Shown piece by piece: positions 1 through 64,000 of a DNA stretch of 64,000 nucleotides. The translations under genes were made by a program, and so were the position numbers. The notes under the pieces were generated by a model. The model was not told the origin of the DNA. It was given only the letters and a program-made list of their open reading frames with translations, and searched no databases. How positions within the stretch are numbered: position 1 is the first letter of the stretch; every line of letters starts with the position of its first letter. Source of the DNA: Christensenellales bacterium (GTDB lineage Bacteria > Bacillota > Clostridia > Christensenellales > CAG-138); NCBI GenBank assembly GCA_045114775.1, contig JBGULC010000044.1, positions 68,264-132,263 of the forward strand, in the 5' to 3' direction.

Positions 1-195
1 CGTGCGCATTTGCAAGTACCGGACGAAAAAAACTGTTTCTCATTCTGAAAACGAAACGAAAGCCCGGCGGAAGAGCGCACTTGCTCACCGCCTTGCGGAG
101 TTGATATGTTTTCTTCAAGCAAAAAAACCTTCCGAGAAGAAACTGTTTCCCGGAATGTTCAAATCCGGTTCATTCCGAAAAACCGGAATTTGCCA

Positions 196-960
196 CTATA
201 GATTAACCACATATTCGGCGAGCGCAAGTGCTATGTCAAAATGTCCCGGATCATGCTGCGTGTGTTCGATTTGCCCTTTCTTTTTTCTGTCAGTCCATTC
301 TGGTGCATCCAGCAGATCTCCGCTTGTAAAGAACATGTACACTTCCAGCCCGCGGAAATCACAGACTGCCTGAACAGCAGAACCTTCCATTTCAACCGAA
401 ATGCAGCCGTCCGCCTTGTGCTTTTCAAAGTTATTGACAGTTTCCCTATAGAAAGCGTCTGTAGTCCAGGTTTTGCCCAAAACATACGGGATTCGGTTTT
501 CTTCCATGAAAGCTTTTACGATATCATGGTTTTTGATCCGGATATAGTCAGAGGCAGGCGCATAATGATAGGAGGTTCCTTCATCTCTGTAGGCTTCTGT
601 CGGAATCATGATCTTGCCTCTGGCAATTTCCTTCTCAAGGCATCCTGCTCCGCCATAATGGACGATCTTTTTCGTATCCAGGACAGTTGACAATTCTTCA
701 ATCGGGCCGATACAAGCAGGCGCTCCTACCCAGGTTCTGAAAAACCCGATTCTCTTCCCGTGGTGCCTGAGCAGATATACCGAAGTTGCTCCGCACGCCA
801 TCGCGTATTCTCCGACTTTCTCGCAGTCATAGTGAGCGATCACATACTTTTCAACTTCCTCTGAAAATGTGTAAATGACCGCATCAACCTGAACGGCGTT
901 ATCGTTTTTCTTTATATTGATCTTGGCAGGGGATTTATCATCAAAAGAATCTGTAATCAT
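196..960 (-). CDS. Nucleoside phosphorylase, PNP/UDP family 1 (uridine/purine nucleoside phosphorylase-like)
   Basis: 254-aa ORF. The GGAGCLEKEI..IPTEA and VEMEGSAV segments fit the PNP_UDP_1 fold. A hairpin plus T-run follows the stop (about 161-190). Confidence 0.7.
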   Translation of the reverse strand: MITDSFDDKSPAKINIKKNDNAVQVDAVIYTFSEEVEKYVIAHYDCEKVGEYAMACGATSVYLLRHHGKRIGFFRTWVGAPACIGPIEELSTVLDTKKIVHYGGAGCLEKEIARGKIMIPTEAYRDEGTSYHYAPASDYIRIKNHDIVKAFMEENRIPYVLGKTWTTDAFYRETVNNFEKHKADGCISVEMEGSAVQAVCDFRGLEVYMFFTSGDLLDAPEWTDRKKKGQIEHTQHDPGHFDIALALAEYVVNL

Positions 961-1087
961 CGGCTTTTCCTTTCTCCGTTATCTGCAGTATTTCAGGAAA
1001 TTGTCATTTGCCATATACTGCTATACCATCTCGCCAAATTTCGATTTATATCAATAATTCTATCATAAATGCAGGCACAACGCAACG

Positions 1088-1124
1088 AAAAAACACAGCC
1101 GATTGATAACCGGCTGTGTTTTTA
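1088..1124 (-). terminator. Rho-independent terminator downstream of the PHP gene
   Basis: 9-bp stem ACACAGCCG/CGGCTGTGT flanked by A-run and T-run. Confidence 0.6.
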
Positions 1125-1164
1125 AATCTTCTTTGACAGAACGCTTATGACGCCGGGCTTTCGG

Positions 1165-1995
1165 TCAGGTATTCATTCGTTTCGTCAGCGTTTCAAACGT
1201 TTGTTCCAGCACGGGAACGGGACGCCAGGCGCAGCCGATCGGCACGCCGGGGCGGTTGTCGCCGTGGAAGTCGCTGCCGCAGGTCACGAGCATGTGATAC
1301 TGCCGCGCAAGCGAAACATACATCTCGGTCTGTCGCGCCGTGGACGTCGGATAGTAGGCTTCGAGCCCCATCAGACCGAGATCGTACAGCTCGCGGATCA
1401 GCCCGTGCGGATTGTCGCGGATGTGGCACGGATGCGCAAGGATCGGAAGCCCGTCCGCGATATGGATGATGTCGATCACCTGCTGCGGCGTGAACCGCGG
1501 TTCGGTATAGTATCCGGGCGTTCCGGGACGAAGATACCGCGCAAACGCATCGCGCACGTCGTTTGCGTAACCCAGTTTGATGAGCGCGTGCGCGATGTGC
1601 AGCTTGGTCGTCATGGATTCCGGTCGGTTCACGGTCGCCTGCACGTCGTAGCCCGCTTCCTTTAGCTGTCGATAGATGATCTTGTTTCTGCGCTCGCGCC
1701 GTTCCCGCGCGATCTCCAGCGCGCGCAAAAGCGTCGGATTGTTCGGATCGACGTCGAGCCCGATGATATGCAGCTCGTGCCGCCATTCATTGTCCATCTC
1801 GACCGCCGGAAGCACCGGCACGCCGCATTCCTTTCCCGCTTCGACCGCTTCCTTTACGCCCATCATGCTGTCATGATCGGTCAGCGCAAGCAGCTTGATC
1901 TTGCCGCGCGCAGCGGTGTGCACGATCTCCGAGGGCGTGACCGTGCCGTCGGAGATGATGCTGTGCGTATGCAGATCGAAGCGGTTTTCTTCCAT
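1165..1995 (-). CDS. PHP-domain metal-dependent phosphoesterase (TrpH/YciV-like)
   Basis: 276 aa. N-terminal DLHTHSxxSDG motif, later LTDHD and HP/HG histidine clusters typical of the PHP fold. ATG start at 1995. Confidence 0.8.
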   Translation of the reverse strand: MEENRFDLHTHSIISDGTVTPSEIVHTAARGKIKLLALTDHDSMMGVKEAVEAGKECGVPVLPAVEMDNEWRHELHIIGLDVDPNNPTLLRALEIARERRERRNKIIYRQLKEAGYDVQATVNRPESMTTKLHIAHALIKLGYANDVRDAFARYLRPGTPGYYTEPRFTPQQVIDIIHIADGLPILAHPCHIRDNPHGLIRELYDLGLMGLEAYYPTSTARQTEMYVSLARQYHMLVTCGSDFHGDNRPGVPIGCAWRPVPVLEQTFETLTKRMNT

Positions 1996-1996
1996 G

Positions 1997-4072
1997 TTAT
2001 TCCTTTACCGTGTCGTCCGTTTCAGGTTCTTCGTCCGTATTCCCGTTCTGCGAGGGATCCTGCGTTTCGGGGCCGTGATCCTCTTCCTGCTTGGGTTCCG
2101 TTTCCGGCTTCGCCATCACGGCGTCCGGGTCCTGTCCCTCGAGCACGGCGACGAACTGTTCGCCCGTGACGCGTTCGTATTTCAGCAGCAGCTTTGCGCA
2201 GGCGTCCAGCCCCTCGCGATGTTCTCTCAGGATCTTTTCGGCGCGATCGAACTGGCCCTCGAGGATCGAACGCATTTCGGCGTCAATCTTGGCGGAGAGC
2301 GCCTCGGAATAGTTCTTGGCGTGCCCCCAGTCCTTCGCGATGAATACCTCGGTGTCGCCGCCCAGGAAGACGGGACCGACCGCGTCGGACATGCCGTATT
2401 CCTCGACCATCTTGCGCGCGGTCTGCGTCGCCTGCTTGAGGTCCTGTACGGCGCCGGTGGAGACGTCGGTGAACACGATCTTTTCGGCGACTCTGCCGCC
2501 CATCGTCATGCAGATCTCATCGAGCATGTGCGAGCGCAGCGTATGGTGGATGTCCTCCTTCGGAAGCGTCATCGTGTAACCAGCCGCCCAGCCGCGGGAA
2601 ATGATTGAGACCTCGTGCAGATCGTCGCAGTTTTCGAGCTCGTGCGCAAGGATCGCGTGACCGCATTCGTGGTACGCTGTGATCTCCTTGTCCTTCTCGG
2701 TAACGACGCGGCTCTTCTTTTCGGGACCCATCTGCACGCGGGTGACGGCCTCCTCGAGGTCCGCCTGCGTGATCTCCCTGCGGTTGTCGCGCGTGCAGAG
2801 GATCGCCGCCTCGTTGAGGATGTTTTCAAGGTCCGCGCCGGTAAAGTACGGCGTGCGCCGTGCGAGCGTCTTCAGACTGACGTCCTTTGCAAAATGCTTG
2901 TTGCGCGCATGGACCTCCAGGATCTCCTCGCGTCCCTTCACGTCGGGATAGCCAACCGTGATGCGCCGGTCGAACCGGCCGGGGCGCAGCAGCGCCGGGT
3001 CGAGAATGTCCGCACGGTTCGTCGCCGCCATGACGATGATACCCTCGTTGGCGGAGAAGCCGTCCATTTCGACAAGGAGCTGATTGAGCGTTTGCTCGCG
3101 TTCGTCGTGACCGCCGCCTAAGCCTGCGCCGCGCTGACGGCCGACCGCGTCGATCTCGTCGATGAAGATGACGGCGGGCGAGCTGCGCTTGGCCGTTTCA
3201 AAGAGATCGCGTACGCGGGACGCGCCGACGCCGACGAACATCTCGACGAAATCCGAGCCGGAGATGCTGAAGAACGGAACGCCCGCTTCGCCTGCGACGG
3301 CTCGCGCCATCAGCGTTTTGCCGGTGCCCGGAGGTCCGACGAGCAGAACGCCCTTCGGGATCCGCGCGCCGTTTTCGGTGAAGCGCTTATGGTCGCGCAT
3401 GAAGTCGACGACCTCCTTGAGCTCCTCCTTCTCTTCGACGAGCCCTGCGACGTCCTTGAACGTGACCTTGTCCTTGTTCGGATCGTTGAGCTTCGCGCGC
3501 GCCTTGGAGAAGTTCATCATCTGCTTGCCGCCGCCCTGCGAACGGTAGATGAATACCATCAGGACGATCATCAGGATCACCATCGGCAGATACTGCAGCA
3601 GATAGAACCACCACGGCGTGCCCTCGGGCAGCGCGCTTTTCAGCACAAAGCCGTAATCGTTTGCCGTAATGCGGTCCATGTCCGCCTTTTCGGCAGGATC
3701 GGTCTTGCTTTGATCGAGCTTGTCTGCGACAAGGACCTTCATGTTCTCATAGAACTGGTCGTTGTCGATGTGCATGACAAACTCAGCCTTCGAGGGCAGC
3801 GAGGTCGCGTCGAGCTCGCTGGTTGTGTAAATGCCGTAGAAAGTACCGCCCGCAATGACCTCGTAGACCGCCTTGATCTTGCCGTCCTTGTAGGCTTCGG
3901 AGAACTCGGTGAAGTTGATCTCCTTCGGTTCCTTCGACGAGCATCCGTTCGTGACCATGAAGATCAGAAGCCCGAGGATCAGGGCCCAGATCAGTACGGT
4001 CAGGACACGGCCGCCGCGGAAGCCGCCCTGTCCCGGTTCCTTATTGCGATTGTTGTTGGGATTGAATTCCAA
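1997..4072 (-). CDS. ftsH: ATP-dependent zinc metalloprotease FtsH
   Basis: 691 aa. Two N-terminal TM segments, Walker A GPPGTGKT, Walker [10 protein letters not shown], zinc site HECGHA. TTG start 5 nt after GGAGG. Conserved tilS-hpt-ftsH order. Confidence 0.97.
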
Positions 4073-4112
4073 TTTATCCTCCGTTTTTGGGGTTATCCCC
4101 GAATTGCCGGGA

Positions 4113-4667
4113 TCAGCTGTAGATCTCGGGCTTCAAAACGCCCACGAAGGGCAGATTGCGATATTTCTGCTTGTAATCGAGGCCGTAGCCGACGACGAAC
4201 TTGTTCGGGATCACGAAGCCGCAGTAGTCCGGCGTGATCTCGCACTCGCGGCGCTCCGGCTTATCCAGGAAGCAGCAGGAGCGGATCGAGGCGGGCTGAC
4301 GCTCGCTCAGAAGGCGCGTCAGGTAGGAAAGCGTAAGGCCGCTGTCCATGATGTCCTCCGCGATCAAAACATGCTTGCCGGTGATGCTCGAGTCCATGTC
4401 CTTGGTGATGCGAACGATGCCGCTGGTCTTCTGCGCGTCGCCGTAGCTCGAAATCGCCATAAAGTCCATCTTCGCGTGTATGCTGATCGCGCGGATCAGG
4501 TCCGCAAAGAAGATGCTCGCGCCTTTCAGCACGCAGAGCACGATAATCTCCTCGCCGTCATAATCCTTCGAGATCTGATCGCCGAGCTCCTGTACGCGTT
4601 TTTTGATCTGTTCTTCGCTGAGCAGAACCTCTTCGATGTCCTGCTGCATGAATGCCTTACCCCACAT
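4113..4667 (-). CDS. hpt: Hypoxanthine-guanine phosphoribosyltransferase
   Basis: 184 aa. PRPP loop VLIAEDIMDSGLTLS. GGAGGA RBS. Sits between tilS and ftsH. Confidence 0.95.
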   Translation of the reverse strand: MWGKAFMQQDIEEVLLSEEQIKKRVQELGDQISKDYDGEEIIVLCVLKGASIFFADLIRAISIHAKMDFMAISSYGDAQKTSGIVRITKDMDSSITGKHVLIAEDIMDSGLTLSYLTRLLSERQPASIRSCCFLDKPERRECEITPDYCGFVIPNKFVVGYGLDYKQKYRNLPFVGVLKPEIYS

Positions 4668-4669
4668 AG

Positions 4670-5980
4670 TCAGTCCTCCTCATAATGATAGTGTAGAATA
4701 TGCGTCGAATCCGTGCGAACGCGCATCCGTTCGTCGACCGTGTATCCCGCGACAAAGACGATCCCCGCCTCGTCACATACGACCGGCATGCTCCGCTCGA
4801 ACCGCGGTATTTTCCGGTCGGTAAAGCAATCGCTCAGAAGCTTTGTGCCGCGCATGCCGAGCGGCGTAAACCGATCGCCCGGCTTCGGGCTTCTGACGGT
4901 GACCGAGCCTGTGAGTCTGTCCGCGTCGATGTACGCGTCCGAGCCCTTGCACGGGATCTCTGCGCGATCGACGCGTTCGACCGAAAGCGTTCCGTGCGGA
5001 AGCTTTACGGATCCCGTCTCCGGCATCTTTTCGCAGAACGTCGGCGTTTCCGGTCTTCCGACGCGGATCTCCTTTGCGTCGAGCCATGCGACGACGCCGT
5101 TTTTCAGCGTCGCGGTATCGCCGGTCTGACCATGAAGCAGCGTATCGAGCCGATCGAGGTCCGCCGCCGTGAAATCTGTATACGGAAGCAGATCACGAAG
5201 CACCCGGAGTCGGATCGACCGCGGCAGCGCGGAGAGTTTTTCCCGATCCCGTCCGCACGTCCGCTTCGCTTGGTCCGCAAGCGCGTTCAGGTATTCGACG
5301 TCCTCCGCAATGTGCATTGCCGCGTCGGACAGCGCCTTCTTTGCCGCCGGATTGACCGTCTCAAGCGCTGGGATCACGTCGATCCGGATACGGTTTCTTG
5401 TGGCGTCGGTCTCAAAGTTGGTGGCGTCCGTGCAAAAGCCCTGTCTGCGTTCCTTCAGGTATGCGACGATCTCCGTCTTCGGCGTATAAAGCAGCGGACG
5501 GATCAGCCTGCCCGAACGAACGCGCATGCCCGCAAGTCCGTCGGTCCCGCTCCCGCGCAGAAGATGCAGCAGCAGCGTTTCCGCCTGATCGTCCCGATGA
5601 TGGCCCAAAGCAATGTGATCGAGTGACCGTTCCGACCGCACGCGTTCGAGAAACGCATAGCGTATTTTGCGCGCCGCAAGCTCCAAAGAGAGACCTTCCT
5701 CCTCCGCCGCCTTCGGCACGTCCGCAAATTCGGTAACAAGCGGAACGTTCCGTTCTTCGCAAAGCGCGCGCACAAAGGCAGTATCGGCGTCCGCTTCCGT
5801 TCCGCGAATGCCGTGATGCAGATGCGCCGCCTCCACGCGGGAGATCAGGCCGTTTCTTTGAAGCGTGAGAAGCTCCAGCAGCAATGCCACGGAGTCAGCC
5901 CCGCCGGACAGCGCGACCAGCACGCCGTCGGAGGGTTCAACGCCGCAGCGCCGCCATGTCGGTTCGGTCCACAGCAACAT
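4670..5980 (-). CDS. tilS: tRNA(Ile)-lysidine synthase
   Basis: PP-loop motif ALSGGADSVALL, C-terminal TilS substrate domain. The track ORF starts at a TTG (5989); the ATG at 5980 is the more likely start. Confidence 0.9.
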   Translation of the reverse strand: MLLWTEPTWRRCGVEPSDGVLVALSGGADSVALLLELLTLQRNGLISRVEAAHLHHGIRGTEADADTAFVRALCEERNVPLVTEFADVPKAAEEEGLSLELAARKIRYAFLERVRSERSLDHIALGHHRDDQAETLLLHLLRGSGTDGLAGMRVRSGRLIRPLLYTPKTEIVAYLKERRQGFCTDATNFETDATRNRIRIDVIPALETVNPAAKKALSDAAMHIAEDVEYLNALADQAKRTCGRDREKLSALPRSIRLRVLRDLLPYTDFTAADLDRLDTLLHGQTGDTATLKNGVVAWLDAKEIRVGRPETPTFCEKMPETGSVKLPHGTLSVERVDRAEIPCKGSDAYIDADRLTGSVTVRSPKPGDRFTPLGMRGTKLLSDCFTDRKIPRFERSMPVVCDEAGIVFVAGYTVDERMRVRTDSTHILHYHYEED

Positions 5981-6080
5981 GATACACAACTCCGAGAATA
6001 ATTAACCATAGTTTACCCCGAATCTGCATTTTTTGCAAGTGGCAAATGTGAAATCAACATGACATTTCGGAAAAATGTAA

Positions 6081-6106
6081 CAAAAAAGCCCCGATGTCGG
6101 GGCTTT
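6081..6106 (-). terminator. Rho-independent terminator after the dehydrogenase gene
   Basis: AAAGCCCCG-atgt-CGGGGCTTT stem-loop with a T-run on the minus strand. Confidence 0.65.
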
Positions 6107-6113
6107 CGGGAAA

Positions 6114-7061
6114 TCAGTTTACGACGTTGACCGGATATCCGTAGACGAACGATCGAAGGTTTTCGGCCGATATGTCGATGATCTTCTGCCGCATCGGCTT
6201 CGGCGTCCACGCGTAATGCGAGGTGATCAGGCAGTTCGGCGCGCTCATCAACGGATTCCTGAGCCGGATCGGCTCCTCGCTGACGACGTCGGCCGCATAG
6301 CCTGCGATCTTCCCGGACCGAAGCGCGTCGCACACGTCCGTTTCCGAGATCAAGCTGCCGCGCGACGTATTGATGAGCAGCACGCCGTCCTTCATTTTCG
6401 CGATCGTATCCTTTCGGATCAGTCCCACCGTGTCCGCCTTCGACGGGCAGTGCAGAGAAATCACGTCGGATTCTCTCAGAAGCGTGTCGAGCGAAACATA
6501 CGTGCCGAAAAAGCCCTGCTTTTCCGAAGGATTCACGCCGAGCACGCGCATGCCCAGCGCCTCCGCGATCTTCGAAACGCGCGTGCCGATCCGCCCGCAG
6601 CCGACGATCCCGATCGTTTTGCCGCAAAGCAGCGTCGGCGCGATCTCGAACCATGAGAAATCCGGTTGCGCCGTCCACGCGCCCTGCCGCACGAGCGAGG
6701 CATGGTATTCGACATGCTGGCACAGTGCAAGAAGCAGCGCGATCGCATGCTGCGCAACGGCTTCGGTGCTGTACGCGGGTACGTTGCATACCGTGATCCC
6801 ACGTTCCTTTGCCGCCGCCGTATCGACGACGTCGTAGCCGGTCGCAAGCACGCCGATGAATTTCAGCTGCCGCGCGCCTAAGATGATCTCACGGTTCAGC
6901 TTCACCTTGTTGACAAAGACCGCCTCCGCGCCGCGCAGCCGCTGCGCGACCATATCCGGATGCGTGCGATCGTACACCGAAAGCGTACCGAGCTTTTTAA
7001 GCGGACTCCAGTCCACGTCGCCCGGATTCACGCAATATCCGTCCAAAACCACGATCTGCAT
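6114..7061 (-). CDS. D-isomer-specific 2-hydroxyacid dehydrogenase (glycerate/hydroxypyruvate reductase-like)
   Basis: The true start is MQIVVLDG at 7061 behind GAGGAGGG. NAD-binding motif GKTIGIVGCGRIGTRV. The upstream part of the 450-aa track ORF overlaps tRNA-Ser and is not coding. Confidence 0.85.
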   Translation of the reverse strand: MQIVVLDGYCVNPGDVDWSPLKKLGTLSVYDRTHPDMVAQRLRGAEAVFVNKVKLNREIILGARQLKFIGVLATGYDVVDTAAAKERGITVCNVPAYSTEAVAQHAIALLLALCQHVEYHASLVRQGAWTAQPDFSWFEIAPTLLCGKTIGIVGCGRIGTRVSKIAEALGMRVLGVNPSEKQGFFGTYVSLDTLLRESDVISLHCPSKADTVGLIRKDTIAKMKDGVLLINTSRGSLISETDVCDALRSGKIAGYAADVVSEEPIRLRNPLMSAPNCLITSHYAWTPKPMRQKIIDISAENLRSFVYGYPVNVVN

Positions 7062-7082
7062 ACCCGATCCCTCCTCGCCTTT

Positions 7083-7111
7083 ATTGTACGCCGCCACAGA
7101 TGGGAAAGCAA
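7083..7111 (-). promoter_or_regulatory. Sigma-A-type promoter of the dehydrogenase gene
   Basis: Minus strand TTGCTT-17 nt-TACAAT, about 20 nt upstream of the RBS. Confidence 0.5.
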
Positions 7112-7333
7112 ATGAACAAACTATAAAATCGGAGGAATAATCAAAGACCGCTCGGTCGAATCCCTTCATCAAAACGAAAACAGCGTATCCTTTCGCGCCG
7201 TCAGGCGCGTCCCCGCAAAAAATTGGCAGCGACAGTGAGCCGTTATGAGCGCGTTTACAAGCGAATAGGCGAACTGAGCGTGATTTTTTGCGGAAAGGAG
7301 CCGCAACCGAGAGGGTGAGCGGTGACATTTTCT

Positions 7334-7379
7334 CCAAAAAGAGAAATGTCGCCGCGAACGATTCGAGGTTCGCGGCGAC
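7334..7379 (-). terminator. Terminator immediately downstream of tRNA-Ser
   Basis: 12-bp stem GTCGCCGCGAAC/GTTCGCGGCGAC followed by ATTTCTCTTTTT on the minus strand. Confidence 0.7.
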
Positions 7380-7380
7380 G

Positions 7381-7472
7381 TGGCGCAGAGAGAGGGATTC
7401 GAACCCTCGATACCGTTCCCGGTATACACGATTTCCAGTCGTGCGCCTTAGACCAAGCTCAGCCATCTCTGC
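7381..7472 (-). tRNA. tRNA-Ser (anticodon GGA)
   Basis: Hand-folded. Acceptor GCAGAGA/TCTCTGC, anticodon loop CUGGAAA, long variable arm, TTCGAATCC T-loop, encoded CCA. Confidence 0.9.
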
Positions 7473-7605
7473 ACGGCTCCTTCAAGGACCTTTGCTATCT
7501 TACAACAATCCGGCGAAAAAAGCAAGATATATTTTCACTTCCGCAAAAATATTTTGAAAAACCTCTTGCAATTTTATGAAAAGCGTGTATAATGGTTCAT
7601 GTTCG

Positions 7606-7681
7606 CGGGGCATTAGCACAGTTGGTAGCGCGCAACGTTCGCAATGTTGAGGTCAGGAGTTCGAATCTCCTATGCTCCACC
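7606..7681 (+). tRNA. tRNA-Ala (anticodon CGC)
   Basis: Hand-folded 76 nt. Acceptor GGGGCAT/ATGCTCC with the G3:U70 alanine identity pair, anticodon loop UUCGCAA, encoded CCA. Confidence 0.9.
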
Positions 7682-7802
7682 AGATAACGGCAGTCAAACG
7701 GCTGCCGCTATTTTTTTTGCTTTTCCACCGTTCGTTTTCGCGATTGATTTTCCGCGCGGCGGATGGTATAGTATATGCAATGATTTTATGAAGGAGCGCT
7801 GT

Positions 7803-9128
7803 ATGGCGAAGCATAAGAAAAAGACAACCGTTCGGTCCGAATCGGTTCCCGCCGTGTCCGATCCCGCGCCGAAGGAACCGTCCGAAAACCGTATGAAGCA
7901 TATTCTGAAAAACGTCCGGTCGAAGGCTTCGGCCGTTATGCACGATTCGGATCAGACAAGCGCTGCGGGCTTTACCGTACCGAAGCTTACGCGCAGGTTT
8001 CGGCCGAAGCGCCGCGAAAAGATCTGCCGCGCGATCGCTGGAAACGACATCAAATACCGCGGACCGCTTTCCTACCGCTATCTGCGGATCCTTGCATGGC
8101 TGATGTGCGCGCTTGCCGTCGGCGGTTCCACACTCTCGCTTACATACAAGCTGGTCCCGAATCTTCTTCCGATCGTCGGCGAGCTCGGAATGCGGTTCTC
8201 TACGCTGTTGAATTATGCGCTGCCGCTGTTCATGCTCGCGAACTTCGCCGTGATTCTGAACGCAAAAAACGGCTATAAGAAGCTGCTTTTGACGTACGCA
8301 ATCTTTGCGGCGCTGCTTTCCGGCGGCTTTCTTTTGGTCATGGATCGCTATATCATCGGAAGTCTCGAGGTGCTGCTCGACAGTCGCGAGTCAGCGGAAT
8401 TTATGTTTGACAGCGTCCTTCACATGATCTTCGGCAAGGGCTTTTTCGCGTTCAACATCTTTATCGACCTGTTCCTGTGCACGGCGCTGAGCTTCTTCCT
8501 GTCCTATCGTCCGAAGCATGTGTTCAAGGGAAAGCTGCACTTCATTTTCCGGCTTTTTGCGATCTTTCCCATTCTGTATGAGATCCTGTCCGTCATGCTT
8601 AAAATGCTTGCGAGCATGAACATCATCGTTCTGCCGCACACCGTCTGGCCGCTGCTGACGACAAAGCCGCCGATCGTTTTCATCATCTTTCTTGCGATCG
8701 CGATCTACGTCAAAAGACGGGAACGCAGATTCCGCAAAAGCGGCTTCACAATGCTTGAGTATCAGCGGTATCTCCGGACGAATCACAATTCCTGGAACTT
8801 TTCCCTGCACGTATTCCTGATCTTCATTGTCGGTACATTCATAGACTTTATCACGTATATGATCTATCCGGCCATTCTGTCCGTATTTTTCACCTCAGCC
8901 TCCGACTTAACAATCACGACGGACGTATACATAGCCGCCATGAACGTCGGCTTCGGCCGCGGTCTTTCGCTGATCCTCCTTTCCCCGATCGTACTGCTGT
9001 TTTCCTATACGAAGCGGCATAAGAACCCCATCGTCGACAAACTGATCCCGGTCGGCGGGGTCGCGCTCATCATTGTGTTCGAGATCGAGCTGATCTACCA
9101 GATGATCCGTATGATCCCGAATCTCTGA
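7803..9128 (+). CDS. Polytopic membrane protein of unknown function with a basic N-terminal cytoplasmic region
   Basis: ATG at 7803 behind AAGGAG (the track start at 7644 overlaps tRNA-Ala). About 10 hydrophobic segments. No recognisable catalytic motif. Confidence 0.6.
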   Translation: MAKHKKKTTVRSESVPAVSDPAPKEPSENRMKHILKNVRSKASAVMHDSDQTSAAGFTVPKLTRRFRPKRREKICRAIAGNDIKYRGPLSYRYLRILAWLMCALAVGGSTLSLTYKLVPNLLPIVGELGMRFSTLLNYALPLFMLANFAVILNAKNGYKKLLLTYAIFAALLSGGFLLVMDRYIIGSLEVLLDSRESAEFMFDSVLHMIFGKGFFAFNIFIDLFLCTALSFFLSYRPKHVFKGKLHFIFRLFAIFPILYEILSVMLKMLASMNIIVLPHTVWPLLTTKPPIVFIIFLAIAIYVKRRERRFRKSGFTMLEYQRYLRTNHNSWNFSLHVFLIFIVGTFIDFITYMIYPAILSVFFTSASDLTITTDVYIAAMNVGFGRGLSLILLSPIVLLFSYTKRHKNPIVDKLIPVGGVALIIVFEIELIYQMIRMIPNL

Positions 9129-9214
9129 CGCCGCATCTTTTGCGTTCAAGCAGAGCGTTTCCGAATCGAAAAACAGCACGGTATTTCGCCGCGCTGCTTT
9201 TATTTTGGAACTGT

Positions 9215-10567
9215 TCAGAAGATCGGATCGCCGGATTTGTCGACGATTGTCAGCAGAATGCCGCGTTCGCTGCCGGATTCGAGCGGCATATACGTTGCGC
9301 ACATCCGTCCGCGATGATCTCCGGTAAAGTTCATGCAAAGCGCCGTATAGTCGTCTCCCCGAACGATCTTCGTCTTCATGGTATCCGGCCAGAACAGGGC
9401 GAGTGTTCCGGTGCTGCCGTCACGTACAATCAGCGTTCTGCCGTCTTCCAGAATGTCGATCAACGTGAATACGCCTTCGGCGCCTTTTTCGCCCGTTACG
9501 TCCGCAAGAGGAACGGCTGAAAGCTTCTTTCCCTTGATCTTCAGCGCCGAAACCTCCCCCGTCTTTCGGTTCACGAGCCGCGGAGTCGTTATGCCCATGC
9601 CGACAGGCTCGGCGATCACGAAACCCGGATCGTTGGAAACGATGCGGTAACCGGAGGAATTGCGATCTTCTCCGATCATATATTGCTCCGTTCCGCCGTC
9701 GGGACGACGGATGCAGAGCCAATCCTCCTCATACACTTCTTTTTCGACATACGACTGCTCCGTAATGATCGCAGCCATGCTGCCGTCCTTCAGATACGCA
9801 AGGTTATTGCATGTGTTGACCCACTTGTCGCCCTTCGGCTTGTAGCCGAACGTATCGTTGATCTTCATCACCCGGAAGGAGAAATCCGCGGTATCGAAAA
9901 TTGCCGCATTGATCACGTTGTACCGTCCGAGGATCTTGGTCCCGATTGCCGAATACGGTTCAAAGGTCCCGCCTTCGTCCCGGAACGCGGGATACAGCAC
10001 GCCGGTTTTGACGTCGAGCGCGCCGCTGAAGCCGTAATTGTTGTCCCTCACAAACAGGAAATCGTTTTCCGCAGAGGTCAGACAGGATCCCGTATTTCGC
10101 AGCATGAGCGGGAACGGATCGAATTTGAAAATATCGAATCCATGCAGCGTATTGAGCTTTTCTTCGAACTCGGCAAGCTTGTCCTTATTGGATATCATCC
10201 GCTGCGCGCTGAATAAGACAGCTTTTCTGCACGCTTCTTCGGTGTACTCAATGCGAAATTCGCTCAGCGTGATCTTTGTCTTTTTGCCCGATTCCAGATC
10301 CCGCAGTTCCGGCGTTTCGCCCTGATGCGACGATATAAAGAGGCCGGTATGTCCGTCGTTCGCAATCACAACGAGAACATGCGGATCGTCCTCACGATAG
10401 GTGTGCCCGACGTTGATCGTCAGGTCCTTTGTAAACAGATCGACCGTCTCGGCCTCCGGCTGTTCCCCGTCCGCAGTCTGCTTTACGCCGTCCGTTTTGC
10501 AGGCTGTAAGCAAAAACATGAGGAGCCAGATCATCAGCAGAGAAACAATTCTTTTGAAAACGCGCAT
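9215..10567 (-). CDS. Secreted lipoprotein of unknown function
   Basis: Signal peptide with lipobox LLTAC. The second ATG (10567) has the better GGAGG spacing. No recognisable family. Confidence 0.6.
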   Translation of the reverse strand: MRVFKRIVSLLMIWLLMFLLTACKTDGVKQTADGEQPEAETVDLFTKDLTINVGHTYREDDPHVLVVIANDGHTGLFISSHQGETPELRDLESGKKTKITLSEFRIEYTEEACRKAVLFSAQRMISNKDKLAEFEEKLNTLHGFDIFKFDPFPLMLRNTGSCLTSAENDFLFVRDNNYGFSGALDVKTGVLYPAFRDEGGTFEPYSAIGTKILGRYNVINAAIFDTADFSFRVMKINDTFGYKPKGDKWVNTCNNLAYLKDGSMAAIITEQSYVEKEVYEEDWLCIRRPDGGTEQYMIGEDRNSSGYRIVSNDPGFVIAEPVGMGITTPRLVNRKTGEVSALKIKGKKLSAVPLADVTGEKGAEGVFTLIDILEDGRTLIVRDGSTGTLALFWPDTMKTKIVRGDDYTALCMNFTGDHRGRMCATYMPLESGSERGILLTIVDKSGDPIF

Positions 10568-10633
10568 ACCCATACCTCCAATTATAATATATAATTATAT
10601 CATGATCGCCCGAATTTGTAAACCTCCGCGGCA

Positions 10634-10667
10634 ACGAAAAACAGCGCGGCATTGCTGCTGCGCTGTT
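10634..10667 (-). terminator. Terminator after rpmA
   Basis: AACAGCGC..GCGCTGTT stem followed by a T-run on the minus strand. Confidence 0.6.
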
Positions 10668-10680
10668 GTGCTTTTGGCTC

Positions 10681-10971
10681 TTATGCTTCGGCCTGCTCGG
10701 CGTAGACGCTGACCGTCTTCTTGCCCGCGTGACGGACCTCGAAACGGACGATGCCGTCGATCTTCGCGAACAGCGTATCATCCTTGCCGATGCCGACGTT
10801 GGTGCCGGGATGGAAGTGCGTGCCGCGCTGGCGAACGAGGATGTTGCCTGCGAGAACGAACTGACCGTCTGCACGCTTCGGTCCGAGACGCTTGGATTCG
10901 CTGTCTCTGCCGTTACGGGAAGAACCGACGCCCTTTTTATGTGCAAAAAGCTGCAGATTCATCTGAAACAT
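10681..10971 (-). CDS. rpmA: 50S ribosomal protein L27 (with Prp-cleavable N-terminal extension)
   Basis: 96 aa. The [10 protein letters not shown] pro-sequence precedes [14 protein letters not shown]. Confidence 0.97.
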
Positions 10972-10974
10972 GAT

Positions 10975-11304
10975 CTAAACCTCCTTGTTCCGAAATTTGA
11001 GGGTCTTCGGATACGACGCCTGAATGCTCCGTAAGCCTGCGATCATCGTATTGATTACGATTCCCGCCCTTTGGATTTCATCCGCGCTCGCATCCTTACT
11101 GAGGATGCAGACCGTTTCGCCTTCTTCGATCGAAACGCCTGCCGGAATGTGACATACTTCCGTGATCCCGAGGATCGCCGTCTGCACCACGGCGGAAACC
11201 GCCGCGCACACGAGGTCCTCCCCGTACTCACCCATATTCGCGTGCCCTTTTACGGTGAATCCCACGGGATCGCCGTTGCTGCGGGTCACGGTCACGGTGA
11301 TCAT
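10975..11304 (-). CDS. prp: Ribosomal-processing cysteine protease Prp
   Basis: 109 aa between rplU and rpmA. Carries the KGHA..GEDLVCAAVSA Cys/His signature. Confidence 0.9.
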   Translation of the reverse strand: MITVTVTRSNGDPVGFTVKGHANMGEYGEDLVCAAVSAVVQTAILGITEVCHIPAGVSIEEGETVCILSKDASADEIQRAGIVINTMIAGLRSIQASYPKTLKFRNKEV

Positions 11305-11307
11305 GGA

Positions 11308-11613
11308 TCAGCCGATCGCGGTGATCTCAACCTTGGTGAAAGGCTGACGATGGCCGCGCTTCTTGCGGATGTTCTTCTTGGGCTTATACTTGAAGACGAT
11401 AACCTTCTTGCCCTTGCCGTGCTCGAGAACCTTTGCGGTTGCCTTCACGCCTTCTACGACGGGCTTGCCGACCGTAACGGCTTCGCCGTCCGCGACGAGC
11501 AGAACATCCATGGTGACTTCGGTACCGACCTCTGCGTCGAGCTTCTCAACGAGAACTTCGTCGCCGACCTGAACCTTGTACTGTTTACCACCGGTCTGAA
11601 TGATTGCGTACAT
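11308..11613 (-). CDS. rplU: 50S ribosomal protein L21
   Basis: 101 aa beginning [14 protein letters not shown]. Confidence 0.97.
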
Positions 11614-11737
11614 TGCTTTGTGCTTCCTCCTTCTTCCCAGACTCGCTCAAATACGGAGATGTCTCAAGGGACATACTTAAATACCGCTCCGAAGCGGCTC
11701 ACCGCATGACTATACCACAAGAATCATGGCTTGTCAA
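11614..11737 (-). promoter_or_regulatory. rplU promoter plus structured 5' leader (L21-leader-like)
   Basis: Minus strand TTGACA-17 nt-TATAGT (11732-11737 and 11709-11714). About 90-nt leader with hairpins CCGCT-TCGG-AGCGG and ATGTC-ccttga-GACAT. Confidence 0.45.
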
Positions 11738-11772
11738 CGGATATTTTCAAGATTTTTCGGACTTTTTTCGGT

Positions 11773-13284
11773 TCAGTGCAGCACGGTGCAAAGCCGCTTC
11801 GCCTCGGCGACCTTCTTGTCGGGCAGCGGACGGACCGTGTACTTTTCGGGGTGCAGGTTTTCGTTCGCACGGACGAAGAACGAAACGTTCTCGACCTCCG
11901 GGAACAGGGTCCCGTTTTTCTTGAACAGCCCCTCCATCGCTTCCTTGACGTCCGGATGCACTTCGATGTACATGCGACGGATGTTCGAGCTCTTCAGAAT
12001 CTGCAGCGTCTGCTTGCGGAGCTTGTTGAACACGGTATGCGGCGCGAGCACCTTGCCCTCGCCCTCGCAGCACGGGCAGGTGACTTTCAGCGTGTCGCCG
12101 ATGCTGCGGCCTGTCTTTTTGCGGGTGAGCTCGACGAGTCCCAGCCGCGTGAATCCGAATACATGCGAGCGCGTGTGGTCGTCGTGCATGGCGGTCTTCA
12201 GCGTCTGCAGCACAAGCTGACGGTTTGACTCCTTCTCCATGTCGATGAAGTCGATGATGACGATGCCGCCGATGTCGCGAAGTCTGAGCTGCAGCGCGAT
12301 CTCCGTCGCTGCTTCGCAGTTGGTCGCCGTGATCGTCTTTTCGAGGTTGTCCTTGCCGACGAACTTGCCGGTGTTGACGTCGATAACGGTCAGCGCCTCC
12401 GCGCGGTCGATGATCAGGTACCCGCCGCTCTTCAGCCAGACCTTGCGGGCAAGCGCCTTGTCGATCTTGCTCTCCGCCTCGCAGCGCTCGAACAGCGCTT
12501 CGCTGTCCTTGAAGAGAATACGGGCCTTGAGCTTCGGTGCCATGACGGACGCGATGCTGCACAGCTCGTTGTATGCGTTCCGGTCGTTGACGAACAGCCG
12601 GTCCACGTCGCGCATCAGAAGATCGCGCACGGTGCGGTAAAGAAGGCTCTGCTCCTCGTGCAGAAGCTTCGGCGCCTTCTGCGTCTTCGCCTTCTTCTGG
12701 ATCTCTTCATACAGGAGCTTCAGGCTGTCCAGCTCCTCCTTGAACGCGTCCTTGGTCCTCCCCTCGGACGCGGTGCGCACGATCACGCCCATGCCGTCGG
12801 GCTTGACTTCCTTGATGAGCTTTCTGAGCCTTGTGCGCTCCTCTTCCTTCTCGATGCGGCGGCTTACGCCGATGTACTCGACGGTCGGCATCAGTACGAG
12901 CGAGCGGCCCGCGAGCGTCAGATGCGTGGTGACGCGCGCGCCCTTGGTGCCGATCGGGTCCTTTGCGACCTGCACGACCACGTTCTGCCCCGGCTTCAGC
13001 ATATCGCCGATCTTGCGCGTTTCGGGGATCTTTTCGAGCTCGTCGTAGGCGTCGCCGGGCGTGAACACGTCGCCCGCGTACAGGAACGCGTTCTTTTCGA
13101 GACCGATGTCCACAAACGCCGCCTGCATGCCGGGAAGCACGTTCTGCACCTTTCCGAGGTAAATGTTGCCGACGAGGCGTTCGCTGCCCTCCTGCTCCAC
13201 GTAGAGCTCGACGGGCGTGCCGTCCTCGACGACCGCAACGCGCGTATTGAACGCGTTTGCGTCGACTAAAATTTCTTTATTCAT
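11773..13284 (-). CDS. rng: Ribonuclease E/G family endoribonuclease
   Basis: 503 aa. N-terminal S1 domain (GNIYLGKVQNVLPGMQAAFVDIG) and RNase E/G catalytic core. Located upstream of rplU, as is usual in Firmicutes. Confidence 0.9.
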   Translation of the reverse strand: MNKEILVDANAFNTRVAVVEDGTPVELYVEQEGSERLVGNIYLGKVQNVLPGMQAAFVDIGLEKNAFLYAGDVFTPGDAYDELEKIPETRKIGDMLKPGQNVVVQVAKDPIGTKGARVTTHLTLAGRSLVLMPTVEYIGVSRRIEKEEERTRLRKLIKEVKPDGMGVIVRTASEGRTKDAFKEELDSLKLLYEEIQKKAKTQKAPKLLHEEQSLLYRTVRDLLMRDVDRLFVNDRNAYNELCSIASVMAPKLKARILFKDSEALFERCEAESKIDKALARKVWLKSGGYLIIDRAEALTVIDVNTGKFVGKDNLEKTITATNCEAATEIALQLRLRDIGGIVIIDFIDMEKESNRQLVLQTLKTAMHDDHTRSHVFGFTRLGLVELTRKKTGRSIGDTLKVTCPCCEGEGKVLAPHTVFNKLRKQTLQILKSSNIRRMYIEVHPDVKEAMEGLFKKNGTLFPEVENVSFFVRANENLHPEKYTVRPLPDKKVAEAKRLCTVLH

Positions 13285-13296
13285 AAAAACCTTTCC

Positions 13297-13977
13297 TTAT
13301 CTGAGGCCCGGCAGCCGCTCGGATCCTTCAAACAGCAGCGCCGTACGGTGCGCCGTGAAGCGCCCGACGGTACCGAGCCGGGTAAACAGCGCGCGTGCGA
13401 ACGTTTCCGCGCGCAGGCCTCCGGCCGCCGTCAGCGTGCCCACGACCGCCACAACAGCGGTACGATCCGAAGCGGAGATCGCCTCGGCCTCCAAAATTTC
13501 GGGACGAATGTTCGCGGGCTTTACCCCGCTTTTCGTCTTCTTTTCCACGATCACTTCGTCGCTTTGCATGATCGCTTTGACGGCTCCGTCGAGTGCGTCG
13601 AACGCGACGGGTCCGTCGGTGTACAGGGTCACGATGTACTTTGCCGCAACGAGCATTTTCGAGAGCGTTTCAAAGCCGTCGTCCGCCGCAAACGCCGTCA
13701 CAAAGCGCATGCCGACGGGCATAAAAGGGTTCACTTGCGCGAGGAATTCCTCCGGGCTCATGTCACGGTCGAGCCCGACCTCGATCCATTCGCCCGCGCT
13801 CGTATAGCCGGTCGCAAGCGCGGTCGCGAAGGAAAGCTTCGGGTGCGGGTTGAAGCCCTTCGAGAACGCGAGCGGCAGGTTCGCGCGGCGGAACGCCCGC
13901 TGCAGCGTGCGCTGTACGTCGAGGTGCGACGTGTAACTCAGTTCTTTGGTTTTTTCAAACGCGGCAATAATCTTCAC
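13297..13977 (-). CDS. Radical-SAM-associated protein (DUF2344/TIGR03936 family)
   Basis: Likely GTG start at 13977 (VKIIAAFEKTKELSYTSHLD), overlapping the upstream radical SAM gene by 23 nt. Confidence 0.7.
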   Translation of the reverse strand: MKIIAAFEKTKELSYTSHLDVQRTLQRAFRRANLPLAFSKGFNPHPKLSFATALATGYTSAGEWIEVGLDRDMSPEEFLAQVNPFMPVGMRFVTAFAADDGFETLSKMLVAAKYIVTLYTDGPVAFDALDGAVKAIMQSDEVIVEKKTKSGVKPANIRPEILEAEAISASDRTAVVAVVGTLTAAGGLRAETFARALFTRLGTVGRFTAHRTALLFEGSERLPGLR

Positions 13978-15787
13978 AACGCTCTCCGAAACATCCGTTG
14001 CAGCCCTGTCTGCAATCCTTAGTGGTTCGTGCCTCCTGTGCTCTTGCCCATTCGCGCTTGAGATACGGGACCGTGACGAGCGCGTCGACCGTTTCCCACG
14101 GCAGCGGCTCGTCGATCTCGCGCACACGGTGCGCATACTCGTCCATCGTCAGTCCGTTTGCCGCAAACGCCTCGGCCCACGCGTCCGGCTTAAAGTGCTC
14201 CGCCCACGAGTCGAACCGGCAGCCGCGCCGGAACGCGTCGATCAGCACGGCGTTCAGGCGTCTGTCGCCGCGGGAAAACACCGCTTCGAGCACCGAAAGG
14301 ACCGATGGATGGCAATGCAGTTCCGCGCCGCGTACGCCCTTTAAGGCGGCCTTCAGAAGCTGCTGCTTCCGTACGATCTCCTCCTGCCGGTCCTGCGCGC
14401 ACCACTGGAACGCAGTCCACGGCTTCGGCACGAACGTGGACACCGAGACCGTCACGCGGAAGCCCGACCCGCGCTTGTCCTTCGGGAGCCGGTAGAAGCA
14501 GTTCGACACCTTCCGCGCAAGCTCCGCGATGCCTGTGATGTCCTCGTCCGTCTCGGTCGGAAGCCCGATCATGAAGTAAAGCTTCACGCCGCACCAGCCG
14601 GCGGTGAACGCGTCGGTCACCGCGCGCAAAAGGTCCTCCTCCGTCACGTTCTTGTTGATGACGTCGCGCATGCGCTGCGTGCCCGCTTCCGGCGCAAACG
14701 TAAGACCGCCCTTTCGGACCGTCTGCATCTTTTCAAGGTCGTCCTTCAGGATCGAGTCGATGCGCAGCGAGGGCAGCGAGACCGAGACCTTCTGCGCCGC
14801 CATGTCGTCGATGATCCGCGGCAAAAGCGCGTGCAGCTCGGAATAGTCGCCGGTCGAAAGCGAGAGCAGCGAGACCTCGTCATAGCCGGTGCAGGCGACG
14901 AGCGCCTTGGTCTGTTCGAGCAGCGTTTCCTTTCTGCGTTCGCGCACGGGTCGGTAGATATATCCCGCCTGGCAGAAGCGACAGCCGCGCGTGCATCCGC
15001 GCATGACCTCGACGGCCACGCGGTCGTGGACGATCTGAATGTGCGGTACGAGCTGACGGCCGATGTACTTTGCGTGATCGAGATCGCGGACGACCCTTCG
15101 AACGGGATGTTCCGGCGCGCGTTCGCTCAGCCGCTCCGTCCGAACATAGCGTCCGTTTTCATAGATCGGCCGATAGAGCGACGGCACGTAAACGCCTTCG
15201 ATCGCGGCAAGACGCTCGAGAAGCTCCGCCTTGGAAATTCCCTCGCGCTTTGCGGTCCGCACGCATTCGACCAGCTCCGGCTCGAGCTCCTCTCCGTCGC
15301 CCAGAAGGATCGCGTCCATGATCTCCGCAATCGGCTCCGGGTTCACGGTGCAGGGACCGCCCGCCACCAGAAGCGGCCAGTCCTCGCCTCGCTCGGCGCT
15401 CAGGAACGGGATGCCGCTTAGATCCAGCATCGTGAGCACGTTCGTATAGCACATCTCGTAAAGGAGCGAAAAGCCGACGATATCGAAGTCCGTAAGCGGA
15501 GATTTCGTTTCGAGCGTGAACAGCGGTTCATGAAGCTCGCGCAGAGCCTGCTCCATATCGGTCCACGGGGCATAAGCCCGCTCGCAGTACACGCCGTCCA
15601 TGTCGTTCAGCACGCGGTAGAGAATGCGGCTGCCGAGATGCGACATGCCGATCTCGTATACGTCCGGGAAGCACAGCGCAAAGCGGAAGTCATAGACTTC
15701 CTTGCGTTCCATATTCCATTCGCTGCCGATATAGCGCGCGGGCTTTTCGACCCTGCTCAGCAGCAGATCCATCGTCCGATCGTCCAA
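13955..15787 (-). CDS. Radical SAM protein, TIGR03960-like (B12-binding-like N-domain)
   Basis: CxxxCxxC cluster in MRGCTRGCRFCQAG and N-terminal VEKPARYIG motif. Alternative ATG start at 15772. Confidence 0.85.
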   Translation of the reverse strand: MDDRTMDLLLSRVEKPARYIGSEWNMERKEVYDFRFALCFPDVYEIGMSHLGSRILYRVLNDMDGVYCERAYAPWTDMEQALRELHEPLFTLETKSPLTDFDIVGFSLLYEMCYTNVLTMLDLSGIPFLSAERGEDWPLLVAGGPCTVNPEPIAEIMDAILLGDGEELEPELVECVRTAKREGISKAELLERLAAIEGVYVPSLYRPIYENGRYVRTERLSERAPEHPVRRVVRDLDHAKYIGRQLVPHIQIVHDRVAVEVMRGCTRGCRFCQAGYIYRPVRERRKETLLEQTKALVACTGYDEVSLLSLSTGDYSELHALLPRIIDDMAAQKVSVSLPSLRIDSILKDDLEKMQTVRKGGLTFAPEAGTQRMRDVINKNVTEEDLLRAVTDAFTAGWCGVKLYFMIGLPTETDEDITGIAELARKVSNCFYRLPKDKRGSGFRVTVSVSTFVPKPWTAFQWCAQDRQEEIVRKQQLLKAALKGVRGAELHCHPSVLSVLEAVFSRGDRRLNAVLIDAFRRGCRFDSWAEHFKPDAWAEAFAANGLTMDEYAHRVREIDEPLPWETVDALVTVPYLKREWARAQEARTTKDCRQGCNGCFGERCEDYCRV

Positions 15788-15838
15788 AACCCTTCGTTCC
15801 TTTGCGGGTACATACTTTAACTTTTAAATTATAGCACG

Positions 15839-16705
15839 TCAATCCCGTTCGGTCAATCGGAAAATCACGGTTTTCAGCGACGTTTGCAGACCGAATTTCG
15901 CCGCCGCGTCCAGAAGCGCGCTTTCGTCGAGCTCACGGACGTTTCTCTCCCCCTGCACGCGCAGGATCGTAAAGCGCCTTGCGGACAGCAGCGCCATCGC
16001 CTCCCGGACCGTCGTCTGCTCCGAAACCGCGACGATCGCGGTCCGCTGTGCCTGCCCCTTTCGGATCGCTTCCCTGCGTTCCATTACGCGTGAGACCGTT
16101 CCCGCGTCCGGCGCACGCCATTCGCGGATCGCCGACGCAATCAGAAACGGCGCGAGCGCCGGCAGCGTCCATGCGGGCGTCCCGTTGCAGATCAGATACG
16201 CGCCGAAACCGAAAATCGCCGCAGCGAATAACCCGGTCAGGATCAGCAGCGTTTTCCGCGCGGCGCGTTCGTGCAGCGTTTTCAAAAGAATCGCTTGTAA
16301 GACCCGCCCGCCGTCGAGCGGAAACGCGGGAAGCAGGTTTATAATCGCGATCGCAAGGTTCGTATACACGAGCGTATCGACCGTTTCCGAGCTTCCGAAC
16401 GCCGCAGAAATCAGCCGCAGCATACCGGAGACGGTCAGCGAGGCGAGCGGTCCCGCTGCGGCGACCGTCCATTCCCCGCCGCGCGGTTCATCGAGCTGCA
16501 TGATTGCGCCGAACGGCCAGACCGAGAGCTGTACGATCCCAAAGCCCGCGTTTTTCGCGGCGACCGCGTGCGCCGCCTCATGCACTGCAAGCGACAGCGC
16601 CGCAAGCAGCAGACGTTTCCACTCCCCGAAAACGATGCAGAGCGCGGCTGCGGGCAGGACCGAAAGCGAAACGCGTACCTGCGTCGGTCCGACGCGAAAC
16701 GTCAT
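15839..16705 (-). CDS. spoIVFB: Site-2 (M50) intramembrane metalloprotease, SpoIVFB-like
   Basis: HEAAH zinc motif within a TM segment, multiple TMs, C-terminal CBS-like domain. ATGA start/stop overlap with the upstream gene. Confidence 0.75.
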   Translation of the reverse strand: MTFRVGPTQVRVSLSVLPAAALCIVFGEWKRLLLAALSLAVHEAAHAVAAKNAGFGIVQLSVWPFGAIMQLDEPRGGEWTVAAAGPLASLTVSGMLRLISAAFGSSETVDTLVYTNLAIAIINLLPAFPLDGGRVLQAILLKTLHERAARKTLLILTGLFAAAIFGFGAYLICNGTPAWTLPALAPFLIASAIREWRAPDAGTVSRVMERREAIRKGQAQRTAIVAVSEQTTVREAMALLSARRFTILRVQGERNVRELDESALLDAAAKFGLQTSLKTVIFRLTERD

Positions 16706-17340
16706 TCGTGCCGCAGAGAAAGATCGACGTAGGTCGTCGGATCGACCGGCGCGCCTTGCTCGTAGACGCGCAGATACATGCTGTGACCGACCGTGACCGT
16801 GCCGAGCGCGTCGCCGGAACGCACGGTGTCTCCTTCTTTGACATTGACCGTATCGAGGCCGTAATAGACCGCTTCGCAGTCTGCGTCGGACTGCACACGC
16901 ACGAAATTGCCGTAGGTCGCGTCGGAGCCGACCGAATGCACCTTGCCGTCCATGCACGACGAGACCGCCGTATCGCCCGCCGTAAATCGGAGCATCCGTC
17001 CCTCAAGCATCAGCTCAATGTCGTTCGACCTGACCGGCGCCGTCCACTTCGCACCGGACGCATCGACATATTTGAGGCTGCCGGGCGCGTTTTGATCCGT
17101 TTCCCCCGTCCCGTCCGAATGCGACGAGGCTTCGACCGTCCGATCCTTCGGCGCGCCGACGCCGAACGCCCGCACGATGAACGCAAGCGCCAGAACGCCC
17201 GCGCAAAGACCGACCTTCACGGCGATCCCGTTGATATTGATCTTCGGCAGCTTCCGTTCCTGTTTGACGGCAAAATCCGATTCCTTCGTAAATCCGTCGC
17301 GGCTCCTGTCATACTGCACCTTCATTTCGTCAAGCTTCAT
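16702..17340 (-). CDS. spoIVFA: SpoIVFA-like membrane protein with degenerate M23/LytM domain
   Basis: Single TM, then a C-terminal LytM-like fold lacking the HxxxD/HxH metal ligands. Translationally coupled to spoIVFB. Confidence 0.6.
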   Translation of the reverse strand: MKLDEMKVQYDRSRDGFTKESDFAVKQERKLPKININGIAVKVGLCAGVLALAFIVRAFGVGAPKDRTVEASSHSDGTGETDQNAPGSLKYVDASGAKWTAPVRSNDIELMLEGRMLRFTAGDTAVSSCMDGKVHSVGSDATYGNFVRVQSDADCEAVYYGLDTVNVKEGDTVRSGDALGTVTVGHSMYLRVYEQGAPVDPTTYVDLSLRHE

Positions 17341-17691
17341 TCCGATTCCCCCCTTGCTGTCAAACTTTACGCAGCAAGTCCGGAAAACATGACAAAAAAG
17401 CAGGGCGCCGTGATCGGCAGCGGAACGACGGGGTCGGCAGCGGGACGACTTTGCCGGCGTCCTCTTCGGTGCGTCCAACGAATCATCAAACAGTTTTTTG
17501 TCGCAGCGCTCCTCAGATCGATACGCGAAATCAATTTTTATTCCTTACCCTTATCCGGACAAAGACGTTCGGCACCTAATGCAGAGGAACAAGCATCACA
17601 CAAATCCGTAAAATCCGGCGACATGCGCGGCGGATTTTACTCCTTGCATCTTCCGCCGCCCGCATGATCCGTCGGATCATAGGCGAAAGAT

Positions 17692-17725
17692 GAAAACCGA
17701 CCCGTTGAACTTGCTCAACGGGTCG
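17692..17725 (-). terminator. Terminator after the L,D-transpeptidase gene
   Basis: 11-bp stem CGACCCGTTGA/TCAACGGGTCG plus a T-run on the minus strand. Confidence 0.7.
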
Positions 17726-17737
17726 AAGCGAAGCGTT

Positions 17738-18760
17738 TTAGCTTTTCGGTACAGGCGGCTGCGTCGCGTGTACGTACGGCATCTCGATCACTACGTCATC
17801 GATGCGCCAGTTGTCGGTATACGGTGTATTGGCCACGGAAAGATCCGCGTTGTCCTTCCACGGCGCAAGGTGCATCTGCGCGCGGATCGCGCCCGTTTCG
17901 GCGTCGTCCTTGCTGCCCTTTCGGATCTCACAGACGGTGTCGTAACAGATATTGTAGAAGATCCAGCGCGCGTCCGGCACGGTAAGACGGATACATGCGT
18001 GCGAGGCTTTCTGTCCGTTTGCAAGCGCCTCGTAGGCTTTTTTGTCGATCGAGCTCAGATCGCGGTATTTGTTGTAGATCACCGAATGGAAATACGTGCG
18101 GCTTCTGATCAGCGACCAGTACTGCGCAGTCTCGCCGGACTTGAAGTTGCCGAAGCGCACCTTGGTCGGCTTCATCTTGAACGTGCCGGTCTGCGTCTCC
18201 GAGCCTACGCGCGTGCTGCCGGACGAACAGGGCATATAGCGCACGGGAACCGTGTATTCGCCGGTCGCGGGATCCTTTGCGTATACCAGCACAAGCTGCC
18301 AGTAAAGGTCCACGATGATCCTGTACGTGTCGGGTTTCGGATAGCCCGCGGGCATCCGGAAGGTTTGATTGCTTCTCGGATTCGATTCGTCGAAATCATC
18401 GATCGAGCCCACGAGCTCCTCAAAGCTCATATTCACAACGGGCGCATAGTAGGAAAACGGGATCTCCGTAGGCGGCGGGACCGGCGTCGGTTCCGGCGTA
18501 GGGCTCGGCGTGGGCGTCGGCGGAAGCGTCGGCAGCGTGCGCGGCGTTTCCGTAACCGCGGGACCGATCACATCCTCCACGAGCGTCGCTTCGGGCGTCT
18601 TCTGCGCAGGCGCAGCGGTCGGCTCAACGCTGACTTCGGCGACAGAGATCACGTCTTCCGTCGGCGTACGGACCGGCTGTTCCTCCGCGTTGCAGCCGAA
18701 AGCGCCGGCGGTCAGGAGAGCGATCGTAATAAAAAGCAAAATTCTTGTCGAATGTTTCAT
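17738..18760 (-). CDS. L,D-transpeptidase (YkuD-domain) lipoprotein with Pro/Thr-rich linker
   Basis: Lipobox AFGC. Catalytic motif FHS...SHACIRL (variant of SHGCIR). ATG at 18760 behind GAAGAGG. Confidence 0.75.
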   Translation of the reverse strand: MKHSTRILLFITIALLTAGAFGCNAEEQPVRTPTEDVISVAEVSVEPTAAPAQKTPEATLVEDVIGPAVTETPRTLPTLPPTPTPSPTPEPTPVPPPTEIPFSYYAPVVNMSFEELVGSIDDFDESNPRSNQTFRMPAGYPKPDTYRIIVDLYWQLVLVYAKDPATGEYTVPVRYMPCSSGSTRVGSETQTGTFKMKPTKVRFGNFKSGETAQYWSLIRSRTYFHSVIYNKYRDLSSIDKKAYEALANGQKASHACIRLTVPDARWIFYNICYDTVCEIRKGSKDDAETGAIRAQMHLAPWKDNADLSVANTPYTDNWRIDDVVIEMPYVHATQPPVPKS

Positions 18761-19011
18761 GCAATACCTCTTCAAATTACGCTACAGTTTACCATATTCT
18801 GCCCGTTTGGTAAACCCCGTATTTGCGTCATAATTGCAAAATTTCTTGGAACATTCCCTAAACAACGAAGAAGAAACAGGCATAGCTGTTGTTTTGTGAC
18901 GGATTATTTCAAAGCCGGTCAAAGAAAACGCCCTCTCCTCGAAAGGGAAGGCGTTTTAAGTACCTGCTTGCGGGAGACGCCGACCCCGGCGTACCGCATT
19001 TGGGATCCGTA

Positions 19012-19252
19012 TCATTCGTCCTCTGCATTCTCCCGATTGATCAGGATCCGAAGCATTTCCGCCCGGATCTCTTCTTCCACTGTCTCGCCGCTCGAGTATT
19101 TCTCATGCCGTCGGTTGAATTCGCGGTACGACTTGATCGTCAACAGAAGCATGAATGCCAAGAACGCTGAATCCGTTATTTTCTACATGCGCTGCGAGCG
19201 CTTCCTCCTCCGGCGTATCTCCGCAAAAGGCTTTCCTTTCTGCTTCGCTCAT
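19012..19252 (-). pseudogene. Possible frameshifted small gene (two overlapping 49- and 46-codon ORFs)
   Basis: 19103-19252 (MSEAERKAFCGDTPEEEALAAHVENNGF..) and 19012-19152 (..IKSYREFNRRHEKYSSGETVEEEIRAEMLRILINRENAEDE) overlap in different frames. Both have protein-like composition. Confidence 0.25.
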
Positions 19253-19304
19253 TGCATCGACACGACGCCGCGCTTCTTCTCTGATCTGTTCGCTGTTCAG
19301 TAAA

Positions 19305-19796
19305 TTACTCTGTCGGCACGCCCAGCCGCCGCTTCATGGTCTTTTCGACCGCGTTCAGGATGTTCTCGTAGCCCGTGCAGCGGCAAAGATGCCCGGAAAG
19401 GAGCTTTCTGAGCTCGTCGCGCGTGTAGAGTTTTTTGGTTTCGAGAATCTCAACGGCGGTCATAATGAAGCCCGGCGTGCAGAAGCCGCACTGGATCGCG
19501 CTCTCCTCCATAAACGCCTGCTGGATGTCGGAGATCTCGCCGCCCGGCCCGGTCAGGCTTTCGAGCGTGCGGATGTTCTTTCCGTCCGCCCACGCCGCGA
19601 GATAGATGCAGGAATTGAACGCCTCGCCGTCGATCAGCACGTTGCACGCGCCGCATTCGCCGACCTCGCAGCCCTTCTTGACGGAAGTCAGAGAAAAATC
19701 GTTGCGCAGAAGGTCGGTGAGCGACGCGCGCACGTCGATCATCCGCTCGACCTCCTTGCCGTTCAGCGTAAACCGGATCAGCTTATACTGTGCCAT
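19305..19796 (-). CDS. Xanthine dehydrogenase family, [2Fe-2S]-binding small subunit
   Basis: 163 aa. Plant-type cluster CEVGECGAC and second cluster QCGFCTPG...CRCTGY. Confidence 0.9.
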   Translation of the reverse strand: MAQYKLIRFTLNGKEVERMIDVRASLTDLLRNDFSLTSVKKGCEVGECGACNVLIDGEAFNSCIYLAAWADGKNIRTLESLTGPGGEISDIQQAFMEESAIQCGFCTPGFIMTAVEILETKKLYTRDELRKLLSGHLCRCTGYENILNAVEKTMKRRLGVPTE

Positions 19797-20683
19797 CAGA
19801 GCGCACCTCCCGCCAGAAGAATGGATTCATAGAGACAGCGCTTCGCCATCTCGACCGCAATGTGGCTTCTAAACGCCTTGCTTGCGCGCCACGAATCGCG
19901 CGGATTGATGTCCTCCAATACCGCAAGGCCGAACCGGTCGATGAGTTCTTTTGAAATCGGCTGTCCGTTTGCGACGGCCTCCGCGTGCGGCGCGCGCATC
20001 GGCACCGGTCCCGCCACGCCGTAAGCGATGCGGGCGCGCTCGATCGTCTTCTTGTCGGCGGAAAGCCGCACGTTTACCGAGCAGCCGAGCGTCGCAATGT
20101 CCATCGCGTTTCGCATGGCGTACTTGATGTAATGTCCGAACGTGTTCTCGTAGCTCGCCTTCGGGATCAGGATCGCGGTCTGGATCTCGCCGTCCTCCAC
20201 GCGGATATCGACCTGCCCCGCGCGGATGTAGAAGTCCTTGATCGGCAGTCTGCGAACGCCGTTTTTGCCGGTCAGTTCGATGATCGCCTCCCACGCGTGC
20301 AGGGTCGATGCGGAGTCCGCGCTCGTCACGCCGTTGCAGGTGTTCCCGCCGATCGTGCCGATGTTCCTTATCTGTGGCCCGCCGACCTGATCGACCGCTT
20401 CGCCGAGCACGTTAATGTACTTCTGGATGATCGGATCGCGCGTGATGTGCGAAAAGCTGGTCAGGCTTCCGATGCGGATATTCTCGTTTTCGTCGATCGT
20501 GATGCCGCGGAGCTCGTCCAGTCCGTAGATGCTGATCAGCTCCTTGCCCGCGCGCTTGCCTTCGCGCATCTGCACGAGCACGTCGCTCCCGCCCGCGATG
20601 ATCTGCGCCTCGGGATGCTCCAAACGAAGCTGCACGGCGTTTTCGACGCTCGTCGCTTCATACAACGCCTTCAAATCGTACAT
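19796..20683 (-). CDS. Xanthine dehydrogenase family, FAD-binding subunit
   Basis: 295 aa. PCMH-type FAD-binding domain (IIAGGSDVLVQM, GTIGGN) and a CO-dehydrogenase flavoprotein C-domain. Overlaps the small-subunit gene by 1 nt. Confidence 0.9.
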   Translation of the reverse strand: MYDLKALYEATSVENAVQLRLEHPEAQIIAGGSDVLVQMREGKRAGKELISIYGLDELRGITIDENENIRIGSLTSFSHITRDPIIQKYINVLGEAVDQVGGPQIRNIGTIGGNTCNGVTSADSASTLHAWEAIIELTGKNGVRRLPIKDFYIRAGQVDIRVEDGEIQTAILIPKASYENTFGHYIKYAMRNAMDIATLGCSVNVRLSADKKTIERARIAYGVAGPVPMRAPHAEAVANGQPISKELIDRFGLAVLEDINPRDSWRASKAFRSHIAVEMAKRCLYESILLAGGAL

Positions 20684-20686
20684 CGC

Positions 20687-22996
20687 TCAGCCCTCCTGCC
20701 ATTCGTCCCGGATCAGTCCCGCTTCGGTAAATGCCGCGAACAGATTGTGCGGATTCATCGGAAGCTTATGTAACGCCACGCCGGTCGCGTTGTAGATCGC
20801 GTTGCGGATGGCGGGCGCGCCGGAGCATGCCGGCGGCTCTCCCAATGCCTTCGTCCCAAACACGCTCGTGGGCTCCGGGTTCTCGATAAACGCCGCCGAT
20901 AGATCCGGGTGGTCCATCACGGTCGAAAGCTTGTAGTCCAAAAGGTTGTTGTTCAGCGGCTTTCCGGTCTTTTGGTCGAACAGAAGCTGTTCGGAAAGTC
21001 CGTAGCCGATCGCCATCGACATGCCGCCGTGCACCTGCGCTTCGGCGAGCGCCGGATTGATGAGGTTTCCGCAGTCGTGGACGTTCACGATGTTCTTCAC
21101 CGTGACCTTGCACAGCGGGATATCGACCTCGACCTCCGCGAACGTGCAGCCGAACGAATACGCGTTGTTCCGGATCGTGAACGTGCTTTCCGCCGTGATG
21201 TGCTCGGAATCCTGCGGGTTGTACTGTGCGGTCATGGCAAGCTCGGATAGTGAGATCAGCACCTTGCCGTCGGATTTTCGCACCACGTTTCCGTCGACGA
21301 TATCCATGTTTTCGACCGCCTGCCGCGTCAGCTTGTTCGCGTAAGCGAAGATCTTCTTTTTGAGCAGCTCCGCGGTCTGCCGGATCGAGAAACCGGCCAC
21401 GTACGTCTGTCGCGACGCGTACGCGCCGAGGCCCGTCGGCGTCGTGTCGGTGTCCTGACAGGAGACGACGTGCACGTCCTTGTAGCTTTTCAGCCCGATC
21501 GCCTCCGCCGCCATCTGCGCGAACGCCGTGTCCGCGCCCTGCCCGATCTCGGTCTCGCCGCCCTGCATCGTGACCGTTCCGTCGAGGTTCAAAAGCATCC
21601 GGTTCGACGAAGTCTCGAGCGCGATCGGCCACACCGCCGTGTTGTACCAGAACGACGCGCAGCCGATGCCGCGGCGGATCGGACCGGTGTCCTTTGCAAA
21701 TTCCTTGATCTTCTCGTCGTAGCCGATCAGTTCCTTGCCCTTTGCAAGGCATTCGCGGTGCGAATCGTAATAGTTGCAGTTTTTGCTGAAGCCGTCGAAA
21801 TATCCTTGCGGCATGATGTATTTGTTCCGGTATTCGACCGGATCCATATGCACCGCGTGGGCGCATTCCTCGATATTCGAATCGTTTGCGAATGACGCCT
21901 GCGGCATGCCGTAGCCGCGCATCGCGCCCGCCGCCGGGATGTTCGTATAGACCGTATACGCGTCGCATTCCATGTTGTCGCACGGATAGAGCTGCGGGAA
22001 CGAGCCCATCGCCTTTGCGACGATGCTGTGTCCGTGACTTGCGTACGCGCCCTGATTCGAGAAGAGATCGACCTTTCTTGCCGCCATGCTGCCGTCCGGT
22101 CGGATCCAGCTTGTGATATGGAACCGGATCGCGTGGCGCACACGGTTAGAAACAAACGTCTCCTCGCGGGAGCAATCCACGCGAACGGGTCTGCCGCCGA
22201 CCTGCGTACAGCACCACGCGCAGAGCGGCTCATAGAGCGCGTCCTGCTTGTTTCCGAAGCCGCCGCCGATATACGGCTTGATGATCTGAACGTCCGCCCA
22301 GGGCCTGCCGATCGCCTGTCCGACCACGCGGCGGACGATGTGCGGGATCTGCGTGGAGGATACGACCGTGATCCGCCCGTTTTCCTCGTAGGCGAAGCAG
22401 CCGTGGTTTTCGATGTGACAATGCTGCACCGTCGGCGTGTCGTACCAGCCCTCGACCTTGATGAGCCCCGGCTCTTGAATCGCCGCCTCGTAATCGCCTT
22501 TGCGGATCGAGGTATGCTTCAGGATGTTGTTGGGATATCCCTCGTGGAGCTGCGGCGCGCCGTCCTCCATCGCCTTCTGCGCATCCAGCACGAACGGAAG
22601 CGGCTCATATTCGACCTTCAGCGCGCGGACGCCCTGCATGGCGGAGGCCTCGTCCTCGGCGATCACGACCGCCACATCGTCGCCCCAGTAGCGCACATGC
22701 GTATTCAGAAGCCTGCGGTCCGCAACGTCCCGATGATCCGGGTCCATCGACCACGGATGTCCCGCCGTCGGGAAGTCGATCTCAGGCGCGTCGAAGCAGG
22801 TCAGTACCTTCACGACGCCTTTGATCCTTTCGGCTTCGAAGGTGTCGACCGATTTCACGAACCCGTGCGCGATCTCGCTGTGCTTGATGCGCACATACAG
22901 CGCGCCCGCGGGCATGCGGTCTTCATAGTATTTGGTCCGTCCGGTCGCCTTGTCGAAGGCGTCCACACGGATCTCGCTTTTGCCGACGATGCTCAT
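20687..22996 (-). CDS. Xanthine dehydrogenase family, molybdopterin-binding large subunit
   Basis: True start is MSIVGKSE at 22996 behind AGAGAGGAAA. 769 aa. GGGFGNK motif. Subunit order and sizes as in XdhA-XdhB-XdhC. Confidence 0.9.
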   Translation of the reverse strand: MSIVGKSEIRVDAFDKATGRTKYYEDRMPAGALYVRIKHSEIAHGFVKSVDTFEAERIKGVVKVLTCFDAPEIDFPTAGHPWSMDPDHRDVADRRLLNTHVRYWGDDVAVVIAEDEASAMQGVRALKVEYEPLPFVLDAQKAMEDGAPQLHEGYPNNILKHTSIRKGDYEAAIQEPGLIKVEGWYDTPTVQHCHIENHGCFAYEENGRITVVSSTQIPHIVRRVVGQAIGRPWADVQIIKPYIGGGFGNKQDALYEPLCAWCCTQVGGRPVRVDCSREETFVSNRVRHAIRFHITSWIRPDGSMAARKVDLFSNQGAYASHGHSIVAKAMGSFPQLYPCDNMECDAYTVYTNIPAAGAMRGYGMPQASFANDSNIEECAHAVHMDPVEYRNKYIMPQGYFDGFSKNCNYYDSHRECLAKGKELIGYDEKIKEFAKDTGPIRRGIGCASFWYNTAVWPIALETSSNRMLLNLDGTVTMQGGETEIGQGADTAFAQMAAEAIGLKSYKDVHVVSCQDTDTTPTGLGAYASRQTYVAGFSIRQTAELLKKKIFAYANKLTRQAVENMDIVDGNVVRKSDGKVLISLSELAMTAQYNPQDSEHITAESTFTIRNNAYSFGCTFAEVEVDIPLCKVTVKNIVNVHDCGNLINPALAEAQVHGGMSMAIGYGLSEQLLFDQKTGKPLNNNLLDYKLSTVMDHPDLSAAFIENPEPTSVFGTKALGEPPACSGAPAIRNAIYNATGVALHKLPMNPHNLFAAFTEAGLIRDEWQEG

Positions 22997-23282
22997 AGCG
23001 TTTCCTCTCTTGAATGTATACTTATACTTATACCAAGTATAACACGCTTCTTCGCGTTCGGAAAGAGGGAAAATATACATTTTCGCTATTCTTTCAAAGG
23101 AATACCGCTTTCGCGCGTGTATAACGGCTTTTGTTGCGGCAAGGCGGACGGGCAATGCCCGTCCCTACGGGCTAAAACACGACATTCCTTGCCTTCTCCC
23201 CGGGGAGAACGTGCCGTCAGGCGGATGAGTGGGTCAGAATCAGCGATTCTCCGCAGGGAGAATCCTCCCGAACATGCTCGAA

Positions 23283-23370
23283 GAGCATATATCACGAGCC
23301 GCAGGCGCATATCACATTCCGAAAGGATATATCACGTTCCGCGAGTGCGGAACATCTCACTGCGTCGAAG
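23283..23370. repeat. Degenerate direct repeats, core (C)ATAT(AT)CAC, three copies phased exactly 20 bp apart plus one divergent copy
   Basis: Cores end at 23295, 23315 and 23335, with ACATCTCAC ending at 23360. Lies between the YwaF-gene terminator and the xdh operon. Confidence 0.6.
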
Positions 23371-23374
23371 CCCC

Positions 23375-23407
23375 AAAAAAAGGATCCCCCGCGCGGAGGA
23401 TCCCTTT
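23375..23407 (-). terminator. Terminator after the YwaF-family gene
   Basis: GGATCC..GGATCC-based GC stem followed by TTTTTTT on the minus strand. Confidence 0.65.
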
Positions 23408-23419
23408 CCGATAAACCGA

Positions 23420-24202
23420 TTATGCTTTTTTCTTCTTGATCTTGTCCGCGATCGCGAACGGCGTTGTGACAAGGCTCATATACGCGCCGAGGATGACCGC
23501 ACCGGGCAGCAGATACAGGACCGGCACGGGGATCCAGCTCCAGAAGAGCTTCAGGATCGAGATGTTCTCGTGCTCCATCGTGAAGAAGTAGTTCGCGCGG
23601 TCGTACAGACCGGTCTTGATCAGCAGCAGGTTGATGCCCGTGATCACAAGCAGCATGATCACAAGCGTCAGGATCGTAAACGGCAGATCCTTGAACTTCG
23701 GACGGTAGAAGCCGAAGGTGACCAGCGCAAGCGCTTCGATGATGATCATGAAGTGTGTGCCGTAAAAGCCGATCATACGCGGGAGCCAGATCGGGCAGTC
23801 ATAGAAGCCGACGGCCGGGAACATCAGCGCCATCAGCGCGCCGAGCGGCGCCATGAAGAAGCTGAAGCTCATCAGGGGACGGTTTTTCAGCGCAACCGCG
23901 ATCGGGATGATCATCATGTTGATGTTGCAAAGCTGCAGCGGCAGCTCGGCCCACCAGGAAAATCCGCCGCGCGTTTCGATGACGAGCTTATCGTACTCCG
24001 TGTCGATCGACAGGAAATATTTATAGACAAAGAAGCCGATGAACGTTATGACGCAGGCCGTGATCAGAACGATCTTTTTCGTCTTTTCGCTGCGCTTTCT
24101 GAGGATCAGGCTTGCAACGACGAGCAGCGCGATAAAGAACGCAAAGCACGCGAAGAACAGCGGGTTGAACGTGTTCATGATCCAGAAAGAGCTTTTTTCC
24201 AT
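23420..24202 (-). CDS. YwaF/TIGR02206-family integral membrane protein
   Basis: 260 aa, about 7 TM segments, PLQLCNI motif characteristic of this family. Confidence 0.65.
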   Translation of the reverse strand: MEKSSFWIMNTFNPLFFACFAFFIALLVVASLILRKRSEKTKKIVLITACVITFIGFFVYKYFLSIDTEYDKLVIETRGGFSWWAELPLQLCNINMMIIPIAVALKNRPLMSFSFFMAPLGALMALMFPAVGFYDCPIWLPRMIGFYGTHFMIIIEALALVTFGFYRPKFKDLPFTILTLVIMLLVITGINLLLIKTGLYDRANYFFTMEHENISILKLFWSWIPVPVLYLLPGAVILGAYMSLVTTPFAIADKIKKKKA

Positions 24203-24422
24203 AACGATACCCCTTTCGTTTCATAATCCCATATTTTGTATCAGTATAACACACCGTTCACAAGATAGCAAGCATTGAATCGCAAAGGGCGATCCGGGCG
24301 CCGTCTTTGGCGCAAGCGATTGTTTGCAGCCTTCGATCGCCGTGATGTGTTCCGCTCACGAAGGACACCGGCGGAGAGTCCGACAAGCGTGAATTTTACG
24401 AACTATCTCCTGCTTCCCGGCT

Positions 24423-25286
24423 TCAGATCATTTTGTAGAGTTCGTAACAGTTATGTCCCCTGGGAACGTCCTTGAGCTCGCCTCTGAGCAAATAGCCGTT
24501 CTTCTTGAAGAACGCAACATTCCAGTCGCCCGCATTCGTCATGACCATTGAAGCGCCGTTTCCCTTTGCGAATATCTCTGCTTCCTTCAAAAGATACGTG
24601 CCCAGACCGTGAAACCGGAGCGGTTCTTCCACAAACAGCGCTTCAACAAAGCCGGTCTCACCTTTGTCCACGTCCGCGATCACGCCAGCCGCAAATCTGC
24701 CGTCTTTGTCCGCATATTTCTTATAAAACCCGACGTTTTCACATTCCTGTTCATAGGCTTCGCTGTATGCATCAAGGCCGTTCAGTATCACTTTCGCATC
24801 GTCATCATTGCCGAAAGAAACCTTGAAGCGTGAACCGCTGTTGTCAGTCGGCACATATTCCGGCGTGTCCTTCTCAAGGTATTTGACCAGTGAATAGCTG
24901 ATATAGCCGTTCGGCTTCTTAAGCGTGGTAAAGACCGTGTAGCCGTGTTTTTCATAGAACGGTCTTGCCATATAACTGGCGGTGCCGAGCGTCACGACCC
25001 GACAACCCTTCTCTCTTGCGATACGCTCAACCTCGTGAAGGATCATAGAACCAATTCCGTGATGGCGATAGCGTTCATCCACCCAAAGGTCGTCAAGCAG
25101 GACCCTCGACCAGTGGTATTCGTAAGCTGTGGCAACGCATCCGCCAATGATCTCGCCGGTTTCGTTCTCGATTTTGAGCACGAATTCTTCTTCGTCCGCA
25201 TCCACTTCTCGCGGCACAATCTCATTTATCTTTTTGCCAATATATTCGGCTTCTTCCTTTGTCAAGTCCTCGATCCTGTATTCCAT
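24423..25286 (-). CDS. Tandem-GNAT N-acetyltransferase
   Basis: Two GNAT folds (RHHGIGSMIL..ARPFYEKHGY and RFHGLGTYLL..FFKKNGY). ATG at 25286 behind GGAGGTAA. Confidence 0.8.
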   Translation of the reverse strand: MEYRIEDLTKEEAEYIGKKINEIVPREVDADEEEFVLKIENETGEIIGGCVATAYEYHWSRVLLDDLWVDERYRHHGIGSMILHEVERIAREKGCRVVTLGTASYMARPFYEKHGYTVFTTLKKPNGYISYSLVKYLEKDTPEYVPTDNSGSRFKVSFGNDDDAKVILNGLDAYSEAYEQECENVGFYKKYADKDGRFAAGVIADVDKGETGFVEALFVEEPLRFHGLGTYLLKEAEIFAKGNGASMVMTNAGDWNVAFFKKNGYLLRGELKDVPRGHNCYELYKMI

Positions 25287-25395
25287 TTGCTTACCTCCGC
25301 AAATCTCGATTTGTTGCGGCAATTATACCATAGTCAACCTAATAAAACAACAAGAAAACCTCTCTTGCCCCGGTAGACAAAAGAGGTTTCTTTGA

Positions 25396-25469
25396 TGGCT
25401 GCCGAACTAGGATTCGAACCTAGACAATACGAGTCAGAGTCGTAGGTGCTACCATTACACAATTCGGCA
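25396..25469 (-). tRNA. tRNA-Gln (anticodon CTG)
   Basis: Hand-folded 74 nt. Acceptor UGCCGAA/UUCGGCA, anticodon loop CUCUGAC, encoded CCA. Confidence 0.85.
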
Positions 25470-25665
25470 TTATCCCGAGAAAATCCCGCCGTGCCGTCCG
25501 CTTTGGGGTGATAAGACCCGCCTCTCAGGCAGGTGGGTACACTGCAGAGCCCGCAATCTTCCCGTCAAAGCGGGCTTGATTTTAGGTCGACCGACGCGTG
25601 CTTTCCCGTAATCACTCTGTGGGTTTATCACATAAAACGTAACGCACACCGCAGGATTTCCTGTA
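25470..25665 (-). ncRNA. Structured 196-nt RNA candidate between tRNA-Val and tRNA-Gln (6S-like rod, or an RNase III-type processing spacer)
   Basis: The 5' and 3' ends pair extensively: plus-strand 25643-25662 with 25474-25495, and 25621-25631 with 25508-25519. There is also an internal hairpin AGCCCGC..GCGGGCT. It abuts both tRNAs. Confidence 0.3.
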
Positions 25666-25742
25666 TGGTGGGGTTAGTTGGGCTCGAACCAATGACCTCC
25701 ACGATGTCAACGTGGCGCTCTAACCAACTGAGCTATAACCCC
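25666..25742 (-). tRNA. tRNA-Val (anticodon GAC)
   Basis: Hand-folded 77 nt. Acceptor GGGGUUA/UAACCCC, anticodon loop UUGACAU, encoded CCA. Confidence 0.9.
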
Positions 25743-25874
25743 TTGCGAAATCTTATTATACACATCCTGAGAAAAAATGCAAGTGTTTTTTTCAAATTTT
25801 CAAAATCTCCTTTCGTTTCTTTTTGTTTTGCGATTCAGCGAAGCATGTTTTATGCAGAAAAGCACATCTATTTC

Positions 25875-25903
25875 TTGCATTTTCAGATTCTCTATATTAT
25901 AAT
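25875..25903 (+). promoter_or_regulatory. Sigma-A-type promoter of the oxoamine synthase operon
   Basis: TTGCAT-17 nt-TATAAT in an AT-rich spacer. AAAGGAGG RBS at 25924. Confidence 0.6.
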
Positions 25904-25935
25904 ATTTGTCGGTATTTTTTTGAAAGGAGGATCCC

Positions 25936-27111
25936 ATGGATCTGTTCTCCAAATGTCACAATCCGGTATTGGACGAGATCAGAGCGAAGAACATTTATCC
26001 GTATTTCCACGAGCTCGAATCCATGCAGGCGCCCGAAGTCATCATGGAAGGCAAGCGCCGCATCATGCTCGGCTCAAACGGATATCTGGGCCTTGCCACG
26101 CATCCGCGCGTGATTTCCGCGGGAGTCGAAGCGCTCAAGAAGTTCGGCTCCGGCTGCGCAGGATCGCGGTTTCTGAACGGCACGCTCGTGCTGCACACAC
26201 AGCTCGAACGCGAGCTTGCCGCATTCATCGGCAAGGACGCCTGTATGACCTTCTCGACCGGATTCCAAAGTAACCTCGGAATCATCAGCGCAGTCGCGGG
26301 ACGCGGCGACGTCATCCTCTGCGATCGCGAAAACCACGCGAGCATCTACGACGGCTGCAAGCTCAGCTACGCCGAAATGGTGCGCTACCGCCACAACGAC
26401 ATGGCGGATCTCGAAAAGAAGCTTGCCGCTCTTCCCGACAAGGCGGGCCGTCTCATCGTCACCGACGGCGTGTTCTCGATGGGCGGCGACATCGCGAATC
26501 TTCCCGAGATCGTTCGTCTTGCGAAGAAGTACGGCGCGCGCGTCATGGTCGACGACGCGCACGGTCTCGGCGTCCTCGGCGAGGGCGGCCGCGGCACCGC
26601 AAGCTATTTCGGCCTCACCGACGAGGTCGACATCATCATGGGCACGTTCTCGAAATCGCTCGCGGGCATCGGCGGCTTCATGGCGGCAAGCGACGAAGTC
26701 GTGGATTATGTGCGGCACACCTCGCGTCCGTTCATCTTCTGCGCGTCCATCCCCCCCGCCTCCTGCGCGACCGTCAACGAAGCGCTGCGTATTCTCATTG
26801 AGCAGCCGGAGCTGCCGAAGCGCCTCATGGAGCTTTCCATGTACATGCGCAGCGGTCTTAAGCGCGAGGGTATCGCGATCCGCGAGAGCACGACGCCGAT
26901 CATCCCGCTTTACACGCACGACATCGAGACCACGCTCCGGGTCGAAAAAGCGCTGTTCGATCGCGGCGTCTACGTGAACCCGGTCCTGCCGCCCGCCGTG
27001 CATCCGAGCGAGTGCATGCTCAGGACGAGCTACATGGCGACGCACACCGAAGCGCTCCTCGACGAAGCGCTCGGCATCATCAAAGAGGTGTTCACCGAAT
27101 ATGGCATCTGA
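25936..27111 (+). CDS. PLP-dependent alpha-oxoamine synthase, serine palmitoyltransferase-like
   Basis: 391 aa. GSGCAGSRFLNGT and PLP-lysine motif GTFSKSLAGIGGF resemble SPT/CqsA more than KBL (GTLGKALGG) or BioF. Confidence 0.8.
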   Translation: MDLFSKCHNPVLDEIRAKNIYPYFHELESMQAPEVIMEGKRRIMLGSNGYLGLATHPRVISAGVEALKKFGSGCAGSRFLNGTLVLHTQLERELAAFIGKDACMTFSTGFQSNLGIISAVAGRGDVILCDRENHASIYDGCKLSYAEMVRYRHNDMADLEKKLAALPDKAGRLIVTDGVFSMGGDIANLPEIVRLAKKYGARVMVDDAHGLGVLGEGGRGTASYFGLTDEVDIIMGTFSKSLAGIGGFMAASDEVVDYVRHTSRPFIFCASIPPASCATVNEALRILIEQPELPKRLMELSMYMRSGLKREGIAIRESTTPIIPLYTHDIETTLRVEKALFDRGVYVNPVLPPAVHPSECMLRTSYMATHTEALLDEALGIIKEVFTEYGI

Positions 27112-27892
27112 ACAGCGGATCACCGTCATCACAGGCGCATCCAAAGGCATCGGGAAAGCGGCAGCCGCCGCTTTTTCGCGTGCGGGCGATCGTGTCTATA
27201 ACCTTTCGAGAAGCGGTGAAACGACCGAAACGGCCGTTCACATCCCCTGCGACGTCACGGACGAAACGCAGTGCAAAGAGGCAATAGAGACCGTTTCAGA
27301 GCGCGAGGGACGCATCGACGTGCTGATTCTGAACGCGGGCTTCGGCATCTCCGGTCCGGTCGAAACGACGGAGCTCGAACAGGCGAAAAAGCAGTTCGAC
27401 GTCTGCCTGTTCGGCGCGATCCGCGTGCTGAAAGCCGCGCTGCCTGCTTTACGCGAAAGCAAGGGCATGATCCTCTTTACCTCCTCCGTCGCTGCGGTCA
27501 CGCCGATCCCGTATCAGGCGTTCTATTCCGCCGCGAAGGCCGCGATCAACAGCGTCGTGATGGCGCTTCGAAACGAATTGAAGGGCACAGGCATCCGCGT
27601 CGCGGCGGTGCTGCCCGGCGACGTCAAGACCGATTTCACCGCAAAGCGCGAGAAGAATCCGGTCAATGAAGAGCTTTATCCGAACGAAGTGAAATCCGTC
27701 GCAAAAATGGAGCACGACGAACAGCACGGTATGAGTCCGGACCGGATCGCAAAGCGCTTCCTGAAGCTCTCCCGGCAAAAGAATCCGAAGCCGTTCTGCT
27801 CGGTCGGCGTCGCCTATTCGGCGGTGCTGGTGCTTATGAAGATCCTGCCTGCGCGGTTTGCAAACTGGGTCCTCGGAAAGATGTACGCATAA
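27101..27892 (+). CDS. Short-chain dehydrogenase/reductase (SDR)
   Basis: TGASKGIG cofactor motif and catalytic YSAAK. Overlaps the oxoamine synthase gene by 11 nt. Confidence 0.85.
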   Translation: MASEQRITVITGASKGIGKAAAAAFSRAGDRVYNLSRSGETTETAVHIPCDVTDETQCKEAIETVSEREGRIDVLILNAGFGISGPVETTELEQAKKQFDVCLFGAIRVLKAALPALRESKGMILFTSSVAAVTPIPYQAFYSAAKAAINSVVMALRNELKGTGIRVAAVLPGDVKTDFTAKREKNPVNEELYPNEVKSVAKMEHDEQHGMSPDRIAKRFLKLSRQKNPKPFCSVGVAYSAVLVLMKILPARFANWVLGKMYA

Positions 27893-28722
27893 TGTTTGAT
27901 CCTACTCCCGCCATGGCCGGATGGTTCGGCTATCCGCTCGAATTAAACGACCGCCTGCGTCTCATCCGGGACGCGGGCTTTCGCGGCGTGCTCCTCTGGT
28001 GGGCGGTCGAGTCGGCGTACGAGCCGCCCGTGCCCGAAAAGGTCGAGACCGCGGCAAAGTACGGGCTTTCCGTCGTCAACGCGCATCTGCAGTTTGCAAA
28101 GATGAACACGCTGTGGCAGCCCGGGTACGAGGGCGAGCACTACGCGGCGGAGCTTGCGGGGTTGATTGCCGAAGCGGGCGTGTACGGCGTACCGACGCTT
28201 GTTGTGCATCTTACGCGATCTGTTACTCCCCCGCCGTTTTCGGAGCTCGGGTTCTCCCGTTTTCTCCGTCTCTGCGAAGTCGCGGAGCGCGCGAACGTGG
28301 ATCTTGCGTTTGAAAATTTACGCGCGCCGGAATACCTCTATGAGTTTCTGCAGCGCGTCGATTCCCCGCGCGTCGGCGTCTGCTTCGACGCCGGACACAA
28401 CCATGTCTTCTGCCCCGACCGGCGGATCTGCGTCGATTTTGCGGATCGCATCAAGGCTGTGCATCTGCACGACAACGACGGCACGCGCGACGCGCACAAC
28501 CTCCCCGGCGACGGTACGATCGACTGGTCCGAGGTTCGGCGCGAGCTTCTCGCCTCCGCCTATGCGGGTCCGTGGTCGCTTGAGATCGAGCACGCGCAGA
28601 CCTCGGAGTTCGGCAAAGCGCTGCTTTCCCCCGCGGACGATCCCTACTACGGCATGGAGCCCGAGGAATACCTTGCAAAGGCGTTCCAGGCACATCAGAA
28701 GCTCATCCGCGGCACGTTGTAA
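27892..28722 (+). CDS. Xylose-isomerase-like TIM-barrel protein (sugar phosphate isomerase/epimerase family)
   Basis: AFENL, CFDAGH and HLHDNDG metal-ligand blocks. The start overlaps the SDR stop codon (TAATG). Confidence 0.75.
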   Translation: MFDPTPAMAGWFGYPLELNDRLRLIRDAGFRGVLLWWAVESAYEPPVPEKVETAAKYGLSVVNAHLQFAKMNTLWQPGYEGEHYAAELAGLIAEAGVYGVPTLVVHLTRSVTPPPFSELGFSRFLRLCEVAERANVDLAFENLRAPEYLYEFLQRVDSPRVGVCFDAGHNHVFCPDRRICVDFADRIKAVHLHDNDGTRDAHNLPGDGTIDWSEVRRELLASAYAGPWSLEIEHAQTSEFGKALLSPADDPYYGMEPEEYLAKAFQAHQKLIRGTL

Positions 28723-28740
28723 TCAATAACGCATATACGA

Positions 28741-28769
28741 AAAGGTCCTCTTCCGAGGACCTTTTTTCA
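28741..28769 (+). terminator. Terminator of the oxoamine synthase operon
   Basis: AAAGGTCCTC-ttcc-GAGGACCTTT followed by TTTT. Confidence 0.8.
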
Positions 28770-28771
28770 AT

Positions 28772-29352
28772 CGTCAGGAGAACCGTCTGCCTGTCACTGT
28801 TCCCCTGCCGCACATAACTGTTATGTTCACTCTGTCACTTTACGAAAAATCCGCTCTCCGTCTGATGATGTACGAGAAAACGCAAACCCATTCCGGATAT
28901 AAAAGCGTTCAGCCATTCTGACAGGAACAAGCTCTATATACGTTGCTCCCAATGATTGAAGATGTTTTTCGACCATTCGATATACAGCAGAACCGACACC
29001 GGAGTTTCTATACGCTGCACATACATAGAAGTTGTTGATATAGCCTTTGTACCATTCCTCGTGGAACGAATAGGTAATCAATCCAACGCAGACTCCATTT
29101 TCTATAATCCGCATCATAAAATACGGATTATGCTCCTGAAGCGTCTGCTCAATCATATGTGCGTTCAGTTCATCATTGTGAAGATCGTCAATGTTCTCTT
29201 GATATTCTTCTTCGTCGCACACTTCTCTCAGATACGAACTGAACAAATCATAGAAATCATCCCATTCATCTTTTTTCTGTAAATCAAATCGTATCAGTTC
29301 GATCATAGCCTATAACAACTCTTTCCAAGACAAGGGAACGGTTCTCCTGACG
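28772..29352. repeat. Low-GC cassette bracketed by perfect 15-bp inverted repeats
   Basis: CGTCAGGAGAACCGT (28772-28786) and its reverse complement ACGGTTCTCCTGACG (29338-29352) enclose only the AT-rich GNAT gene. Confidence 0.6.
28827..29306 (-). CDS. GNAT family N-acetyltransferase
   Basis: 159 aa. Acetyl-CoA motif YRNSGVGSAVYRMV..AERFYIRNGF. Clearly lower G+C than its neighbours. Confidence 0.8.
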   Translation of the reverse strand: MIELIRFDLQKKDEWDDFYDLFSSYLREVCDEEEYQENIDDLHNDELNAHMIEQTLQEHNPYFMMRIIENGVCVGLITYSFHEEWYKGYINNFYVCAAYRNSGVGSAVYRMVEKHLQSLGATYIELVPVRMAERFYIRNGFAFSRTSSDGERIFRKVTE

Positions 29353-29384
29353 CTCCGAAGGGACAAAATCCCGGCTATGACGCT

Positions 29385-30401
29385 TTACGCATCATAGCCG
29401 TTCGGGTTCATGGACTGCCAGTGGTAGCCGGTTTTACACATATTGACAAGATCGCGTTTGGCAACCCAACCGAGAAGCTCCTTTGCAAGCGACGGATCGG
29501 CGTAGTTTTCCGCGACGTCGCCGGGGCGGCGGTCCACGATCTCATACGGAATCTTCACGCCGTTCGCGTCCTCGTAGGCATGGATGACGTCGAGCACGGA
29601 ATAGCCCGTTCCGGTGCCGAGGTTGATCGCGATCGCGCCGGTGTGCGCGTCGGCGTATTCGAGCGCGCGAAGGTGTCCCACCGCAAGGTCGACCACATGG
29701 ATATAGTCGCGCACGCCCGTGCCGTCCGGCGTCGGGTAGTCGTTGCCGAACACGCGAAGTTTTTTCAGCTTTCCGGTCGCGACCTGATTGATGTACGGCA
29801 GCAGGTTATTCGGAATGCCCTGCGGGTCCTCGCCGATGAGGCCCGAATCGTGCGCGCCGATCGGGTTGAAGTACCGAAGAAGCACCACGGACATCTCGGG
29901 ATTCGCTGCGGCGAAGTCCGAAAGGATCTGCTCGCCCATAAACTTCGTCCAGCCGTACGGGTTCGTGCACCAGCGCGGCGCGTCCTCTTTGATCGGGACC
30001 TTCGGAATGCCGTAAACCGTCGCCGACGAGCTGAACACGATGTGCCGCACGTCGAACTCCTTCATGCATTCCAAAAGCGTCAGGTTCGCGTCGAGGTTGT
30101 TTCGGTAATACTCGACGGGCTTTGCGACGCTCTCGCCGACGGCTTTGAGTCCCGCAAAGTGGATGATCGCGCCGAAATCGTGCGCTCTGAACAGCGCGCG
30201 CATCGCGTCTTTGTCGCAGACGTCGACTTTTACGAAGCCCGGACGCTTGCCCGTGATCGTTTCGATGCGGTCCAATACCGCTTCCTTGGAATTATAGAGG
30301 TTATCCGCGATCAGCACGTCATAGCCCGCGTTTAATAGTTCCACCACGGTATGCGAGCCGATGTAGCCCGCGCCGCCCGTTACCAGGATCGTTTTGTTCA
30401 T
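29385..30401 (-). CDS. galE: UDP-glucose 4-epimerase
   Basis: True start is MNKTILVTGGAGYIGSH at 30401 behind GGAGGA. Catalytic YGWTK. 338 aa. Confidence 0.9.
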   Translation of the reverse strand: MNKTILVTGGAGYIGSHTVVELLNAGYDVLIADNLYNSKEAVLDRIETITGKRPGFVKVDVCDKDAMRALFRAHDFGAIIHFAGLKAVGESVAKPVEYYRNNLDANLTLLECMKEFDVRHIVFSSSATVYGIPKVPIKEDAPRWCTNPYGWTKFMGEQILSDFAAANPEMSVVLLRYFNPIGAHDSGLIGEDPQGIPNNLLPYINQVATGKLKKLRVFGNDYPTPDGTGVRDYIHVVDLAVGHLRALEYADAHTGAIAINLGTGTGYSVLDVIHAYEDANGVKIPYEIVDRRPGDVAENYADPSLAKELLGWVAKRDLVNMCKTGYHWQSMNPNGYDA

Positions 30402-30528
30402 AGCACATCCTCCGTCATGATTTTGATTTATTATACAGGAACACCGTCGGAATTGCAACCGTTTGCGCGTATCAAACCGCCGGGAATGGGCAACACTACC
30501 GGAAAAAGAAGGAAGAAGGACACGCACT

Positions 30529-31053
30529 ATGAAGGCAACCGGCATCGTACGCCGTATCGACGAACTCGGCAGGATCGTGATCCCGAAGGAGATCCGCCGC
30601 GTGCTCCGCATCCGCGAAGGCGATCCGATCGAGATCTTCACCGACGCGGACGCGATCGTTCTGAAAAAATACGCGCGCATCCGCGAGCTCGGCGACTATG
30701 CCGAAACCTACTGTCAGGCGCTTTGCGGCGCTCTGGGCTTTTCCGCGGGCGTGACCGATACCGAGGCCGTGGCGTATGCGTCCGGCGCGCTCAAAAAGAC
30801 GCTGCTGCACGCCGCTCTTTCGGAAGCGTACGTCGACCGGATGCGGCAGCGGCAGACCGTGCTTGCGCCGGAGGGATACGCGCTTTTGAAGGACCTCCCC
30901 GCCTTGCGTCTTGCCGCCGTACCGATCGTGAGCAACGGAGACGTGCACGGCAGCGTTCTCATCGCGACCGACGACGCAAGGCTCCGCCTTTCCGACACGG
31001 AGCTTTCGATCCTCAAGACCGCGGCGCTCTACCTCGGCAAGCAGCTCGAGTGA
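30529..31053 (+). CDS. spoVT: Stage V sporulation transcription regulator SpoVT (AbrB-type N-domain plus GAF-like C-domain)
   Basis: MKATGIVRRIDELGRIVIPKEIRRVLRIREGDPIEIF is near-identical in pattern to the B. subtilis SpoVT N-terminus. 174 aa. Confidence 0.9.
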   Translation: MKATGIVRRIDELGRIVIPKEIRRVLRIREGDPIEIFTDADAIVLKKYARIRELGDYAETYCQALCGALGFSAGVTDTEAVAYASGALKKTLLHAALSEAYVDRMRQRQTVLAPEGYALLKDLPALRLAAVPIVSNGDVHGSVLIATDDARLRLSDTELSILKTAALYLGKQLE

Positions 31054-31075
31054 CGGTCACCGCGGCAAAAGCGAA

Positions 31076-31110
31076 CGCATATCCTCCGGCAGCGGCGCGG
31101 AAAATGTCAG
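31076..31110. repeat. 35-bp direct repeat, copy 1 (copy of the 3' end of the pseudouridine synthase gene)
   Basis: CGCATATCCTCCGGCAGCGGCGCGGAAAATGTCAG matches 32886-32920 at 34 of 35 positions. Confidence 0.85.
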
Positions 31111-31184
31111 AATAATCGCGAGGACCGATTCGCGTATAACGGATCGGTCCTTAGCTTATCAGATCGCTGTGTGGTTGCGCCGGA

Positions 31185-32768
31185 TCAATCGATCACGTCG
31201 ACCCGGTAGATGATGTATTCTTCTCCCTGCAGAATGTAGAGATGACCGTTGGAGTATCTGAATGTGTTAGTGATCGAATACTCGTCGCTCACGAACAGGA
31301 TATCCCCGTTGGCGATATTCAGCAGCGTCGGTCTGTCGTTCATATTTACAGCCACAAGCAGCGGCATCGAATCGCTGTCTGGCACAGACGTGCGCCCTTC
31401 CTTTGCTTCGAGCGTGAAATCCTTATTCTCAAGGATCAGCATCGCTTCATCCTCGCTGTGGTCGACGGCTTTTTTGAGCAGCAGGCCTTCGACATCCTCT
31501 CCCTTGATGACCGTTCCGTCCGGATAAATGAGGCCTTCACCGCCGTCCTCATATGTCAGTCTCATAAAGCCGTAAGCTTCGGGACACGCAAACGTCACAT
31601 GATCTTCCGCAGTTATGATCGCTTTGCCCTCGGTATCCATGACAAGGCTGTACCCGTTTTCGTCGCTTCCGTACAAGAACGATCCGTCGAAGTTCGGGGT
31701 ATATTTGAACGGCAGAAGCTCGATCTGTTTGCCGGTGCGGTCAAAAAGCGTCCCGGTCTTTGTGTCGTAATCATAATAGTAAAACAGCTGACCGCCGTTG
31801 TAGATGCAGCGCGGATCATCGTCGAGCACAGCGATCTCATTCAGATCGCCGTCGTAAACGATATATTTATTGTCCTCCGTGCGTTTCAGCAGCAGGCCGA
31901 ACTGGAAACTGCCGTCAAAGTCTGCGACCGGATTGCCGTTCAGGTCATAGATCGCTTTTCTCTTGCTGAAATACAGCTTATCGCCGATTTCGTAGACGTC
32001 ATACGATTCCGTGCTTTCGGTCCGCTTGAGGTCGCCGACGAAGCGTCCCTCGACCATATCGTAATACAGCGCGTAACCGGCATAAAGCTTATCGCCCTCG
32101 TCGGGCATCAAGGAGAACCGACTGCTCGTCACATACATAAACGCGTCTCTCTCGTCGCTCACTTCTTCCGTCGCGTAGCTGACTTCGATGAACCGTTTGC
32201 TGTCATGTATATCGTCGATGATGGCGGCGGATACCGGAATCGACACGGTGCCGTCGGCTTTGACGAGTCCGACGCAGTTTACGCCCTTGTCTATCTGATA
32301 GACGAGCCAGGTGTCGTTGATAAAGGGTTCCACATAGTCATAGGTCTCGCCGAGCGCGTTGTTCCCGTTGGCATCCAACAGTTCATACTTACCGTCTTCG
32401 GTTGATACGAACATGCCTTGGGATCTGATCCTTGCTCGCTTGATGACAGACGCGTCGACCGATCCGACCTTCGTCAGCTTGATCGTCATGCCGAGAAGGT
32501 CGCTGGAAGTGATCAGCTCTGACGGCAGTTCGGCAGCCGCTTCGGGTTCCGGCTTGGGATCGGGTTCCTGTTCGGGATCGGGCTCCGGTTCGGGATCGGG
32601 CTCCGGTTCGGACACGGGTTCGGATTCCGGTTTTTGCTCGGAAACGGGTTCCGATGCGGGCTTGTTCGCTGCCTCGGGATCCTTCTTGTCGGTATTACCG
32701 GTCTTTGCACAGCCGACGACCGCCAGCAGCATCAGAACGGCGAGTACCCAAACGATGGCTTTTTTCAT
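31185..32768 (-). CDS. Secreted lipoprotein with Pro/Glu-rich linker and WG-type beta-repeat-like body
   Basis: Lipobox AVVGC, (EP/DP)n linker, recurrent aromatic-Gly beta-strand repeats. AAGGAGGAAAAT RBS. Confidence 0.6.
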   Translation of the reverse strand: MKKAIVWVLAVLMLLAVVGCAKTGNTDKKDPEAANKPASEPVSEQKPESEPVSEPEPDPEPEPDPEQEPDPKPEPEAAAELPSELITSSDLLGMTIKLTKVGSVDASVIKRARIRSQGMFVSTEDGKYELLDANGNNALGETYDYVEPFINDTWLVYQIDKGVNCVGLVKADGTVSIPVSAAIIDDIHDSKRFIEVSYATEEVSDERDAFMYVTSSRFSLMPDEGDKLYAGYALYYDMVEGRFVGDLKRTESTESYDVYEIGDKLYFSKRKAIYDLNGNPVADFDGSFQFGLLLKRTEDNKYIVYDGDLNEIAVLDDDPRCIYNGGQLFYYYDYDTKTGTLFDRTGKQIELLPFKYTPNFDGSFLYGSDENGYSLVMDTEGKAIITAEDHVTFACPEAYGFMRLTYEDGGEGLIYPDGTVIKGEDVEGLLLKKAVDHSEDEAMLILENKDFTLEAKEGRTSVPDSDSMPLLVAVNMNDRPTLLNIANGDILFVSDEYSITNTFRYSNGHLYILQGEEYIIYRVDVID

Positions 32769-32854
32769 ATTTTCCTCCTTGGTTTTTACATGTTTGCGTG
32801 ATACGCAGCATTCAAATTATAGCACAGATTTCCTGTTTGGCAACCGGATTTCTT

Positions 32855-33742
32855 TCACAAAAGCCCTTCGTTCGACATGATCAACCGCATATCCTCCGGC
32901 AGCGGCGCGGAAAACGTCAGCGTTTCGCCCGTGATCGGATGCACAAAGGTGAGCGCCGCCGCGTGCAGCGCAGGGCGGTCGATCCGGTCGCTCCGCGTTC
33001 CGTAGAGCCAGTCGCCGACGAGCGGATGCCCGATGTACGCCGTGTGCACCCGAAGCTGATGCGTCCGCCCGGTGACCGGAACGAGCCGCTCGAGCGTCAT
33101 GCCGTTCTCCGTTTTCAAAGCTTCCAGAAAGCTCCTCGCCTCCGCGCCGTCCGTTCTGACGCAGCGCTGATAGGTCGAGTCCGGCAGCGGTCCGATCGGC
33201 GCGTCGATCACGATCCGCTCCCGTTCGGGGACGCCCTCCACGATCCCGAGATACGTCTTTTGAAACAGTCCCGCATGCTGGATCGCCTTCATCCGCGCGT
33301 GGATATACCCGCTTTTCGCAACGGTCATAAGCCCCGTCGTACCCTTGTCGAGCCGGCTCACCGGATGCGGATTTTCGCGTTCCGTCCACAGCGCTGCAAG
33401 CGCGTTTTCGACCGTGGGTTCTTTCGGATCCCGCGCCGGATGGACCGCAAGGTCCGCGGGCTTAGAAAGCACCGCGAGCCATTCGTCCTCATAGACGATT
33501 TGAATCGGGTATGGAATCGGCGCGATCGGCAGCCGTTCCGGGTCCGCGGGATCGAAGGCGACGACGTCGCCCGTCGCGGTCCTCGCCGTTGTGTAGACCG
33601 GCTCGCCGTTCAGAAGCAGCGCGCCGCGGCGACGCTTGAGCCTTCTCAGGTACGATTCCGAGACCGCGTAGGCGTCTTGAAGGACGTCCTGAACCGTTCT
33701 TCCCGCTTCCTGCGCTTCGATTGTGTGCGTCAGCATTTTCAT
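32855..33742 (-). CDS. RluA-family 23S rRNA/tRNA pseudouridine synthase
   Basis: S4-like N-terminus, catalytic HPVSRLDKGTTGLM, HQLRVH block. Start at 33742 or 33736. Confidence 0.85.
   Translation of the reverse strand: MKMLTHTIEAQEAGRTVQDVLQDAYAVSESYLRRLKRRRGALLLNGEPVYTTARTATGDVVAFDPADPERLPIAPIPYPIQIVYEDEWLAVLSKPADLAVHPARDPKEPTVENALAALWTERENPHPVSRLDKGTTGLMTVAKSGYIHARMKAIQHAGLFQKTYLGIVEGVPERERIVIDAPIGPLPDSTYQRCVRTDGAEARSFLEALKTENGMTLERLVPVTGRTHQLRVHTAYIGHPLVGDWLYGTRSDRIDRPALHAAALTFVHPITGETLTFSAPLPEDMRLIMSNEGLL
32886..32920. repeat. 35-bp direct repeat, copy 2 (inside the pseudouridine synthase coding 3' end)
   Basis: Encodes ..TFSAPLPEDMR of the synthase. Partner at 31076-31110. Confidence 0.85.
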
Positions 33743-33792
33743 GCGCTCAGTATAGCAGAGCGCGGCGGTTTTCGCAAGGCGTATTCGCCCGG

Positions 33793-34275
33793 TCATACGC
33801 TCGTCCGTTTCTCTGCCGAAGCCCGTTTTTCCTGCGCAAGTCTCTTGAGCTCCGCCGCCTTTTCGAAAAAGACCTGCGCCATCTGCTCGCTCGTCAGCGT
33901 ACGCTTGCCGGTCTCCGGCGGGTTCGGTTTCGGCGCAGGCGCGATCGTCTTCGGTTCGGGTGCGATCGGCTTCGGTTCGGGTTTCGGCGGCTCCTCTTCA
34001 AATTCCGGCGCTTCGTAAAGATCCCAGACCGGTCCGAAGCGACCCTGTCTTCTGCGGGTAAAGCCCAAAGTTTCCAGATCCCGCAAGATCTCGCCGATCC
34101 GCTGCTCGGAAACGCCCAGCTCCTCGCCGAGCTGTTTTTCACGGAATTCCCATCCGTCGGGATGCGCGAGCATGTTTGCGTAAACGCCGAGCTGATCCGG
34201 CTGCATGCCCGCAAAGCGCGCGGCGTCGACCGACAGCGGGACGTACATTCTTCTTTTCTGCATTCGTTTGATCAT
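33793..34275 (-). CDS. Winged-helix DNA-binding protein, Rep/DnaD-like (mobile-element-type)
   Basis: ATG at 34275 behind AAGGAGGAAG. HTH segment EKQLGEELGVSEQRIGEILRDLETLGF, Pro-rich linker, coiled C-terminus. Confidence 0.4.
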   Translation of the reverse strand: MIKRMQKRRMYVPLSVDAARFAGMQPDQLGVYANMLAHPDGWEFREKQLGEELGVSEQRIGEILRDLETLGFTRRRQGRFGPVWDLYEAPEFEEEPPKPEPKPIAPEPKTIAPAPKPNPPETGKRTLTSEQMAQVFFEKAAELKRLAQEKRASAEKRTSV

Positions 34276-34313
34276 GGTTTTCTTCCTCCTTGCCAACAGT
34301 ATCGCACAAAATA

Positions 34314-34356
34314 CCCCCTGAAAATTCCTGAAATAAGTTCACAATTCGCTGTCCCG
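34314..34356. repeat. Inverted repeat, left arm (43 nt)
   Basis: CCCCCTGAAAATTCCTGAAATAAGTTCACAATTCGCTGTCCCG. Reverse complement of 34870-34911 apart from one extra T; 37 nt are perfect. Confidence 0.95.
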
Positions 34357-34535
34357 TAAAGCGGACGGAACCGCAGCGATATGTACGGTTTCAATGCCTT
34401 TCCGTGCGGGGCGCGTCCGGACGGACTGCAGGGGCGGGTGACGGATATTTCCTGCCTTATACGCCGGAAGCTTCAAGTCTTTCAACCGGGCGGACGCGAA
34501 AAGAAGCGTGGTCGCCCTTTCATCCGCACTTTCAG

Positions 34536-34569
34536 GGCACGGCATTTGACGTGCCGTGCCTGTCTTTTT
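34536..34569 (+). terminator. Terminator-like hairpin inside the IR-bounded segment
   Basis: GGCACGGCA-tttgacg-TGCCGTGCC followed by TGTCTTTTT. No annotated gene is upstream on this strand. Confidence 0.4.
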
Positions 34570-34604
34570 CTCACATCTCTCTGAATAGTCAGTCTCCTTT
34601 CCCT

Positions 34605-34702
34605 GAGTGAGACGCTTTTTCCTAAGTGAGACTTTCTTTTCTTTTTGGCTTTATTCCTTAAGTAAGTGAGACTATATAAGTGAGACTTAATGGAAGTGAG
34701 AC
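34605..34702. repeat. Five forward copies of (A/G)AGTGAGAC with irregular AT-rich spacing
   Basis: Copies at 34605, 34624, 34664, 34678 and 34694. Confidence 0.9.
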
Positions 34703-34705
34703 GTA

Positions 34706-34826
34706 CTTCCCTTTCTCACTTCCCTGTCTCACTTCCCTTTCTCACTTTCCTGTCTCACTTGCATTTCGTACTTTCCTGTCTCACTTCCCTTTCTCACTTG
34801 CATTTCGCCCTTCCCTGTCGCACTTA
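34706..34826. repeat. 13-bp tandem repeat array, about 9 units, consensus CTTCCCTKTCTCA (reverse complement contains GTGAGAC)
   Basis: Units start at 34706, 34719, 34732, 34745, 34758, 34771, 34784, 34797 and 34810. Orientation is opposite to the left block. Confidence 0.95.
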
Positions 34827-34869
34827 CGCGCCGAAGCCTGGACGGGACAATCGGATTCCTTCCGTTTTT

Positions 34870-34911
34870 CGGGACAGCGAATTGTGAACTTATTTCAGGA
34901 ATTTTCGGGGG
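34870..34911. repeat. Inverted repeat, right arm (42 nt)
   Basis: CGGGACAGCGAATTGTGAACTTATTTCAGGAATTTTCGGGGG. Ends 49 nt before the endolysin start codon. Confidence 0.95.
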
Positions 34912-34960
34912 TGCTTTTCTGCTATGATGGAGTTGCCCGGGAAAGGAAAGGTGATTTCTG

Positions 34961-35689
34961 ATGATTGAAACAAAGGAATTGACAACGGCAAACAGGCTTC
35001 GGGAGGACTTTCTGAAGCTGCTGCGGGGTCAGATCGGAACGGGGATCTACGTCTGGGGCGGCAACGGCGAGATCCTCGATGAGATGAAGGACCCGGTCGG
35101 CTGGATCCTGCAGCATGAAACGAGCCGCGAGAACGCGCAGCGTGTGTTCCGTCTCTACGCAAAGCGGGTCGACGGCGGCGTGAAGCCGATCCGCGCCTTC
35201 GACTGCTCGGGGCTCGTCTATTGGGCGCTGAAGGCGATCGGCGTCCAAAGATCGGACGTTTCGAGCCGCGGGCTTTTTGCGCTCGTGAAGCCGATCGGAG
35301 AGAGCGAGCTGCGTCCCGGCGATCTCGTCTTTCATCACGACGGGAAGCAGATCGTGCATGTCGGCGTGTGCGACGGAGAGGCGCAGATCGAGTGCCGCGG
35401 GCGCGACGTCGGCGTGGTGCGAAACGCGCGTAAGCCCGGTTATTGGAACCGCTTCGGCAGACTTCCGGCTTTTGCGGTCGAGTCGCAGGAGGTCGTAGCG
35501 ATCCTCGGCGGATCGGTGCGCGTTCGCGAAGGCGACAGCGTTGCGTCCCGATGCGTCGGCATCGTGCACAGGGGCGAAACGTACCCGCTGATCGGCGTCG
35601 GCGCGTCCGGCTGGTATCGGATCCTGTGGCGCGGGACCGAGGTCTGTATCACGAACAAGCCTCAGTACACGGAGGTGCGCCGTGGCTGA
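34961..35689 (+). CDS. NlpC/P60 peptidoglycan endopeptidase with C-terminal SH3 domain (phage endolysin-like)
   Basis: Catalytic Cys in AFDCSGLVYWAL and His in IVHVGV. SH3b-like tail GWYRILWRGTEVCI. Confidence 0.8.
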   Translation: MIETKELTTANRLREDFLKLLRGQIGTGIYVWGGNGEILDEMKDPVGWILQHETSRENAQRVFRLYAKRVDGGVKPIRAFDCSGLVYWALKAIGVQRSDVSSRGLFALVKPIGESELRPGDLVFHHDGKQIVHVGVCDGEAQIECRGRDVGVVRNARKPGYWNRFGRLPAFAVESQEVVAILGGSVRVREGDSVASRCVGIVHRGETYPLIGVGASGWYRILWRGTEVCITNKPQYTEVRRG

Positions 35690-35891
35690 AAAGACTGTGA
35701 CCGAGATCCTCGAAGCGCTTGCAAGGATCGAAACGGACGTCAGGACGATCGCGAAGAACGCCGCGGACCACGAAGCGCGGCTGCGCGTCCTGGAGGGCAA
35801 AAGCGGCAAACGAATGGAACAGATCACGGTCTCCGTGATCACGGCGGTGCTCGTCGGTCTCGTCGGGTACGCGCTGGGCAAGGTGTTTTGA
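35682..35891 (+). CDS. xhlA: XhlA-family phage lysis accessory protein
   Basis: 69 aa. Coiled-coil N-terminus and a single C-terminal TM segment. GTG start behind GGAGG, overlapping the endolysin stop. Confidence 0.6.
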   Translation: MAEKTVTEILEALARIETDVRTIAKNAADHEARLRVLEGKSGKRMEQITVSVITAVLVGLVGYALGKVF

Positions 35892-35905
35892 GAAAGGAGG
35901 AACTT

Positions 35906-36094
35906 ATGCGTCAGAGCAGAAACAAGAGCGTGCTCTTTTGGATCGGGCTTGTGTCGGCCGTGTATGAAGCGGTGATCTCGAGCCTGATGAGCGCCGGGGT
36001 CGTGATGCATCCGGTCGTCGGCGCGATCGGCGTAGCGCTTGCGACGGTGCTCATCTACTGCAACGGCAACAACCCGAGTCTGAAGGAGTACTGA
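35906..36094 (+). CDS. Small two-TM phage holin
   Basis: 62 aa from the ATG behind AAGGAGGAAC (the track ORF starts at an upstream TTG). Two hydrophobic helices and a polar C-terminus. Confidence 0.6.
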   Translation: MRQSRNKSVLFWIGLVSAVYEAVISSLMSAGVVMHPVVGAIGVALATVLIYCNGNNPSLKEY

Positions 36095-36101
36095 TATGCA
36101 A

Positions 36102-36140
36102 AGAGACGCCCCGAAAAGGGCGTCTCTGCAAAGCTTTTTT
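36102..36140. terminator. Bidirectional terminator between the lysis cassette and the convergent hydrolase gene
   Basis: AGAGACGCCC-cgaaaa-GGGCGTCTCT with a downstream T-run. Confidence 0.75.
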
Positions 36141-37068
36141 ATAGGTGATCATGCAGCCACGGCAGCACGCGCGCGGCGTAGGCATCCGGATTCGTCATGG
36201 CGGCTTCGGCATGGACCGCGCCGGGCGAGGTCCAAAGATCCTTGTCCTGCGCCGCACAGGCGTCGTAGAGCTTCTGCATCATGGAGTACGGCACGAAGTC
36301 GTCCTTTTCCCCGTGAACGAACAGCGTCGGCGTTACGGAGCGCGTCACCGCCGTGATCGGCGACATATCGCTGTAACGGACCCCCGCAAACAGCCGTGCG
36401 ATCGGCGCGCCAAGTGCTCTTGCGATCGGGAGTATTCCCTTCATCGTGGAGCGGAATTCCTCCTTTGCGGAGGTAAACGAGCAGTCCGAGACGGCGCATT
36501 TCACCTGTTCGGGAAGCGTCTTTCCCGTGGCGCAGAGCACCGTCGCCGCGCCCATGGAAACGCCCATCAGCGCGATCGAAAGGTCTTCGCCGTACCGCTT
36601 GAGAAGCAGCCGGATCCAGTCGATCAGGTCGTCCGATTCCTTGGCGCCGTAGGTCAGATACTTGCCCTCGCTGTCGCCCTGCGCGCGCTGCGAAACGGCA
36701 AGCACCGCATAACCCGCGTCATAGACGAGGTCGAAGGCTTTGCCGAGGTCCCAGTACGGGCGGCTGTGCCAGCCGTGCATCTGCACGACGACCTTCTTCG
36801 TTCCGCCGTTCGGAAAGAACCGCGCCGAGAGCTTCAACCCGTCGCGCGAGGTCATGGTGAGCGTCTCATAGGGCAGACGGTCCATATAGTCCTTCGTGTC
36901 CCAACGCATGCGTACGAGCGGCGAAGGATCGCGCCGCCGATCGGCAAACATCTTCTCCACTGCCTTGCGGCTTGCGCCGAACGCGAACAGGAAAATATAG
37001 AACGCAACGCCGATCACGACGAGCGCAAGGGCGACGAGTACGATGAGTACGATCCAATACCAATGCAT
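36139..37068 (-). CDS. Membrane-anchored alpha/beta hydrolase (paralog 1)
   Basis: N-terminal TM segment, nucleophile elbow GVSMGA. Starts 4 nt after the giant ORF stop. Confidence 0.8.
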   Translation of the reverse strand: MHWYWIVLIVLVALALVVIGVAFYIFLFAFGASRKAVEKMFADRRRDPSPLVRMRWDTKDYMDRLPYETLTMTSRDGLKLSARFFPNGGTKKVVVQMHGWHSRPYWDLGKAFDLVYDAGYAVLAVSQRAQGDSEGKYLTYGAKESDDLIDWIRLLLKRYGEDLSIALMGVSMGAATVLCATGKTLPEQVKCAVSDCSFTSAKEEFRSTMKGILPIARALGAPIARLFAGVRYSDMSPITAVTRSVTPTLFVHGEKDDFVPYSMMQKLYDACAAQDKDLWTSPGAVHAEAAMTNPDAYAARVLPWLHDHL

Positions 37069-37072
37069 ACGC

Positions 37073-40000
37073 TTACCTGTTCATTCTCCAAATGCTCTGC
37101 CGCTCCGCAGGCCGTTTCGCCGGTACGGGCTGCGCTTCTATGCGCCGCGGTCCTCCGCGAAGGAACGCCGGTTCCGGGAGCGAGTCGGGGGGCGGTTCCG
37201 GAGGATTGCCATCCTGCGTGAGGTCGGCAGAATCTGGGGTCGGGTCGGGGGTCTCGTCCTCTTTCGGGGATTCGGCCGGGTCGGTGGTCTCGTCCTCTTT
37301 CGGGGATTCGACCGGGTCGGTGGTCTCGCTTTCTGTCAGAGTTTCGATCTGTTCGGAGATCTCTCCCTCCGTCGGCTGATCGCCGGCACCTCCCTCGTCA
37401 GAGGGAGGTTGAATCGAAGGCACGGTCGAAGTATCTGTCTCGACTACTGCTCCTTCTCCTACCTCTGAGCTCCCCTTGTCAGGGGAGCTGTCAGCTTCTG
37501 CTGACTGAGGGGTAGTTTCGACTGTGACGGTCGTAAACGAAGCCTCCGGGTTCTCCATCTCTGTCGGGGATTCTTCCGGTTCGGGAATCTCTCCCTCCGT
37601 CGGCTGATCGCAGACATCTCCCTCGTCTAAGGGTAGTTGCGTGCTTGCGTCGGATTCCGGGGTCTCTCCCTCCGTCGGCTGGTCGTCGATGACACATCCT
37701 TCGACCGGAGGCTGATCGGTAGCATCCCCATCGGATGATTCGTCGCAGGACGTCGTTTCCGTATTGTCGAGCGTTTCCTGCTCTGCATCGGAATCTTCGG
37801 GCTGCTTCTCCAAGGCCTCTGCAGCCGCGCGTTCCGCCGTCGAATCAAGACGAATGCCGCGCAGCAGGAACGTCGGGATCGGGAACGAGATCGGCACCTC
37901 CTCGATCGGAAACGCTTTGTGTTCCTCTGCCGTCGGCGATTCTGCAGGAGGTTCTTCTTCCGTCAGCGCTTCGACCGGGTCGGGGGGTTCTTCTTCCGTC
38001 AGAGCTTCGATCGGTTCGTGGGACTCTCCTTCCGTCAGGGCTTCGGTCTGTTCTGAGGTCTCTCCCTCCGTCGGCTGTTCGCCGACACCTCCCTCGTCAG
38101 AGGGAGGTTGCGTGCTTGCGTCGGATTCCGGGATTTTTCCCTCCGTCGGCTGTTCGTCGACACCTCCTTCATCAAAGGGAGGTTGAATCGAAGGATCAGT
38201 CGAAGTATCTGTCTCGCGTACTGCTACTTCTCCAACGTCCGAGCGCCCCTTGTCAGGGGAATTGTCAGCTTCTGCTGACTGAGGGGTAGTTCCGTCGGTG
38301 ACGGTCGTAAACGAAGCCTCCGGGTTCTCCCTCTCCGTCGGGGATTCGTCCGGTTCCGGGATCTCTCCCTCCGTCGGCTGATCGCAGATAATACTGTCTT
38401 CAGCAACGGGCTGAACCGCGTCGCTTTCGTCGGCAGCGGGCTGAATTGCGGCGCTTTCTTTGGCAGCAGGCTGAGCCGCGGCGCTCTCGTCAACTATGGT
38501 TTGAACCGCTGTGCTTTCGTCGGCAGCGGGCTGAATTGCGGCGACGCTGTCGGCGAGCGTTTCCGGGACGATTTCCGATTCCGGCATTATTTCTTTGAAC
38601 GAAACTTCCGGTATGGGATCCCTGTCGTGCTTCGCTTCGCCGGCGATTGCGGAGATCGCCGCTGCAGAAGCCGGTATGACAGTCGAGGTAGGCTCGTCAA
38701 AGCCGTTGACGTAATGCAAAAGGGAAACGCCGTCCCGAAGCGTATGCGAAGCCTCGGATCCGTGCGACGAATCGGATCCTTTGAAGGAAGACGGTTCGAC
38801 CGTTTTGCGCAAACCGGATTCCGAAACCGTCCGCACAACAAAGGTTCTTTCCGCGGCAGGCGCCGCGGGTTTTGCCGGTTCATGTTCCGTCTTCGGACGC
38901 GGCATGACCGTTCGCACGACAGCGGGCCGCTCCGAAGATCTCGGTTCGGCGAAACGGGCGCTTTCCGGTTTTGTGGCAACCGGCTCGACAGGCCGTCTGA
39001 ACACGACGGTCTCGTCGCTCGTACGCGCGGCGGGTCTTTCAAATGCGGGTGCTTCCGCCGTCGGTCTGCGGAACTCGCCGGTATTGCCCTTCGGTCTCGG
39101 CGTGACCGGTTCGGCGGGCCGTCTGAACGCTGCGTCTTCCGTCGGACGCGCGGCGGGTCTTTCAAATGCGGCTGCTTCCGCTGTCGGTCTGCGGAATTCG
39201 CCGGTGTTGCCCTTCGGTCTCGGCGTAACAGGTTCGGCGGGACGCCGGAATGTTGCGGTCTCCTCCGCGGATCGCGCCGCGGGTCTTCCCGATTCGGATG
39301 CTTCCGCAGTCGGTCTGCGGAATTCGCCGGTGTTGCCCTTCGGTCTCGGCGTAACAGGTTCAGTACGCCGCGCCGCGGGTCTTGCAAATTCGGATGCTTC
39401 CGCTGTCGGTCTGCGGAATTCGCCGGTATCGCTCTTCGGTCTCGGCGTGACCGGTTCGGCGGGACGTACGTATGCAGCCGTTCCGGGCTTTGCCGTCAGC
39501 ATGATGCGTGTGCCGTCTGCGGTGCGCATTGAATCGGGCTTGGCAGCCGACAGGACGCGTGTGCCGTCGCCGTCGATGCGTACTGATGTATCCTGTGCGG
39601 CAGAACGTGCTGCGGGTCGCGCGCCTTCGCGCCGCATATCCTCGGCAAGGCCTCTTGCGTATAGCTCGCGCCTTGCCTTCGCCTCCTCGTCGGTCAGTTC
39701 GCCGTAGCTTCTGAGCTTGATCGGCTGTCGGTAGCCGAAGCGCTCGGTCGGCGTGTCGTTGAAAAGCGGATCGTCCGGGCGGCGTTTGGTGGCGCGAAGC
39801 GCCTTCTCCATGTCCTCCTCGAACTCGCCCGGCAGCTTGCTTCTGATCTTTCTTTCGAACGCGTAAAGCACGATACACACGATCGCGCAGAACGCCGCGA
39901 CGCCGAGCGTGATCACGGTGATGAGCTTCAGGATCCCGCGATACTTCGCGTCGAGATCCTGCATATAGGGATTGGTGGTAACGACGTAGACCGGATCGGT

Positions 40001-41443
40001 CTTGCGGTCGACCTGATCGCGGAACGGCGTCGTATCGACGGTGACCGTCTGTGAGCTGTGCGTCTGTCCCGCCGGATCCTCTGCGTCGACGCGGAAGCAG
40101 AGCTTGCCGACGCCGTCGATCTGATAGGTCTGCGTAAAATAGGTATCGCCGCGCAAAAGCTCCGGATAGGACACGACCTCATGGAACAGGGTCGTTTCGG
40201 TCAGTACGGCTTTTTTGAGCCTGATGTCGCCGTAATAGCCGATCCGGAACTGGAACGCAACACAGAGCTTGCCGTTGCCGTCGAAGTAAGGCTTCTGCGG
40301 CTCGACGCGCAGCTCGATGCGCACGCCCTCCTGCTCGATATACGGCGTCACGCGGAAGGATTCGGGATCGGTAACGGTAACGGGCTTTAGAAGCGCATCC
40401 GTTCCGGTCGCATGGAAACGCACCGTGCGGATGACGTCCGCGGCGACGCCCGGCTTCACAACATAACGGATCGATTTCGTCTGATTCGCGGGCAGATCGA
40501 AGGGATTGTCGACGAGCGTATTGATCTCATCGTAGACACGGATGTCGGTAACCGTGCGGTTGCCGTTGTTTTTAACGGTGATGATGAACTCGGTCCCCGC
40601 TTCCGTTGCCGGGAACGCCTGTGTGGAGATCGATAGATCCACTGTGACGGAACCGACGCCGATCGCCGTCTCCGCGACCGTCGTGATGTTTCTGCGCCGC
40701 GCAACGTATTCGACCGTCGGGCGGAACGTCATATCCGTCACGCCCATCGTGTAGGTCACGGGCACGACCATCGTCCGTCCCGCGGTAAGCTCGTCGCTTG
40801 TGAGCGGGATCGACTGAAGCCCCTGCTCCGGATCGTAGAGCCGAAGCCCGGTCATATCGAACAGGGTGTCGTTTTTCAGCGTGTATTCGACGGTAAACGA
40901 ATCGCCGACCCGCACGAGCTCGTTCTCGCAGAAGGCGGAAACGGTCAACTCGGGCACGATAAACCGCTCGATCACGATGTTTGCGGAGGTTTCCCTGAAA
41001 TGCGTGATCGTAACGGCTTCGCCGGTCTCGTCGTCGATGAGCGCTTCGCCCGTTTCCTCGTCAAAAGCCGGTTCATGCTCCTCCCAGGAAAGCGTATAGG
41101 TCACGGGAACGTCAAGCTGATCCTCGGCGATGGGGACGTCGGAAAGCGTGAACTCCCGCTTGCCGCCCGCAAGGACCTCGATCTTCTCGTCGAGCGCGCG
41201 TTCGACGTCTTCATAGCCGCCGGAAAGCTTTGCGTTATACAGCGTATAGTCGGATTCGGAATCGTTGAAGATCGTGAAAAGCATGTCCGGCACGGTCCCT
41301 TCGCCCTCAAGTTCGGGCATCGGATCGACCGTGATCGAAAGCGTGATCGGATGCTCGCCCTCGGCAAAGCCGCCCGCGGGGACGATCGATGCCGGGAGCA
41401 GAAGCGCCAATATGCAGATCAGGATGACAATGCGTCGTTTCAT
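37073..41443 (-). CDS. Giant single-pass membrane protein: signal peptide, four Ig-like/CARDB-like modules, TM segment, and an approximately 930-aa disordered repeat-rich tail
   Basis: 1456 aa. Signal peptide MKRRIVILICILALLL, TM segment ILKLITVITLGVAAFCAIVCIVLYAF near residue 500, tail rich in P/E/T/A/R with tandem and segmental repeats. Confidence 0.75.
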   Translation of the reverse strand: MKRRIVILICILALLLPASIVPAGGFAEGEHPITLSITVDPMPELEGEGTVPDMLFTIFNDSESDYTLYNAKLSGGYEDVERALDEKIEVLAGGKREFTLSDVPIAEDQLDVPVTYTLSWEEHEPAFDEETGEALIDDETGEAVTITHFRETSANIVIERFIVPELTVSAFCENELVRVGDSFTVEYTLKNDTLFDMTGLRLYDPEQGLQSIPLTSDELTAGRTMVVPVTYTMGVTDMTFRPTVEYVARRRNITTVAETAIGVGSVTVDLSISTQAFPATEAGTEFIITVKNNGNRTVTDIRVYDEINTLVDNPFDLPANQTKSIRYVVKPGVAADVIRTVRFHATGTDALLKPVTVTDPESFRVTPYIEQEGVRIELRVEPQKPYFDGNGKLCVAFQFRIGYYGDIRLKKAVLTETTLFHEVVSYPELLRGDTYFTQTYQIDGVGKLCFRVDAEDPAGQTHSSQTVTVDTTPFRDQVDRKTDPVYVVTTNPYMQDLDAKYRGILKLITVITLGVAAFCAIVCIVLYAFERKIRSKLPGEFEEDMEKALRATKRRPDDPLFNDTPTERFGYRQPIKLRSYGELTDEEAKARRELYARGLAEDMRREGARPAARSAAQDTSVRIDGDGTRVLSAAKPDSMRTADGTRIMLTAKPGTAAYVRPAEPVTPRPKSDTGEFRRPTAEASEFARPAARRTEPVTPRPKGNTGEFRRPTAEASESGRPAARSAEETATFRRPAEPVTPRPKGNTGEFRRPTAEAAAFERPAARPTEDAAFRRPAEPVTPRPKGNTGEFRRPTAEAPAFERPAARTSDETVVFRRPVEPVATKPESARFAEPRSSERPAVVRTVMPRPKTEHEPAKPAAPAAERTFVVRTVSESGLRKTVEPSSFKGSDSSHGSEASHTLRDGVSLLHYVNGFDEPTSTVIPASAAAISAIAGEAKHDRDPIPEVSFKEIMPESEIVPETLADSVAAIQPAADESTAVQTIVDESAAAQPAAKESAAIQPAADESDAVQPVAEDSIICDQPTEGEIPEPDESPTERENPEASFTTVTDGTTPQSAEADNSPDKGRSDVGEVAVRETDTSTDPSIQPPFDEGGVDEQPTEGKIPESDASTQPPSDEGGVGEQPTEGETSEQTEALTEGESHEPIEALTEEEPPDPVEALTEEEPPAESPTAEEHKAFPIEEVPISFPIPTFLLRGIRLDSTAERAAAEALEKQPEDSDAEQETLDNTETTSCDESSDGDATDQPPVEGCVIDDQPTEGETPESDASTQLPLDEGDVCDQPTEGEIPEPEESPTEMENPEASFTTVTVETTPQSAEADSSPDKGSSEVGEGAVVETDTSTVPSIQPPSDEGGAGDQPTEGEISEQIETLTESETTDPVESPKEDETTDPAESPKEDETPDPTPDSADLTQDGNPPEPPPDSLPEPAFLRGGPRRIEAQPVPAKRPAERQSIWRMNR
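38990..39470. repeat. In-frame tandem repeats within the giant ORF (four units, periods 123/126/96 bp)
   Basis: The core GCTTCCGCNGTCGGTCTGCGGAAYTCGCCGGT recurs at 39051, 39174, 39300 and 39396. It encodes EPVTPRPKxxTGEFRRPTAEA. Confidence 0.9.
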
Positions 41444-41461
41444 GCTTTGAATCAGGTTCCT

Positions 41462-42115
41462 TTACTCGATTTCCGCGACCGGAAATCCGAAATACTCTCC
41501 GCCTGTGGAGACAGCCGAAACGCGTCCCTCCGTGCGGTCGGAAAGTGCCTTTAAGAATGCGTCCGCTTCGGTCGTGCGGCAGCGGAACGATACCGTGATC
41601 GCCTCGCCGTAATCCGCGCTTTCGATCGCGCCGAAGCGCTCGAACACGCTCCAGGCCGCGTTCCGGTACGGATAGGCGACGCGGACCGAAAACTGCTTGC
41701 ACGGCTCCATGGAAACGAGCCCCGCGGCGTTCACCGCGTCGGCTGCCGAACGCGAATAGGCCCGCACGAGCCCGCCCGCGCCCAGCAGGATGCCGCCGAA
41801 GTAGCGGGTGGAGATCACCAGAAGATCATAGAGATCGCGCTTTTTCAGGACCTCCATCATCGGAAGTCCTGCGGTGCCCTGCGGCTCGCCGTCGTCGCTG
41901 TAACGGGCGGCGCCGCTTCTTAAACGGTAGGCGAAGCAGTTGTGCGTCGCGTCCCAGTGCTGCTTGCGGATGCGCTCAAGGATCGCAAGCGCTTCCGTTT
42001 CGTCCGTCACGGGAAAACAGCGTCCGATGAAGCGCGAACGGTTGATCACATATTCGGTTTCGGAAGCCCGTTCGACGGTGCGGTACGGTTTCATGACGGG
42101 TTCGTCCAAGCGCAT
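41462..42115 (-). CDS. yigZ: IMPACT/YigZ family protein
   Basis: NRSRFIG...HNCFAYRL...DDGEPQGTAG signature. Start at 42115 or 42094. Confidence 0.85.
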   Translation of the reverse strand: MRLDEPVMKPYRTVERASETEYVINRSRFIGRCFPVTDETEALAILERIRKQHWDATHNCFAYRLRSGAARYSDDGEPQGTAGLPMMEVLKKRDLYDLLVISTRYFGGILLGAGGLVRAYSRSAADAVNAAGLVSMEPCKQFSVRVAYPYRNAAWSVFERFGAIESADYGEAITVSFRCRTTEADAFLKALSDRTEGRVSAVSTGGEYFGFPVAEIE

Positions 42116-42156
42116 TGTCCTTTCGCGCGGTCGTTTGCGCATAATTTCTCTGATAC

Positions 42157-42185
42157 AGTATAGCAAAAGAAAACCCGTTTTGCAA
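42157..42185 (-). promoter_or_regulatory. Sigma-A-type promoter of the yigZ / giant ORF / hydrolase operon
   Basis: Minus strand TTGCAA-17 nt-TATACT. Confidence 0.55.
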
Positions 42186-42369
42186 CCGATTCGCCGCATC
42201 GTTCACGGAAAGGATGCAATTTGGACGCATCTTGCCAATGCGGCAGCGACGCGGAGCACAGCGAACCGTTCCGCAGGCGACGCGCTTCCGATCCGCTTTT
42301 CTCCGCGCAGAAGGCGCCGTTTCCGCGCCCATCGAAACGGAAGGCCTCGGGAGGGCGACTGTTTTCCGA

Positions 42370-42404
42370 AAATAGAAAAGAGCGTTCCGAAAAACGCTCT
42401 TTTC
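42370..42404 (-). terminator. Terminator after mscL
   Basis: GAAAAGAGCGTT..AACGCTCTTTTC stem-loop with flanking T-runs. Confidence 0.7.
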
Positions 42405-42418
42405 GATCGTGTGTTATC

Positions 42419-42916
42419 TTATTCCTTCGGCAGCTCGCTCGTGCAGTGCGGGCAGCGGGTCGCGTCGTCGGCAACGGGCTGCTTGCAGAACGGGCAGAGA
42501 CGCGGTTCTTTCTCGGGCTCGGCAGGCGCTTCTTCCTTCTTCTTGGCTTCCTTTGCCTTCTCCTCCGCCTTGCGGATCGCACGGATCACAAGGAAGATGC
42601 ACAGCGCGATCAGGATGAAGTAGATGATCGCGGATATGAATTTGCCGTAATGCAGGACGGAAATGCCGTTCTCCGCAAGCACTTCGGCTGCGGGATACGC
42701 GCCGTCGACCAGCAGCTCTTCCGGGACGGCCTTCATCGGGATGAACCACTTCGAGAAGTCCGCCTGGATGATGAGACCGAGCACCGGCATGATGACGTCG
42801 TTGATCAAAGACGTCACGATCGCGCCGAACGCGCCGCCGATGATGACGCCGACGGCCATGTCGACGACGTTGCCCTTCAAAGCAAACGCTTTGAATTCGG
42901 AAAAGAATTTCTTCAT
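42419..42916 (-). CDS. mscL: Large-conductance mechanosensitive channel with C-terminal zinc-ribbon extension
   Basis: MscL core ([21 protein letters not shown]), followed by a Lys/Glu-rich linker and CPFC..CPHC. Confidence 0.85.
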
Positions 42917-43133
42917 ACAATAACCCCCTTATGGATTTACAGAATATATTATAGCACCATATTCCGAAAAGGGCAACAGGAAATTATCATTTGATACGCG
43001 GCTTTCTTGTTTCGATTCCGCTCCCAAAGGCTTTGGATCGACCGTTTTCACGATTTTTCGCTTGACGCACCGCGGATTCGATTGTAGAATATATAAAAGG
43101 TTCAGCCGTGCAGTAAGAATTCAGGAGGTCCTT

Positions 43134-43949
43134 ATGAAAAAGAAGAACAAGATCACGATTCCCAAGCAGATTTCCCTACGCAATTTCTTTGCGATCGTTC
43201 TGACGCTTATCTCCGTCTTTTGCCTTTTCTGGCCGCCGGTCGTGAAGTACTCTTCGAAGTTCCTCGAGATCAACCATAAAGCAACTGCGTCGAATTATCA
43301 GAGCAGGTATGGCTATTCCGAAGCGGACAGTCTGGAGCTGGCGGAGGTCGAAGACGTGCATACGTCGTTTTCCGTTCTGGATGCGCTCGGCAACGCGCAC
43401 AGGGACGCCGTGCAGTACGATATTTTTGAAAAAAGCACGCATAAATACCATGTAATGGGCACCTCCGCCGAGTCGACCGCGATCAGCGTCGTCGCACATT
43501 TTCTGTTTTTCGGGATCATTCTGACAGGGCTTGCAGCCTGTGTGTGTTATTTCCTGAATCTGACCAGAGCCTTAGGTATCGCCCACGCCGCGCTCTGCCT
43601 GGTCGTTCTGATTATGTGCGGTATTCAGCTTCTCTTTGTCAGAAGCGCGAAGGACGTGCTCTCCCCCACCGTCGGTATGTTTGCGCTGCCGCTTCTCGCA
43701 GCCGCCGGCTGCCTGCTCTACAAGCCCGAAATGCCCGTCAAAGAACCGGCTCCGGATCCTGTCGCGAACACGCCGAAGACTCCCGAAACGTGGATCTGCT
43801 CGAAATGCGGCATTGCAAATCCCCTGGATGAAATGTACTGCGTTTCCTGCGGTATGCCGCAATCGGCAAAGCGCACCTTCTGCTCCAATTGCGGCGCGCC
43901 TTTGAGACCCGGCGCACCGTTCTGCACGAAATGCGGCAAAAAGCAGTAA
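43134..43949 (+). CDS. Membrane protein with C-terminal double zinc ribbon
   Basis: ATG at 43134 behind CAGGAGG. About 4 TM segments. C-terminus has CSKCG..CVSCG and CSNCG..CTKCG. Confidence 0.6.
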   Translation: MKKKNKITIPKQISLRNFFAIVLTLISVFCLFWPPVVKYSSKFLEINHKATASNYQSRYGYSEADSLELAEVEDVHTSFSVLDALGNAHRDAVQYDIFEKSTHKYHVMGTSAESTAISVVAHFLFFGIILTGLAACVCYFLNLTRALGIAHAALCLVVLIMCGIQLLFVRSAKDVLSPTVGMFALPLLAAAGCLLYKPEMPVKEPAPDPVANTPKTPETWICSKCGIANPLDEMYCVSCGMPQSAKRTFCSNCGAPLRPGAPFCTKCGKKQ

Positions 43950-43976
43950 GCGCGCCGCTGCATTTCCGAAAAAAAA

Positions 43977-44012
43977 GATCCTCCGCAGGCATGCCGCGGA
44001 GGGTCTTTTATT
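43977..44012. terminator. Bidirectional terminator
   Basis: GATCCTCCGC..GCGGAGGGTC stem between an A-run and a T-run, between convergent genes. Confidence 0.7.
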
Positions 44013-44027
44013 CTCTGTATTCTTTTC

Positions 44028-44918
44028 TCATTCTCTCCTGCACGGCGGCTCGACGACGATCGCGCGGCTCTTTGCGGTGCGGACGCGGTTTTTGATCCAG
44101 CCGATTATGGAACAGATCAGAAACGCGAGCACGTGCACGGCGATGATCGCGGGTCCCGGCTGCGCGCCGATCAGCAGCGAAAGGAAGAAACCGAGCGCAA
44201 AGCAGACGAGCGAAAGCGCCGCCGCGGTGATCATGACCGCGCGGAAGCGTTTACAGACGCGCATTGCGGAAAGCGCCGGGAAGATGATGAGTCCCGATAC
44301 CATGATCGCGCCGACCATCTTCATGCCGATCACGACGGTCACGGCGGTCAGCGCCGCGAGCATCATGCTGTACGCGCCGACGCGGACGCCGGTCGCCTTT
44401 GCGAACGCGGTGTCGAACGTGACGCTGAAGATGCGCGTGTAGAAAAAGATGAACAGCGCAAGCACCACGGCGGAAACGGCTACGGTGATCCACATATCCG
44501 CGTCGGACAGCAGCGCGATCGAGCTGGTGCCGAACAGCGAGTTGCAGACGTCCTGCTGATACTTGCCGTCGGAGAGCCGGAACAGAAGCGTGCCGATCGC
44601 GATCGCGCCGGTCGAAAGCACCGCGATCGCCGCGTCGCCCTGCATTTTGTGCCGTTCTGTGAGCCACATCAGCGCGAACGCCGCTATGAGAACGATCGGC
44701 AGCGAAACCGCCATCGACGCCGCCCCCGCCTGCAGAACGGTCGCGAGCGCAAGCGCGCCGAAGCCGACGTGGCTTAGACCGTCGCCGATCATCGAATACC
44801 GCTTCAGAACGAGCGTAACGCCCAGAAGACTTGCGCAAAGCGAGACCAGCGTGCCCACGACGATCGCGCGGACGGCGATCTCGGGCATATTCTGAAAGAT
44901 GGAAACGATCTCGCTCAT
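44028..44918 (-). CDS. Metal (Zn/Mn) ABC transporter permease, ABC-3 family
   Basis: True start is MSEIVSIF at 44918 (ATGA overlap with the ATPase gene). About 8 TM segments. Znu/Adc/Tro-type. Confidence 0.85.
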   Translation of the reverse strand: MSEIVSIFQNMPEIAVRAIVVGTLVSLCASLLGVTLVLKRYSMIGDGLSHVGFGALALATVLQAGAASMAVSLPIVLIAAFALMWLTERHKMQGDAAIAVLSTGAIAIGTLLFRLSDGKYQQDVCNSLFGTSSIALLSDADMWITVAVSAVVLALFIFFYTRIFSVTFDTAFAKATGVRVGAYSMMLAALTAVTVVIGMKMVGAIMVSGLIIFPALSAMRVCKRFRAVMITAAALSLVCFALGFFLSLLIGAQPGPAIIAVHVLAFLICSIIGWIKNRVRTAKSRAIVVEPPCRRE

Positions 44919-45619
44919 ACCGGTTTCTCCTGTAAATATCTGCGTCCGATCGGACTTGTCCTGTACGCCTGCGCCGTGCCGCAAAACAGCGGATGGCAGG
45001 ATAGATGCAGAATATGCGAACAGTCGCGAACGGCCTCCTCAATGTCGTGTGAGACCATGATCACCGTCATGCCCTGCCGGTTGACGTCGTGCAAAAGCTG
45101 ATAAAACTCCGCGGTCACGACCGGGTCGAGGCCGGTCGTCGGCTCGTCGAGCACGAGAAGCTTCTTGGTCGCGCAGAGCGCGCGGGCAAGCAGAACGCGC
45201 TGCTGCTGCCCGCCCGAAAGCTCCTGATAGCTGTGCTTTTCAAGCGGCAGGATCCCGAGCATCTCCATATTCTTCCGCGCAAGCGCGCGTTCGTGTTTGC
45301 CGTAAAACGGCTTTATGCCGCGCCAGCCGATCGTGCCGGAGAGCACAACCTCGCCGACCGACGCCGGAAAATCGCGCTGGATCGCGCTCGTCTGCGGCAG
45401 ATACCCGATCTCGTTGGGCTTTAAGCCCTCGCCCATGACGATCCGGCCCGACGCGCACGGAATGAGGCCTAAAAGCGCCTTCATCAGCGTCGATTTGCCG
45501 GAGCCGTTCTCGCCGACGATGCCCCAGAACTCGCCCGCGTTCACGGAAAAGCTCACGTCGTGCGCGACGTTCGCGCCGCCGTAGGACAGGCCGACGCTTT
45601 CAAATGTCAGCAGCGCCAT
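44915..45619 (-). CDS. Metal ABC transporter ATP-binding protein
   Basis: Walker A GENGSGKST, signature LSGGQQQR, Walker B LLVLDEP. Confidence 0.9.
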   Translation of the reverse strand: MALLTFESVGLSYGGANVAHDVSFSVNAGEFWGIVGENGSGKSTLMKALLGLIPCASGRIVMGEGLKPNEIGYLPQTSAIQRDFPASVGEVVLSGTIGWRGIKPFYGKHERALARKNMEMLGILPLEKHSYQELSGGQQQRVLLARALCATKKLLVLDEPTTGLDPVVTAEFYQLLHDVNRQGMTVIMVSHDIEEAVRDCSHILHLSCHPLFCGTAQAYRTSPIGRRYLQEKPV

Positions 45620-46543
45620 TCAGTTTACCGCCTTTCTGAGATTCTCAAGGTTCTGCCGCATCAGGTCGAGATATCCGACGCCCGCGTCGAACTCCTCGCG
45701 GCTCACGTTGTGACACGAATGCAGCGAAAGTACGCCGCAGCCGGTCGCTTCGGCGATCGTCTTTGCGATGCGTCCGTCCGAAAACTCGATCGTGAACACA
45801 TACGGAAGGTTTTCCGCCTTCACGCGGTCGATCAGAAACGAGACGGTGCTCAGCGCGACCTCCTCGTTCGACGAACAGCCGGGCAGCGCCGCGTAATACG
45901 CGAGGCCGAGCTCGTCGCAAAGATAGCGGAACGGGAACCGCTCGGCGAACACGACCGTTTTGCGCTTCGCGTCCCGCATGAGCTCGTGAAACTCGTCGTC
46001 GAGCGACTGAAGCTCCGCGATGTACGCCTCGGCGTTCGCCCGCATGGCGTCCGCTTCTTCCGGCAGAATCCCGCACAGCGCGTCCGTGAGGCCTTGGACG
46101 ATGCGGATCGCGTTCTTCGGGCTCGTCCATACGTGCTCGTCCGGCTCCGGCTCGTCCTCCGCCTCCCCCTGCATGCCCTCGACCCGCTCCTCGTCGAGCG
46201 TGTCGCAAAGCGCCGTCAGCGCGACGGCGTTCAGGTCCATGCCGTTTGTGCGGAGAAGATCCGCGACCCAGCGGTCGGTCTCGCCGCCGACGTACACGAA
46301 AAGGTCGGCTTTGAGGATCCCGGACATCTCTTTGAGTGACGGATCGTAGCCGTGGACCTCACCGCCGGGCGCGCAGAGCATAGTGAGCTCCACGCGATCG
46401 CCCGCGATGCGCCGGATAAAATCATACTGCGGAAAGATCGTGCAGACGACCTTGGGCCTGTTGCTTTCGGCGTTCGGCGTACCGCAGGCAAGCGCGCACA
46501 AAAGCAGCGCGAATGCAAGCGCAAGCGTACTGAACCGTTTCAT
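45620..46543 (-). CDS. Metal ABC transporter substrate-binding lipoprotein (ZnuA/TroA family)
   Basis: True start is MKRFSTLALAF at 46543. Lipobox ALACG. Acidic loop EGMQGEAEDEPEPDEH. ATGA overlap with the upstream gene. Confidence 0.85.
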   Translation of the reverse strand: MKRFSTLALAFALLLCALACGTPNAESNRPKVVCTIFPQYDFIRRIAGDRVELTMLCAPGGEVHGYDPSLKEMSGILKADLFVYVGGETDRWVADLLRTNGMDLNAVALTALCDTLDEERVEGMQGEAEDEPEPDEHVWTSPKNAIRIVQGLTDALCGILPEEADAMRANAEAYIAELQSLDDEFHELMRDAKRKTVVFAERFPFRYLCDELGLAYYAALPGCSSNEEVALSTVSFLIDRVKAENLPYVFTIEFSDGRIAKTIAEATGCGVLSLHSCHNVSREEFDAGVGYLDLMRQNLENLRKAVN

Positions 46544-47709
46544 TTCGTTCCTTTCTTTCCGTGCGTCAGAAGCGCGGCGACCGGCGCGCGATGCACCCGC
46601 ATGGCGCCGATCGGGCAGAATTCCTGACAGCAGAAGCATTTGATGCAGTGTTTGCGGTCGATGACCGCTTTTTTGTCGATGATCGAGATCGTGTGCGCGG
46701 GACAGATATCGCGGCACTTGCCGCAGCCGACGCACGCGTGCTTTTTCACCCTCGGTCGGGATTCGAGACACAGGTTCATCGCGCCGCGGACCGTTTTGCC
46801 GAAAAGGTTGTCCCCGCCGACGAACAGATGCGAATTGCGGTTTCGGATGATCTCAAAATCCTTTTGCAGAAACGCCCGATAGTCCCCCGCGACCGAAAGC
46901 CCCTCGACCGAATCCGGGCAAAGTCCGCGCCGGATCGCCGCCGCGAGCGTCGGAACGTCCTTGGGCGTGAGGCCTATGAGCGTCGCCGCGAGCACGTCCA
47001 GACAGTGCGGATCCTTCGACGCCAGAAGACAGCCGATCTGCTTCGGCGTGCCCTGCGTGGGACCGTTGCCTTCCATGGCAAGAACCGCGTCGCAGAGGTT
47101 CAGGACCGGGCGGAAATACTCGTCGAGGTCGACAAGCATATCCGCAAAATCGTTCGGGTTCGGAAAGCGGTAGTGATACTCGGGCTTCATCGTGCCGGGG
47201 ATCGTGCCGAACAGATTCTTCGCCGCGCAGGAAAGCGACATCATGCCGTGCGATTTAAGCTTGCAGAAATTGACGATCGCGTCGCAGCCGTCGATCCAGC
47301 CGGTATAGGTGAAGCGCTTCGCCTGCACCGCGTCGGGCGAAAAGCCGTCCTTTTCGGAGAAATCGTGATTCAGTTCGGCGCCGGCCTCCTCCGCCTCGGT
47401 GAGTCCGACGGCCGCGTAAACGCGGTTCAGCACCGCGGCGTTATAGAGGTTGCCCGGGCTGTCGCCGATCACGACTGAGGCGCCGCGCGCCTTGAGCATG
47501 CGCGTCAGCGCCGCGAGCAGCGCCGGATGCGTGGTGACCGCCTTGTCGGGCTTCGCCGCGGCAACGAGGTTCGCCTTGATCCCGATCCGCATGCCGGGAC
47601 GGACCCAATCGAGCCCGCCGAGCGGCGCGAGGACGGTTTTCAGCGCTTCTTCGCAGGTCTCCCGTTCATAATCCGCGCACGGGGCGACGGAAACAAGCTC
47701 GTTACGCAT
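46540..47709 (-). CDS. DUF362-domain protein with C-terminal 2x[4Fe-4S] ferredoxin domain
   Basis: The DUF362 body is followed by CVGCGKCRDICP and CIKCFCCQEFCP. The start at 47709 overlaps the nfo stop by 8 nt. Confidence 0.75.
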   Translation of the reverse strand: MRNELVSVAPCADYERETCEEALKTVLAPLGGLDWVRPGMRIGIKANLVAAAKPDKAVTTHPALLAALTRMLKARGASVVIGDSPGNLYNAAVLNRVYAAVGLTEAEEAGAELNHDFSEKDGFSPDAVQAKRFTYTGWIDGCDAIVNFCKLKSHGMMSLSCAAKNLFGTIPGTMKPEYHYRFPNPNDFADMLVDLDEYFRPVLNLCDAVLAMEGNGPTQGTPKQIGCLLASKDPHCLDVLAATLIGLTPKDVPTLAAAIRRGLCPDSVEGLSVAGDYRAFLQKDFEIIRNRNSHLFVGGDNLFGKTVRGAMNLCLESRPRVKKHACVGCGKCRDICPAHTISIIDKKAVIDRKHCIKCFCCQEFCPIGAMRVHRAPVAALLTHGKKGTK

Positions 47710-48538
47710 TGCATAGCCCCCGTACGAGCCGGATCTCTTCGGCGTATTCTTCAAGCTTTTCGTGCGGCGTTTCAAGGCAATACGGGAGGTCCTTAAGCGC
47801 CGGATGGTTCACGATGCGGCGGAAGGCGTCGAGCCCGATGTTCCCCTCGCCGATCGCGGCGTGGCGGTCCTTGTGCTCGCCGAGACCGAACTTGGAATCA
47901 TTGAGATGGATGAACCGGAGCCGGTCGAGCCCGATCACGCGGTCGAACGCGGTCACCACGCCGTCGAGGTCGTGCACAAGATCATAGCCCGCCGCGAAGA
48001 CGTGGCAGGTGTCGAGACAGACGCCGACGCGATCGTTTCGCGCCACGCCGTCGATGATCGCGCGGACCGCTTCGAACGTGCCGCCGATCTCACTGCCCTG
48101 CCCCGCCATCGTTTCAATCAGAACGGTCGTGTCGGTATCATCGTCCAGAATGCGGTTTAAGAGTGCCGTTGTCTTTTCGATGCCTACGCTCTCGCCCTGT
48201 CCGACGTGCGAACCGGGATGGAAGTTATAAAAGGGCGTGCGCATCGCGGTGCAGCGGATGAGGTCCTCGCGCATGGCAAGTTCGGCAAACTGCGCGGTCT
48301 CCGGCTTTTCGGCGCAGGGGTTCAGCGTATACGGCGCATGCACGAGCACCGGCGCAAAGGCTTGCGCGCGAAGGTAGGCGGTCATGGCGTCCGCGTCGCT
48401 TTGATCCAGGACCTTCGCCTTGCCGCCGCGGGGATTGCGCGAAAAGAACTGGAATGTGTCCGCGCCGAGCTCCGACGCGGTTTTTGCCATTATAAGAAGG
48501 CCGTTCGACGGCGACAGATGACAGCCGATGTGCAGCAT
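47702..48538 (-). CDS. nfo: Deoxyribonuclease IV (endonuclease IV)
   Basis: The HAPY, ETMAGQG, CLDTCH and IHLNDSK blocks match the Nfo TIM barrel. ATG at 48538 behind GGAGGAA. Confidence 0.9.
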   Translation of the reverse strand: MLHIGCHLSPSNGLLIMAKTASELGADTFQFFSRNPRGGKAKVLDQSDADAMTAYLRAQAFAPVLVHAPYTLNPCAEKPETAQFAELAMREDLIRCTAMRTPFYNFHPGSHVGQGESVGIEKTTALLNRILDDDTDTTVLIETMAGQGSEIGGTFEAVRAIIDGVARNDRVGVCLDTCHVFAAGYDLVHDLDGVVTAFDRVIGLDRLRFIHLNDSKFGLGEHKDRHAAIGEGNIGLDAFRRIVNHPALKDLPYCLETPHEKLEEYAEEIRLVRGLCNA

Positions 48539-48577
48539 GATTCCTCCAAAGCCCATAATCATCCATGTTAATCATGT

Positions 48578-48606
48578 ATTGTAGCACAGATCATTCACGC
48601 GTGCAA
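48578..48606 (-). promoter_or_regulatory. Sigma-A-type promoter of the nfo / DUF362 / metal ABC operon
   Basis: Minus strand TTGCAC-17 nt-TACAAT. Confidence 0.55.
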
Positions 48607-48873
48607 GGTCCATTCCTACCCGCAAGGGCAATTCATTCATCCGCGAAAAGCGTTCCGCTCTTCTGCGTGTACACCTCATCCGCCTTCGCTCACGCTGCGG
48701 CGTACACACTCCGCTTCGCTCCGTTTCAGCGGTGCCGTCGCGCGCTCCCCGCGCGTCGCCTTCTCTTCCCCTCAAGGGGAAGGCTTTTGGCTGCGCTGCG
48801 GTCTTGTCTCCCTTGTGCAAGGGGAGGTGGGTGAACGAAGTGAACCCGGAAGGGTTGTCGATCGGATAACACG

Positions 48874-48902
48874 TTGACGCGATCCCGATTTTCGCGTATA
48901 CT
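48874..48902 (+). promoter_or_regulatory. Sigma-A-type promoter of the U32 peptidase gene
   Basis: TTGACG-17 nt-TATACT, 28 nt before the ATG. Confidence 0.6.
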
Positions 48903-48929
48903 GTGCATATCAAAATCTTCGGAGGCATT

Positions 48930-50120
48930 ATGACGGAACTACTTGCTCCCGCGGGATCCATGGAGGCGCTCAGAGCGGCGCTGCGGTTCGGCGCGGACGC
49001 AGTGTATCTCGGCGGCCCGATGCTGCAGCTCAGGGCGAACAGCGCGGGCTTTACGTTCGACGATATCGCGGAGGCGGCAAAACTTGTCCACGCGGGCGGA
49101 AAGCGGCTCTATGTGACGGTCAACGCGCTTGCGAACTGCGGCGAGATCGACGCGCTGCCGGCGTATGCGAATACCCTGTACGACTGCGGCGCGGACGCGG
49201 CGATCGTTTCGGATCTCGGCGTGCTGACCACGATCCGAAAGGCCTGCCCGAAGCTCGAGCTGCATGTTTCGACGCAGGCAAGCTGCATGAACCACGCCGC
49301 GGCGCGGACGTGGTACGAACTCGGCGCAAAGCGCGTCGTGCTCGCCCGCGAGATGACGGTCGACGAGATCCGCAAACTCAAAAAGAACATCCCGGACGAT
49401 CTCGAGCTTGAAGCGTTTATCCACGGCGCGATGTGCATGGCGTACTCCGGGCGGTGTCTGCTCTCCTCCGCCATCCTCGGCAGGAGCGGCAACCGCGGCG
49501 ACTGCGCGCAGCCCTGCCGCTGGAAGTACGCGCTCGTTGAAGAGACGCGGCCGAACCAGAGCTTTCCGATCGTCGAGGAAGGCCAAACGAGCTATGTGCT
49601 TTCGAGCCGGGACCTCTGCTGCGCTTCGCTCGTCGGCGAACTTGTCGACGCGGGCGTGACCTCGCTGAAGATCGAAGGACGCATGAAGACGGAATACTAC
49701 GTGGCGGTCGTGACAAATGCGTATCGTAGGCTTTTGGACGGTACGATGACGCTTGCGGAGGCGAACCGGGAGCTTGATTCCGTGTCGCACCGCCCGTACA
49801 CGACCGGGTTCTATCACGGCGAGCTGCCCCAAGATCACAGCAACGCGGGCGTCTATACGCAGACGCACCGTTTCGTCGGGACCGTGCTCAATTACGAAAA
49901 CGGCGTCGCGACCGTCGAGCAGCGCAACCGGTTTACAAAGGGCGATGCGCTGGAGGTCGTTTCCCCGACCCTGACCGGCGCCGTTCTCAAAGCCGACGCG
50001 ATCACGGACGAAACCGGCGAGCCGGTTGAGATCGCAAACAAGGTGAAGCAGATCCTGAAAATACGTACCGACCTCCCGCTTGCGCCGGGCGATCTGCTTC
50101 GCAGAAGGGTCGAAGGCTGA
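48930..50120 (+). CDS. Peptidase U32 family protein
   Basis: ELLAPAGS..GADAVYLGG N-terminus and E..HGAMC..SGRCLLS block typical of U32. ATG at 48930 behind GGAGG. Confidence 0.85.
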   Translation: MTELLAPAGSMEALRAALRFGADAVYLGGPMLQLRANSAGFTFDDIAEAAKLVHAGGKRLYVTVNALANCGEIDALPAYANTLYDCGADAAIVSDLGVLTTIRKACPKLELHVSTQASCMNHAAARTWYELGAKRVVLAREMTVDEIRKLKKNIPDDLELEAFIHGAMCMAYSGRCLLSSAILGRSGNRGDCAQPCRWKYALVEETRPNQSFPIVEEGQTSYVLSSRDLCCASLVGELVDAGVTSLKIEGRMKTEYYVAVVTNAYRRLLDGTMTLAEANRELDSVSHRPYTTGFYHGELPQDHSNAGVYTQTHRFVGTVLNYENGVATVEQRNRFTKGDALEVVSPTLTGAVLKADAITDETGEPVEIANKVKQILKIRTDLPLAPGDLLRRRVEG

Positions 50121-50132
50121 TCATTCCGAATC

Positions 50133-50181
50133 AAAAGAGACTGTTCAAAAACGGATCTGCGTTTCGAACAGTCTCTTTTTT
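50133..50181. terminator. Bidirectional terminator
   Basis: 14-bp stem AAAAGAGACTGTTC/GAACAGTCTCTTTT between convergent genes. Confidence 0.8.
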
Positions 50182-50187
50182 CAGGCG

Positions 50188-50739
50188 CTACGGCTGCGCA
50201 GTCGTTTCCGGCGCGGGCGTATTGGTCACGATCTCGGTAAACGGCGCGGAGACCGTGATCTCGAAATTCATCAGTTGCACGTCGACCTCCGTATGCACGT
50301 CGGCATAGACGCGGTTGCGACCGGAAAATAGCTTCAGGCCCTCGCTGTCGGAATAGAAATCGCCGTAGCCGTACTTGATGCCGTCCTTATAGAACGTGAT
50401 GCGCAGTCCGCCGGAAAGCGCGCGCGGGTAGTTGTTCGTGACGGTCGCGTCGATCAGCGTTTCGCCGTTCTCCTCATAGACGCGCAGATCGTCGACGCTC
50501 ATATAGAACTGATAATAGTGATTCTGCGGATCGAGGATCGGGATCCCGTTCGCGTCGATCGTAAAGCCTTCGCCCTCGATCGGCGGTATCACGATCGGCT
50601 CCGGTACGGGCGTCGGCGCGGGCGTATAGAGCGGCGCGGGCGTCGGCGTCGTTTCCGGCAGATAGATGAGGTGCGCCTCCTGTGAGGTGCAGCCGAACGC
50701 GAAAAGCAGCGCGATCGACAGAAAGAGCAGCCGTTTCAT
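50188..50739 (-). CDS. Small secreted lipoprotein of unknown function
   Basis: Lipobox FAFGC, Pro/Thr linker. Begins 2 nt after the stop of the Lgt-like gene. Confidence 0.6.
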   Translation of the reverse strand: MKRLLFLSIALLFAFGCTSQEAHLIYLPETTPTPAPLYTPAPTPVPEPIVIPPIEGEGFTIDANGIPILDPQNHYYQFYMSVDDLRVYEENGETLIDATVTNNYPRALSGGLRITFYKDGIKYGYGDFYSDSEGLKLFSGRNRVYADVHTEVDVQLMNFEITVSAPFTEIVTNTPAPETTAQP

Positions 50740-50741
50740 GG

Positions 50742-51725
50742 CTATTCGTCCCCGCCGTCGCCGCCGTCCGAATCCCCCTCGCCGCCGTCGGAATCTTCCC
50801 CGTCGACGTCGTTTCCGATCACACCGTCAAACTCATTCTGCGCTTCTCCGAACTCCGAAGTCTCTGCGACCTCAGGCGCGTCGGGCATTTTCAGATCTTC
50901 CGGCGGTTCCGGCTCGGTTTCCGGATCGTGCAGGTCCGCTTTTGCGGATCGATCGGCGTTTTTACGCGTGCGGTACAGCGACAGCGCGACGAAGAACAGA
51001 AGAAGCACGATCAGAATGATCTGATTGAAGCGGACGTCGCCGAAGATGATCTGACGCGTGCTGCCGTCGCGCAGCCACTCAAGGATGAATTCCGCAAACA
51101 GGTAAACGATGACGGTGATCATCGCCGTTCTGCCCTTGGGGAGTTTTTTCGGCAGCAGCAATGCGGCGGTGCCGAGTCCCGCGCAGATCAGAAAATCGAG
51201 GAAGAACACGCTGTACGCCACGCTCCGATGATCGGTGAAATACTCTCTTGTGAACGTGACGAGCGGGAAGAACTTCGGGACGGATTCGCCGGCAAGCGCG
51301 CCGACGCCGTCGCAGAGGAAGAAATCCGACCACCGGCCGACCGCAAGGCCGAAGAACACGCCGGGCAGCAGGATCTCAAAGACCTCGTTCATATCCAGCT
51401 TTTTGATCCATGCGTAGACCGTGATCGCAGCGCCGGAGAACAGCAGCGCGCCTGGCAGGTTCAGGCCCGTATTCGCGAGCGAGAAAAACTGAGAAAAGGC
51501 GATCTTCCCGGACAGCGCGGCAAAAAGCCTTGCGCCGACAAGCCCCGCGAGGATCCCCGCAATGCAGGCGTCGAGCGCAAGATCCTTATATGCCTTGCGC
51601 TTTTTCACGAGGATCTCGGAAACGACGACAGCCGTTAAAATGCCGAGCGCGAGCATGATCGCGTTCCACGGGAGCACGAAGCTGCCGATGCTGAACGCCG
51701 TGTTGAATTGCTGATAGGATTCCAC
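50742..51725 (-). CDS. Prolipoprotein diacylglyceryl transferase (Lgt) family protein, divergent, with acidic C-terminal tail
   Basis: Blocks FSIGSFVLPW, GARLF, GLAVGRWSDFF and EFILEWLRDG align by eye with Lgt, but several catalytic positions differ. GTG start behind GGAGGAA. Confidence 0.5.
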   Translation of the reverse strand: MESYQQFNTAFSIGSFVLPWNAIMLALGILTAVVVSEILVKKRKAYKDLALDACIAGILAGLVGARLFAALSGKIAFSQFFSLANTGLNLPGALLFSGAAITVYAWIKKLDMNEVFEILLPGVFFGLAVGRWSDFFLCDGVGALAGESVPKFFPLVTFTREYFTDHRSVAYSVFFLDFLICAGLGTAALLLPKKLPKGRTAMITVIVYLFAEFILEWLRDGSTRQIIFGDVRFNQIILIVLLLFFVALSLYRTRKNADRSAKADLHDPETEPEPPEDLKMPDAPEVAETSEFGEAQNEFDGVIGNDVDGEDSDGGEGDSDGGDGGDE

Positions 51726-52016
51726 CGTTCATTCCTCCGTTTCCCGCGATCTTTTGCGAACGCGATCCTTCCGATGAGACCGCCCGCAAAACCCGTCGGC
51801 GGTCATGAAGCTTCCTTAGGAACACTATACTCCATTGAAGCGTCTTTATCAATAGTTTTATCAAAAGAAGCGGGAAAAGGATGCGCGGTTTTCGCGCCGA
51901 CGCCGGATCGGAAATGTGTCTGAAACGAAGGTCTCTGTCCCGGATACGGTGCGTCGGCGGCAGATCTTCGCCTGTTATTTCCATTTTATATTGTTGTCCG
52001 AATTTGGCGAAAGATG

Positions 52017-52045
52017 TTGAATTCGACGCCGGTATCGGTTATAAT
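52017..52045 (+). promoter_or_regulatory. Sigma-A-type promoter of the 11-gene lipid operon
   Basis: TTGAAT-17 nt-TATAAT. Confidence 0.65.
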
Positions 52046-52080
52046 GATAAATCATGATTTCGATTCTGTCGGAGAGTGCA

Positions 52081-54009
52081 ATGACGGATTATCATATCGG
52101 TTCCTATCGCAGCATCGACGCCTTTGTGCGCGACAAGCTCGGCGCCTTCAAAGAGGCCGGGTTTACGTTCCGTTCGCTCTTCGATCTGATGTTCCGCGAA
52201 GGGGACAACGTGCTTTGGGAGCGCAGCGAGGGCTACCGCATCCGCAAAACGACCTACGGCGAAGCGAAGACGCACATTCTGTCCCGCGCAGCCGCGCTGA
52301 AGGACGCGCTGAAGGGACTTCCCCACAATGCGGTCGTCGGGCTGTATCTCGACAACAGCCTCGACTGGATCGAGCTTTTCTGGGCGATCCTCGCCGCAGG
52401 GTTCCGTCCGCTTCTGATGAATCTGCGTCTGCCCGCGCCGCTTCTTTTGAGCGCCATGCGCACGGCGGACTGCCGGGCTGTCGTCGGCGACCGCGGCGAA
52501 TTCTCCTGCCCCGTGCTGCGGCCCGATGCGCTTTCCGTTGACGGCGCGCCGATCGAAGCGCAGCCGTTCGGCTCCGAGCTGCTCGTCATGTCCTCCGGCA
52601 CGACCGAGAACGTCAAGGTCTCGGCGTATTCCGCGGAGGAATTCTACTTCCAGATCTGCGACAGCTACGGCATCATCCGGGAGCAGCCGATGATCAAGCA
52701 GCACTACGAGGGCAATCTGAAGCTTCTGACGTTCCTGCCGTTTTACCACGTGTTCGGGCTGATCGCGATGTATATCTGGTTCGCGTTCTTCTCGCGCACG
52801 TTCGTGCAGCTCAACGATCTTGCGCCGTCGACGATCGTGAACACGGTCCGCCGCCACAAGGTCACGCACATCTTCGCCGTTCCGCTCTTCTGGGAGCGCG
52901 TATACGAACAGGCGAAAAAAGGGATCGCCGACCGGGGCGAAAAGACCGCGGCGAAGTTCGAACGCGCGCTTGCGCTTCAGCAAAAGCTGCCCGCGGCGCT
53001 CGGACGGGCGTTTGCGAAGGCGGCGTTTCGCGAGGTGCGCGAGAATCTGTTCGGCGAATCCGTGCTGTTCATGATCTCGGGCGGCAGCTTTCTGGATCCC
53101 GACGCGCACGCGTTTTTCAACGGGATCGGCTACCCGCTCGCGAACGGCTACGGCATGACCGAGATCGGCATCACCTCGGTCGAGCTTTCGTTCCAAAAGA
53201 AATACCTGCGATCCGGCAGCGTCGGAAAGCCGATGCACAGCGTCGAATACCGGATCAACGCGGACGGCGAGCTTGAGGTCAAGGGACTCGTCACCGCAAA
53301 ATACATCCTGACCGCGGACGGCATGACCGGGCGGCACGGCTGGTTCAACACGCACGATCTCGCTGCCTGCATCGACGGGCATTACCGGATCCTCGGCCGG
53401 ACGGACGATCTGATCGTCGGACCGGACGGCGAAAACCTGAACCCGAACGCGATCGAACCGCTCCTGAAAACCGACGGCGCCGAGGTCTGCCTGATCCCCT
53501 GCAGCGACGGCGGAAAGCCCGCGACCGTGCTGCTGTGCGGCGTGAACCGCATGACGACGAAGGAGACCGCGGAGCGCATCCTCGCTTCGCTCAGGGAACG
53601 GATCGAAGGTCTGCGTCTCTCCCCCGCGATCTCAAAGATCGCGCTCGTCGAGGGTCCGCTGATGAAGGCCGACGAATTCAAGCTGAACCGCATCCGGCTC
53701 CGGCGCGACTACGCCTCCGGCGCGCTGAAGCCGCTCGATCTTTCCCGGGAGCACGGGGACGAAGCGCTTGACGCGCTGACGGCGCGGGTCCGCGCGATCG
53801 TGGCGCAGGCGACGAACCGCGACGAAACGGAGATCGCGCCCGACGCCGATTTCTTCCTCGATCTCGGAGGCACGAGCCTCGACTGGTTCGCCATGCTGAC
53901 GCGTCTGCGCGACGAGTTCGGCGCTGCGTTCCCGCTCGAGGAAACGAACCTCAAAACCGTGCGGAGCATCGTCGGATACATCCGCGCGGAGAAAGGCGGT
54001 TCGCTTTGA
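52081..54009 (+). CDS. Fatty-acyl-AMP ligase / adenylation enzyme fused to a C-terminal carrier-protein (PP-binding) domain
   Basis: AMP-binding motifs SSGTTENVK and GWFNTHDL..GRTDD. C-terminal DLGGTSLDWF phosphopantetheine-site motif. The start is either 52081 (GGAGAG RBS) or 52054 (near-leaderless). Confidence 0.8.
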   Translation: MTDYHIGSYRSIDAFVRDKLGAFKEAGFTFRSLFDLMFREGDNVLWERSEGYRIRKTTYGEAKTHILSRAAALKDALKGLPHNAVVGLYLDNSLDWIELFWAILAAGFRPLLMNLRLPAPLLLSAMRTADCRAVVGDRGEFSCPVLRPDALSVDGAPIEAQPFGSELLVMSSGTTENVKVSAYSAEEFYFQICDSYGIIREQPMIKQHYEGNLKLLTFLPFYHVFGLIAMYIWFAFFSRTFVQLNDLAPSTIVNTVRRHKVTHIFAVPLFWERVYEQAKKGIADRGEKTAAKFERALALQQKLPAALGRAFAKAAFREVRENLFGESVLFMISGGSFLDPDAHAFFNGIGYPLANGYGMTEIGITSVELSFQKKYLRSGSVGKPMHSVEYRINADGELEVKGLVTAKYILTADGMTGRHGWFNTHDLAACIDGHYRILGRTDDLIVGPDGENLNPNAIEPLLKTDGAEVCLIPCSDGGKPATVLLCGVNRMTTKETAERILASLRERIEGLRLSPAISKIALVEGPLMKADEFKLNRIRLRRDYASGALKPLDLSREHGDEALDALTARVRAIVAQATNRDETEIAPDADFFLDLGGTSLDWFAMLTRLRDEFGAAFPLEETNLKTVRSIVGYIRAEKGGSL

Positions 54010-54647
54010 TCGCCGCGTTCAACTGGTTTGTGAAGATCACAGGCTGGCCGGTGCAGCTGCTGTGCTTCCGCACGAAGATCCTCTATGAGGACAAACGCGC
54101 GCAGGTGCGGCATATCAAGGGGCCCGCGATCGTCATTTCGAACCACACGTCGGTCTTTGACTACGCGGTGTACCTGTTCGTGTTTTTCAGCCGGACGCTG
54201 CGCTTTCAGATGGCCGAACTGCTGTTCGAAAAGCCCGGGCTCGGGCTGCTTCTGAAATGTCTCGGCGGGATCCGCGTCGACCGCGGCGCGCACGATTTCG
54301 GCTTTATGCCGAAGTCCGAACGGATCCTCGAACGCGGCGGCGTGGTCGGGATCTTCCCGGAAAGCCGCCTGCCGCTGCCCGGCGAGACGCGTCCGCTGCC
54401 CTTTAAGGTGAGCGCGGCGTATCTGGCGCTTACAAGCGGCGCGAAGATCGTTCCGGTCGTGACGAACGGCTCGTATTTCAGCCGGAAGCGCGCACGCGTG
54501 TTGATCGGCAAACCGCTGTACGCCGCCGATCTTCTGGAGGACGGCGCGGACGAGAACGAAAACCTCAGGATCGTTTCCGAACGGCTGAGAGAACGCATCA
54601 TGGAATTGGAGAAGCTGCTCAATGGAACAGAAACCGAAACGCGCTAA
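54006..54647 (+). CDS. Lysophospholipid/glycerolipid acyltransferase (PlsC/LPLAT family), copy 1
   Basis: HX4D motif NHTSVFD and FPESR block. TTG start overlapping the upstream stop (TTGA). Confidence 0.8.
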   Translation: MIAAFNWFVKITGWPVQLLCFRTKILYEDKRAQVRHIKGPAIVISNHTSVFDYAVYLFVFFSRTLRFQMAELLFEKPGLGLLLKCLGGIRVDRGAHDFGFMPKSERILERGGVVGIFPESRLPLPGETRPLPFKVSAAYLALTSGAKIVPVVTNGSYFSRKRARVLIGKPLYAADLLEDGADENENLRIVSERLRERIMELEKLLNGTETETR

Positions 54648-55278
54648 GCTGTTTTCGCTGCGATACCTCGTCTTCGACTTCGTCAAGGCGTCCGCGGCGA
54701 TCCCCGGCATGGTCTGGCTGAGGCCGCGCTGGCGGTTCGAGTCGAAGGCCGCGCGGAAGTTCATCCGCGGCGGCGCGCTCGTCATCGCGAATCACGCCGG
54801 ATTTTTCGATCCGATCAACGTGATGTTCGCGATCTGGTACCGGCGGCACCACTTCGTCTGCGGGCAGGAGTTCTTCGAATCGAAGGCCCGCTGGTGGTTC
54901 AAGCAGTTCATGTGCATCCCGATCGACCGGAAGAACTTCAATTTCGGCTCGCTCCGGGAGATCACCGACGAGCTCAAGGCGGGCTCACTCGTGTCCATCT
55001 TTCCGGAGGGGCACATCAACGACGGCAGCGGCGACCTTGCGGCGTTCAAGTCCGGTCCGGTGTTGATCGCACTGCAGGGCAAGGTCCCGATCATTCCGGT
55101 TTACGTGCGGCCCAAAAAGCGCTTCTGGAACCGCGTGACCTTCGTGATCGGCGAGCCGATCGACCTCTATCAGCGGTACGGCAGACGCCCGCCGATGTCC
55201 GAGATCGACGCGATCGCCGACGAGCTGCATCAAAAGGAAGAAGAATTAAAGCAAATCGCTTATCAAAAGAGGAGATAA
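54622..55278 (+). CDS. Lysophospholipid/glycerolipid acyltransferase (PlsC/LPLAT family), copy 2
   Basis: HX4D motif NHAGFFD and FPEGH block. 26-nt overlap with copy 1. Confidence 0.8.
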   Translation: MEQKPKRAKLFSLRYLVFDFVKASAAIPGMVWLRPRWRFESKAARKFIRGGALVIANHAGFFDPINVMFAIWYRRHHFVCGQEFFESKARWWFKQFMCIPIDRKNFNFGSLREITDELKAGSLVSIFPEGHINDGSGDLAAFKSGPVLIALQGKVPIIPVYVRPKKRFWNRVTFVIGEPIDLYQRYGRRPPMSEIDAIADELHQKEEELKQIAYQKRR

Positions 55279-55282
55279 CACT

Positions 55283-56797
55283 ATGCTGACACCATCCAAA
55301 GAGATCTTCCGTAAGTACACGGACGAACAGACCTTCGAACGCATCAAAGAGTTCACGACCGTTTCCGCAATGTGGGAACACTGCATTGCCGAATATGCCG
55401 ACGCGCCCGCGATCGTGGACGAGGGTAAGGCGCACACCTTTGCGGAGCTCGACGCAGACGTCGCTGGATTCCGCGCGCTTTTGGGCGACAGTCCGATCGG
55501 CACGCGCGTCGCGCTGTTTGCGGCGAATTCCTACGACTTCGTGAAGGCGTATCTCGCGGCTGTGACCTCGGGATATACCTGCGCGATCTTCCCGGCGCAT
55601 CTTCCGGCGGAAGCCGTGTTCGGCTGCTGCATGATGTTCGGGATCAAAAAGCTCATCTATCAGGCGGACTTCGAGGAGCGTCTCGCGATCGTCAAGGCAA
55701 AGCGCCCGGACATCGCGCTGATCCGCGCGGACGCGCTTTCCGACGAGAAGAAGCCGATCGTCTCCTGCGAGCCGAAGACGCCCTGCGCGATCGTCTTTAC
55801 GGGCGGCACGACCGGCAAGAGCAAGGGCGCGCTTCTTTCGAACGACGCGGTCATGCAGGGCACGATCAACGGCTGCTACGGCTACCCCGACGTGTTCGGT
55901 CAGCGCTACCTGCTCGTGCTGCCGCTTTCGCACGTGTTCGGGCTCATCCGAAACCTGATGACCTCGCTCTACACCGGCAGTGCGCTGTATATCTGCCGCA
56001 ACAATAATGATATGTTCCGCGACGTCGCGATCTTCAAGCCGACGATCCTCGTCATCGTGCCCGCACTCGCCGAAATGGCGCTGACGCTCTCGAAGAAGTT
56101 CGGCCGCAACATGCTCGGCGCGGACCTCAAGACGATCATCTGCGGCGCGGCGCCGGTGTCGCCGTATCTCATCACGGAATACGACAAGCTCGGCATCAAG
56201 CTGCTGCCCGGTTACGGTCTCACCGAGTCCGCGAACCTCGTTTCCGGCAACCCGGAAAGCCTCCGGAAGAGCGATTCCGTCGGCGTTCCGTTCCCGAATC
56301 AGGAGTTTAAGATCGTCGACGGCGAGCTTTGGCTCAAAGGCCGCAACATGATGGAAGGCTACGTCGGCGTCGAAGAGCCCGGCGCATATGAGGACGGATG
56401 GTTCAAGACCGGCGACCTCGTCCGCATCGACGACGAGGGCTACCTCTACATCACCGGACGCATCAAGGAGATCATCGTGCTCCCGAACGGCGAGAACGTC
56501 TCCCCAGCGGAGGTCGAGGTGCATTTCAACGCGCTCCCGTTCATTCAGGATTCGCAGGTCTTCGAAAGCCGCAGCGCGCTCGGCGAGCCGATCCTCGCGC
56601 TCGAGGTCGTGCTGCGTCCGACCGAGCTCACAAACATGGACGACGAAGCGCGTAAGGCGTTCGCCGTTTCCGAGCTTGAAAAGGTCAACCGCACGCTGCC
56701 CGGCTTCATGCAGGTCAGCCGGATCGAAGTCCGCGACACCGACTTCCAGCGTTCCCCGGCGATGAAGATCGTGAGGTATAAGAATGTCCAGAACTGA
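55283..56797 (+). CDS. Long-chain fatty acid-CoA/ACP ligase (AMP-binding family)
   Basis: FTGGTTGKSKG, YGLTE and GWFKTGDL..GRIKE motifs. 504 aa. Confidence 0.85.
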   Translation: MLTPSKEIFRKYTDEQTFERIKEFTTVSAMWEHCIAEYADAPAIVDEGKAHTFAELDADVAGFRALLGDSPIGTRVALFAANSYDFVKAYLAAVTSGYTCAIFPAHLPAEAVFGCCMMFGIKKLIYQADFEERLAIVKAKRPDIALIRADALSDEKKPIVSCEPKTPCAIVFTGGTTGKSKGALLSNDAVMQGTINGCYGYPDVFGQRYLLVLPLSHVFGLIRNLMTSLYTGSALYICRNNNDMFRDVAIFKPTILVIVPALAEMALTLSKKFGRNMLGADLKTIICGAAPVSPYLITEYDKLGIKLLPGYGLTESANLVSGNPESLRKSDSVGVPFPNQEFKIVDGELWLKGRNMMEGYVGVEEPGAYEDGWFKTGDLVRIDDEGYLYITGRIKEIIVLPNGENVSPAEVEVHFNALPFIQDSQVFESRSALGEPILALEVVLRPTELTNMDDEARKAFAVSELEKVNRTLPGFMQVSRIEVRDTDFQRSPAMKIVRYKNVQN

Positions 56798-57035
56798 GAT
56801 CATCGACAAGCTCAAGGAGATCCTTCTTGCGGCGGACGACCGCAACCGCGACAAGGTGCTCGCCTGCACCGAGGGCTCGAAGCTCGTCGCCGACCTCGGC
56901 TTCTCGTCGGTCTCCATGCTCTATATGGTCATCGCGATCGAGGAGGAGATGGGCATCCGCTTCGACAACGTCGGCGCGTCCGATTTTGAAACACTCGGCG
57001 ACGTCGTGACCTATATCGAGGCGAAGCTCAAATGA
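56784..57035 (+). CDS. Stand-alone acyl carrier protein
   Basis: 83 aa. DLGFSSVSMLYMV serine-site helix. Overlaps both neighbouring genes. Confidence 0.75.
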   Translation: MSRTEIIDKLKEILLAADDRNRDKVLACTEGSKLVADLGFSSVSMLYMVIAIEEEMGIRFDNVGASDFETLGDVVTYIEAKLK

Positions 57036-58072
57036 AATGGCAGCCCGGCGAGCCGGTCCCCGGCGATATGGTGCGGGTGCAGATCGGTTCGATCTTCCAT
57101 TACGGGATCTATACGGGCGACGATCGGATCGTTGCGTTCGGTCTGCCGCCCGTGTCGGAGCATGCAAATGCGCCGGACCGGTTTCTGGTAACGGAAACGG
57201 ACATGGACGTGTTCTGCACCGGACGCATCCCGGAGATCGCGGTCCTCGACCGCGCGGAGCGCAGAAAGCGCATCCCGCCGGAGGAAACCGTGCGGCTTGC
57301 AAAAAGCAGGCTCGGCGAAGACGGGTATCATCTGATCCGCAACAACTGCGAGCACTTCGTGAACGAGTGCGTGTTCGGCGAGAAGAAGAGCCTCCAGGAG
57401 GAGGCGATGTTCCGGATGTGGAACACAAGGCCGGTCATCAACGTCTACCTTTCCGAGGCCGACCGGTTCACGCTTGACTTCCCCGTCCCCGCGGAGCGGC
57501 GCTCGGAGATCGACGCCTGCTCCGATGCTTCGATGAAGCGCGCGCGGATCGCAAACTGGGCGCTGCTGCGGCTTGCCGCGCGGCACGGTTTTTCGCTCGA
57601 TCCGGACGAGGTCGTCTTTTCGCGCAAAAAGCACGGCGGCTGGACCGCGGACCGTTTTTTCTGTTCGTTTTCACACGCCGACGGGCTCTGCTGCGTCGCG
57701 GTCTCGAACGCGCCGATCGGCGTCGACTTTGAAACGGTCGAGGATTTTTCACGCAGGCTCGACGCGCAGAAGCTTCAAAAGCTTCGCGCGCAGTGCTTCA
57801 CCAAGGCCGAACGGGACGCGTACCCGGATTCGATCGAAAGCTTTCTCATCTGCTGGACGCGGAAGGAAGCGATCTTCAAGCAGACCGGAAAGCGCGCGTT
57901 CTCGCCCGGCGCGATCGAAACGCGCACCGGCGCTGCCATGACGTACAGACTCGACGAACCGAAGCGGGCGGTCCTCTCCCTTTGCGGGGAGTACGCCGGT
58001 CTTGCGCGGTTTTACCGGACGGACGGAAACGAGATCACGCCCCTTTGGGCGGAAGGACCTTTGGACCTGTAG
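57032..58072 (+). CDS. Fusion protein: LRAT/PLAAT (NlpC/P60-type Cys-His acyltransferase) domain plus Sfp-type 4'-phosphopantetheinyl transferase domain
   Basis: N-terminus carries HYGIY and NNCEHFVNEC (LRAT hallmark). C-terminus carries FSFSHAD, GVDFE and WTRKEAIFK (PPTase motifs). Confidence 0.75.
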   Translation: MKWQPGEPVPGDMVRVQIGSIFHYGIYTGDDRIVAFGLPPVSEHANAPDRFLVTETDMDVFCTGRIPEIAVLDRAERRKRIPPEETVRLAKSRLGEDGYHLIRNNCEHFVNECVFGEKKSLQEEAMFRMWNTRPVINVYLSEADRFTLDFPVPAERRSEIDACSDASMKRARIANWALLRLAARHGFSLDPDEVVFSRKKHGGWTADRFFCSFSHADGLCCVAVSNAPIGVDFETVEDFSRRLDAQKLQKLRAQCFTKAERDAYPDSIESFLICWTRKEAIFKQTGKRAFSPGAIETRTGAAMTYRLDEPKRAVLSLCGEYAGLARFYRTDGNEITPLWAEGPLDL

Positions 58073-58081
58073 GAGGACGGT

Positions 58082-59020
58082 ATGCTTTGGATCCCGGCAG
58101 CTTTGATCGGATGCTACGCGGTTTTCGTGATCGGACCCGCGATCGCTGCCGTCTGCACGATCTTCAAGGCATTGCCCGGCTCTCCGCTCGAACGAATGCT
58201 CGAACCGGACGCGCAGCTTTACCCGTTCCGCGAACGCATCCTTGCGGCGAAGCGCGCGCTCGACGCGCTGCCGGACGCGAACGTCACGGTCACGGCGCGG
58301 GACGGGATCGCGCTGTCGGGACGGTATTACGATCTCGGCAAGCCGAAAACGGCGATCTTTGTGCACGGATACCGCACGCAGCCGGAGGTCAACTTCACCG
58401 AACAGGCGGAGGCGTTCGCCCGGCACGGCTACAATCTGCTTCTGATCCGTCAGCGCGGACACGAGCCCGGCTCGCACGTTCGGTGCGGCATGGGACTCAG
58501 AGAGCGGTACGACGCCGCGGCGTGGAACGATTGGGCGCTCTCGCAAAACGGCGTCGAAGAAACCGTGCTGTACGGTGTTTCGATGGGCGCAGCGACGGTC
58601 GGGTTTGCGGCTTCTCTGGTCGATCCGGCGCGCACAAAAGCGCTGTTTCTCGACTGCGGCTTTCGCTCGCCGTATGAGCAGATCTCGCTCGACTGCAGGC
58701 GGCATCACATTTCGCCGTTTGTGCTGATGCCTTGGATCCGGCTGTTCGCGCGGATCTTTCTGAAGCTCGACATCCGCGAACGCACGGACGACGCGCTGCG
58801 GCGCACCGCGATCCCCTGCTTCTTCCTGCACGGAACGGAGGACAGGACCGTACCGTATGAGACCGGCCGCGCGGTCTATGAAGCCTGCGGCGCACGAAAG
58901 GCGTTTTTCACCGCGCGCGGCGCAAGACACGCAGAATCGTATCTTTCCGACCCCGACCGGGCGGAAGACGAGATATTTACGTTCCTCGGGGAGGAACACA
59001 CAGAAGGAAACCAACTTTAG
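58082..59020 (+). CDS. Membrane-anchored alpha/beta hydrolase (paralog 2)
   Basis: N-terminal TM segment, GVSMGA nucleophile elbow, C-terminal HG.ED and H blocks. Confidence 0.8.
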   Translation: MLWIPAALIGCYAVFVIGPAIAAVCTIFKALPGSPLERMLEPDAQLYPFRERILAAKRALDALPDANVTVTARDGIALSGRYYDLGKPKTAIFVHGYRTQPEVNFTEQAEAFARHGYNLLLIRQRGHEPGSHVRCGMGLRERYDAAAWNDWALSQNGVEETVLYGVSMGAATVGFAASLVDPARTKALFLDCGFRSPYEQISLDCRRHHISPFVLMPWIRLFARIFLKLDIRERTDDALRRTAIPCFFLHGTEDRTVPYETGRAVYEACGARKAFFTARGARHAESYLSDPDRAEDEIFTFLGEEHTEGNQL

Positions 59021-59034
59021 GAGGACAACTGAAA

Positions 59035-59969
59035 TGGCAAAATTTGTGATCCTTTGCGACGGTACCTGCGATCTGCAGGAGAACTTTCAGAAGGAATACG
59101 ACATCCGGGTCATCCCGGGACACATCGTGCTGCCCGACAAGTCGGACGTGCCCGGCCCGCTGAAGTGGGACCGCTTCTCGCGCGATGAGTTTTATGCCGA
59201 TCTCAAGAAGAATCCGAACGGCTACGCAACCGCGCCCGCCAATACCGAGGAGTTCCGCCGCGCGATGGAAGAGATCGTGAAGGACGGCACGCCGCTGCTC
59301 GTTCTGACCATCTCCGCCGGCATGAGCGGAACCTACGACTTTGCCTGCACCGCAGCGAAAACGGTGAAGGAAACCTATCCCGACGCGGATATCCGCTGCA
59401 TCGACACGCTGCGCTTCGGTCCCGGCTTCGGCCTGATGGCGGTGCACGCTTCCATGCTGCGCGAAGAAGGCAAGACGATGGAAGAGGTCGCGGCATGGCT
59501 CGAGGAGAATAAAAACCGGTTCCATCAGGCGGGCTGGCTCGACGACCTGAGCTTCGTCGCAAAGAAGGGTCGTCTGACCAACGCGAAGGCGTTCTTCGGC
59601 ACGCTCGCGGGCATCAAGCCGATCGGCGAGTTCGACTACAACGGCATGACGACCGTCATCGGCAAGGCGAAGGGCGCAAAGGCCGCCTACGCCGCGCTGC
59701 TCGAATACGTCGAAAAGACCGGCGAGGATCTTTCCGAACAGATCCTGTTCATCGCCCAGACCAACCGCATGGCGCAGGCCGAGAAGTACAAGGAGCTTCT
59801 TGCGGAGCGTTTCCATCCGAAGGCGATCTATATCAACGACGTCTTCCCCTCCTGCGGCATCAACGTCGGCCCGGGTCTCATGGCGGTCTACTACATGGGC
59901 AAGCCGATCTCCAAGGACCTCTCCGAAGAACGCGCGATCATTGAAAAAGCGCTTGCAAACGCAAAATAA
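59035..59969 (+). CDS. DegV/FakB-family fatty-acid-binding protein
   Basis: MAKFVILCDGTCDL N-terminus and TISAGMSGTY block typical of DegV. 311 aa. Confidence 0.85.
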
Positions 59970-60000
59970 GATTCCCTTTTAGGGGTGAAAGGAATCCGAA

Positions 60001-61341
60001 ATGAGAAAACTGACAAAAAAATGGCAGATGTTCCTGTACGCCATCGGCGGCATGGGCGTCAACATGCTGAACCTGATGGTCAGCTCGTACCTGTGCAGCG
60101 CGATCATCGCGAGCGGGTTCAATCCGAACGTCATTCAGTACCAGACTTTCCTTCAGCGCGACCTCGTCATTGCAGGGGTATGGGCAGTGTTCGGCGTTGT
60201 TGCGAAGATCATCGACGGCGTGATCGACGTCCCGATGGCGTCGTTTACGGATAATCTGAAGACGAAGTTCGGTCGCAGACGTCCGGCGCTCATCATCGGT
60301 CTCGTGCCGATGATTCTCGCCTACGTGCTGTTCTCGCTCGTCACGCCCAATCCGGACGGCGCGACGCTCGGAAACACGATCTACTACGGCATCACGCTGT
60401 GCGTGTTCTACAGCTTCTATACGCTGACAATGGTCACGTACTACGCGACCTTCACGGAGATCGTCGACTGTCAGGAGGACCGCAACTTCATGTCGAACGT
60501 CAAGTCGGTCTGCGACATCCTCTACTTCATCCTGGGGTACGTCGTGGTCCGCATGTTCCTGAACGGTTTGAACATCCGTTTCGTCGCCATGCTGGTGCTG
60601 CCGATCGTTCTGACGATGATGATCCCGCTGTTCCTGATCCGGGAAAGCTCGACCAAGGACGGCGTCATCCTTCGCGATGGCGATGAGAAATCCGTTTCGG
60701 TCAATCTGTTCAAGTCGATCGCGTATACGTTCAAGAACAAGAATTATATTCTTTGGATGATCGTGTATTCGTTCATGACCTTCGGCGTGCAGCTCTTCCT
60801 GTCCGGTATCAACGAGTATTTCTCAGTCGCCGGCATGAACATGATGCTCGTCATGATGGCGTCGTTTGCACCGGTGCCGTTCACGCTGCTGATCTACAAC
60901 TGGCTGACGCGGAAGTTCGGCTTCGGCTTCTCTTACCGCTATACGCTCGTGATCTTTGCCGTCGGCATGGCGGCGATGTTTGCGGTTTCGTTCCTCCCCG
61001 CGGGAACGCCGAAAACCGTACTTTCGATCGTAACGGGTCTCATCTCCTCGTTCGGCATCGGCGCAATGTTCTCCGTTGCGTATTCCGTGCCGTCCGAGCT
61101 TGCCGCCGAAGAGGAAAAGCGCACCGGCGTCTCGAACGCCGCAATGTACTTTGCGGTGCAGGGACTTTTCGCGGGCGTCGCGTCCGGCATCGGCGGACAG
61201 GCGGTTCTGACGTGGATGAAAACGGCCGACGTCGTAAAGTACATGACGCTCGTCTGCGCGATCGCTGTGCTCGCCGCGTTCCTGCTGTCCTTTATGCTGC
61301 CGAAGTCCGTTACCTTGATGGGCAAGAAGGAATCGAAGTAA
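60001..61341 (+). CDS. MFS transporter, MFS_2/GPH family (MelB/Mfsd2a/LplT-like)
   Basis: 12 TM segments. DGVIDVPMASFTDNLKTKFGRRRP loop signature. Confidence 0.8.
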   Translation: MRKLTKKWQMFLYAIGGMGVNMLNLMVSSYLCSAIIASGFNPNVIQYQTFLQRDLVIAGVWAVFGVVAKIIDGVIDVPMASFTDNLKTKFGRRRPALIIGLVPMILAYVLFSLVTPNPDGATLGNTIYYGITLCVFYSFYTLTMVTYYATFTEIVDCQEDRNFMSNVKSVCDILYFILGYVVVRMFLNGLNIRFVAMLVLPIVLTMMIPLFLIRESSTKDGVILRDGDEKSVSVNLFKSIAYTFKNKNYILWMIVYSFMTFGVQLFLSGINEYFSVAGMNMMLVMMASFAPVPFTLLIYNWLTRKFGFGFSYRYTLVIFAVGMAAMFAVSFLPAGTPKTVLSIVTGLISSFGIGAMFSVAYSVPSELAAEEEKRTGVSNAAMYFAVQGLFAGVASGIGGQAVLTWMKTADVVKYMTLVCAIAVLAAFLLSFMLPKSVTLMGKKESK

Positions 61342-61345
61342 ACCG

Positions 61346-62986
61346 ATGGCAGTCAAACGAATCAACGGAACCGAATTAGAACAGATGCTCAGAAACGGGC
61401 TCGTCAATCTTCGCGCGGAAGAGGACGAGATCAACCGTCTGAACGTCTTCCCCGTCCCCGACGGCGACACGGGCACCAACATGGTGAAAACGCTGGAGCA
61501 CGGGCTGAATCAATCCGAAAGCAGCGCGGAAGTCAACGTCTTCGTGAAATCGCTCGCCTCCGGAATGCTCCTCGGCGCGCGCGGAAACTCGGGCGTCATC
61601 CTCTCGCAGTTTTTCAACGGCTTTGCGCAGGGTCTTTCCCGTTCCGTTCTGATCGGTCCGGGCGAGCTTCGAAACGCGCTCGTGCGCGGGTATCGCGTCG
61701 CGTATTCCGCCGTGCAGAAGCCGGTCGAGGGAACGATCCTCTCCGTTGCACGCGAGGGCATCGAGCACATCCGCGGACAGATCACCCGCACCTCCACGAT
61801 CGACTTTATCCTCTCTGCGTACGTCGCCGAAATGCACAAGACGCTGATTTTGACGCCGGAAATGCTTCCGGTGCTGAAGGACGCGGGCGTCGTCGATTCC
61901 GGCGCGACCGGCTTTATCCGCATCTTTGAGGGGATGATCAAGTATCTGCGCGGCGAGATCCTGGAGGATCTTGCACCGAAAGCGGAGCCCGAAAAAGCGC
62001 CTAAAGCGGACCTCAGTCTGTTCAACGAAAACAGCCTGTTTATCGACGGCTACTGCACGGAATTCATCCTGCAGCTGATGAACGGCGCGTCCTACGATCA
62101 GGATTTCCGGCTGAAAGCCTTCATCGGCGCGCTCGACCGTCTCGGCGACTCGCTGGTCTGCGTACAGGACGGCAAACGCGTCAAGGTGCATATTCACACG
62201 AAAGCGCCCGCGTTCGTCATTCAGCTCGCGCAGCAGTACGGCGAGTTTCTGACCTTCAAGCTCGAGAACATGCAGGTCCAGCACAACGAGCGCGACCGCA
62301 TCCTGAAGCCGCGGGTGCATAAGCCTCTGTCCGTCGTGGCTGTCGTCAACGGCGCGGGCATGAAAACGCTGTTCGAGAACCTCGGCGCAGATTGTGTGAT
62401 CGACGGGACCGCGACCATGAACACCTCTTCGCAGGAGTTCGTGTCCACCTTCGAATCGCTCGACGCCGACCGCATCGTCGTGCTGCCGAACAACAAGAAC
62501 GTCATCCTGGCAGCCGAGCAGGCTGCGAAGCTCGTTTCGGATAAAAACGTGACCGTTCTGCCCTCGAAGAGCTTTGTCGAGGGATATTACGCGATCGCGA
62601 TGGACGTGCCGACCGAACCGGATCTCATGAAGCGGATCGAGAGCATGCGCTCCGGCATCGAAAACGTCGTCACGCTCAGCGAAACGACCGCATCGCGCGA
62701 TTACGCGTACCACGAGATCCGCTGTAAGAAAGGCGAAGAGATCGCCTTCCTGTCCGGCGAGCTTGTCTGCGTCAACAGCGATTACAAGGACGCGATCTTA
62801 GGCGCGCTTTCGATGATCGAGGACATCGACGACCGCGAGACCGGCATTGTGCTGCGCGGCAAGGGCGTCTCGGCGGACGACGAGGAAGCGCTTTCGGAGG
62901 CGGTGTCCGAGCGGTATCCGATGCTCGAGCTCGAGTTTATCGACGCCGGGCAGGAGATCTACCACTGGGTCGTCGGCATCATGTGA
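61346..62986 (+). CDS. fakA: DAK2-domain protein, fatty acid kinase FakA/YloV family
   Basis: N-terminal DhaL motif PDGDTGTNM. 546 aa with a DegV-like C-terminal half. Confidence 0.75.
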   Translation: MAVKRINGTELEQMLRNGLVNLRAEEDEINRLNVFPVPDGDTGTNMVKTLEHGLNQSESSAEVNVFVKSLASGMLLGARGNSGVILSQFFNGFAQGLSRSVLIGPGELRNALVRGYRVAYSAVQKPVEGTILSVAREGIEHIRGQITRTSTIDFILSAYVAEMHKTLILTPEMLPVLKDAGVVDSGATGFIRIFEGMIKYLRGEILEDLAPKAEPEKAPKADLSLFNENSLFIDGYCTEFILQLMNGASYDQDFRLKAFIGALDRLGDSLVCVQDGKRVKVHIHTKAPAFVIQLAQQYGEFLTFKLENMQVQHNERDRILKPRVHKPLSVVAVVNGAGMKTLFENLGADCVIDGTATMNTSSQEFVSTFESLDADRIVVLPNNKNVILAAEQAAKLVSDKNVTVLPSKSFVEGYYAIAMDVPTEPDLMKRIESMRSGIENVVTLSETTASRDYAYHEIRCKKGEEIAFLSGELVCVNSDYKDAILGALSMIEDIDDRETGIVLRGKGVSADDEEALSEAVSERYPMLELEFIDAGQEIYHWVVGIM

Positions 62987-62995
62987 GGTAACGGT

Positions 62996-63958
62996 ATGCT
63001 TTGGTTATGGATCGTACTCGGCGTGCTCGGCTTCGCCCTGCTTTCCGGGATCATTATGACGCTGATCATTGCGTGGATCATTTACGCCACGCTCTTAAGG
63101 CGCAATAGGCCCGGCAAATGGGACCGCGGCATCAGCTTTCCGGAGGACGAAGAATACTGCCGGATGCACGACATCGGCATTGCGTGGGGCGAGAAGTATC
63201 GCGATCGCATCCGCGAGGTCACGGTCACGAGCGACGGGCTGAAGCTTGTCGGCGAATACTTCGATTTCGGCGGGAAGTCCGCTGCGCTGATCATTGCGGG
63301 ACGCACGGAATGCCTGCTGTATTCCTATTTCTTCGCCGAACCGTTCCGCCGCGCGGGACGCAACGTTCTTGTGATCGACAACCGCGCGCACGGTCTTTCC
63401 GAAGGTAAGGTGAGCTGTCTGGGGTATCGCGAATACCGCGATATCCTCGAATGGTGCAGGCTCTTGCACGACGATCTCGGCAACGAACGCGTGTTTTTGC
63501 ACGGGATCTGCATCGGCTCCTCCACCGCGCTCTTTGCGCTGACCGCGCCGGAGTGTCCCGACTACATCGAAGGCATGTCCTGCGAGGGCATGTACATGAC
63601 CTTCTATCGGTCGTTCGACAGGCACATGGACCTCGACCGACCCGAGAAGAAAAAGTTCCCGGTCGTACAGGAGGTCATGCTGTGGATCCGGCTTTGCTCG
63701 CATGCGAACGTCGTGACCGACGGGCCTTATAAGCGCATTGAGAAGCTCAGAAAGCCCATTCTGTTCCTCCACAGCCGCGAGGATCCCTATTCCACTCCGG
63801 ACCAGGCGGAATACCTCTACGCGCACTGCAGCGCGCCGAAAAAACTCGCGTGGTTCCCGCACGGCGCGCATTCGCGCATCCGCATCAACGATATGGCGAA
63901 TTACGACGATGCGATCGTCGGATTTCTGCATGAGCTTGACAAAAAAGCCGAGGAGTAA
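62996..63958 (+). CDS. Membrane-anchored alpha/beta hydrolase (paralog 3) with Cys at the nucleophile elbow
   Basis: N-terminal TM segment. The elbow reads GICIGS (GxCxG) instead of GxSxG. Shares the MLW start and RBS context with paralog 2. Confidence 0.75.
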   Translation: MLWLWIVLGVLGFALLSGIIMTLIIAWIIYATLLRRNRPGKWDRGISFPEDEEYCRMHDIGIAWGEKYRDRIREVTVTSDGLKLVGEYFDFGGKSAALIIAGRTECLLYSYFFAEPFRRAGRNVLVIDNRAHGLSEGKVSCLGYREYRDILEWCRLLHDDLGNERVFLHGICIGSSTALFALTAPECPDYIEGMSCEGMYMTFYRSFDRHMDLDRPEKKKFPVVQEVMLWIRLCSHANVVTDGPYKRIEKLRKPILFLHSREDPYSTPDQAEYLYAHCSAPKKLAWFPHGAHSRIRINDMANYDDAIVGFLHELDKKAEE

Positions 63959-64000
63959 GTATACGGCGCGATCATTTCCGCATCGCACGATAAATTTATG

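What the first reader, a model, noticed from the sequence alone, without database searches (positions are those of the whole stretch)
37073..41443. 1456-aa single-pass protein with four extracellular Ig-like modules and a ~930-aa disordered repeat tail
A signal peptide is followed by four ~110-aa beta-sandwich-like modules. Each module has an F.I.N/KN....L pattern reminiscent of CARDB/DUF11. One TM helix lies near residue 500, and everything after it is low-complexity sequence rich in P/E/T/A/R.

By the positive-inside rule (ERKIRSK follows the TM) the tail would be cytoplasmic. That is odd for such a long disordered region.

The gene is sandwiched in an operon between yigZ (19-nt gap) and a membrane-anchored hydrolase (4-nt gap). 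I do not recognise the architecture.
Basis: partly seen in the sequence, partly recalled or inferred. Interest (0 to 1): 0.6.

Follow-up and report, generated by a model that had tools for sequence, protein, structure and literature searches.

The report
Ig-stalk membrane protein, hypervariable cytoplasmic tail
This is a real, uncharacterised membrane protein of uncultured rumen Clostridia: four immunoglobulin-like modules outside the cell, and inside it a very long floppy tail whose length changes freely between species while a few short motifs, including the last 25 residues, stay conserved.

Summary
Window 37073-41443 (minus strand) is one 1456-codon ORF encoding a signal peptide with a conserved AxA-type cleavage site. 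It is followed by four beta-sandwich modules (AlphaFold pLDDT 92 with an alignment), one TM helix (aa 507-529) and a 927-aa low-complexity tail.

The gene is not a fusion artefact. It is single-copy in 26 of 28 genomes of the genus, always as one open frame of 706-1462 aa. A C-terminal motif sits in the last 18 residues of 88 of 127 family members, against 1.7% of internal windows.

The modules are diverged CLIPPER/DUF11-type Ig domains that lack the isopeptide lysine.

The tail is not featureless. It holds a conserved ~100-aa juxtamembrane block, arrays of T-x-x-F-R-R-P, an FtsZ-C-terminal-peptide-like FPIPTFLLRG, an acidic spacer and a basic C-terminal module. The spacer grows by in-frame tandem duplication and by six in-frame copies of a genome-wide REP hairpin element.

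yigZ is the upstream neighbour even in relatives at 23-33% identity whose other neighbours differ.

The most likely role is a transmembrane tether or scaffold that presents cytoplasmic short motifs on a spacer of free length. No partner or function was shown. It is an undescribed family built from known kinds of parts.

The parts
37073..41443 (-). Whole ORF, 1456 aa plus stop (protein P0001)
   Evidence: Single-copy orthologues with uninterrupted frames in 26 of 28 genus genomes.
41363..41443 (-). Signal peptide, aa 1-27 (MKRR, hydrophobic core, GFA|EG). A27 is more than 90% conserved. There is no lipobox.
   Evidence: Helix 3-19 followed by a low-pLDDT linker at 23-28.
40976..41353 (-). Ig-like module 1 (aa 31-156), FTIFNDS motif with invariant N60
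   Evidence: AlphaFold pLDDT above 90. Invariant columns.
40670..40951 (-). Ig-like module 2 (aa 165-258), YTLKNDT motif with invariant N191
40349..40666 (-). Ig-like module 3 (aa 260-365), ITVKNNGN motif with invariant N292 and G294. This is the only stretch with a (sub-threshold) DUF7507/DUF11 hit.
40034..40321 (-). Ig-like module 4 (aa 375-470)
39857..39925 (-). Transmembrane helix, aa 507-529, followed by ERKIRSK
39548..39856 (-). Conserved cytoplasmic juxtamembrane block, aa 530-632. It contains LPGEFEEDME..TKRR..LF.D.PTE.FGY..PIKLR.YGELT.EEA..RR..Y and then DGTRV. It is more conserved than the ectodomain.
   Evidence: Many invariant columns among 12 orthologues at 53-72% identity. Motif positions are collinear.
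38834..39547 (-). Basic, Pro/Arg-rich zone, aa 633-870. It holds six T-x-x-F-R-R-P motifs inside tandem repeats of 96-126 nt.
   Evidence: Motif count is 6, against 0.45 in shuffles.
38414..38833 (-). Middle zone, aa 871-1010. It holds the conserved ..NGFDEP motif (aa 913) and a 30-nt tandem array (AAIQPAADES-type units).
37184..38413 (-). Acidic zone, aa 1011-1420 (119 D+E against 13 K+R). It contains a 263-nt duplication (89% identical, 774 nt apart), 36-nt tandem repeats and six REP copies.
37847..37888 (-). Internal motif SFPIPTFLLRGIRL (aa 1186-1199). It resembles the FtsZ C-terminal peptide and is conserved in the long-tailed subclade.
37076..37183 (-). C-terminal module, aa 1421-1456: PEPAFLRGGPRRIEAQPVPAKRPAERQSIWRMNR. 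It is the hallmark of the family.
   Evidence: The motif is in the last 18 aa of 88 of 127 members, against 1.7% of internal windows.
37358..37413 (+). In-frame REP-like double-hairpin element (read as PPSDEGGAGDQPTEGE)
   Evidence: nhmmer E 7e-9 with an HMM built from 46 copies outside the gene
37465..37517 (-). In-frame REP-like element (read as TTPQSAEADSSPDKGSS)
   Evidence: E 7e-12. 92% identical over 48 nt to G000 C12:111179-111226.
37586..37633 (+). Decayed in-frame REP copy
   Evidence: E 1e-3
38057..38109 (+). In-frame REP copy
   Evidence: E 2e-9
38139..38186 (+). Decayed in-frame REP copy
   Evidence: E 4e-5
38246..38291 (-). Decayed in-frame REP copy
   Evidence: E 2e-5
41462..42115 (-). 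yigZ/IMPACT-family gene, first gene of the operon. The listed ORF runs to 42199, but the promoter-like site at 42185-42157 and the 211-215-aa orthologues suggest an internal start.
36139..37068 (-). Alpha/beta hydrolase (S9/S33-like) with an N-terminal TM, 4 nt after the stop of the big ORF

Best explanation
The ORF is a genuine, fully translated type I (N-out, C-in) membrane protein that belongs to the core genome of a genus of uncultured rumen Clostridia.

Shown here:
- a conserved, probably cleavable signal peptide;
- a stalk of four diverged CLIPPER/DUF11-type Ig modules that lack the isopeptide lysine;
- one TM helix;
- a conserved juxtamembrane block of about 100 aa;
- a tail whose length (about 170 to 930 aa within one genus) and sequence are free to vary;
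- short motifs in that tail that keep their order;
- a basic module of about 25-35 aa at the very C-terminus that is conserved across the whole family.

Inferred: the protein works as a transmembrane tether or scaffold. The Ig stalk projects from the membrane into the wall or medium. The conserved cytoplasmic pieces (juxtamembrane block, T-x-x-F-R-R-P array, C-terminal module) bind cytoplasmic partners. The low-complexity stretches between them are spacers with no sequence constraint beyond staying in frame and disordered. That is why they balloon through slippage, unequal recombination and in-frame REP insertions.

The candidate partners are the products of the co-transcribed genes, and neither was tested. 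One is YigZ, a conserved neighbour across deep divergence. The other is the membrane-anchored hydrolase, whose positive-inside signal also places its catalytic domain in the cytoplasm.
For: Real and translated:
- Orthologues are single-copy in 26 of 28 genus genomes and in 9 of 9 high-quality ones, each with one stop-free frame of 706-1462 aa.
- The chance of 921 stop-free codons at this composition is about 4e-12, and 0 of 20000 shuffles were stop-free.
- All repeat spacings (30, 36, 96, 123, 126, 471, 699, 774 nt) and a 396-nt deletion allele are multiples of 3.
- The C-terminal motif is in the last 18 aa of 88 of 127 members, against 1.7% of internal windows.
- Contigs from independent runs reproduce the sequence.
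- Metatranscriptome contigs match three tail stretches at 100% identity.

Anatomy:
- AlphaFold pLDDT 92.4 with four beta-sandwiches plus a TM helix.
- Foldseek gives only tandem-Ig, adhesin-extender and macroglobulin-type matches.
- Relatives pass the Pfam cut-offs for DUF7507 and DUF11.

Conserved cytoplasmic pieces:
- Invariant columns at aa 530-601.
- Collinear motif map.
- T-x-x-F-R-R-P occurs 6 times, against 0.45 expected.

Operon:
- A terminator follows mscL, a promoter-like site lies before yigZ, the gaps are 18 and 4 nt, and no terminator-like site lies in either intergenic gap.
- yigZ lies just upstream of the match in 21 of 22 genome loci.
- yigZ is also next to, or one gene from, relatives at 23-27% identity whose other neighbours differ: tyrS and DUF2461 in place of mscL and the hydrolase.

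Spacer growth:
- Six REP copies lie in the gene, out of 88 genome-wide.
- The same element family is translated in the dnaX linker of this genome, upstream of a conserved C-terminal domain.
Against: - No partner, ligand or phenotype is known, and every family member is annotated 'hypothetical'.
- Topology is inferred, not measured.
- The yigZ linkage disappears among the weaker class-level relatives, where 15 of 16 are unlinked. It could therefore be inherited gene order within one order rather than functional coupling.
- SNPs from a second strain show the tail under weak constraint: 7 synonymous and 11 non-synonymous, against 5 and 1 in the ectodomain.
- The RNA evidence is four short contigs from one small run, and they lie only on internally repeated stretches.
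- The exact tail length rests on a short-read assembly through repeats. At least one in-frame 396-nt length variant exists.
Confidence: 0.5

Rival explanations
1. Only the first 630 or so residues are functional, as a surface Ig-stalk protein with a short cytoplasmic anchor. The rest is a neutral, junk-like appendage inflated by slippage and REP insertions, including its end.
For: Many family members have tails of only 15-60 aa. Tail length varies five-fold within the genus. Tail substitutions are close to neutral. A third of the acidic zone's repeats are REP-derived. In-frame REPs are generally regarded as tolerated passengers (PMC3733652).
Against: The C-terminal module is conserved at the very end of tails that share nothing else: 69% against 1.7% background. 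Internal motifs keep their order. The frame is kept open over 0.5-2.8 kb in every species.
Confidence: 0.2
2. FtsZ-mimic or divisome-linked scaffold (a special case of the tether model). The FPIPTFLLRG and PEPAFLRG motifs imitate the FtsZ C-terminal peptide and bind FtsA, SepF or EzrA. That would couple an extracellular stalk to the division machinery, or titrate FtsZ partners.
For: The organism's own FtsZ ends in LDIPAFLRK. The tail contains IPTFLLR and PAFLR. 'IP.FL.?[RK]' occurs only 7 times in about 775,000 aa of long ORFs, and two of those are FtsZ and this protein. The internal motif is conserved as FPIP.FL.RG in the four long-tailed relatives, down to 57% ectodomain identity. The layout of variable disordered linker, then peptide, then basic end is that of FtsZ itself (own knowledge).
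Against: The motif is present in only 5 of 124 tailed family members, so it cannot be the family's core function. It was spotted by eye, after the fact. The internal copy is not at a C-terminus. No binding was tested.
Confidence: 0.1
3. Phospho-signalling hub. The repeated [DE]-x-T-x-x-(F/I)-R-x-P units are threonine phospho-acceptor sites for Hanks-type kinases and then dock FHA domains (pT-x-x-hydrophobic).
For: The motif recurs in otherwise different repeat units in several species: TGEFRRP, TAAFRRP, TGRIERP, GTRVIP. The 2.5-Mb genome encodes 9 Hanks kinases and one FHA protein.
Against: This is pattern matching only. Tandem duplication inflates the counts. Half of the close clade lacks the FRRP form. 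There is no phosphoproteomic evidence.
Confidence: 0.05
4. The tail is outside the cell, as a wall-spanning Pro/Thr/Glu-rich region like those of Gram-positive adhesins.
For: Its composition resembles wall-spanning regions (own knowledge).
Against: A conserved signal peptide comes first, then folded Ig modules, then a single TM with +3 on its C-side. With those, the tail cannot be outside unless the Ig modules are inside. There is no LPXTG or other sorting signal. The most conserved block lies directly after the TM.
Confidence: 0.04
5. Assembly or annotation artefact: several genes fused, or a misassembled repeat region.
For: It comes from a short-read MAG. Long internal repeats are present, and the Logan contigs break at them.
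Against: The same architecture is found in dozens of independent assemblies and studies. The contigs of X2 and X4 listed match with no differences. There are no internal gene-like starts with their own conserved domains.
Confidence: 0.02

Closest known systems
CLIPPER / CLIPPER_2 (DUF11, PF01345; DUF7507, PF24346) Ig-like stalk domains of fibrillar adhesins (Protein Sci 2025, PMC12617251)
   Same: The ectodomain is made of tandem beta-sandwich modules with the x-N-x-G/S signature. Module 3 hits both models weakly, and relatives pass the gathering cut-offs. The modules follow a signal peptide in an extracellular position.
   Different: There are only four modules and no adhesive tip domain. There is no sortase or other sorting signal. 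The first strands contain no lysine, so the Lys-Asp-Asn isopeptide is very unlikely. The protein is anchored by a TM helix and continues for 927 aa inside the cell.
ZipA and the FtsK linker: bitopic division proteins with long Pro/Gln-rich cytoplasmic tethers (own knowledge; ZipA was the top PDB sequence hit, E 2e-4, over TM plus linker)
   Same: A membrane helix is followed by a charged segment and a long low-complexity cytoplasmic linker that ends in a conserved binding part.
   Different: The ZipA match is compositional, not homology. ZipA has no ectodomain and ends in a folded domain. Here the end is a peptide of about 25-35 aa, and the N-terminal 500 aa are extracellular Ig modules.
FtsZ C-terminal linker plus C-terminal peptide (own knowledge; this organism's FtsZ ends LDIPAFLRK)
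   Same: A disordered linker of highly variable length is followed by a short conserved peptide. The motifs IPTFLLR and PAFLR match the core of the FtsZ peptide.
   Different: There is no tubulin-like domain. The motif is restricted to one subclade. Binding was not tested.
Intragenic REPs and Rickettsia palindromic elements (Di Nocera et al. 2013, PMC3733652)
   Same: A short hairpin repeat dispersed through the genome (88 copies) is read through in frame as extra residues in a tolerant protein region. The element carries a CCGTC/CAGTC box beside the first hairpin.
   Different: Six copies are concentrated in about 1 kb of one gene, and they were further amplified by a 263-nt segmental duplication. 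The double-hairpin architecture was not checked against the published CGTC families.

Membership tests
CLIPPER_2 / DUF7507 (PF24346) and CLIPPER / DUF11 (PF01345) | Score at or above the Pfam gathering cut-off | tested here: not met
   This protein scores 23.6 bits against 27, and 18.1 against 24.6, at one module only. Relatives P0075, P0083, P0100 and P0140 pass, so the homology is credible but this member is diverged.
CLIPPER_2 / DUF7507 and CLIPPER / DUF11 | Ig-like beta-sandwich (CnaA-like) fold | tested here: inconclusive
   Four confident beta-sandwiches, with Foldseek matches to tandem Ig, adhesin-extender and MG domains. CnaA-like strand topology was not examined specifically.
CLIPPER_2 / DUF7507 and CLIPPER / DUF11 | Intramolecular isopeptide triad: Lys in the first strand, Asp, and Asn in a late strand (PMC12617251; the paper notes that some DUF11 domains lack it) | tested here: not met
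   The first strands read ITLSITV, TVSAFC, VTVDLSISTQA and IELRVEP, with no Lys. The invariant Asn residues (N60, N191, N292) lie early in the modules, about 13 residues before a conserved Asp, which is not the published spacing.
Sortase-anchored Gram-positive adhesin | C-terminal LPXTG-type motif followed by a hydrophobic stretch and a basic tail | tested here: not met
   No LPXTG is present. The only hydrophobic segment after the signal peptide is at aa 507-529, 927 aa before the end.
Lipoprotein | Lipobox [LVI][ASTVI][GAS]C at the end of the signal peptide | tested here: not met
   ILIC has Ile at position -1, and the Cys is not conserved in orthologues.
FtsZ C-terminal-peptide-like motif | Core [DE]-[IL]-P-x-F-[LI]-[RK] | tested here: inconclusive
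   PIPTFLLR and EPAFLRG match the IPxFL / PAFLR core of the organism's own FtsZ peptide DIPAFLRK. The acidic residue before the motif is missing and one extra residue precedes the Arg.
FtsZ C-terminal-peptide-like motif | Binds FtsA, SepF, EzrA or ZipA | not testable with these tools
In-frame REP / RPE-type element | Dispersed multi-copy hairpin family whose copies inside a gene keep the frame open | tested here: met
   There are 46 aligned copies outside the gene. The HMM finds 88 genome-wide hits, and 6 in-gene copies at E of 1e-3 or better, all read without stops. The same family is in frame in the dnaX linker.
Known anti-phage defence proteins (PADLOC) | Match to any PADLOC model | tested here: not met
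   No hit for the protein, yigZ or the hydrolase.

The most novel reading that the evidence does not exclude
The family may be a previously unrecognised class of envelope-to-cytoplasm scaffold in Clostridia. An extracellular Ig stalk would be wired through one helix to a string of cytoplasmic short linear motifs on an evolvable spacer. Its conserved C-terminal module would dock on the co-encoded YigZ/IMPACT protein. In this long-tailed subclade it would also carry an acquired mimic of the FtsZ C-terminal peptide that engages FtsA or SepF. This would give YigZ its first membrane-linked partner in bacteria, and it would be an example of divisome-peptide mimicry by a host protein.
Probability: 0.1. 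Interest if true: 0.75.

Novelty: new variant of a known kind. Interest (0 to 1): 0.45.

Why it matters
Single-pass proteins with a folded ectodomain and a cytoplasmic disordered tail of almost 1000 residues are rare in bacteria. This family offers a natural series: the same ectodomain, juxtamembrane block and C-terminal peptide, separated by spacers of about 15 to 970 residues. That makes it a good system for asking what a bacterial cytoplasmic disordered tether does and how spacer length evolves.

It also gives a testable lead on YigZ/IMPACT, a widespread protein with no established bacterial function. Finally, it shows how slippage and REP insertion create coding sequence in tolerant regions.

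On the other hand, the organism is uncultured and no function is demonstrated. The individual parts (Ig repeats, low-complexity linkers, in-frame REPs) are all known kinds.

Tried and rejected
- Single-sequence AlphaFold gave pLDDT 38 and was unusable. It was replaced by the run with an alignment.
- The search for related loci with the 109-sequence alignment failed because no stretch was conserved enough. It worked with 12 closer sequences.
- Foldseek against the PDB returned only generic tandem-Ig matches with TM-scores of 0.32 or less. It gave no functional analogue.
- The PDB profile search returned ZipA and sodium-channel loops. These are TM-plus-low-complexity artefacts.
- The juxtamembrane block against the PDB matched a designer PPR protein at E 2e-7. 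That value sums nine repeats of 2-5 bits each. It suggests a helical hairpin at most, not homology.
- PADLOC gave no hits.
- NCBIfam gave nothing for the protein beyond a 12.7-bit DUF11-repeat hit.
- DNA of the two closest orthologues (P0003, P0004) could not be fetched, so no dN/dS analysis of the tail was possible. It was replaced by 24 strain SNPs.
- The literature search for YigZ found no established bacterial function.
- The idea that yigZ linkage extends to all class-level relatives was tested and rejected: only 1 of 16 is linked.
- Lipoprotein, sortase-substrate and isopeptide-domain readings were rejected on sequence.
- The earlier-findings index holds no look-alike protein.

Full report
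**Observation.**
The ORF is real and lies on the minus strand of window 37073-41443. It has 1456 codons, an ATG start and a TAA stop. A 19-residue hydropathy scan finds only two hydrophobic segments, aa 1-23 and aa 507-529. The N-terminus (MKRR, a hydrophobic core, then PAGGFA|EGE) looks like a Sec signal peptide. Ala27 is more than 90% conserved in a 109-sequence alignment, there is no lipobox, and the Cys in the core is not conserved.

AlphaFold2 without an alignment failed, with pLDDT 38. With the 109-sequence alignment it gave pLDDT 92.4. The model has four beta-sandwich modules at about aa 31-156, 165-258, 260-365 and 375-470, followed by a helix at 492-536.

The remaining 927 residues are low-complexity: E 14%, P 12.5%, A 12%, T 10%, net charge -103. 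They fall on the disordered side of the charge-hydropathy boundary. The gaps to the neighbours are 18 nt (yigZ stop to start) and 4 nt (stop to hydrolase start).

**Is it one translated gene?**
Several independent lines say yes.
- The protein is single-copy in 26 of 28 species-representative genomes of the genus and in 9 of 9 high-quality ones. It is always one stop-free frame, of 706 to 1462 aa.
- At the tail's base composition, the probability of 921 codons without a stop is about 4e-12, and none of 20000 shuffles was stop-free.
- Every internal repeat spacing is a multiple of three: 30, 36, 96, 123, 126, 471, 699 and 774 nt.
- A short motif (hydrophobic-x-[RKH]-[IVM], here SIWRMNR within GPRRIEAQPVPAKRPAERQSIWRMNR) sits in the last 18 residues of 88 of 127 family members with tails of 90 aa or more. 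It occurs in only 1.7% of internal 18-residue windows of the same tails. Selection can act on the last residues only if ribosomes read the whole tail.
- Contigs of other public runs reproduce stretches of the gene. The listed contigs of X2 and X4 show no differences. A 2017 run from another study (X3) carries a diverged strain.
- In X3, the six listed ectodomain SNPs are all at third codon positions, and five are synonymous. The eighteen listed tail SNPs are 7 synonymous and 11 non-synonymous. The tail is coding but weakly constrained.
- A small bovine metatranscriptome holds four contigs that match the tail at 100% identity. This is weak support, because only internally repeated stretches were assembled and DNA carry-over cannot be excluded.

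**What the ectodomain is.**
In this protein only module 3 touches Pfam, below threshold: DUF7507 23.6 bits against a cut-off of 27, and DUF11 18.1 against 24.6. More distant family members pass the cut-offs for DUF7507 and DUF11.

These families were recently renamed CLIPPER_2 and CLIPPER. They are described as CnaA-like stalk domains of fibrillar adhesins, many with a Lys-Asp-Asn isopeptide bond (PMC12617251). Here the first strands (ITLSITV, TVSAFC, VTVDLSISTQA, IELRVEP) contain no lysine, so the isopeptide is very unlikely. Foldseek against the PDB gives only generic tandem-Ig, adhesin-extender and macroglobulin matches with TM-scores of 0.32 or less. There is no LPXTG.

**What the tail is.**
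The tail is not featureless. Among orthologues at 53-72% ectodomain identity, the 100 or so residues after the TM helix are the best-conserved part of the protein. They read E..IR.KLP.EFE[ED][DE][ML]E...R.TKRR....LF.D.PTE.FGY..PIKL[RK].YGELT.EEA..RR..Y and end in DGTRV at a fixed position.

The following parts come after that block in this protein:
1. A basic Pro/Arg zone (aa 633-870) with six T-x-x-F-R-R-P motifs inside 96-126-nt tandem repeats. Shuffles give 0.45 such motifs. Related species carry the same motif in different repeat units, or use GT[RQ]VIP instead.
2. A middle zone with a conserved ..GF[DE].P motif and a 30-nt tandem array.
3. A strongly acidic zone (aa 1011-1420; 119 D+E against 13 K+R).
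4. The basic C-terminal module.

Inside the acidic zone lies SFPIPTFLLRGIRL (aa 1186-1199), and the C-terminal module begins PEPAFLRG. The organism's own FtsZ ends in LDIPAFLRK. The pattern IP.FL.?[RK] occurs only seven times in about 775,000 residues of long ORFs of this genome, and two of those are FtsZ and this protein. The internal motif is kept as FPIP.FL.RG in the four long-tailed relatives, down to 57% ectodomain identity. It is absent from the rest of the family, with only 5 of 124 members carrying it. I treat it as a lead, not a finding.

**How the tail grows.**
The acidic zone contains a 263-nt segment duplicated 774 nt away at 89% identity, and 36-nt tandem repeats. Two sub-segments of about 50 nt of that unit recur at more than 20 other places in the genome. 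They belong to a double-hairpin REP-like family: a box ACAACCCYTCMGTC, a short hairpin, then a 7-9-bp GCTCCCC...GGGGAGC hairpin.

An HMM built from 46 copies outside the gene finds 88 copies genome-wide. Six of them, at E of 1e-3 or better, lie inside this gene, all read without stops as TTPQSAEADSSPDKGSS or PPSDEGGAGDQPTEGE. Orthologues in other species carry other REP variants in frame, for example DNPPDSLREPPSLAQGGQG and TIVGDVDLDVPP.

In this same genome the element family is also read in frame in the disordered linker of dnaX, upstream of its conserved C-terminal domain. It also occurs four times in the tail of a polytopic membrane protein. In-frame REPs are a described phenomenon (Di Nocera et al. 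2013, PMC3733652), and earlier notes of this scan report the same in related Clostridia.

A 396-nt in-frame deletion joint (37662 to 38059, between repeat copies) is present in contigs of one DNA run and of the RNA run. Length alleles therefore coexist, and the figure of 1456 aa depends on the assembly.

**Family and context.**
A full HMMER scan of 1.84 billion representative proteins finds 184 clusters at E of 1e-3 or better. Most are 500-900 aa, with the same layout of signal peptide, four modules and one TM, and with tails from about 15 to about 970 aa. Named sources are all uncultured rumen or gut Clostridia/Eubacteriales MAGs from cattle, goat, sheep, buffalo and reindeer, and every name is 'hypothetical protein'. 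At class level, 21 of 301 genomes have a relative at E of 1e-10 or better.

On the minus strand, mscL is followed by a strong terminator-like hairpin (42404-42375). A promoter-like site (42185-42157) then precedes yigZ, the big ORF and the hydrolase, and no terminator-like site lies in either intergenic gap.

yigZ lies just upstream of the match in 21 of 22 related genome loci, including two at 28-33% identity. It is adjacent to, or one gene from, relatives at 23-27% identity whose other neighbours are different: tyrS and DUF2461 instead of mscL and the hydrolase. That pattern, a constant pair with changing flanks, hints at functional coupling. However, among the weaker class-level relatives only 1 of 16 is linked. 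The hydrolase is a neighbour only in the close clade. Its N-terminal TM has no positive residues before it and has SRK..K..RRR after it, so its catalytic domain probably also faces the cytoplasm (inference).

**Mechanism.**
Shown:
- the architecture;
- conservation of the ectodomain, the juxtamembrane block, the motif order and the C-terminal module;
- free variation of the spacers;
- the sources of that variation.

Inferred:
- N-out, C-in topology, from the signal peptide and the positive-inside rule;
- a role as a transmembrane tether or scaffold whose cytoplasmic motifs bind partners while the spacers only set reach.

Untested:
- the identity of the partners (YigZ, the hydrolase, FtsZ-peptide binders, or FHA proteins via T-x-x-F sites; the genome has nine Hanks kinases and one FHA protein);
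- what the Ig stalk contacts outside the cell.

I put about 0.9 on the anatomical statements and about 0.35-0.4 on the tether mechanism, for a combined 0.5. The main rival, at 0.2, is that everything beyond about aa 630 is a tolerated appendage. The conserved C-terminus argues against it.

**Comparison and novelty.**
The parts are all known kinds:
- CLIPPER/DUF11-type Ig modules;
- long low-complexity cytoplasmic linkers, as in FtsK, ZipA and FtsZ (own knowledge; the ZipA hit is compositional);
- in-frame REPs.

The combination is not described in Pfam, NCBIfam, PADLOC or the searched literature. That combination is a type I protein with a four-module stalk, a conserved juxtamembrane block, a hypervariable tail of up to 970 aa and a family-wide C-terminal peptide, paired with yigZ. 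I class it as a new variant of a known kind, with interest 0.45. The architecture is unusual, the evolutionary series is neat and it gives a lead on YigZ. But there is no demonstrated function and the host is uncultured.

Noticed in passing
G000 C24:33004-34902 (outside the window): dnaX (clamp-loader tau/gamma, 632 aa) carries two copies of the same REP family in frame in its disordered linker. They read as ..RSPSATAPLAKGSQG.. and ..LQSPSVTAHLAQGGQ... A conserved C-terminal domain lies downstream, so the elements must be translated there.
   Followed up: partly
G000 C10:58335-59678 (outside the window): A 447-aa polytopic membrane protein ends in an acidic tail of about 120 aa that contains four REP copies in frame.
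   Followed up: no
G000 C12:122143-123279 (outside the window): A cluster of at least six REP copies lies within 1.1 kb. Contig C12 holds 23 of the 88 genome-wide copies, whereas the 197-kb contig with the window holds none outside the big ORF.
   Followed up: no
window 37662-38059: A 396-nt (132-codon) in-frame deletion joint between repeat copies is seen in contigs of one DNA run (X4) and of the metatranscriptome run (X14). It is a tail-length allele. A 90-nt skip in the 30-nt array (38411 to 38502) is seen in X3.
   Followed up: partly
window 42094-42199: The listed 245-aa yigZ ORF probably starts at an internal Met (aa 29 or 36). A promoter-like site (42185-42157) lies inside the long form, and orthologues are called at 211-215 aa.
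   Followed up: partly
window 36139-37068: The downstream alpha/beta hydrolase has no positive residue before its N-terminal TM and a cluster (SRK..K..RRR) after it. This suggests N-out, C-in, meaning a cytoplasm-facing, membrane-tethered S9/S33-like hydrolase next to a Pro-rich cytoplasmic tail.
   Followed up: no
G000 C13:14392-28200 (outside the window): A 1626-aa ORF with an FHA domain lies within about 14 kb of three of the genome's nine Hanks-type kinase genes. That is an unusually rich Ser/Thr-kinase complement for a 2.5-Mb genome.
   Followed up: no
window 39600-39700 (aa 580-610): The segment YGELTDEEAKARRELYARGLAEDMRREGARP aligns to every repeat of a designer pentatricopeptide protein. 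The E-value of 2e-7 comes from summing nine weak repeats. It probably forms a helical hairpin and is not a PPR homologue.
   Followed up: yes

Follow-up and report, generated by a model that had tools for sequence, protein, structure and literature searches.

The 64-kb stretch of clostridial DNA analysed here (the window) carries on its + strand, at positions 52081-63958, eleven genes, g1 to g11, which constitute one real, tightly packed operon whose co-transcription is predicted from sequence, and hundreds of uncultured Clostridia from rumen and gut carry this operon in conserved form. On the best reading of the gene products, its logic would be related to that of Aas/LplT plus Fak. We consider it probable, with moderate confidence, that the operon provides a self-sufficient, carrier-dependent salvage of free or lipid-derived long-chain fatty acids onto membrane glycerolipids, with substrates and a product that we infer. 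Neither literature searches nor database names yielded a described pathway that has these genes, in line with an earlier note on this DNA that did not recognise the combination, and the operon appears to be undescribed so far.

Organization of the operon

The eleven genes were read as a single unit because their coding regions are tightly coupled and their synteny is conserved. Recomputing the junctions bore out the picture given in the earlier note, of same-strand genes behind one promoter with four overlaps and gaps of at most 31 nt: there are overlaps of TTGA between g1 and g2 (54006-54009), of 26 nt between g2 and g3 (at 54622), of 14 nt between g4 and g5 (at 56784) and of ATGA between g5 and g6 (at 57032); the gaps are of 4 nt (g3/g4), 9 nt (g6/g7), 13 nt (g7/g8), 31 nt (g8/g9, the operon maximum), 4 nt (g9/g10) and 9 nt (g10/g11). 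Upstream of the whole set lies a predicted sigma-70-type promoter, TTGAAT-17-TATAAT (52017..52045, + strand; 10 of 12 consensus positions), the sole promoter-like match on the + strand within 51500-64000 (12.5 kb). Over both strands of this interval such matches are not above chance (4 versus 3.1 ± 1.7 expected), and the call was made because the site is placed in the single real intergenic gap, not because of the match count. Two relatives, L001 and L081, keep both the -35 and the -10 hexamers. At the expected transcription start there is a perfect palindrome of 12 nt, AAATCATGATTT (52049..52060), partly kept as AATCATGATTTCG in L001 and AATCATGGTTTTCG in L081, which is a possible operator. 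Terminator-like sites are at chance level in the region (18 versus 14 ± 4), and none was found at the gene junctions of the operon. Since the GC content of the operon is that of the remaining window, and since housekeeping genes are found elsewhere in the same 64 kb, we regard it as a native chromosomal locus.

Pfam and NCBIfam profile searches confirmed the domain content previously proposed for the eleven genes. The order in which they had been listed does not hold: on the DNA they run adenylating enzyme with carrier domain, two acyltransferases, ligase, ACP, LRAT-PPTase fusion, hydrolase, DegV protein, MFS protein, FakA and hydrolase, with FakA in tenth place and the hydrolases apart from each other. 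The catalytic residues checked are invariant over 44-77 orthologues (with the exception of g6 His23, 42/44); this includes the carrier serines and HX4D motifs, all intact, on whose functionality the earlier proposal had been made to depend.

Conservation and distribution

Relatives of g6 are encoded by 288 of ~185 000 species-level genomes, with a patchy spread that extends to reduced-genome gut lineages, e.g. Ca. Onthoplasma and Ca. Pelethenecus. Eighty loci were retained for comparison, 38 of them with both 10-kb flanks. The gene-neighbourhood comparison called for in the earlier note showed that order is kept down to identities of 30-45%, with synteny traceable to about 30-35%, across Clostridia MAGs from rumen and gut (Ruminococcus, Oscillospiraceae, Lachnospiraceae, Saccharofermentans, Christensenellaceae and Acutalibacteraceae), and dozens of species-level genomes share the identical gene order, which places the arrangement beyond chance. 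As judged from these loci, the conserved core consists of g1, g2, g3, g5 and the LRAT domain: among the 38 fully flanked loci, g2 and g3 are each present in 38, g5 in 37 and g1 in 36, and the LRAT gene is always directly 3′ of g5 in the loci compared. The accessory genes are less regular (FakA and DegV 30 each, g11 29, g4 27, g7 19 and g9 12). FakA/FakB and g11 join the core in ~79% of these loci; FakA/DegV remain linked to it even where inverted (Acutalibacteraceae type), and in some relatives two DegV genes adjoin FakA. The genes flanking the core vary from lineage to lineage. In one variant (L026/L029) a patatin phospholipase lies within the cluster.

Activating enzymes, carriers and acyltransferases

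The product of g1 (52081..54009, + strand; 642 aa) is an adenylating enzyme with a C-terminal carrier (T/ACP) domain (PF00501, E 7e-35; PF00550, E 2e-13), the carrier serine of which, Ser608 in LGGTSL, is kept in 64/64 orthologues. Its true start is most likely the ATG at 52081 (MTDYH...), preceded by an RBS, GGAGAG (52071-52076). Another ATG further upstream, at 52054, was abandoned because the frame meets a stop after it in L001 and because homologues are 641-643 aa long. The adenylation domain is very divergent, with NF038343 (FadD11) among the top NCBIfam matches of the protein; between its core motifs there is an extra segment (VPLFWERVYEQ...), missing from g4, of a kind that we take to be typical of long-chain ACSL/FadD11-type ligases. 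The second activating enzyme, g4 (55283..56797, + strand; PF00501, E 5e-55), is a stand-alone adenylate-forming ligase (class I ANL) with canonical TGGTTGKSKG, GYGLTE, TGD and GR motifs, and it matches the synthetase part of NF005291 (E 3e-29). In the PDB it comes closest to acyl- and feruloyl-CoA synthetases and to FadD13, with oxalyl- and malonyl-CoA ligases also among its best relatives; being such a generic ANL enzyme, it may therefore act on a non-fatty acid. We rejected g1 and g4 as Aas-equivalog acyl-ACP synthetases: against models NF005291, NF005959 and NF006386 they reach at most 101 bits, far under the cut-offs (886-1349), and kinship is at the superfamily level only.

The stand-alone carrier, g5 (56784..57035, + strand), is a divergent ACP recognised by NCBIfam ACP models (E 7e-11), at 20.0 bits for PF00550 (cut-off 20.8) and at most 42 bits for the ACP equivalog models (cut-offs 66-106). 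Ser42 is kept in 77/77 orthologues, in a GFSSV rather than a DSL motif. Below the equivalog cut-offs and devoid of the DSL motif, g5 was rejected as a canonical housekeeping AcpP, and by its sequence it is a carrier protein of another kind.

Both g2 (54006..54647, + strand; PF01553, E 2e-17), whose TTG start overlaps the g1 stop, and g3 (54622..55278, + strand; PF01553, E 3e-19) are PlsC-superfamily acyltransferases, 28% identical to each other, with HX4D residues conserved throughout (H47 and D52 of g2 in 69/69 orthologues, H58 and D63 of g3 in 74/74). The LPLAT region of NF006386 (Aas-type) is the top NCBIfam match of g3 (E 4e-21) and ranks second for g2; g3 also matches TmPlsC (5kym, E 1e-7). 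Their identification as true PlsC was not upheld, the TIGR00530 scores being 51.2 bits for g2 and 68.9 bits for g3 against a cut-off of 102.95, and the acceptor may therefore differ from lyso-PA.

The LRAT-PPTase fusion

In g6 (57032..58072, + strand) a PLAAT/LRAT-like Cys acyl-enzyme domain (residues ~1-125; PF04970, E 2e-17, 64.1 bits, cut-off 24.3) precedes an Sfp-type PPTase (~135-346; PF01648, E 5e-9, 36.7 bits, cut-off 25); by sequence the protein also matches PLAAT3, at E 2e-7, and Sfp, at E 2e-3. The AF2 model (pLDDT 92.9) was placed by Foldseek on PLAAT3 (TM 0.78-0.80, papain-like fold) and, for the PPTase half, on AASDHPPT/Sfp (E 3e-10 to 7e-9, ~220 aligned columns, two lobes) and also on PptT. 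Together with the intact GVDxE (GVDFE) and WTRKEAxFK (WTRKEAIFK) motifs, this Sfp fold substantiates the PPTase previously assigned to the second half. The NNCEH motif of the LRAT domain, including Cys106, is kept in 44/44 orthologues and His23 in 42/44; at the third position of the triad, 28 orthologues have Gln, 13 Ala and 2 Glu, and the window protein has Ala. No hydrophobic segment was found in g6, which is hence without a PLAAT-type C-terminal membrane anchor, the PPTase occupying the C-terminus. Natural variants indicate that the protein can do without its PPTase half, which Ruminococcus and Acutalibacteraceae versions have in truncated form or not at all, 282-aa Ruminococcus versions lacking its second lobe and 135-aa versions the entire domain. 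No paper on a fusion of this kind was found in the literature.

Hydrolases, Fak pair and transporter

Two alpha/beta hydrolases, 28% identical, carry an N-terminal TM anchor: g7 (58082..59020, + strand; PF12146, PF00561; predicted TM at residues 7-25) and g11 (62996..63958, + strand; PF00561, PF12146). The nucleophile of g7 is a Ser (GxS167MG, D254 and H283, 45/45 orthologues). We rejected g11 as a Ser hydrolase: in contrast to its paralogue g7, which keeps Ser-Asp-His in GxSxG, its elbow is GxCxG (GICIG) with an invariant Cys (C172, D263 and H292 in 47/47 orthologues and 39 additional homologues), and in the alignment Cys172 takes the place of the GFSMG serine of esterase 5g59. The AF2 model of this monoacylglycerol-lipase-like protein (pLDDT 93.7; N-terminal helix at residues 2-34) gave Foldseek matches to the PF2001 esterase and to monoacylglycerol lipases. 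Because an RRNRPGK stretch follows the TM helix of g11, the catalytic domains of both hydrolases are probably cytoplasmic.

By their profile scores g8 and g10 make up a complete FakA/FakB pair, as expected from the Fak component that the earlier note had proposed. The DegV/FakB fatty-acid-binding protein g8 (59034..59969, + strand; PF02645, E 2e-57), for which the ATG at 59034 with its RBS was preferred to the longest-ORF start at 58857, exceeds TIGR00762 (201 bits, cut-off 99.7) and has 96 bits for the FakB1 equivalog model (cut-off 350). The FakA ATP-binding subunit g10 (61346..62986, + strand) has its Dak2, FakA-like_M and FakA-like_C domains all above cut-offs (PF02734, 116 bits; PF21645, 83 bits; PF13684, 185 bits). 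The MFS_2 (GPH-like) transporter g9 (60001..61341, + strand; PF13347, E 4e-25; ~11 hydrophobic segments) matches MFS_2/MFS_1 models only, and TIGR00792 (gph) weakly. No LplT-type model hit it at E ≤ 0.01 in Pfam or NCBIfam; phmmer found no PDB relative, and a profile search only plant SUC1 (E 1e-4). Since no relation to LplT, MFSD2A or MelB is detectable, ‘lysolipid transporter’ is a context-based name only. Thus, of the Aas/LplT scheme put forward earlier, the LPLAT likeness of the acyltransferases stands, for g3 especially, but the LplT-like transporter does not.

Proposed function and alternative readings

In the salvage route that we favour, the PPTase half of g6 would turn both carriers, the C-terminal domain of g1 and g5, into the holo form; g1 would adenylate a long-chain fatty acid and load its own carrier domain, and g4 would do the same for the free ACP, g5. 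Each of g2 and g3 could then use one acyl-S-carrier to esterify a lysolipid or glycerol-3-phosphate/lyso-PA, like E. coli Aas. The membrane-tethered g7 and g11 would deacylate or transacylate lipids at the inner membrane face, FakB/FakA would trap released or imported fatty acid as acyl-phosphate, and g9, if encoded, may import or flip lipid or fatty acid. By analogy, thioester exchange of acyl groups between lipid, acyl-phosphate or carrier would most plausibly be the task of the LRAT domain and of g11, both of them Cys enzymes. The net outcome would be dietary or host lipid salvage together with membrane acyl editing by deacylation and reacylation. The lipid theme is suggested by the LPLAT matches of g2 and g3, the g1 insert and its FadD11 match, the monoacylglycerol-lipase likeness of g11, the patatin variant and the linked FakA/DegV. 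Several observations fit it less well: g4 may take a non-fatty acid; g9 is unrelated to LplT/MFSD2A and often missing (12/38 loci); PlsX/PlsY were found neither in the operon nor among the window genes scanned; g2 and g3 are under the PlsC cut-off (51 and 69 bits versus 103); and a simple salvage leaves the need for private carriers and a PPTase unexplained.

Another possibility, tentative and clearly less probable, is synthesis of a special multi-acyl lipid. The two activation/carrier pairs would then supply two different acyl groups, from which four or five acyl-transfer catalysts (g2, g3, LRAT, g11 and g7) would assemble a glycolipid with three or four acyl chains, a lipid of acyl-PG/N-acyl-PE type or some other lipid of the envelope; precursors would come from Fak, and the MFS protein would export or flip the product. 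Dedicated biosynthetic clusters typically bring private carriers and an Sfp-type PPTase of their own, acyl-transfer catalysts outnumber the needs of simple reacylation, and the divergence of g5 below housekeeping ACP cut-offs, the sub-cut-off PlsC scores of g2 and g3 and the patchy distribution (288 of ~185 000) would also fit. But the cluster has no conserved head-group-building enzyme (glycosyltransferase, amino-acid ligase, reductase or ketosynthase), the genes flanking the core change across lineages, and lipases and Fak suit salvage better than de novo assembly.

A third reading, which we hold to be unlikely, is that fatty-acid-auxotrophic Clostridia without FASII use the operon as their principal, housekeeping way of acylating phospholipids, with g5 and the g6 PPTase as the only ACP and PPTase of the cell, g1/g4 and Fak as the sole makers of acyl donors, and g2/g3 as GPAT/LPAAT equivalents. 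The operon does hold all functions required to turn a free fatty acid into a diacylated glycerolipid, and needs neither FASII nor PlsX or AcpS for it; FakA, usually a single-copy housekeeping gene, sits within it; FASII, plsX and plsY were not found by Pfam among the ~35 genes scanned in the window, which is 64 kb of the genome only; and relatives occur in the reduced genomes of Ca. Onthoplasma and Ca. Pelethenecus. However, many loci are without the PPTase half, g4 or g9, and those organisms must therefore have housekeeping equivalents; moreover, g2 and g3 are below the PlsC cut-off. Finally, an NRPS-like small-molecule cluster, in which g1 and/or g4 would activate a non-fatty (amino, aryl or short-chain) acid, with an ester or amide natural product as the outcome of the acyltransferase steps and the lipid genes as accessories, is suggested by the A-T architecture with its LGGTS motif (as in peptidyl or aryl carriers), the very divergent g1 adenylation domain and the aryl- and dicarboxylate-CoA ligases among g4 relatives, but is most improbable given that condensation, reductase and canonical thioesterase domains are all absent (Pfam), that every persistent partner is a lipid enzyme (PlsC-type acyltransferases, FakAB, MGL-like hydrolase, patatin) and that g1 has the long-chain-ligase insert.

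Comparison with known systems

In E. coli, Aas is a 2-acyl-GPE acyltransferase fused to an acyl-ACP synthetase and LplT is an MFS flippase, the two forming a lysophospholipid repair system described as Gram-negative (PMC11416262). Like Aas/LplT, the operon joins a carrier-dependent adenylate-forming ligase of fatty-acid type, an HX4D LPLAT and an MFS protein. Unlike it, the operon belongs to a Clostridia lineage, has these functions on separate polypeptides with ligase and acyltransferase both duplicated, possesses private carriers (one fused, one free) and its own PPTase, encodes an MFS_2 protein without LplT signal, and adds Fak, a PLAAT-like domain and two hydrolases. FakA/FakB is the fatty acid kinase of Firmicutes (PMC10848957), and the operon resembles it in that g10 has all three FakA domains and g8 is above the TIGR00762 cut-off. 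The pair is accompanied here by adenylating enzymes and carriers, not by PlsX/PlsY. The latter are the usual consumers of Fak acyl-phosphate.

Vertebrate PLAAT/HRASLS/LRAT enzymes act via an acyl-Cys thioester, and the N-terminal domain of g6 shares with PLAAT3 the fold, the catalytic Cys (of NCEHF) and the first His; it differs in being bacterial, in lacking the C-terminal membrane anchor, in having mostly Gln or Ala at the third position of the Cys-His-His triad, and in its fusion to a PPTase and its constant place right behind an ACP gene. That PPTase has the two-lobe fold and the GVDxE and W(T/S)xKEAxxK motifs of Sfp/AASDHPPT, but makes up the C-terminal part of a fusion protein. SyrC and CmaE are Cys-nucleophile alpha/beta-hydrolases that shuttle acyl groups between carriers, and PHA synthases also use a Cys nucleophile; g11 has a comparable GxCxG elbow, completed by Asp and His, and shares its locus with two carrier proteins, although it is membrane-anchored and, among solved folds, closest to Ser esterases and monoacylglycerol lipases. 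In Myxococcus, ElbD is a lipid enzyme with fused or clustered FAAL, ACP and AGPAT, and cyanobacterial and plant acyl-ACP synthetases are of ACSL type. The operon differs from these enzymes in its taxon, its partner genes and the absence of a reductase domain, but like them it couples a long-chain-type adenylating enzyme, a carrier and a PlsC-family acyltransferase.

Organization and expression signals of the operon

Eleven consecutive ORFs (g1-g11 in genomic order, + strand) occupy 52.0-64.0 kb. According to Pfam and NCBIfam, they encode an AMP-binding enzyme joined to a PP-binding carrier domain (g1, the A-T protein), two PF01553 acyltransferases (g2 and g3), another AMP-binding enzyme (g4), a small carrier protein (g5), a fusion of LRAT (PF04970) with ACPS (PF01648) domains (g6), an alpha/beta hydrolase (g7), DegV (g8), an MFS_2 transporter (g9), FakA with its Dak2, M and C domains (g10) and a further alpha/beta hydrolase (g11). 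The gene contents are those of the earlier note but the order listed there is not: the two hydrolases occupy positions 7 and 11, and FakA position 10. Every one of the four overlapping junctions reported was found again, and the largest gap is 31 nt. The genes do lie, as had been claimed, behind one consensus promoter, TTGAAT-17-TATAAT (52017-52045), which is the sole + strand promoter-like match within 12.5 kb. Its credibility comes from where it lies, in the only real intergenic gap, and from its conservation in two related loci (L001 and L081) and not from counting, because the number of promoter-like sites on both strands, 4 versus 3.1 in shuffled sequence, is not above expectation. Translation of g1 most probably begins at ATG 52081 rather than at ATG 52054: GGAGAG precedes the former, the frame of the latter meets a stop codon in L001, and the length of homologues is 641-643 aa. 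The start of g8 is at 59034.

Scanning of the operon revealed no terminator-like site at any gene junction, their total being at chance level, and no credible candidate for an internal terminator or promoter that would divide it. A riboswitch or leader RNA was also discarded, since Rfam gave nothing at E <= 1 in the 48000-64000 region. Right after the -10 box, where transcription of the operon is expected to start, 52049-52060 forms a perfect 12-nt palindrome, AAATCATGATTT; being partly conserved in L001 and L081, it is a candidate repressor operator. In many loci of the Ruminococcus type, a GTC[GA]AA motif (often TGTCGAAAAAG) is found a few bases upstream of a -35 TTGAAA; carriers upstream of g1 include L009, L011, L013, L018, L025, L040, L046, L052 and L053. 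As a regulator motif it is too weak to claim, being present in 20 of 61 loci against ~16% expected, and mostly in one clade.

Catalytic residues and paralogous pairs

Orthologues translated from 80 related genome loci were aligned with the proteins of the window. The carrier serines (Ser608 of g1, 64/64; Ser42 of g5, 77/77) and the His and Asp of the HX4D motifs (69/69 for g2, 74/74 for g3) are intact and invariant across these 64-77 orthologues, so that their sequences show no sign of the defect which, according to the earlier note, would have undermined its reading. The same holds for NNCEH of g6 (44/44), for GxSMG, Asp254 and His283 of g7 (45/45) and for GxCxG, Asp263 and His292 of g11 (47/47); His23 of g6 is kept in 42 of 44. 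The nucleophile of g11, which aligns with the Ser of esterase 5g59, is Cys without exception, also in 39 further database homologues.

Two pairs are paralogues at 28% identity, g7 with g11 and g2 with g3. The ligases g1 and g4 share 26% identity and g1 has an extra segment (VPLFWERVYEQ...), which we take to be characteristic of long-chain ligases of the ACSL/FadD11 type; the top NCBIfam matches of g1 include FadD11. A Kyte-Doolittle scan predicted one N-terminal transmembrane segment each in g7 and g11, about eleven in g9, and none in g2, g3 and g6. By the positive-inside rule, the RRNRPGK stretch following the g11 helix suggests that the catalytic domain of this protein is cytoplasmic.

Domains of the g6 fusion

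The N-terminal 120 residues of g6 match human PLAAT3/HRASLS enzymes (E 2e-7) and its C-terminal part matches Sfp (E 2e-3). An AF2 model built from 46 homologues reached a pLDDT of 92.9; with Foldseek it retrieved AASDHPPT, Sfp and PptT over ~220 columns (E 3e-10 to 1e-4), and the N-domain retrieved PLAAT2/3/4 (TM 0.7-0.8). The PPTase motifs GVDxE and WTRKEAxFK are kept in full-length homologues. In the 282-aa Ruminococcus version (homologues P0068, P0091 and P0109; L011, L013, L018 and similar loci), the first PPTase lobe is present and the second, with the WTRKE motif, is deleted; this shortened PPTase looks like a degenerate remnant, possibly retained as a carrier-docking domain. In Acutalibacteraceae and Faecousia, g6 is reduced to a 135-aa LRAT protein. 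Judging from these versions, in which a PPTase lobe is deleted or the whole PPTase is absent, the LRAT domain is the obligatory part and the PPTase an optional add-on.

Conservation across Clostridia

When one genome per GTDB species was scanned, 288 loci were seen to encode a relative of g6. The best 80 all come from Clostridia MAGs, originating from the rumen or other gut sites of ruminants, or from human, mouse or bird gut. When these best 80 were searched by tblastn with the eleven proteins, the full order g1-g11 was seen to be maintained down to ~35-45% identity, which settles the earlier note's question about conservation of the neighbourhood, the order being recurrent in related Clostridia loci; the pre-annotated contigs of two homologues have the same gene order. 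Several variants occur: a Ruminococcus type without g9 and with a shortened g6; an Oscillospiraceae type (L026/L029) where g8-g11 are moved upstream and a patatin phospholipase is inserted; loci reduced to g1-g6; and an Acutalibacteraceae/Faecousia type, g1-g2-g3-g5-LRAT, with FakA-DegV-DegV and g11 nearby and divergent. The inserted gene of the Oscillospiraceae cluster, which is without g7, encodes a patatin-like phospholipase (PF01734 + DUF6363) between g11 and g2 (L026 5920-6855, also L029). In a minimal Acutalibacteraceae-type cluster, a polysaccharide-deacetylase-family gene (PF01522 + DUF3473; L066 4994-5875) stands between g11 and g1. In a relative at 67% identity, the MFS gene (L081 12974-14668, L082 12942-14636) is 564 aa long with extra CLIPPER/CLIPPER_2 Pfam matches, and g11 is followed by an ORF of 100 aa and by a third alpha/beta hydrolase.

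Gene presence was counted in the 38 loci having both 10-kb flanks, all of which contain LRAT by construction. The acyltransferases g2 and g3 are found in all 38, g5 in 37 and g1 in 36; then come DegV and FakA (30 each), g11 (29), g4 (27), g7 (19) and g9 (12). On these counts, the functional core consists of the A-T protein together with both acyltransferases, the ACP and the LRAT domain; Fak and the Cys hydrolase are frequent partners.

Genomic surroundings

The window is ordinary chromosome, as indicated by FtsH, TilS, RNase G and a xanthine-dehydrogenase-like cluster, and by a GC content that is uniform along the operon. The latter cluster (19305-23155, -) comprises molybdopterin-binding and FAD-binding subunits by Pfam, with an adjoining small ORF. 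Elsewhere in the window GC is ~0.58-0.62, with dips to 0.51 (1-2000) and to 0.48 (24001-26000), the second spanning a 299-aa ORF (24423-25322, -) and a 600-nt gap. A 1456-aa ORF (37073-41443, -), with DUF7507 below threshold and no Pfam match above cut-off, probably encodes a large protein of the surface or cell wall. The window also encodes a 260-aa TMEM164-family protein (23420-24202, -; PF14808, E 1e-28); human TMEM164 is an acyltransferase for ether phospholipids, and, if similar to it, the bacterial protein would be a further unusual lipid-enzyme homologue in the same genome. A link with lipoprotein acylation through the divergent Lgt gene (50742-51725) was abandoned: Lgt and its 183-aa neighbour lie beside the operon in 0 of the 80 scan loci and adjoin it only in the close relative L081/L082.

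Proposed function

The operon brings together two adenylation/carrier pairs, a priming enzyme, two glycerolipid-type acyltransferases, a fatty acid kinase pair, three more acyl-enzyme catalysts and one transporter, all of which are, as judged from their sequences, intact and co-inherited. We lean, by a little, towards a fatty-acid salvage and acyl-editing system. Long-chain fatty acids would be activated on the private carriers of the operon, g1 loading itself and g4 loading g5, and g2 and g3 would pass the acyl groups to glycerol-based acceptors, as Aas does with lysophospholipids. Deacylation would be carried out by the membrane-tethered hydrolases, together with the patatin of some variants, the free fatty acid being captured by FakAB, and the two Cys enzymes (LRAT domain and g11) would exchange acyl groups by thioester-type chemistry. 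That the ACP and LRAT genes are constant neighbours points to the ACP as the partner of the LRAT domain. We infer the roles of g6-N (the LRAT domain), g7, g9 and g11. SyrC and CmaE are known examples of Cys alpha/beta hydrolases acting as acyl shuttles between carriers. BtrH, mentioned in PMC10318531, is a precedent for a papain-like Cys enzyme with an acyl-ACP donor.

A Lands-cycle-like acyl-editing machine centred on the private carriers is a tentative proposal and rather unlikely: the PLAAT-like Cys domain and the Cys hydrolase would swap acyl chains by thioester chemistry among membrane lipids, Fak-derived acyl-phosphate and the dedicated ACP, and the two ligase/acyltransferase pairs would then re-esterify the lipids. 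If true, it would give a prokaryotic PLAAT/LRAT homologue its first functional role, and would provide uncultured gut and rumen Clostridia with a way of remodelling their membranes using fatty acids from the diet or of making a new multi-acyl lipid. Dedicated synthesis of a multi-acyl lipid from the same set of enzymes is an equally doubtful alternative. It is unlikely that the operon constitutes the sole phospholipid acylation route of FASII-less auxotrophs, and an NRPS-like, non-lipid product from the adenylation/carrier pairs is most improbable.

Should salvage and editing be the function, the union of Fak, adenylating enzymes, private carriers and Aas-like acyltransferases in one conserved operon would mean that many uncultured rumen and gut Clostridia process dietary or host lipid differently. 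This would bear on rumen lipid metabolism (fatty-acid toxicity, biohydrogenation, milk fat), on cultivation of the lineages carrying the operon, with a possible fatty-acid requirement, and on resistance to FASII inhibitors. New enzymology could come from a PLAAT/LRAT domain of bacteria that is genetically tied to an ACP, and from an alpha/beta hydrolase that is tethered to the membrane and always has Cys as its nucleophile.

Comparison with known systems

That the combination is not a described pathway, as the earlier note supposed, agrees with a full-text literature search (Fak, acyl-ACP synthetase, LRAT/PLAAT, PPTase, Lands cycle, LplT/Aas, rumen, Ruminococcaceae), which returned no description of the gene set, and with database product names, all generic (acyl-CoA ligase, 1-acyl-sn-glycerol-3-phosphate acyltransferase, LRAT family protein, alpha/beta hydrolase). 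Every building block belongs to a known family and the operon is not categorically new; what is unusual is the ACP-linked bacterial PLAAT domain, the PLAAT-PPTase fusion, the hydrolase with an invariant Cys and the way in which Fak is coupled to adenylation/carrier chemistry.

FakAB acting with PlsX/PlsY/PlsC is the current explanation of how Firmicutes use exogenous fatty acids. Proteins of the operon belong to the FakA, DegV, Sfp-type PPTase and PF04970 families; g2 and g3 do not reach the PlsC cut-off, nor does g5 reach those for AcpP. The catalytic triad of PLAAT is only partly kept in g6, which is missing the PLAAT membrane anchor. The folds nearest to g11 are those of monoacylglycerol lipases and Ser esterases, yet g11 itself is a Cys enzyme. 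As to the Aas/LplT scheme, a system treated as Gram-negative in the literature (PMC11416262), the g1 and g4 ligases score far below the Aas equivalog cut-offs, and g9, which the earlier note took for its lysolipid transporter, has no relationship to LplT, MFSD2A or MelB detectable by phmmer or profile. In its logic, the operon comes nearest to Aas/LplT together with Fak.

Follow-up and report, generated by a model that had tools for sequence, protein, structure and literature searches.

An LRAT/PLAAT-type domain fused to a phosphopantetheinyl transferase in a conserved operon of gut and rumen Clostridia

What could a thiol enzyme of a phospholipid-remodelling family have to do with the enzyme that arms carrier proteins? 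The question is raised by gene F, which lies at positions 57032–58072 (+ strand, stop codon included) of the 64,000-nucleotide stretch of Christensenellales DNA analyzed here (the window), and whose product joins an N-terminal LRAT/PLAAT-type domain to a C-terminal Sfp-type phosphopantetheinyl transferase (PPTase) domain. To our knowledge, LRAT/PLAAT enzymes (PF04970), which we take to be permuted NlpC/P60 thiol enzymes, have been found almost exclusively in animals and viruses, as enzymes of phospholipid remodelling. The characterised members use phospholipid O-esters as substrates, and we know of none that acts on acyl-ACP.

Reality and spread of the fusion gene

Gene F is a single open reading frame of 346 aa with an ATG start in the ORF listing of the window, as an earlier note made from the sequence alone had placed it, and its GC3 (0.81) is like that of the neighbouring genes. 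Its relatives form about 127 clusters at 50% identity, nearly all from gut or rumen Clostridia. Among them, both halves keep their catalytic residues.

An assembly or sequencing error joining two adjacent genes would be a trivial explanation for the fusion. We give it practically no chance: no supporting point was found, the frame is continuous, and the homologues, uniformly about 345 aa long, come from independent assemblies (ENA, JGI, NCBI, Logan). A frameshift, which the earlier note had named as fatal to its reading, is excluded because the same single-ORF layout recurs in more than 100 divergent clusters. Similarly, the presence of both halves in 70 out of 70 aligned full-length homologues (34–87% identity) puts the fusion far beyond chance or artefact. 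One apparent PPTase-only relative, P0262, was checked and rejected as such, being a fusion truncated by the end of a short contig. Gene F is real, and it is widely conserved in uncultured Clostridia of the gut and rumen. The fusion had been called unusual, and this holds in so far as a literature search retrieved no publication on an LRAT–PPTase fusion and no solved structure spanning both halves was found among the Foldseek matches to the AF2 model of the protein; it is not rare, however, since a relative is encoded in 394 species-level genomes of Clostridia.

The two domains of the gene F protein

The N-terminal domain (aa 1–125; 57032–57406, + strand) was assigned to the LRAT/PLAAT type by Pfam, by alignment with PLAAT3 and by Foldseek. 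PF04970 matches aa 8–118 with 64.1 bits (cutoff 24.3; E 1.8e-17) over profile positions 3–119 of 120, and a PDB sequence search retrieved PLAAT3 (E 2e-7), His23 and Cys106 aligning to PLAAT3 H23 and C113. His23 (57098–57100) opens an HYGIY box (aa 23–27; 57098–57112), and Cys106 (57347–57349) belongs to an NCEHF box (aa 105–109; 57344–57358) contained in NNCEHF; H23, N104–F109 and C113 of gene F are invariant in alignments of 28 and 71 sequences. In the AF2 model (mean pLDDT 92.3, pTM 0.71), this part is predicted to adopt the circularly permuted papain-like fold (pLDDT 92), and Foldseek matched it to PLAAT2/3/4 over 113–120 columns with target TM 0.72–0.81 (4dpz, 4dot, 4fa0, 7zom and 7zot). 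At 22–26% identity, it shares with PLAAT/HRASLS and LRAT proteins the His box on strand 2 and the NCEHF motif with its nucleophilic Cys at a helix N-terminus.

The gene F protein differs from these relatives in being bacterial, in being embedded in an ACP-centred operon and in being soluble, with a PPTase domain in place of the C-terminal membrane anchor of PLAAT1–4 and LRAT. Membrane anchoring is typical of most PLAATs (PMC8154263), whereas the gene F protein has no TM-like segment (maximum 19-residue hydropathy 1.16 vs 2.3–2.7 for the products of genes G, K and I). A peptidoglycan hydrolase (NlpC/P60-type) role was rejected, as the protein is without signal peptide or TM segment and matches the LRAT profile, not NLPC_P60.

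A further difference concerns the catalytic triad. A CHH/CHN triad has been described as a hallmark of the LRAT/PLAAT family (PMC8154263, PMC10318531), its third residue, His or, in PLAAT1, Asn, lying on strand 3, whereas position 35, the equivalent of PLAAT3 His35, is Ala in gene F, and the third triad residue across 80 loci is Gln in 43, Ala in 25 and Glu in 5. Since this residue is Ala, Gln or Glu and not the family His or Asn, the LRAT half, a member of the family by profile and fold, falls into a divergent subfamily that has either a dyad (Cys-His) or a triad (Cys-His-Gln/Glu); in gene F's clade, where it is Ala, only the dyad is therefore left. The same substitution could be taken to mean that the LRAT half is weakened or regulatory in this clade, the protein being essentially the operon's PPTase. 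This strikes us as very improbable, as His23, NNCEHF and numerous further LRAT positions do not vary, Ala clade included, and the decay observed family-wide hits the other half.

A linker helix (aa 121–132; 57392–57427, + strand), the least confident block of the AF2 model, in which W130 is nearly invariant, leads to the Sfp-type (group II) PPTase domain (aa ~133–346; 57428–58069, + strand), assigned by Pfam, alignment with Sfp and Foldseek. PF01648 (ACPS) matches aa 228–302 with 36.7 bits (cutoff 25), and the PDB sequence search retrieved Sfp (E 1e-3). The modelled domain appears as a ~220-aa monomer of two pseudo-symmetric halves, an architecture shared over ~220 columns with Sfp, AASDHPPT, PptT and PcpS, all of which were matched by Foldseek (for Sfp 4mrt, 221 columns, E 1e-9, target TM 0.61). 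Residue alignment with Sfp (1qr0/4mrt) equates S214/H215, D232/E234 and W275/E279/K283 with Sfp S89/H90, D107/E109 and W147/E151/K155. These residues lie in SFSH (aa 212–215; key residues S212/H215), GVDFE (aa 230–234; 57719–57733) and WTRKEAIFK (aa 275–283; 57854–57880), respectively; among 71 full-length homologues, G230, D232 and K283 are invariant and H215, E234 and E279 at least 90% conserved, and the W147 equivalent is conserved too. As judged from the sequence, gene F thus carries the Mg2+/CoA-binding motifs GxDxE, WxxKE(S/A)xxK and (S/T)H, and its PPTase half is a complete Sfp-type PPTase with the equivalents of Sfp H90, D107, E109, E151 and K155 intact.

Like other Sfp-type PPTases, gene F adjoins its presumed carrier substrates. 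It differs from them by its low identity (13–19%), its N-terminal LRAT domain, the decay of the catalytic half in one clade, and scores below all NCBIfam equivalog cutoffs (AusB, 28 vs 225 bits; AcpT, 23 vs 174; HetI, 19 vs 370; EntD, 16 vs 169); TIGR00556 is likewise below its cutoff (34.2 vs 45.35).

Both domain assignments of the earlier note are thus borne out: neither profile fails, PF04970 and PF01648 scoring above their thresholds, and structure prediction recovers the two folds it had called for, with PLAAT2/3/4 matches for the N-terminal part and Sfp/AASDHPPT/PptT matches for the C-terminal part. Its motifs read as given (HYGIY, NCEHF, GVDFE, WTRKEAIFK), with the exception of FSFSHAD, which is in fact CSFSHAD (FFCSFSHADG).

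The operon around gene F

Gene F belongs to a group of genes, A to K, all on the + strand and separated by −26 to +31 nt within the window. Essentially all 80 loci (34–83% identity) share the gene order A-B-C-D-E-F-G-H-I-J-K, a synteny that agrees with independent gene calls and with precomputed Pfam hits.

Two of the genes code for adenylating enzymes. The product of gene A (52054–54009) is an AMP-binding enzyme ending in a carrier domain (aa 578–643) whose GGTSL motif (Ser608; 53866–53880) is the second predicted PPTase substrate, while gene D (55283–56797) encodes a stand-alone enzyme resembling fatty-acid CoA/ACP ligases; its PDB sequence matches, generic acyl/aryl-CoA ligases, were not informative. 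Gene E (56784–57035) encodes a stand-alone acidic ACP (83 aa, pI 4.5; Pfam PP-binding, 20 bits; NCBIfam ACP models matched below cutoffs), with predicted attachment at Ser42 within a DLGFSSV motif (56898–56912 region) that is conserved across loci. The stop codon of gene E overlaps the start of gene F (ATGA, −4) in 61 of 75 loci. Genes B (54006–54647; PF01553, HX4D at aa 47–52) and C (54622–55278; HX4D at aa 58–63) encode PlsC-family acyltransferases, for both of which the Aas acyltransferase domain is the first or second NCBIfam match; the best matches of B are 1-acylglycerol-3-phosphate O-acyltransferase and the acyl-ACP–phospholipid O-acyltransferase (Aas) domain.

Downstream of gene F, genes G (58082–59020; Hydrolase_4) and K (62996–63958) encode alpha/beta hydrolases with an N-terminal TM helix; the nucleophile elbow is GVSMG in G, for which only generic esterases/haloperoxidases were matched among PDB sequences (not informative), and contains a Cys in K (GICIG, aa 171–175). 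Gene H (59034–59969) encodes a DegV/FakB-type fatty-acid-binding protein, gene I (60001–61341) an MFS_2 (GPH-type) transporter with no PDB sequence match, and gene J (61346–62986) the FakA/YloV fatty acid kinase catalytic subunit, with all three FakA Pfam domains and a score above the TIGR03599 (YloV) cutoff (496.6 vs 396 bits).

The operon comprises 7–11 genes, two or three of them for alpha/beta hydrolases. An MFS transporter gene lies in or beside the core in most loci, gene I being found between A and B in "type 2" loci. The stand-alone ACP is absent from some loci. Gene A occurs in all locus variants with a covered upstream flank, and those of them that bear F keep one carrier domain or more, that of A always included. 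The operon shows no signature of condensation, KS, glycosyltransferase or amino-acid activation. Neither FASII genes nor acpS nor plsX were found elsewhere in the window, where the genes are housekeeping ones, or in the regions flanking related loci. A promoter and terminator scan gave site counts not above the shuffled expectation, and Rfam detected neither a riboswitch nor a leader ahead of the operon; a TTGAAT-17-TATAAT sequence at 52017–52045 is a lead only.

This conserved and uncharacterised operon probably serves the salvage of fatty acids and lysolipids. By its gene content, it would combine a PlsC-type acyltransferase, an AMP-forming acyl-ACP synthetase and an ACP, as does LplT/Aas, a transporter and acyl-ACP-dependent re-acylation system (PMC11416262). 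Shared with Gram-negative LplT/Aas are a transporter of the MFS class, acyltransferases of the PlsC type, an AMP-forming acyl ligase and the use of ACP to carry acyl chains. The operon differs in occurring in Clostridia, in having its parts split and duplicated (two ligases, two dedicated carriers, two acyltransferases), in its transporter, which is of the MFS_2/GPH type and is likened to LplT as an MFS transporter only, and in its additions: the LRAT–PPTase, FakA/FakB and two or three membrane-anchored alpha/beta hydrolases. Our literature search retrieved no Gram-positive counterpart of LplT/Aas. Through its fused domains, its translational coupling and its strictly kept gene order, the bacterial LRAT/PLAAT subfamily represented by gene F is tied to acyl carrier proteins.

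Decay of the PPTase half and candidate roles of the LRAT half

Where decay is seen in the gene F family, it affects the PPTase half and spares the LRAT half. In a Ruminococcus clade, the PPTase motifs GxDxE and WxxKE are lost, and a dead half-PPTase remnant is kept, which AF2 folds confidently (pLDDT >90, aa 131–280) and which still matches PPTases over ~115–124 columns in Foldseek. In the model of this short form, the C-terminal half alone is interpretable, the LRAT half having pLDDT <50 on account of a shallow alignment of 83% identity. As modelled, the retained remnant fits a non-catalytic docking role. Locus L082 goes further, with an LRAT-only protein of 138 aa, devoid of any docking domain, in the gene F slot. 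Given the loss of the PPTase motifs in this Ruminococcus clade, the LRAT-only form of L082 and the lack of a stand-alone ACP in some loci, the LRAT function does not depend on an obligatory physical fusion.

The earlier note had proposed that acyl chains are handed between phospholipids and the adjacent ACP, an inferred step that fits the context, namely the ATGA coupling and the acyl-lipid operon. The reading that we put forward, tentatively and at somewhat short of an even chance, is that the PPTase of gene F arms the operon's carriers, that the Cys106/His23 domain loads or unloads their acyl chains, and that the operon is an enlarged LplT/Aas plus FakA/FakB system. The protein would be a soluble cytoplasmic two-domain enzyme servicing the carrier proteins of its own operon. 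Its PPTase half, going by homology and intact catalytic residues, would transfer 4'-phosphopantetheine from CoA to Ser42 of the gene E ACP and to the gene A carrier domain. Its LRAT half may form a fatty-acyl thioester via Cys106/His23 and load acyl chains on, or remove them from, the phosphopantetheine thiol of both carriers. The other acyl partner would perhaps be water, for editing or release, or the ester of a glycerolipid or lysolipid, for transacylation. In such a scheme, the LRAT half would be indispensable and the PPTase half a helper for which an enzyme in trans could substitute. Around it, the MFS transporter and the membrane-anchored hydrolases would import lipid pieces, the two adenylating enzymes would charge both carriers with fatty acids, and the two PlsC-type acyltransferases would transfer these to glycerolipid acceptors, combining LplT/Aas-like lysophospholipid re-acylation with the FakA/FakB fatty-acid kinase.

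Pairs of type II thioesterase (TEII) and PPTase in NRPS/PKS clusters offer a parallel, one enzyme arming the carrier and a second hydrolyzing or transferring the load of the arm, but TEII enzymes belong to the alpha/beta hydrolases and are separate from the PPTase. A papain-like Cys enzyme, BtrH, can use acyl-ACP as donor (PMC10318531); it belongs to another papain-like family, however, and for gene F such an activity is only inferred. Several observations stand against our reading: the lack of an LRAT-family precedent on acyl-ACP, the L082 form without docking domain, the Ala at the third triad position, and the presence of two PlsC enzymes and two or three alpha/beta hydrolases already able to perform acyl transfer and hydrolysis. 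In addition, a pTM of 0.71 and a low-confidence linker are no proof of a fixed inter-domain geometry. If the thiol domain does exchange acyl groups with a carrier, the chemistry of the LRAT/PLAAT family would be extended and a route of dietary or host lipid uptake and re-use would be defined in many uncultured gut and rumen Clostridia, with a bearing on fatty-acid auxotrophy, resistance to FASII inhibitors and rumen lipid metabolism.

The LRAT half might instead be a cytosolic phospholipase A, lysophospholipase or transacylase acting on glycerolipid esters only and never touching the carriers, the fusion serving co-expression. Its products would be free fatty acid, or a diacyl lipid made from two lysolipids. 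The nearest characterised relatives are indeed the PLAAT2/3/4 phospholipases, with an identical NCEHF; FakA/FakB and the two adenylating enzymes could re-activate the freed fatty acids; LRAT-only and PPTase-dead forms occur in the same locus. Moreover, truncated PLAAT4 retains activity on short-chain PC when its anchor is missing (PMC8154263). Against a lipase, the protein is soluble and anchor-less. The PPTase partner, the coupling of translation with the ACP gene and the kept dead remnant all point to a carrier protein, and the dedicated hydrolases G and K are already at the locus. On balance, we hold a carrier-independent lipase to be somewhat unlikely.

Decidedly improbable, in our estimate, is an operon making a specialised acylated product (N- or O-acyl lipid, acylated glycolipid), in which the LRAT half would be a BtrH-like terminal acyltransferase from acyl-ACP to a non-glycerophospholipid acceptor. 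Such a product would account for the pair of adenylation enzymes and their dedicated, divergent carriers (the ACP being below all housekeeping ACP cutoffs), for a PPTase of the operon's own, as is typical of secondary-metabolite-like pathways, and for the MFS_2/GPH-type transporter, which points to a glycoside-like substrate; PLAATs are N-acyltransferases as well, going by the reference list of PMC8154263. It is at odds with the housekeeping-type FakA/YloV and FakB inside the operon, with the missing biosynthetic signatures listed above, and with a synteny over many Clostridia families that fits core lipid metabolism better.

A bolder reading, which we rate as improbable, is an ATP-sparing acyl salvage: the PLAAT-like domain would strip imported lysolipids and pass the acyl chain, as a Cys106 thioester, to the dedicated ACP armed by the fused PPTase and from there to the PlsC-type acyltransferases. 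The lysolipids could be lysophospholipids or plant lyso-galactolipids imported by the GPH-type MFS transporter. If true, gut and rumen Clostridia would possess a so far unrecognised route, the bacterial equivalent, based on ACP, of the Lands cycle and CoA-independent transacylation in eukaryotes.

The LRAT–PPTase fusion and its distribution

Gene F (57032–58072, + strand) is a single open reading frame with an ATG start that encodes 346 residues and has a GC3 of 0.81, similar to that of the neighbouring genes. The earlier note had read its product as an LRAT/PLAAT domain fused to an Sfp-type phosphopantetheinyl transferase (PPTase), and this assignment is correct: LRAT (PF04970, residues 8–118, 64.1 bits versus a cutoff of 24.3) and ACPS (PF01648, residues 228–302, 36.7 bits versus 25) both exceed the curated Pfam cutoffs. 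The motifs it had listed were all found (HYGIY at residues 23–27, NCEHF at 105–109, SFSH at 212–215, GVDFE at 230–234 and WTRKEAIFK at 275–283), apart from one letter, FSFSHAD being in fact CSFSHAD. A PDB sequence search matched residues 6–122 to PLAAT3, PLAAT2 and PLAAT4 (E 2e-7) and residues 173–289 to Sfp (E ~1e-3). Both folds are supported by an AlphaFold2 model computed from 71 homologues (mean pLDDT 92.3, pTM 0.71, with the lowest-confidence block in the linker helix, residues 121–130). As judged by Foldseek against the PDB, the N-terminal third resembles PLAAT2, PLAAT3 and PLAAT4 (113–120 columns, target TM 0.72–0.81) and the C-terminal two-thirds resembles Sfp (4mrt, 221 columns, E 1e-9), AASDHPPT, PcpS and PptT; none of the matched PDB chains spans both parts.

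In the LRAT half, His23, the N104-N105-C106-E107-H108-F109 box and C113 are invariant in alignments of 28 and 71 sequences, with identity down to 34%, and His23 and the Cys106 box align with H23 and C113 of PLAAT3. The third triad residue is His35 in PLAAT3 and Asn in PLAAT1 (PMC8154263). This position is occupied by Ala in F and, in the 80 related loci, by Gln (43), Ala (25) or Glu (5); the F subfamily thus departs from the CHH type of enzyme. In the PPTase half, S214/H215, D232/E234 and W275/E279/K283 align with S89/H90, D107/E109 and W147/E151/K155 of Sfp, which, from established knowledge of Sfp, we take to be the Mg2+ and CoA ligands and the catalytic base. Among 71 full-length homologues, G230, D232 and K283 are invariant, and H215, E234, W275, K278 and E279 are at least 90% conserved. 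By sequence, both active sites of F are intact, and the protein is soluble.

The fusion is not rare. A total of 166 relatives (E≤1e-3) were found among the candidates scored in a 90%-clustered protein collection, in which ~65 clusters of ~345 residues have both PF04970 and PF01648. When 1.84 billion representatives clustered at 50% were scanned exhaustively with phmmer, there were 127 matches at E≤1e-30, nearly all of 320–355 residues and aligned in one full-length stretch. In a one-genome-per-species collection, 394 stretches encode an F relative, of which 80 loci were kept for the context comparison; by title, these come almost entirely from uncultured gut or rumen Clostridia, including Oscillospiraceae, Ruminococcus, Christensenellaceae, Lachnospiraceae, Acutalibacteraceae, Saccharofermentans, Mageeibacillus and Butyrivibrio crossotus. 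We rejected an artefactual origin of the fusion, as the ~65 two-domain clusters come from ENA, JGI, NCBI and Logan assemblies. We found no characterisation of the fusion, of its association with carrier proteins or of its conserved operon in the searchable literature; database names, where given, are automatic and limited to 'lecithin retinol acyltransferase family protein' and 'phosphopantetheinyl transferase'.

The operon and its variants

F belongs to a run of eleven + strand genes, A–K, with intergenic spacings of -26 to +31 nt: A (52054–54009), an AMP-binding enzyme with a carrier domain; B and C (54006–55278), two PlsC-type acyltransferases, each with HX4D; D (55283–56797), an AMP-binding enzyme; E (56784–57035), an acidic ACP of 83 residues; F; G (58082–59020), a TM-anchored alpha/beta hydrolase; H (59034–59969), DegV/FakB; I (60001–61341), an MFS_2 transporter; J (61346–62986), FakA/YloV, which exceeds the TIGR03599 cutoff; and K (62996–63958), another TM-anchored alpha/beta hydrolase. 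For both B and C, the acyltransferase domain of acyl-ACP–phospholipid O-acyltransferase (Aas) ranks first or second among the NCBIfam matches. All these parts, including the two domains of F, come from known families, and the operon resembles an enlarged, split version of LplT/Aas lysophospholipid re-acylation (PMC11416262), with FakA/FakB joined on. Inside this lipid-acyl operon, F is co-transcribed, and probably also co-translated, with the genes of its carrier proteins.

A comparison of the eleven proteins with all open reading frames of the 80 related loci showed that essentially every sufficiently long locus keeps the order A-B-C-D-E-F-G-H-I-J-K, in agreement with independent gene calls and precomputed Pfam hits. 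In 61 of 75 loci, the stop codon of E overlaps the start of F as ATGA. The ACP motif of E, DLG(L/F)SSV, is conserved. 'Type 2' loci (L043, L051, L055, L063, L065, L066 and L073) contain only A, I, B, C, D, E and F, and these seven genes are the core set; G, H, J and K were not detected after F there, save a distant DegV in L043. Their MFS_2 gene lies between A and B (e.g. L066:5029–6942) and encodes ~630 residues (614–678), ~200 more than I in the window, with no Pfam match in the C-terminal extension. In the reduced loci, D is missing on its own (L034, L041), together with E (L030) or together with both C and E (L080); A, B and F are kept in all of them.

The fusion, from which the earlier note had argued, is not obligatory. 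In a Ruminococcus clade, the F slot is occupied by proteins of ~282 residues in which an internal deletion has removed GxDxE and WxxKE; their C-terminal ~150 residues are nonetheless modelled as a confident fold (pLDDT >90) that still resembles half a PPTase. In L082, the slot between the genes for the ACP and for hydrolase G is filled by an LRAT-only gene (138 residues). All variants with a covered upstream flank keep at least one carrier domain. Taken together, what stays constant across these variants is the LRAT domain, and the PPTase is a dispensable helper. The closest stand-alone PPTase relative among those examined (212 residues, Sfp-type) adjoins a DegV gene and, on its other side, an MBOAT and DHHW/ALGX pair, a DltB/DltD-like O-acylation couple (L083:2623–7696).

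In K, a hydrolase with an N-terminal TM helix, the nucleophile elbow reads G-I-C-I-G (residues 171–175), Cys replacing Ser; G(I/V)CIG is kept in 55 of 56 K orthologues from the related loci, and the sister hydrolase G has an ordinary GxSxG. Because of this conserved Cys, K is a candidate for a second thiol acyl-enzyme within the operon. Several loci carry after K, preceded by at least one small open reading frame, a third Hydrolase_4-type alpha/beta hydrolase of ~307–336 residues (L086:11432–12442; L089:16100–17104; L087:13573–14496); in one of them the K product is identical to that of the window, the hydrolase lying just past the window end. Finally, a promoter-like TTGAAT-17-TATAAT (52017–52045, +; 10/12 matches) stands 8 nt 5' of the annotated ATG of A, a proximity that suggests either that the transcript has a short leader or none, or that A truly starts further downstream; the number of such sites in this region does not exceed the shuffled expectation.

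Proposed acyl exchange with the carrier proteins

We propose, with high confidence, that the PPTase half would arm E at Ser42 and A at the serine of its GGTSL motif. With moderate confidence, the LRAT half would form an acyl-thioester on Cys106 and exchange the acyl group with the phosphopantetheine thiol of the E and A carriers; its second substrate would be either water, in an editing or release reaction, or else a lysolipid or glycerolipid. The fusion to an ACP-binding PPTase, the ATGA coupling and the retention of a dead PPTase remnant each suggest that the carrier protein is the shared partner. As donors, thioesters pose little chemical difficulty for Cys-His enzymes, and F is devoid of the membrane anchor typical of most PLAATs; both points favour acyl-carrier exchange, as does the precedent of BtrH, a papain-like enzyme that uses acyl-ACP (PMC10318531). 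The main rival is that the LRAT domain may act simply as a phospholipase A, lysophospholipase or transacylase of the cytosol, with no contact with ACP; its homology to PLAATs and the existence of the LRAT-only form in L082 speak for this alternative. Exchange with the carriers, which we prefer, partly overlaps the proposal of the earlier note that acyl chains pass between phospholipids and the adjacent ACP; that idea is plausible and unproven.

Other features of the window

A TMEM164-family bacterial membrane protein (23420–24199, -; PF14808, E 1e-28), positionally unrelated to the F operon, may be another lipid-related enzyme. A Gut-1 RNA motif (RF01706, 23284–23362, -; 59.5 bits versus a gathering score of 50) lies between its gene and a xanthine-dehydrogenase-like operon (MoCoBD, 20687–23155; FAD_binding_5, 19796–20683; 2Fe-2S, 19305–19796; all -), and thus at the 5' leader position of the latter. 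A 6S RNA gene (RF00013, 25479–25660, -; 60.9 bits) is directly flanked by tRNA-Gln (25396–25469) and tRNA-Val (25666–25742). Two large open reading frames with coding-like GC3, of 1455 (37073–41443, -) and 526 residues (31185–32768, -), gave no significant Pfam domain, DUF7507 and PARP-repeat being sub-threshold; between them lie an NlpC/P60 protein (34961–35689, +) and a Hydrolase_4/Peptidase_S9 hydrolase (36139–37068, -).
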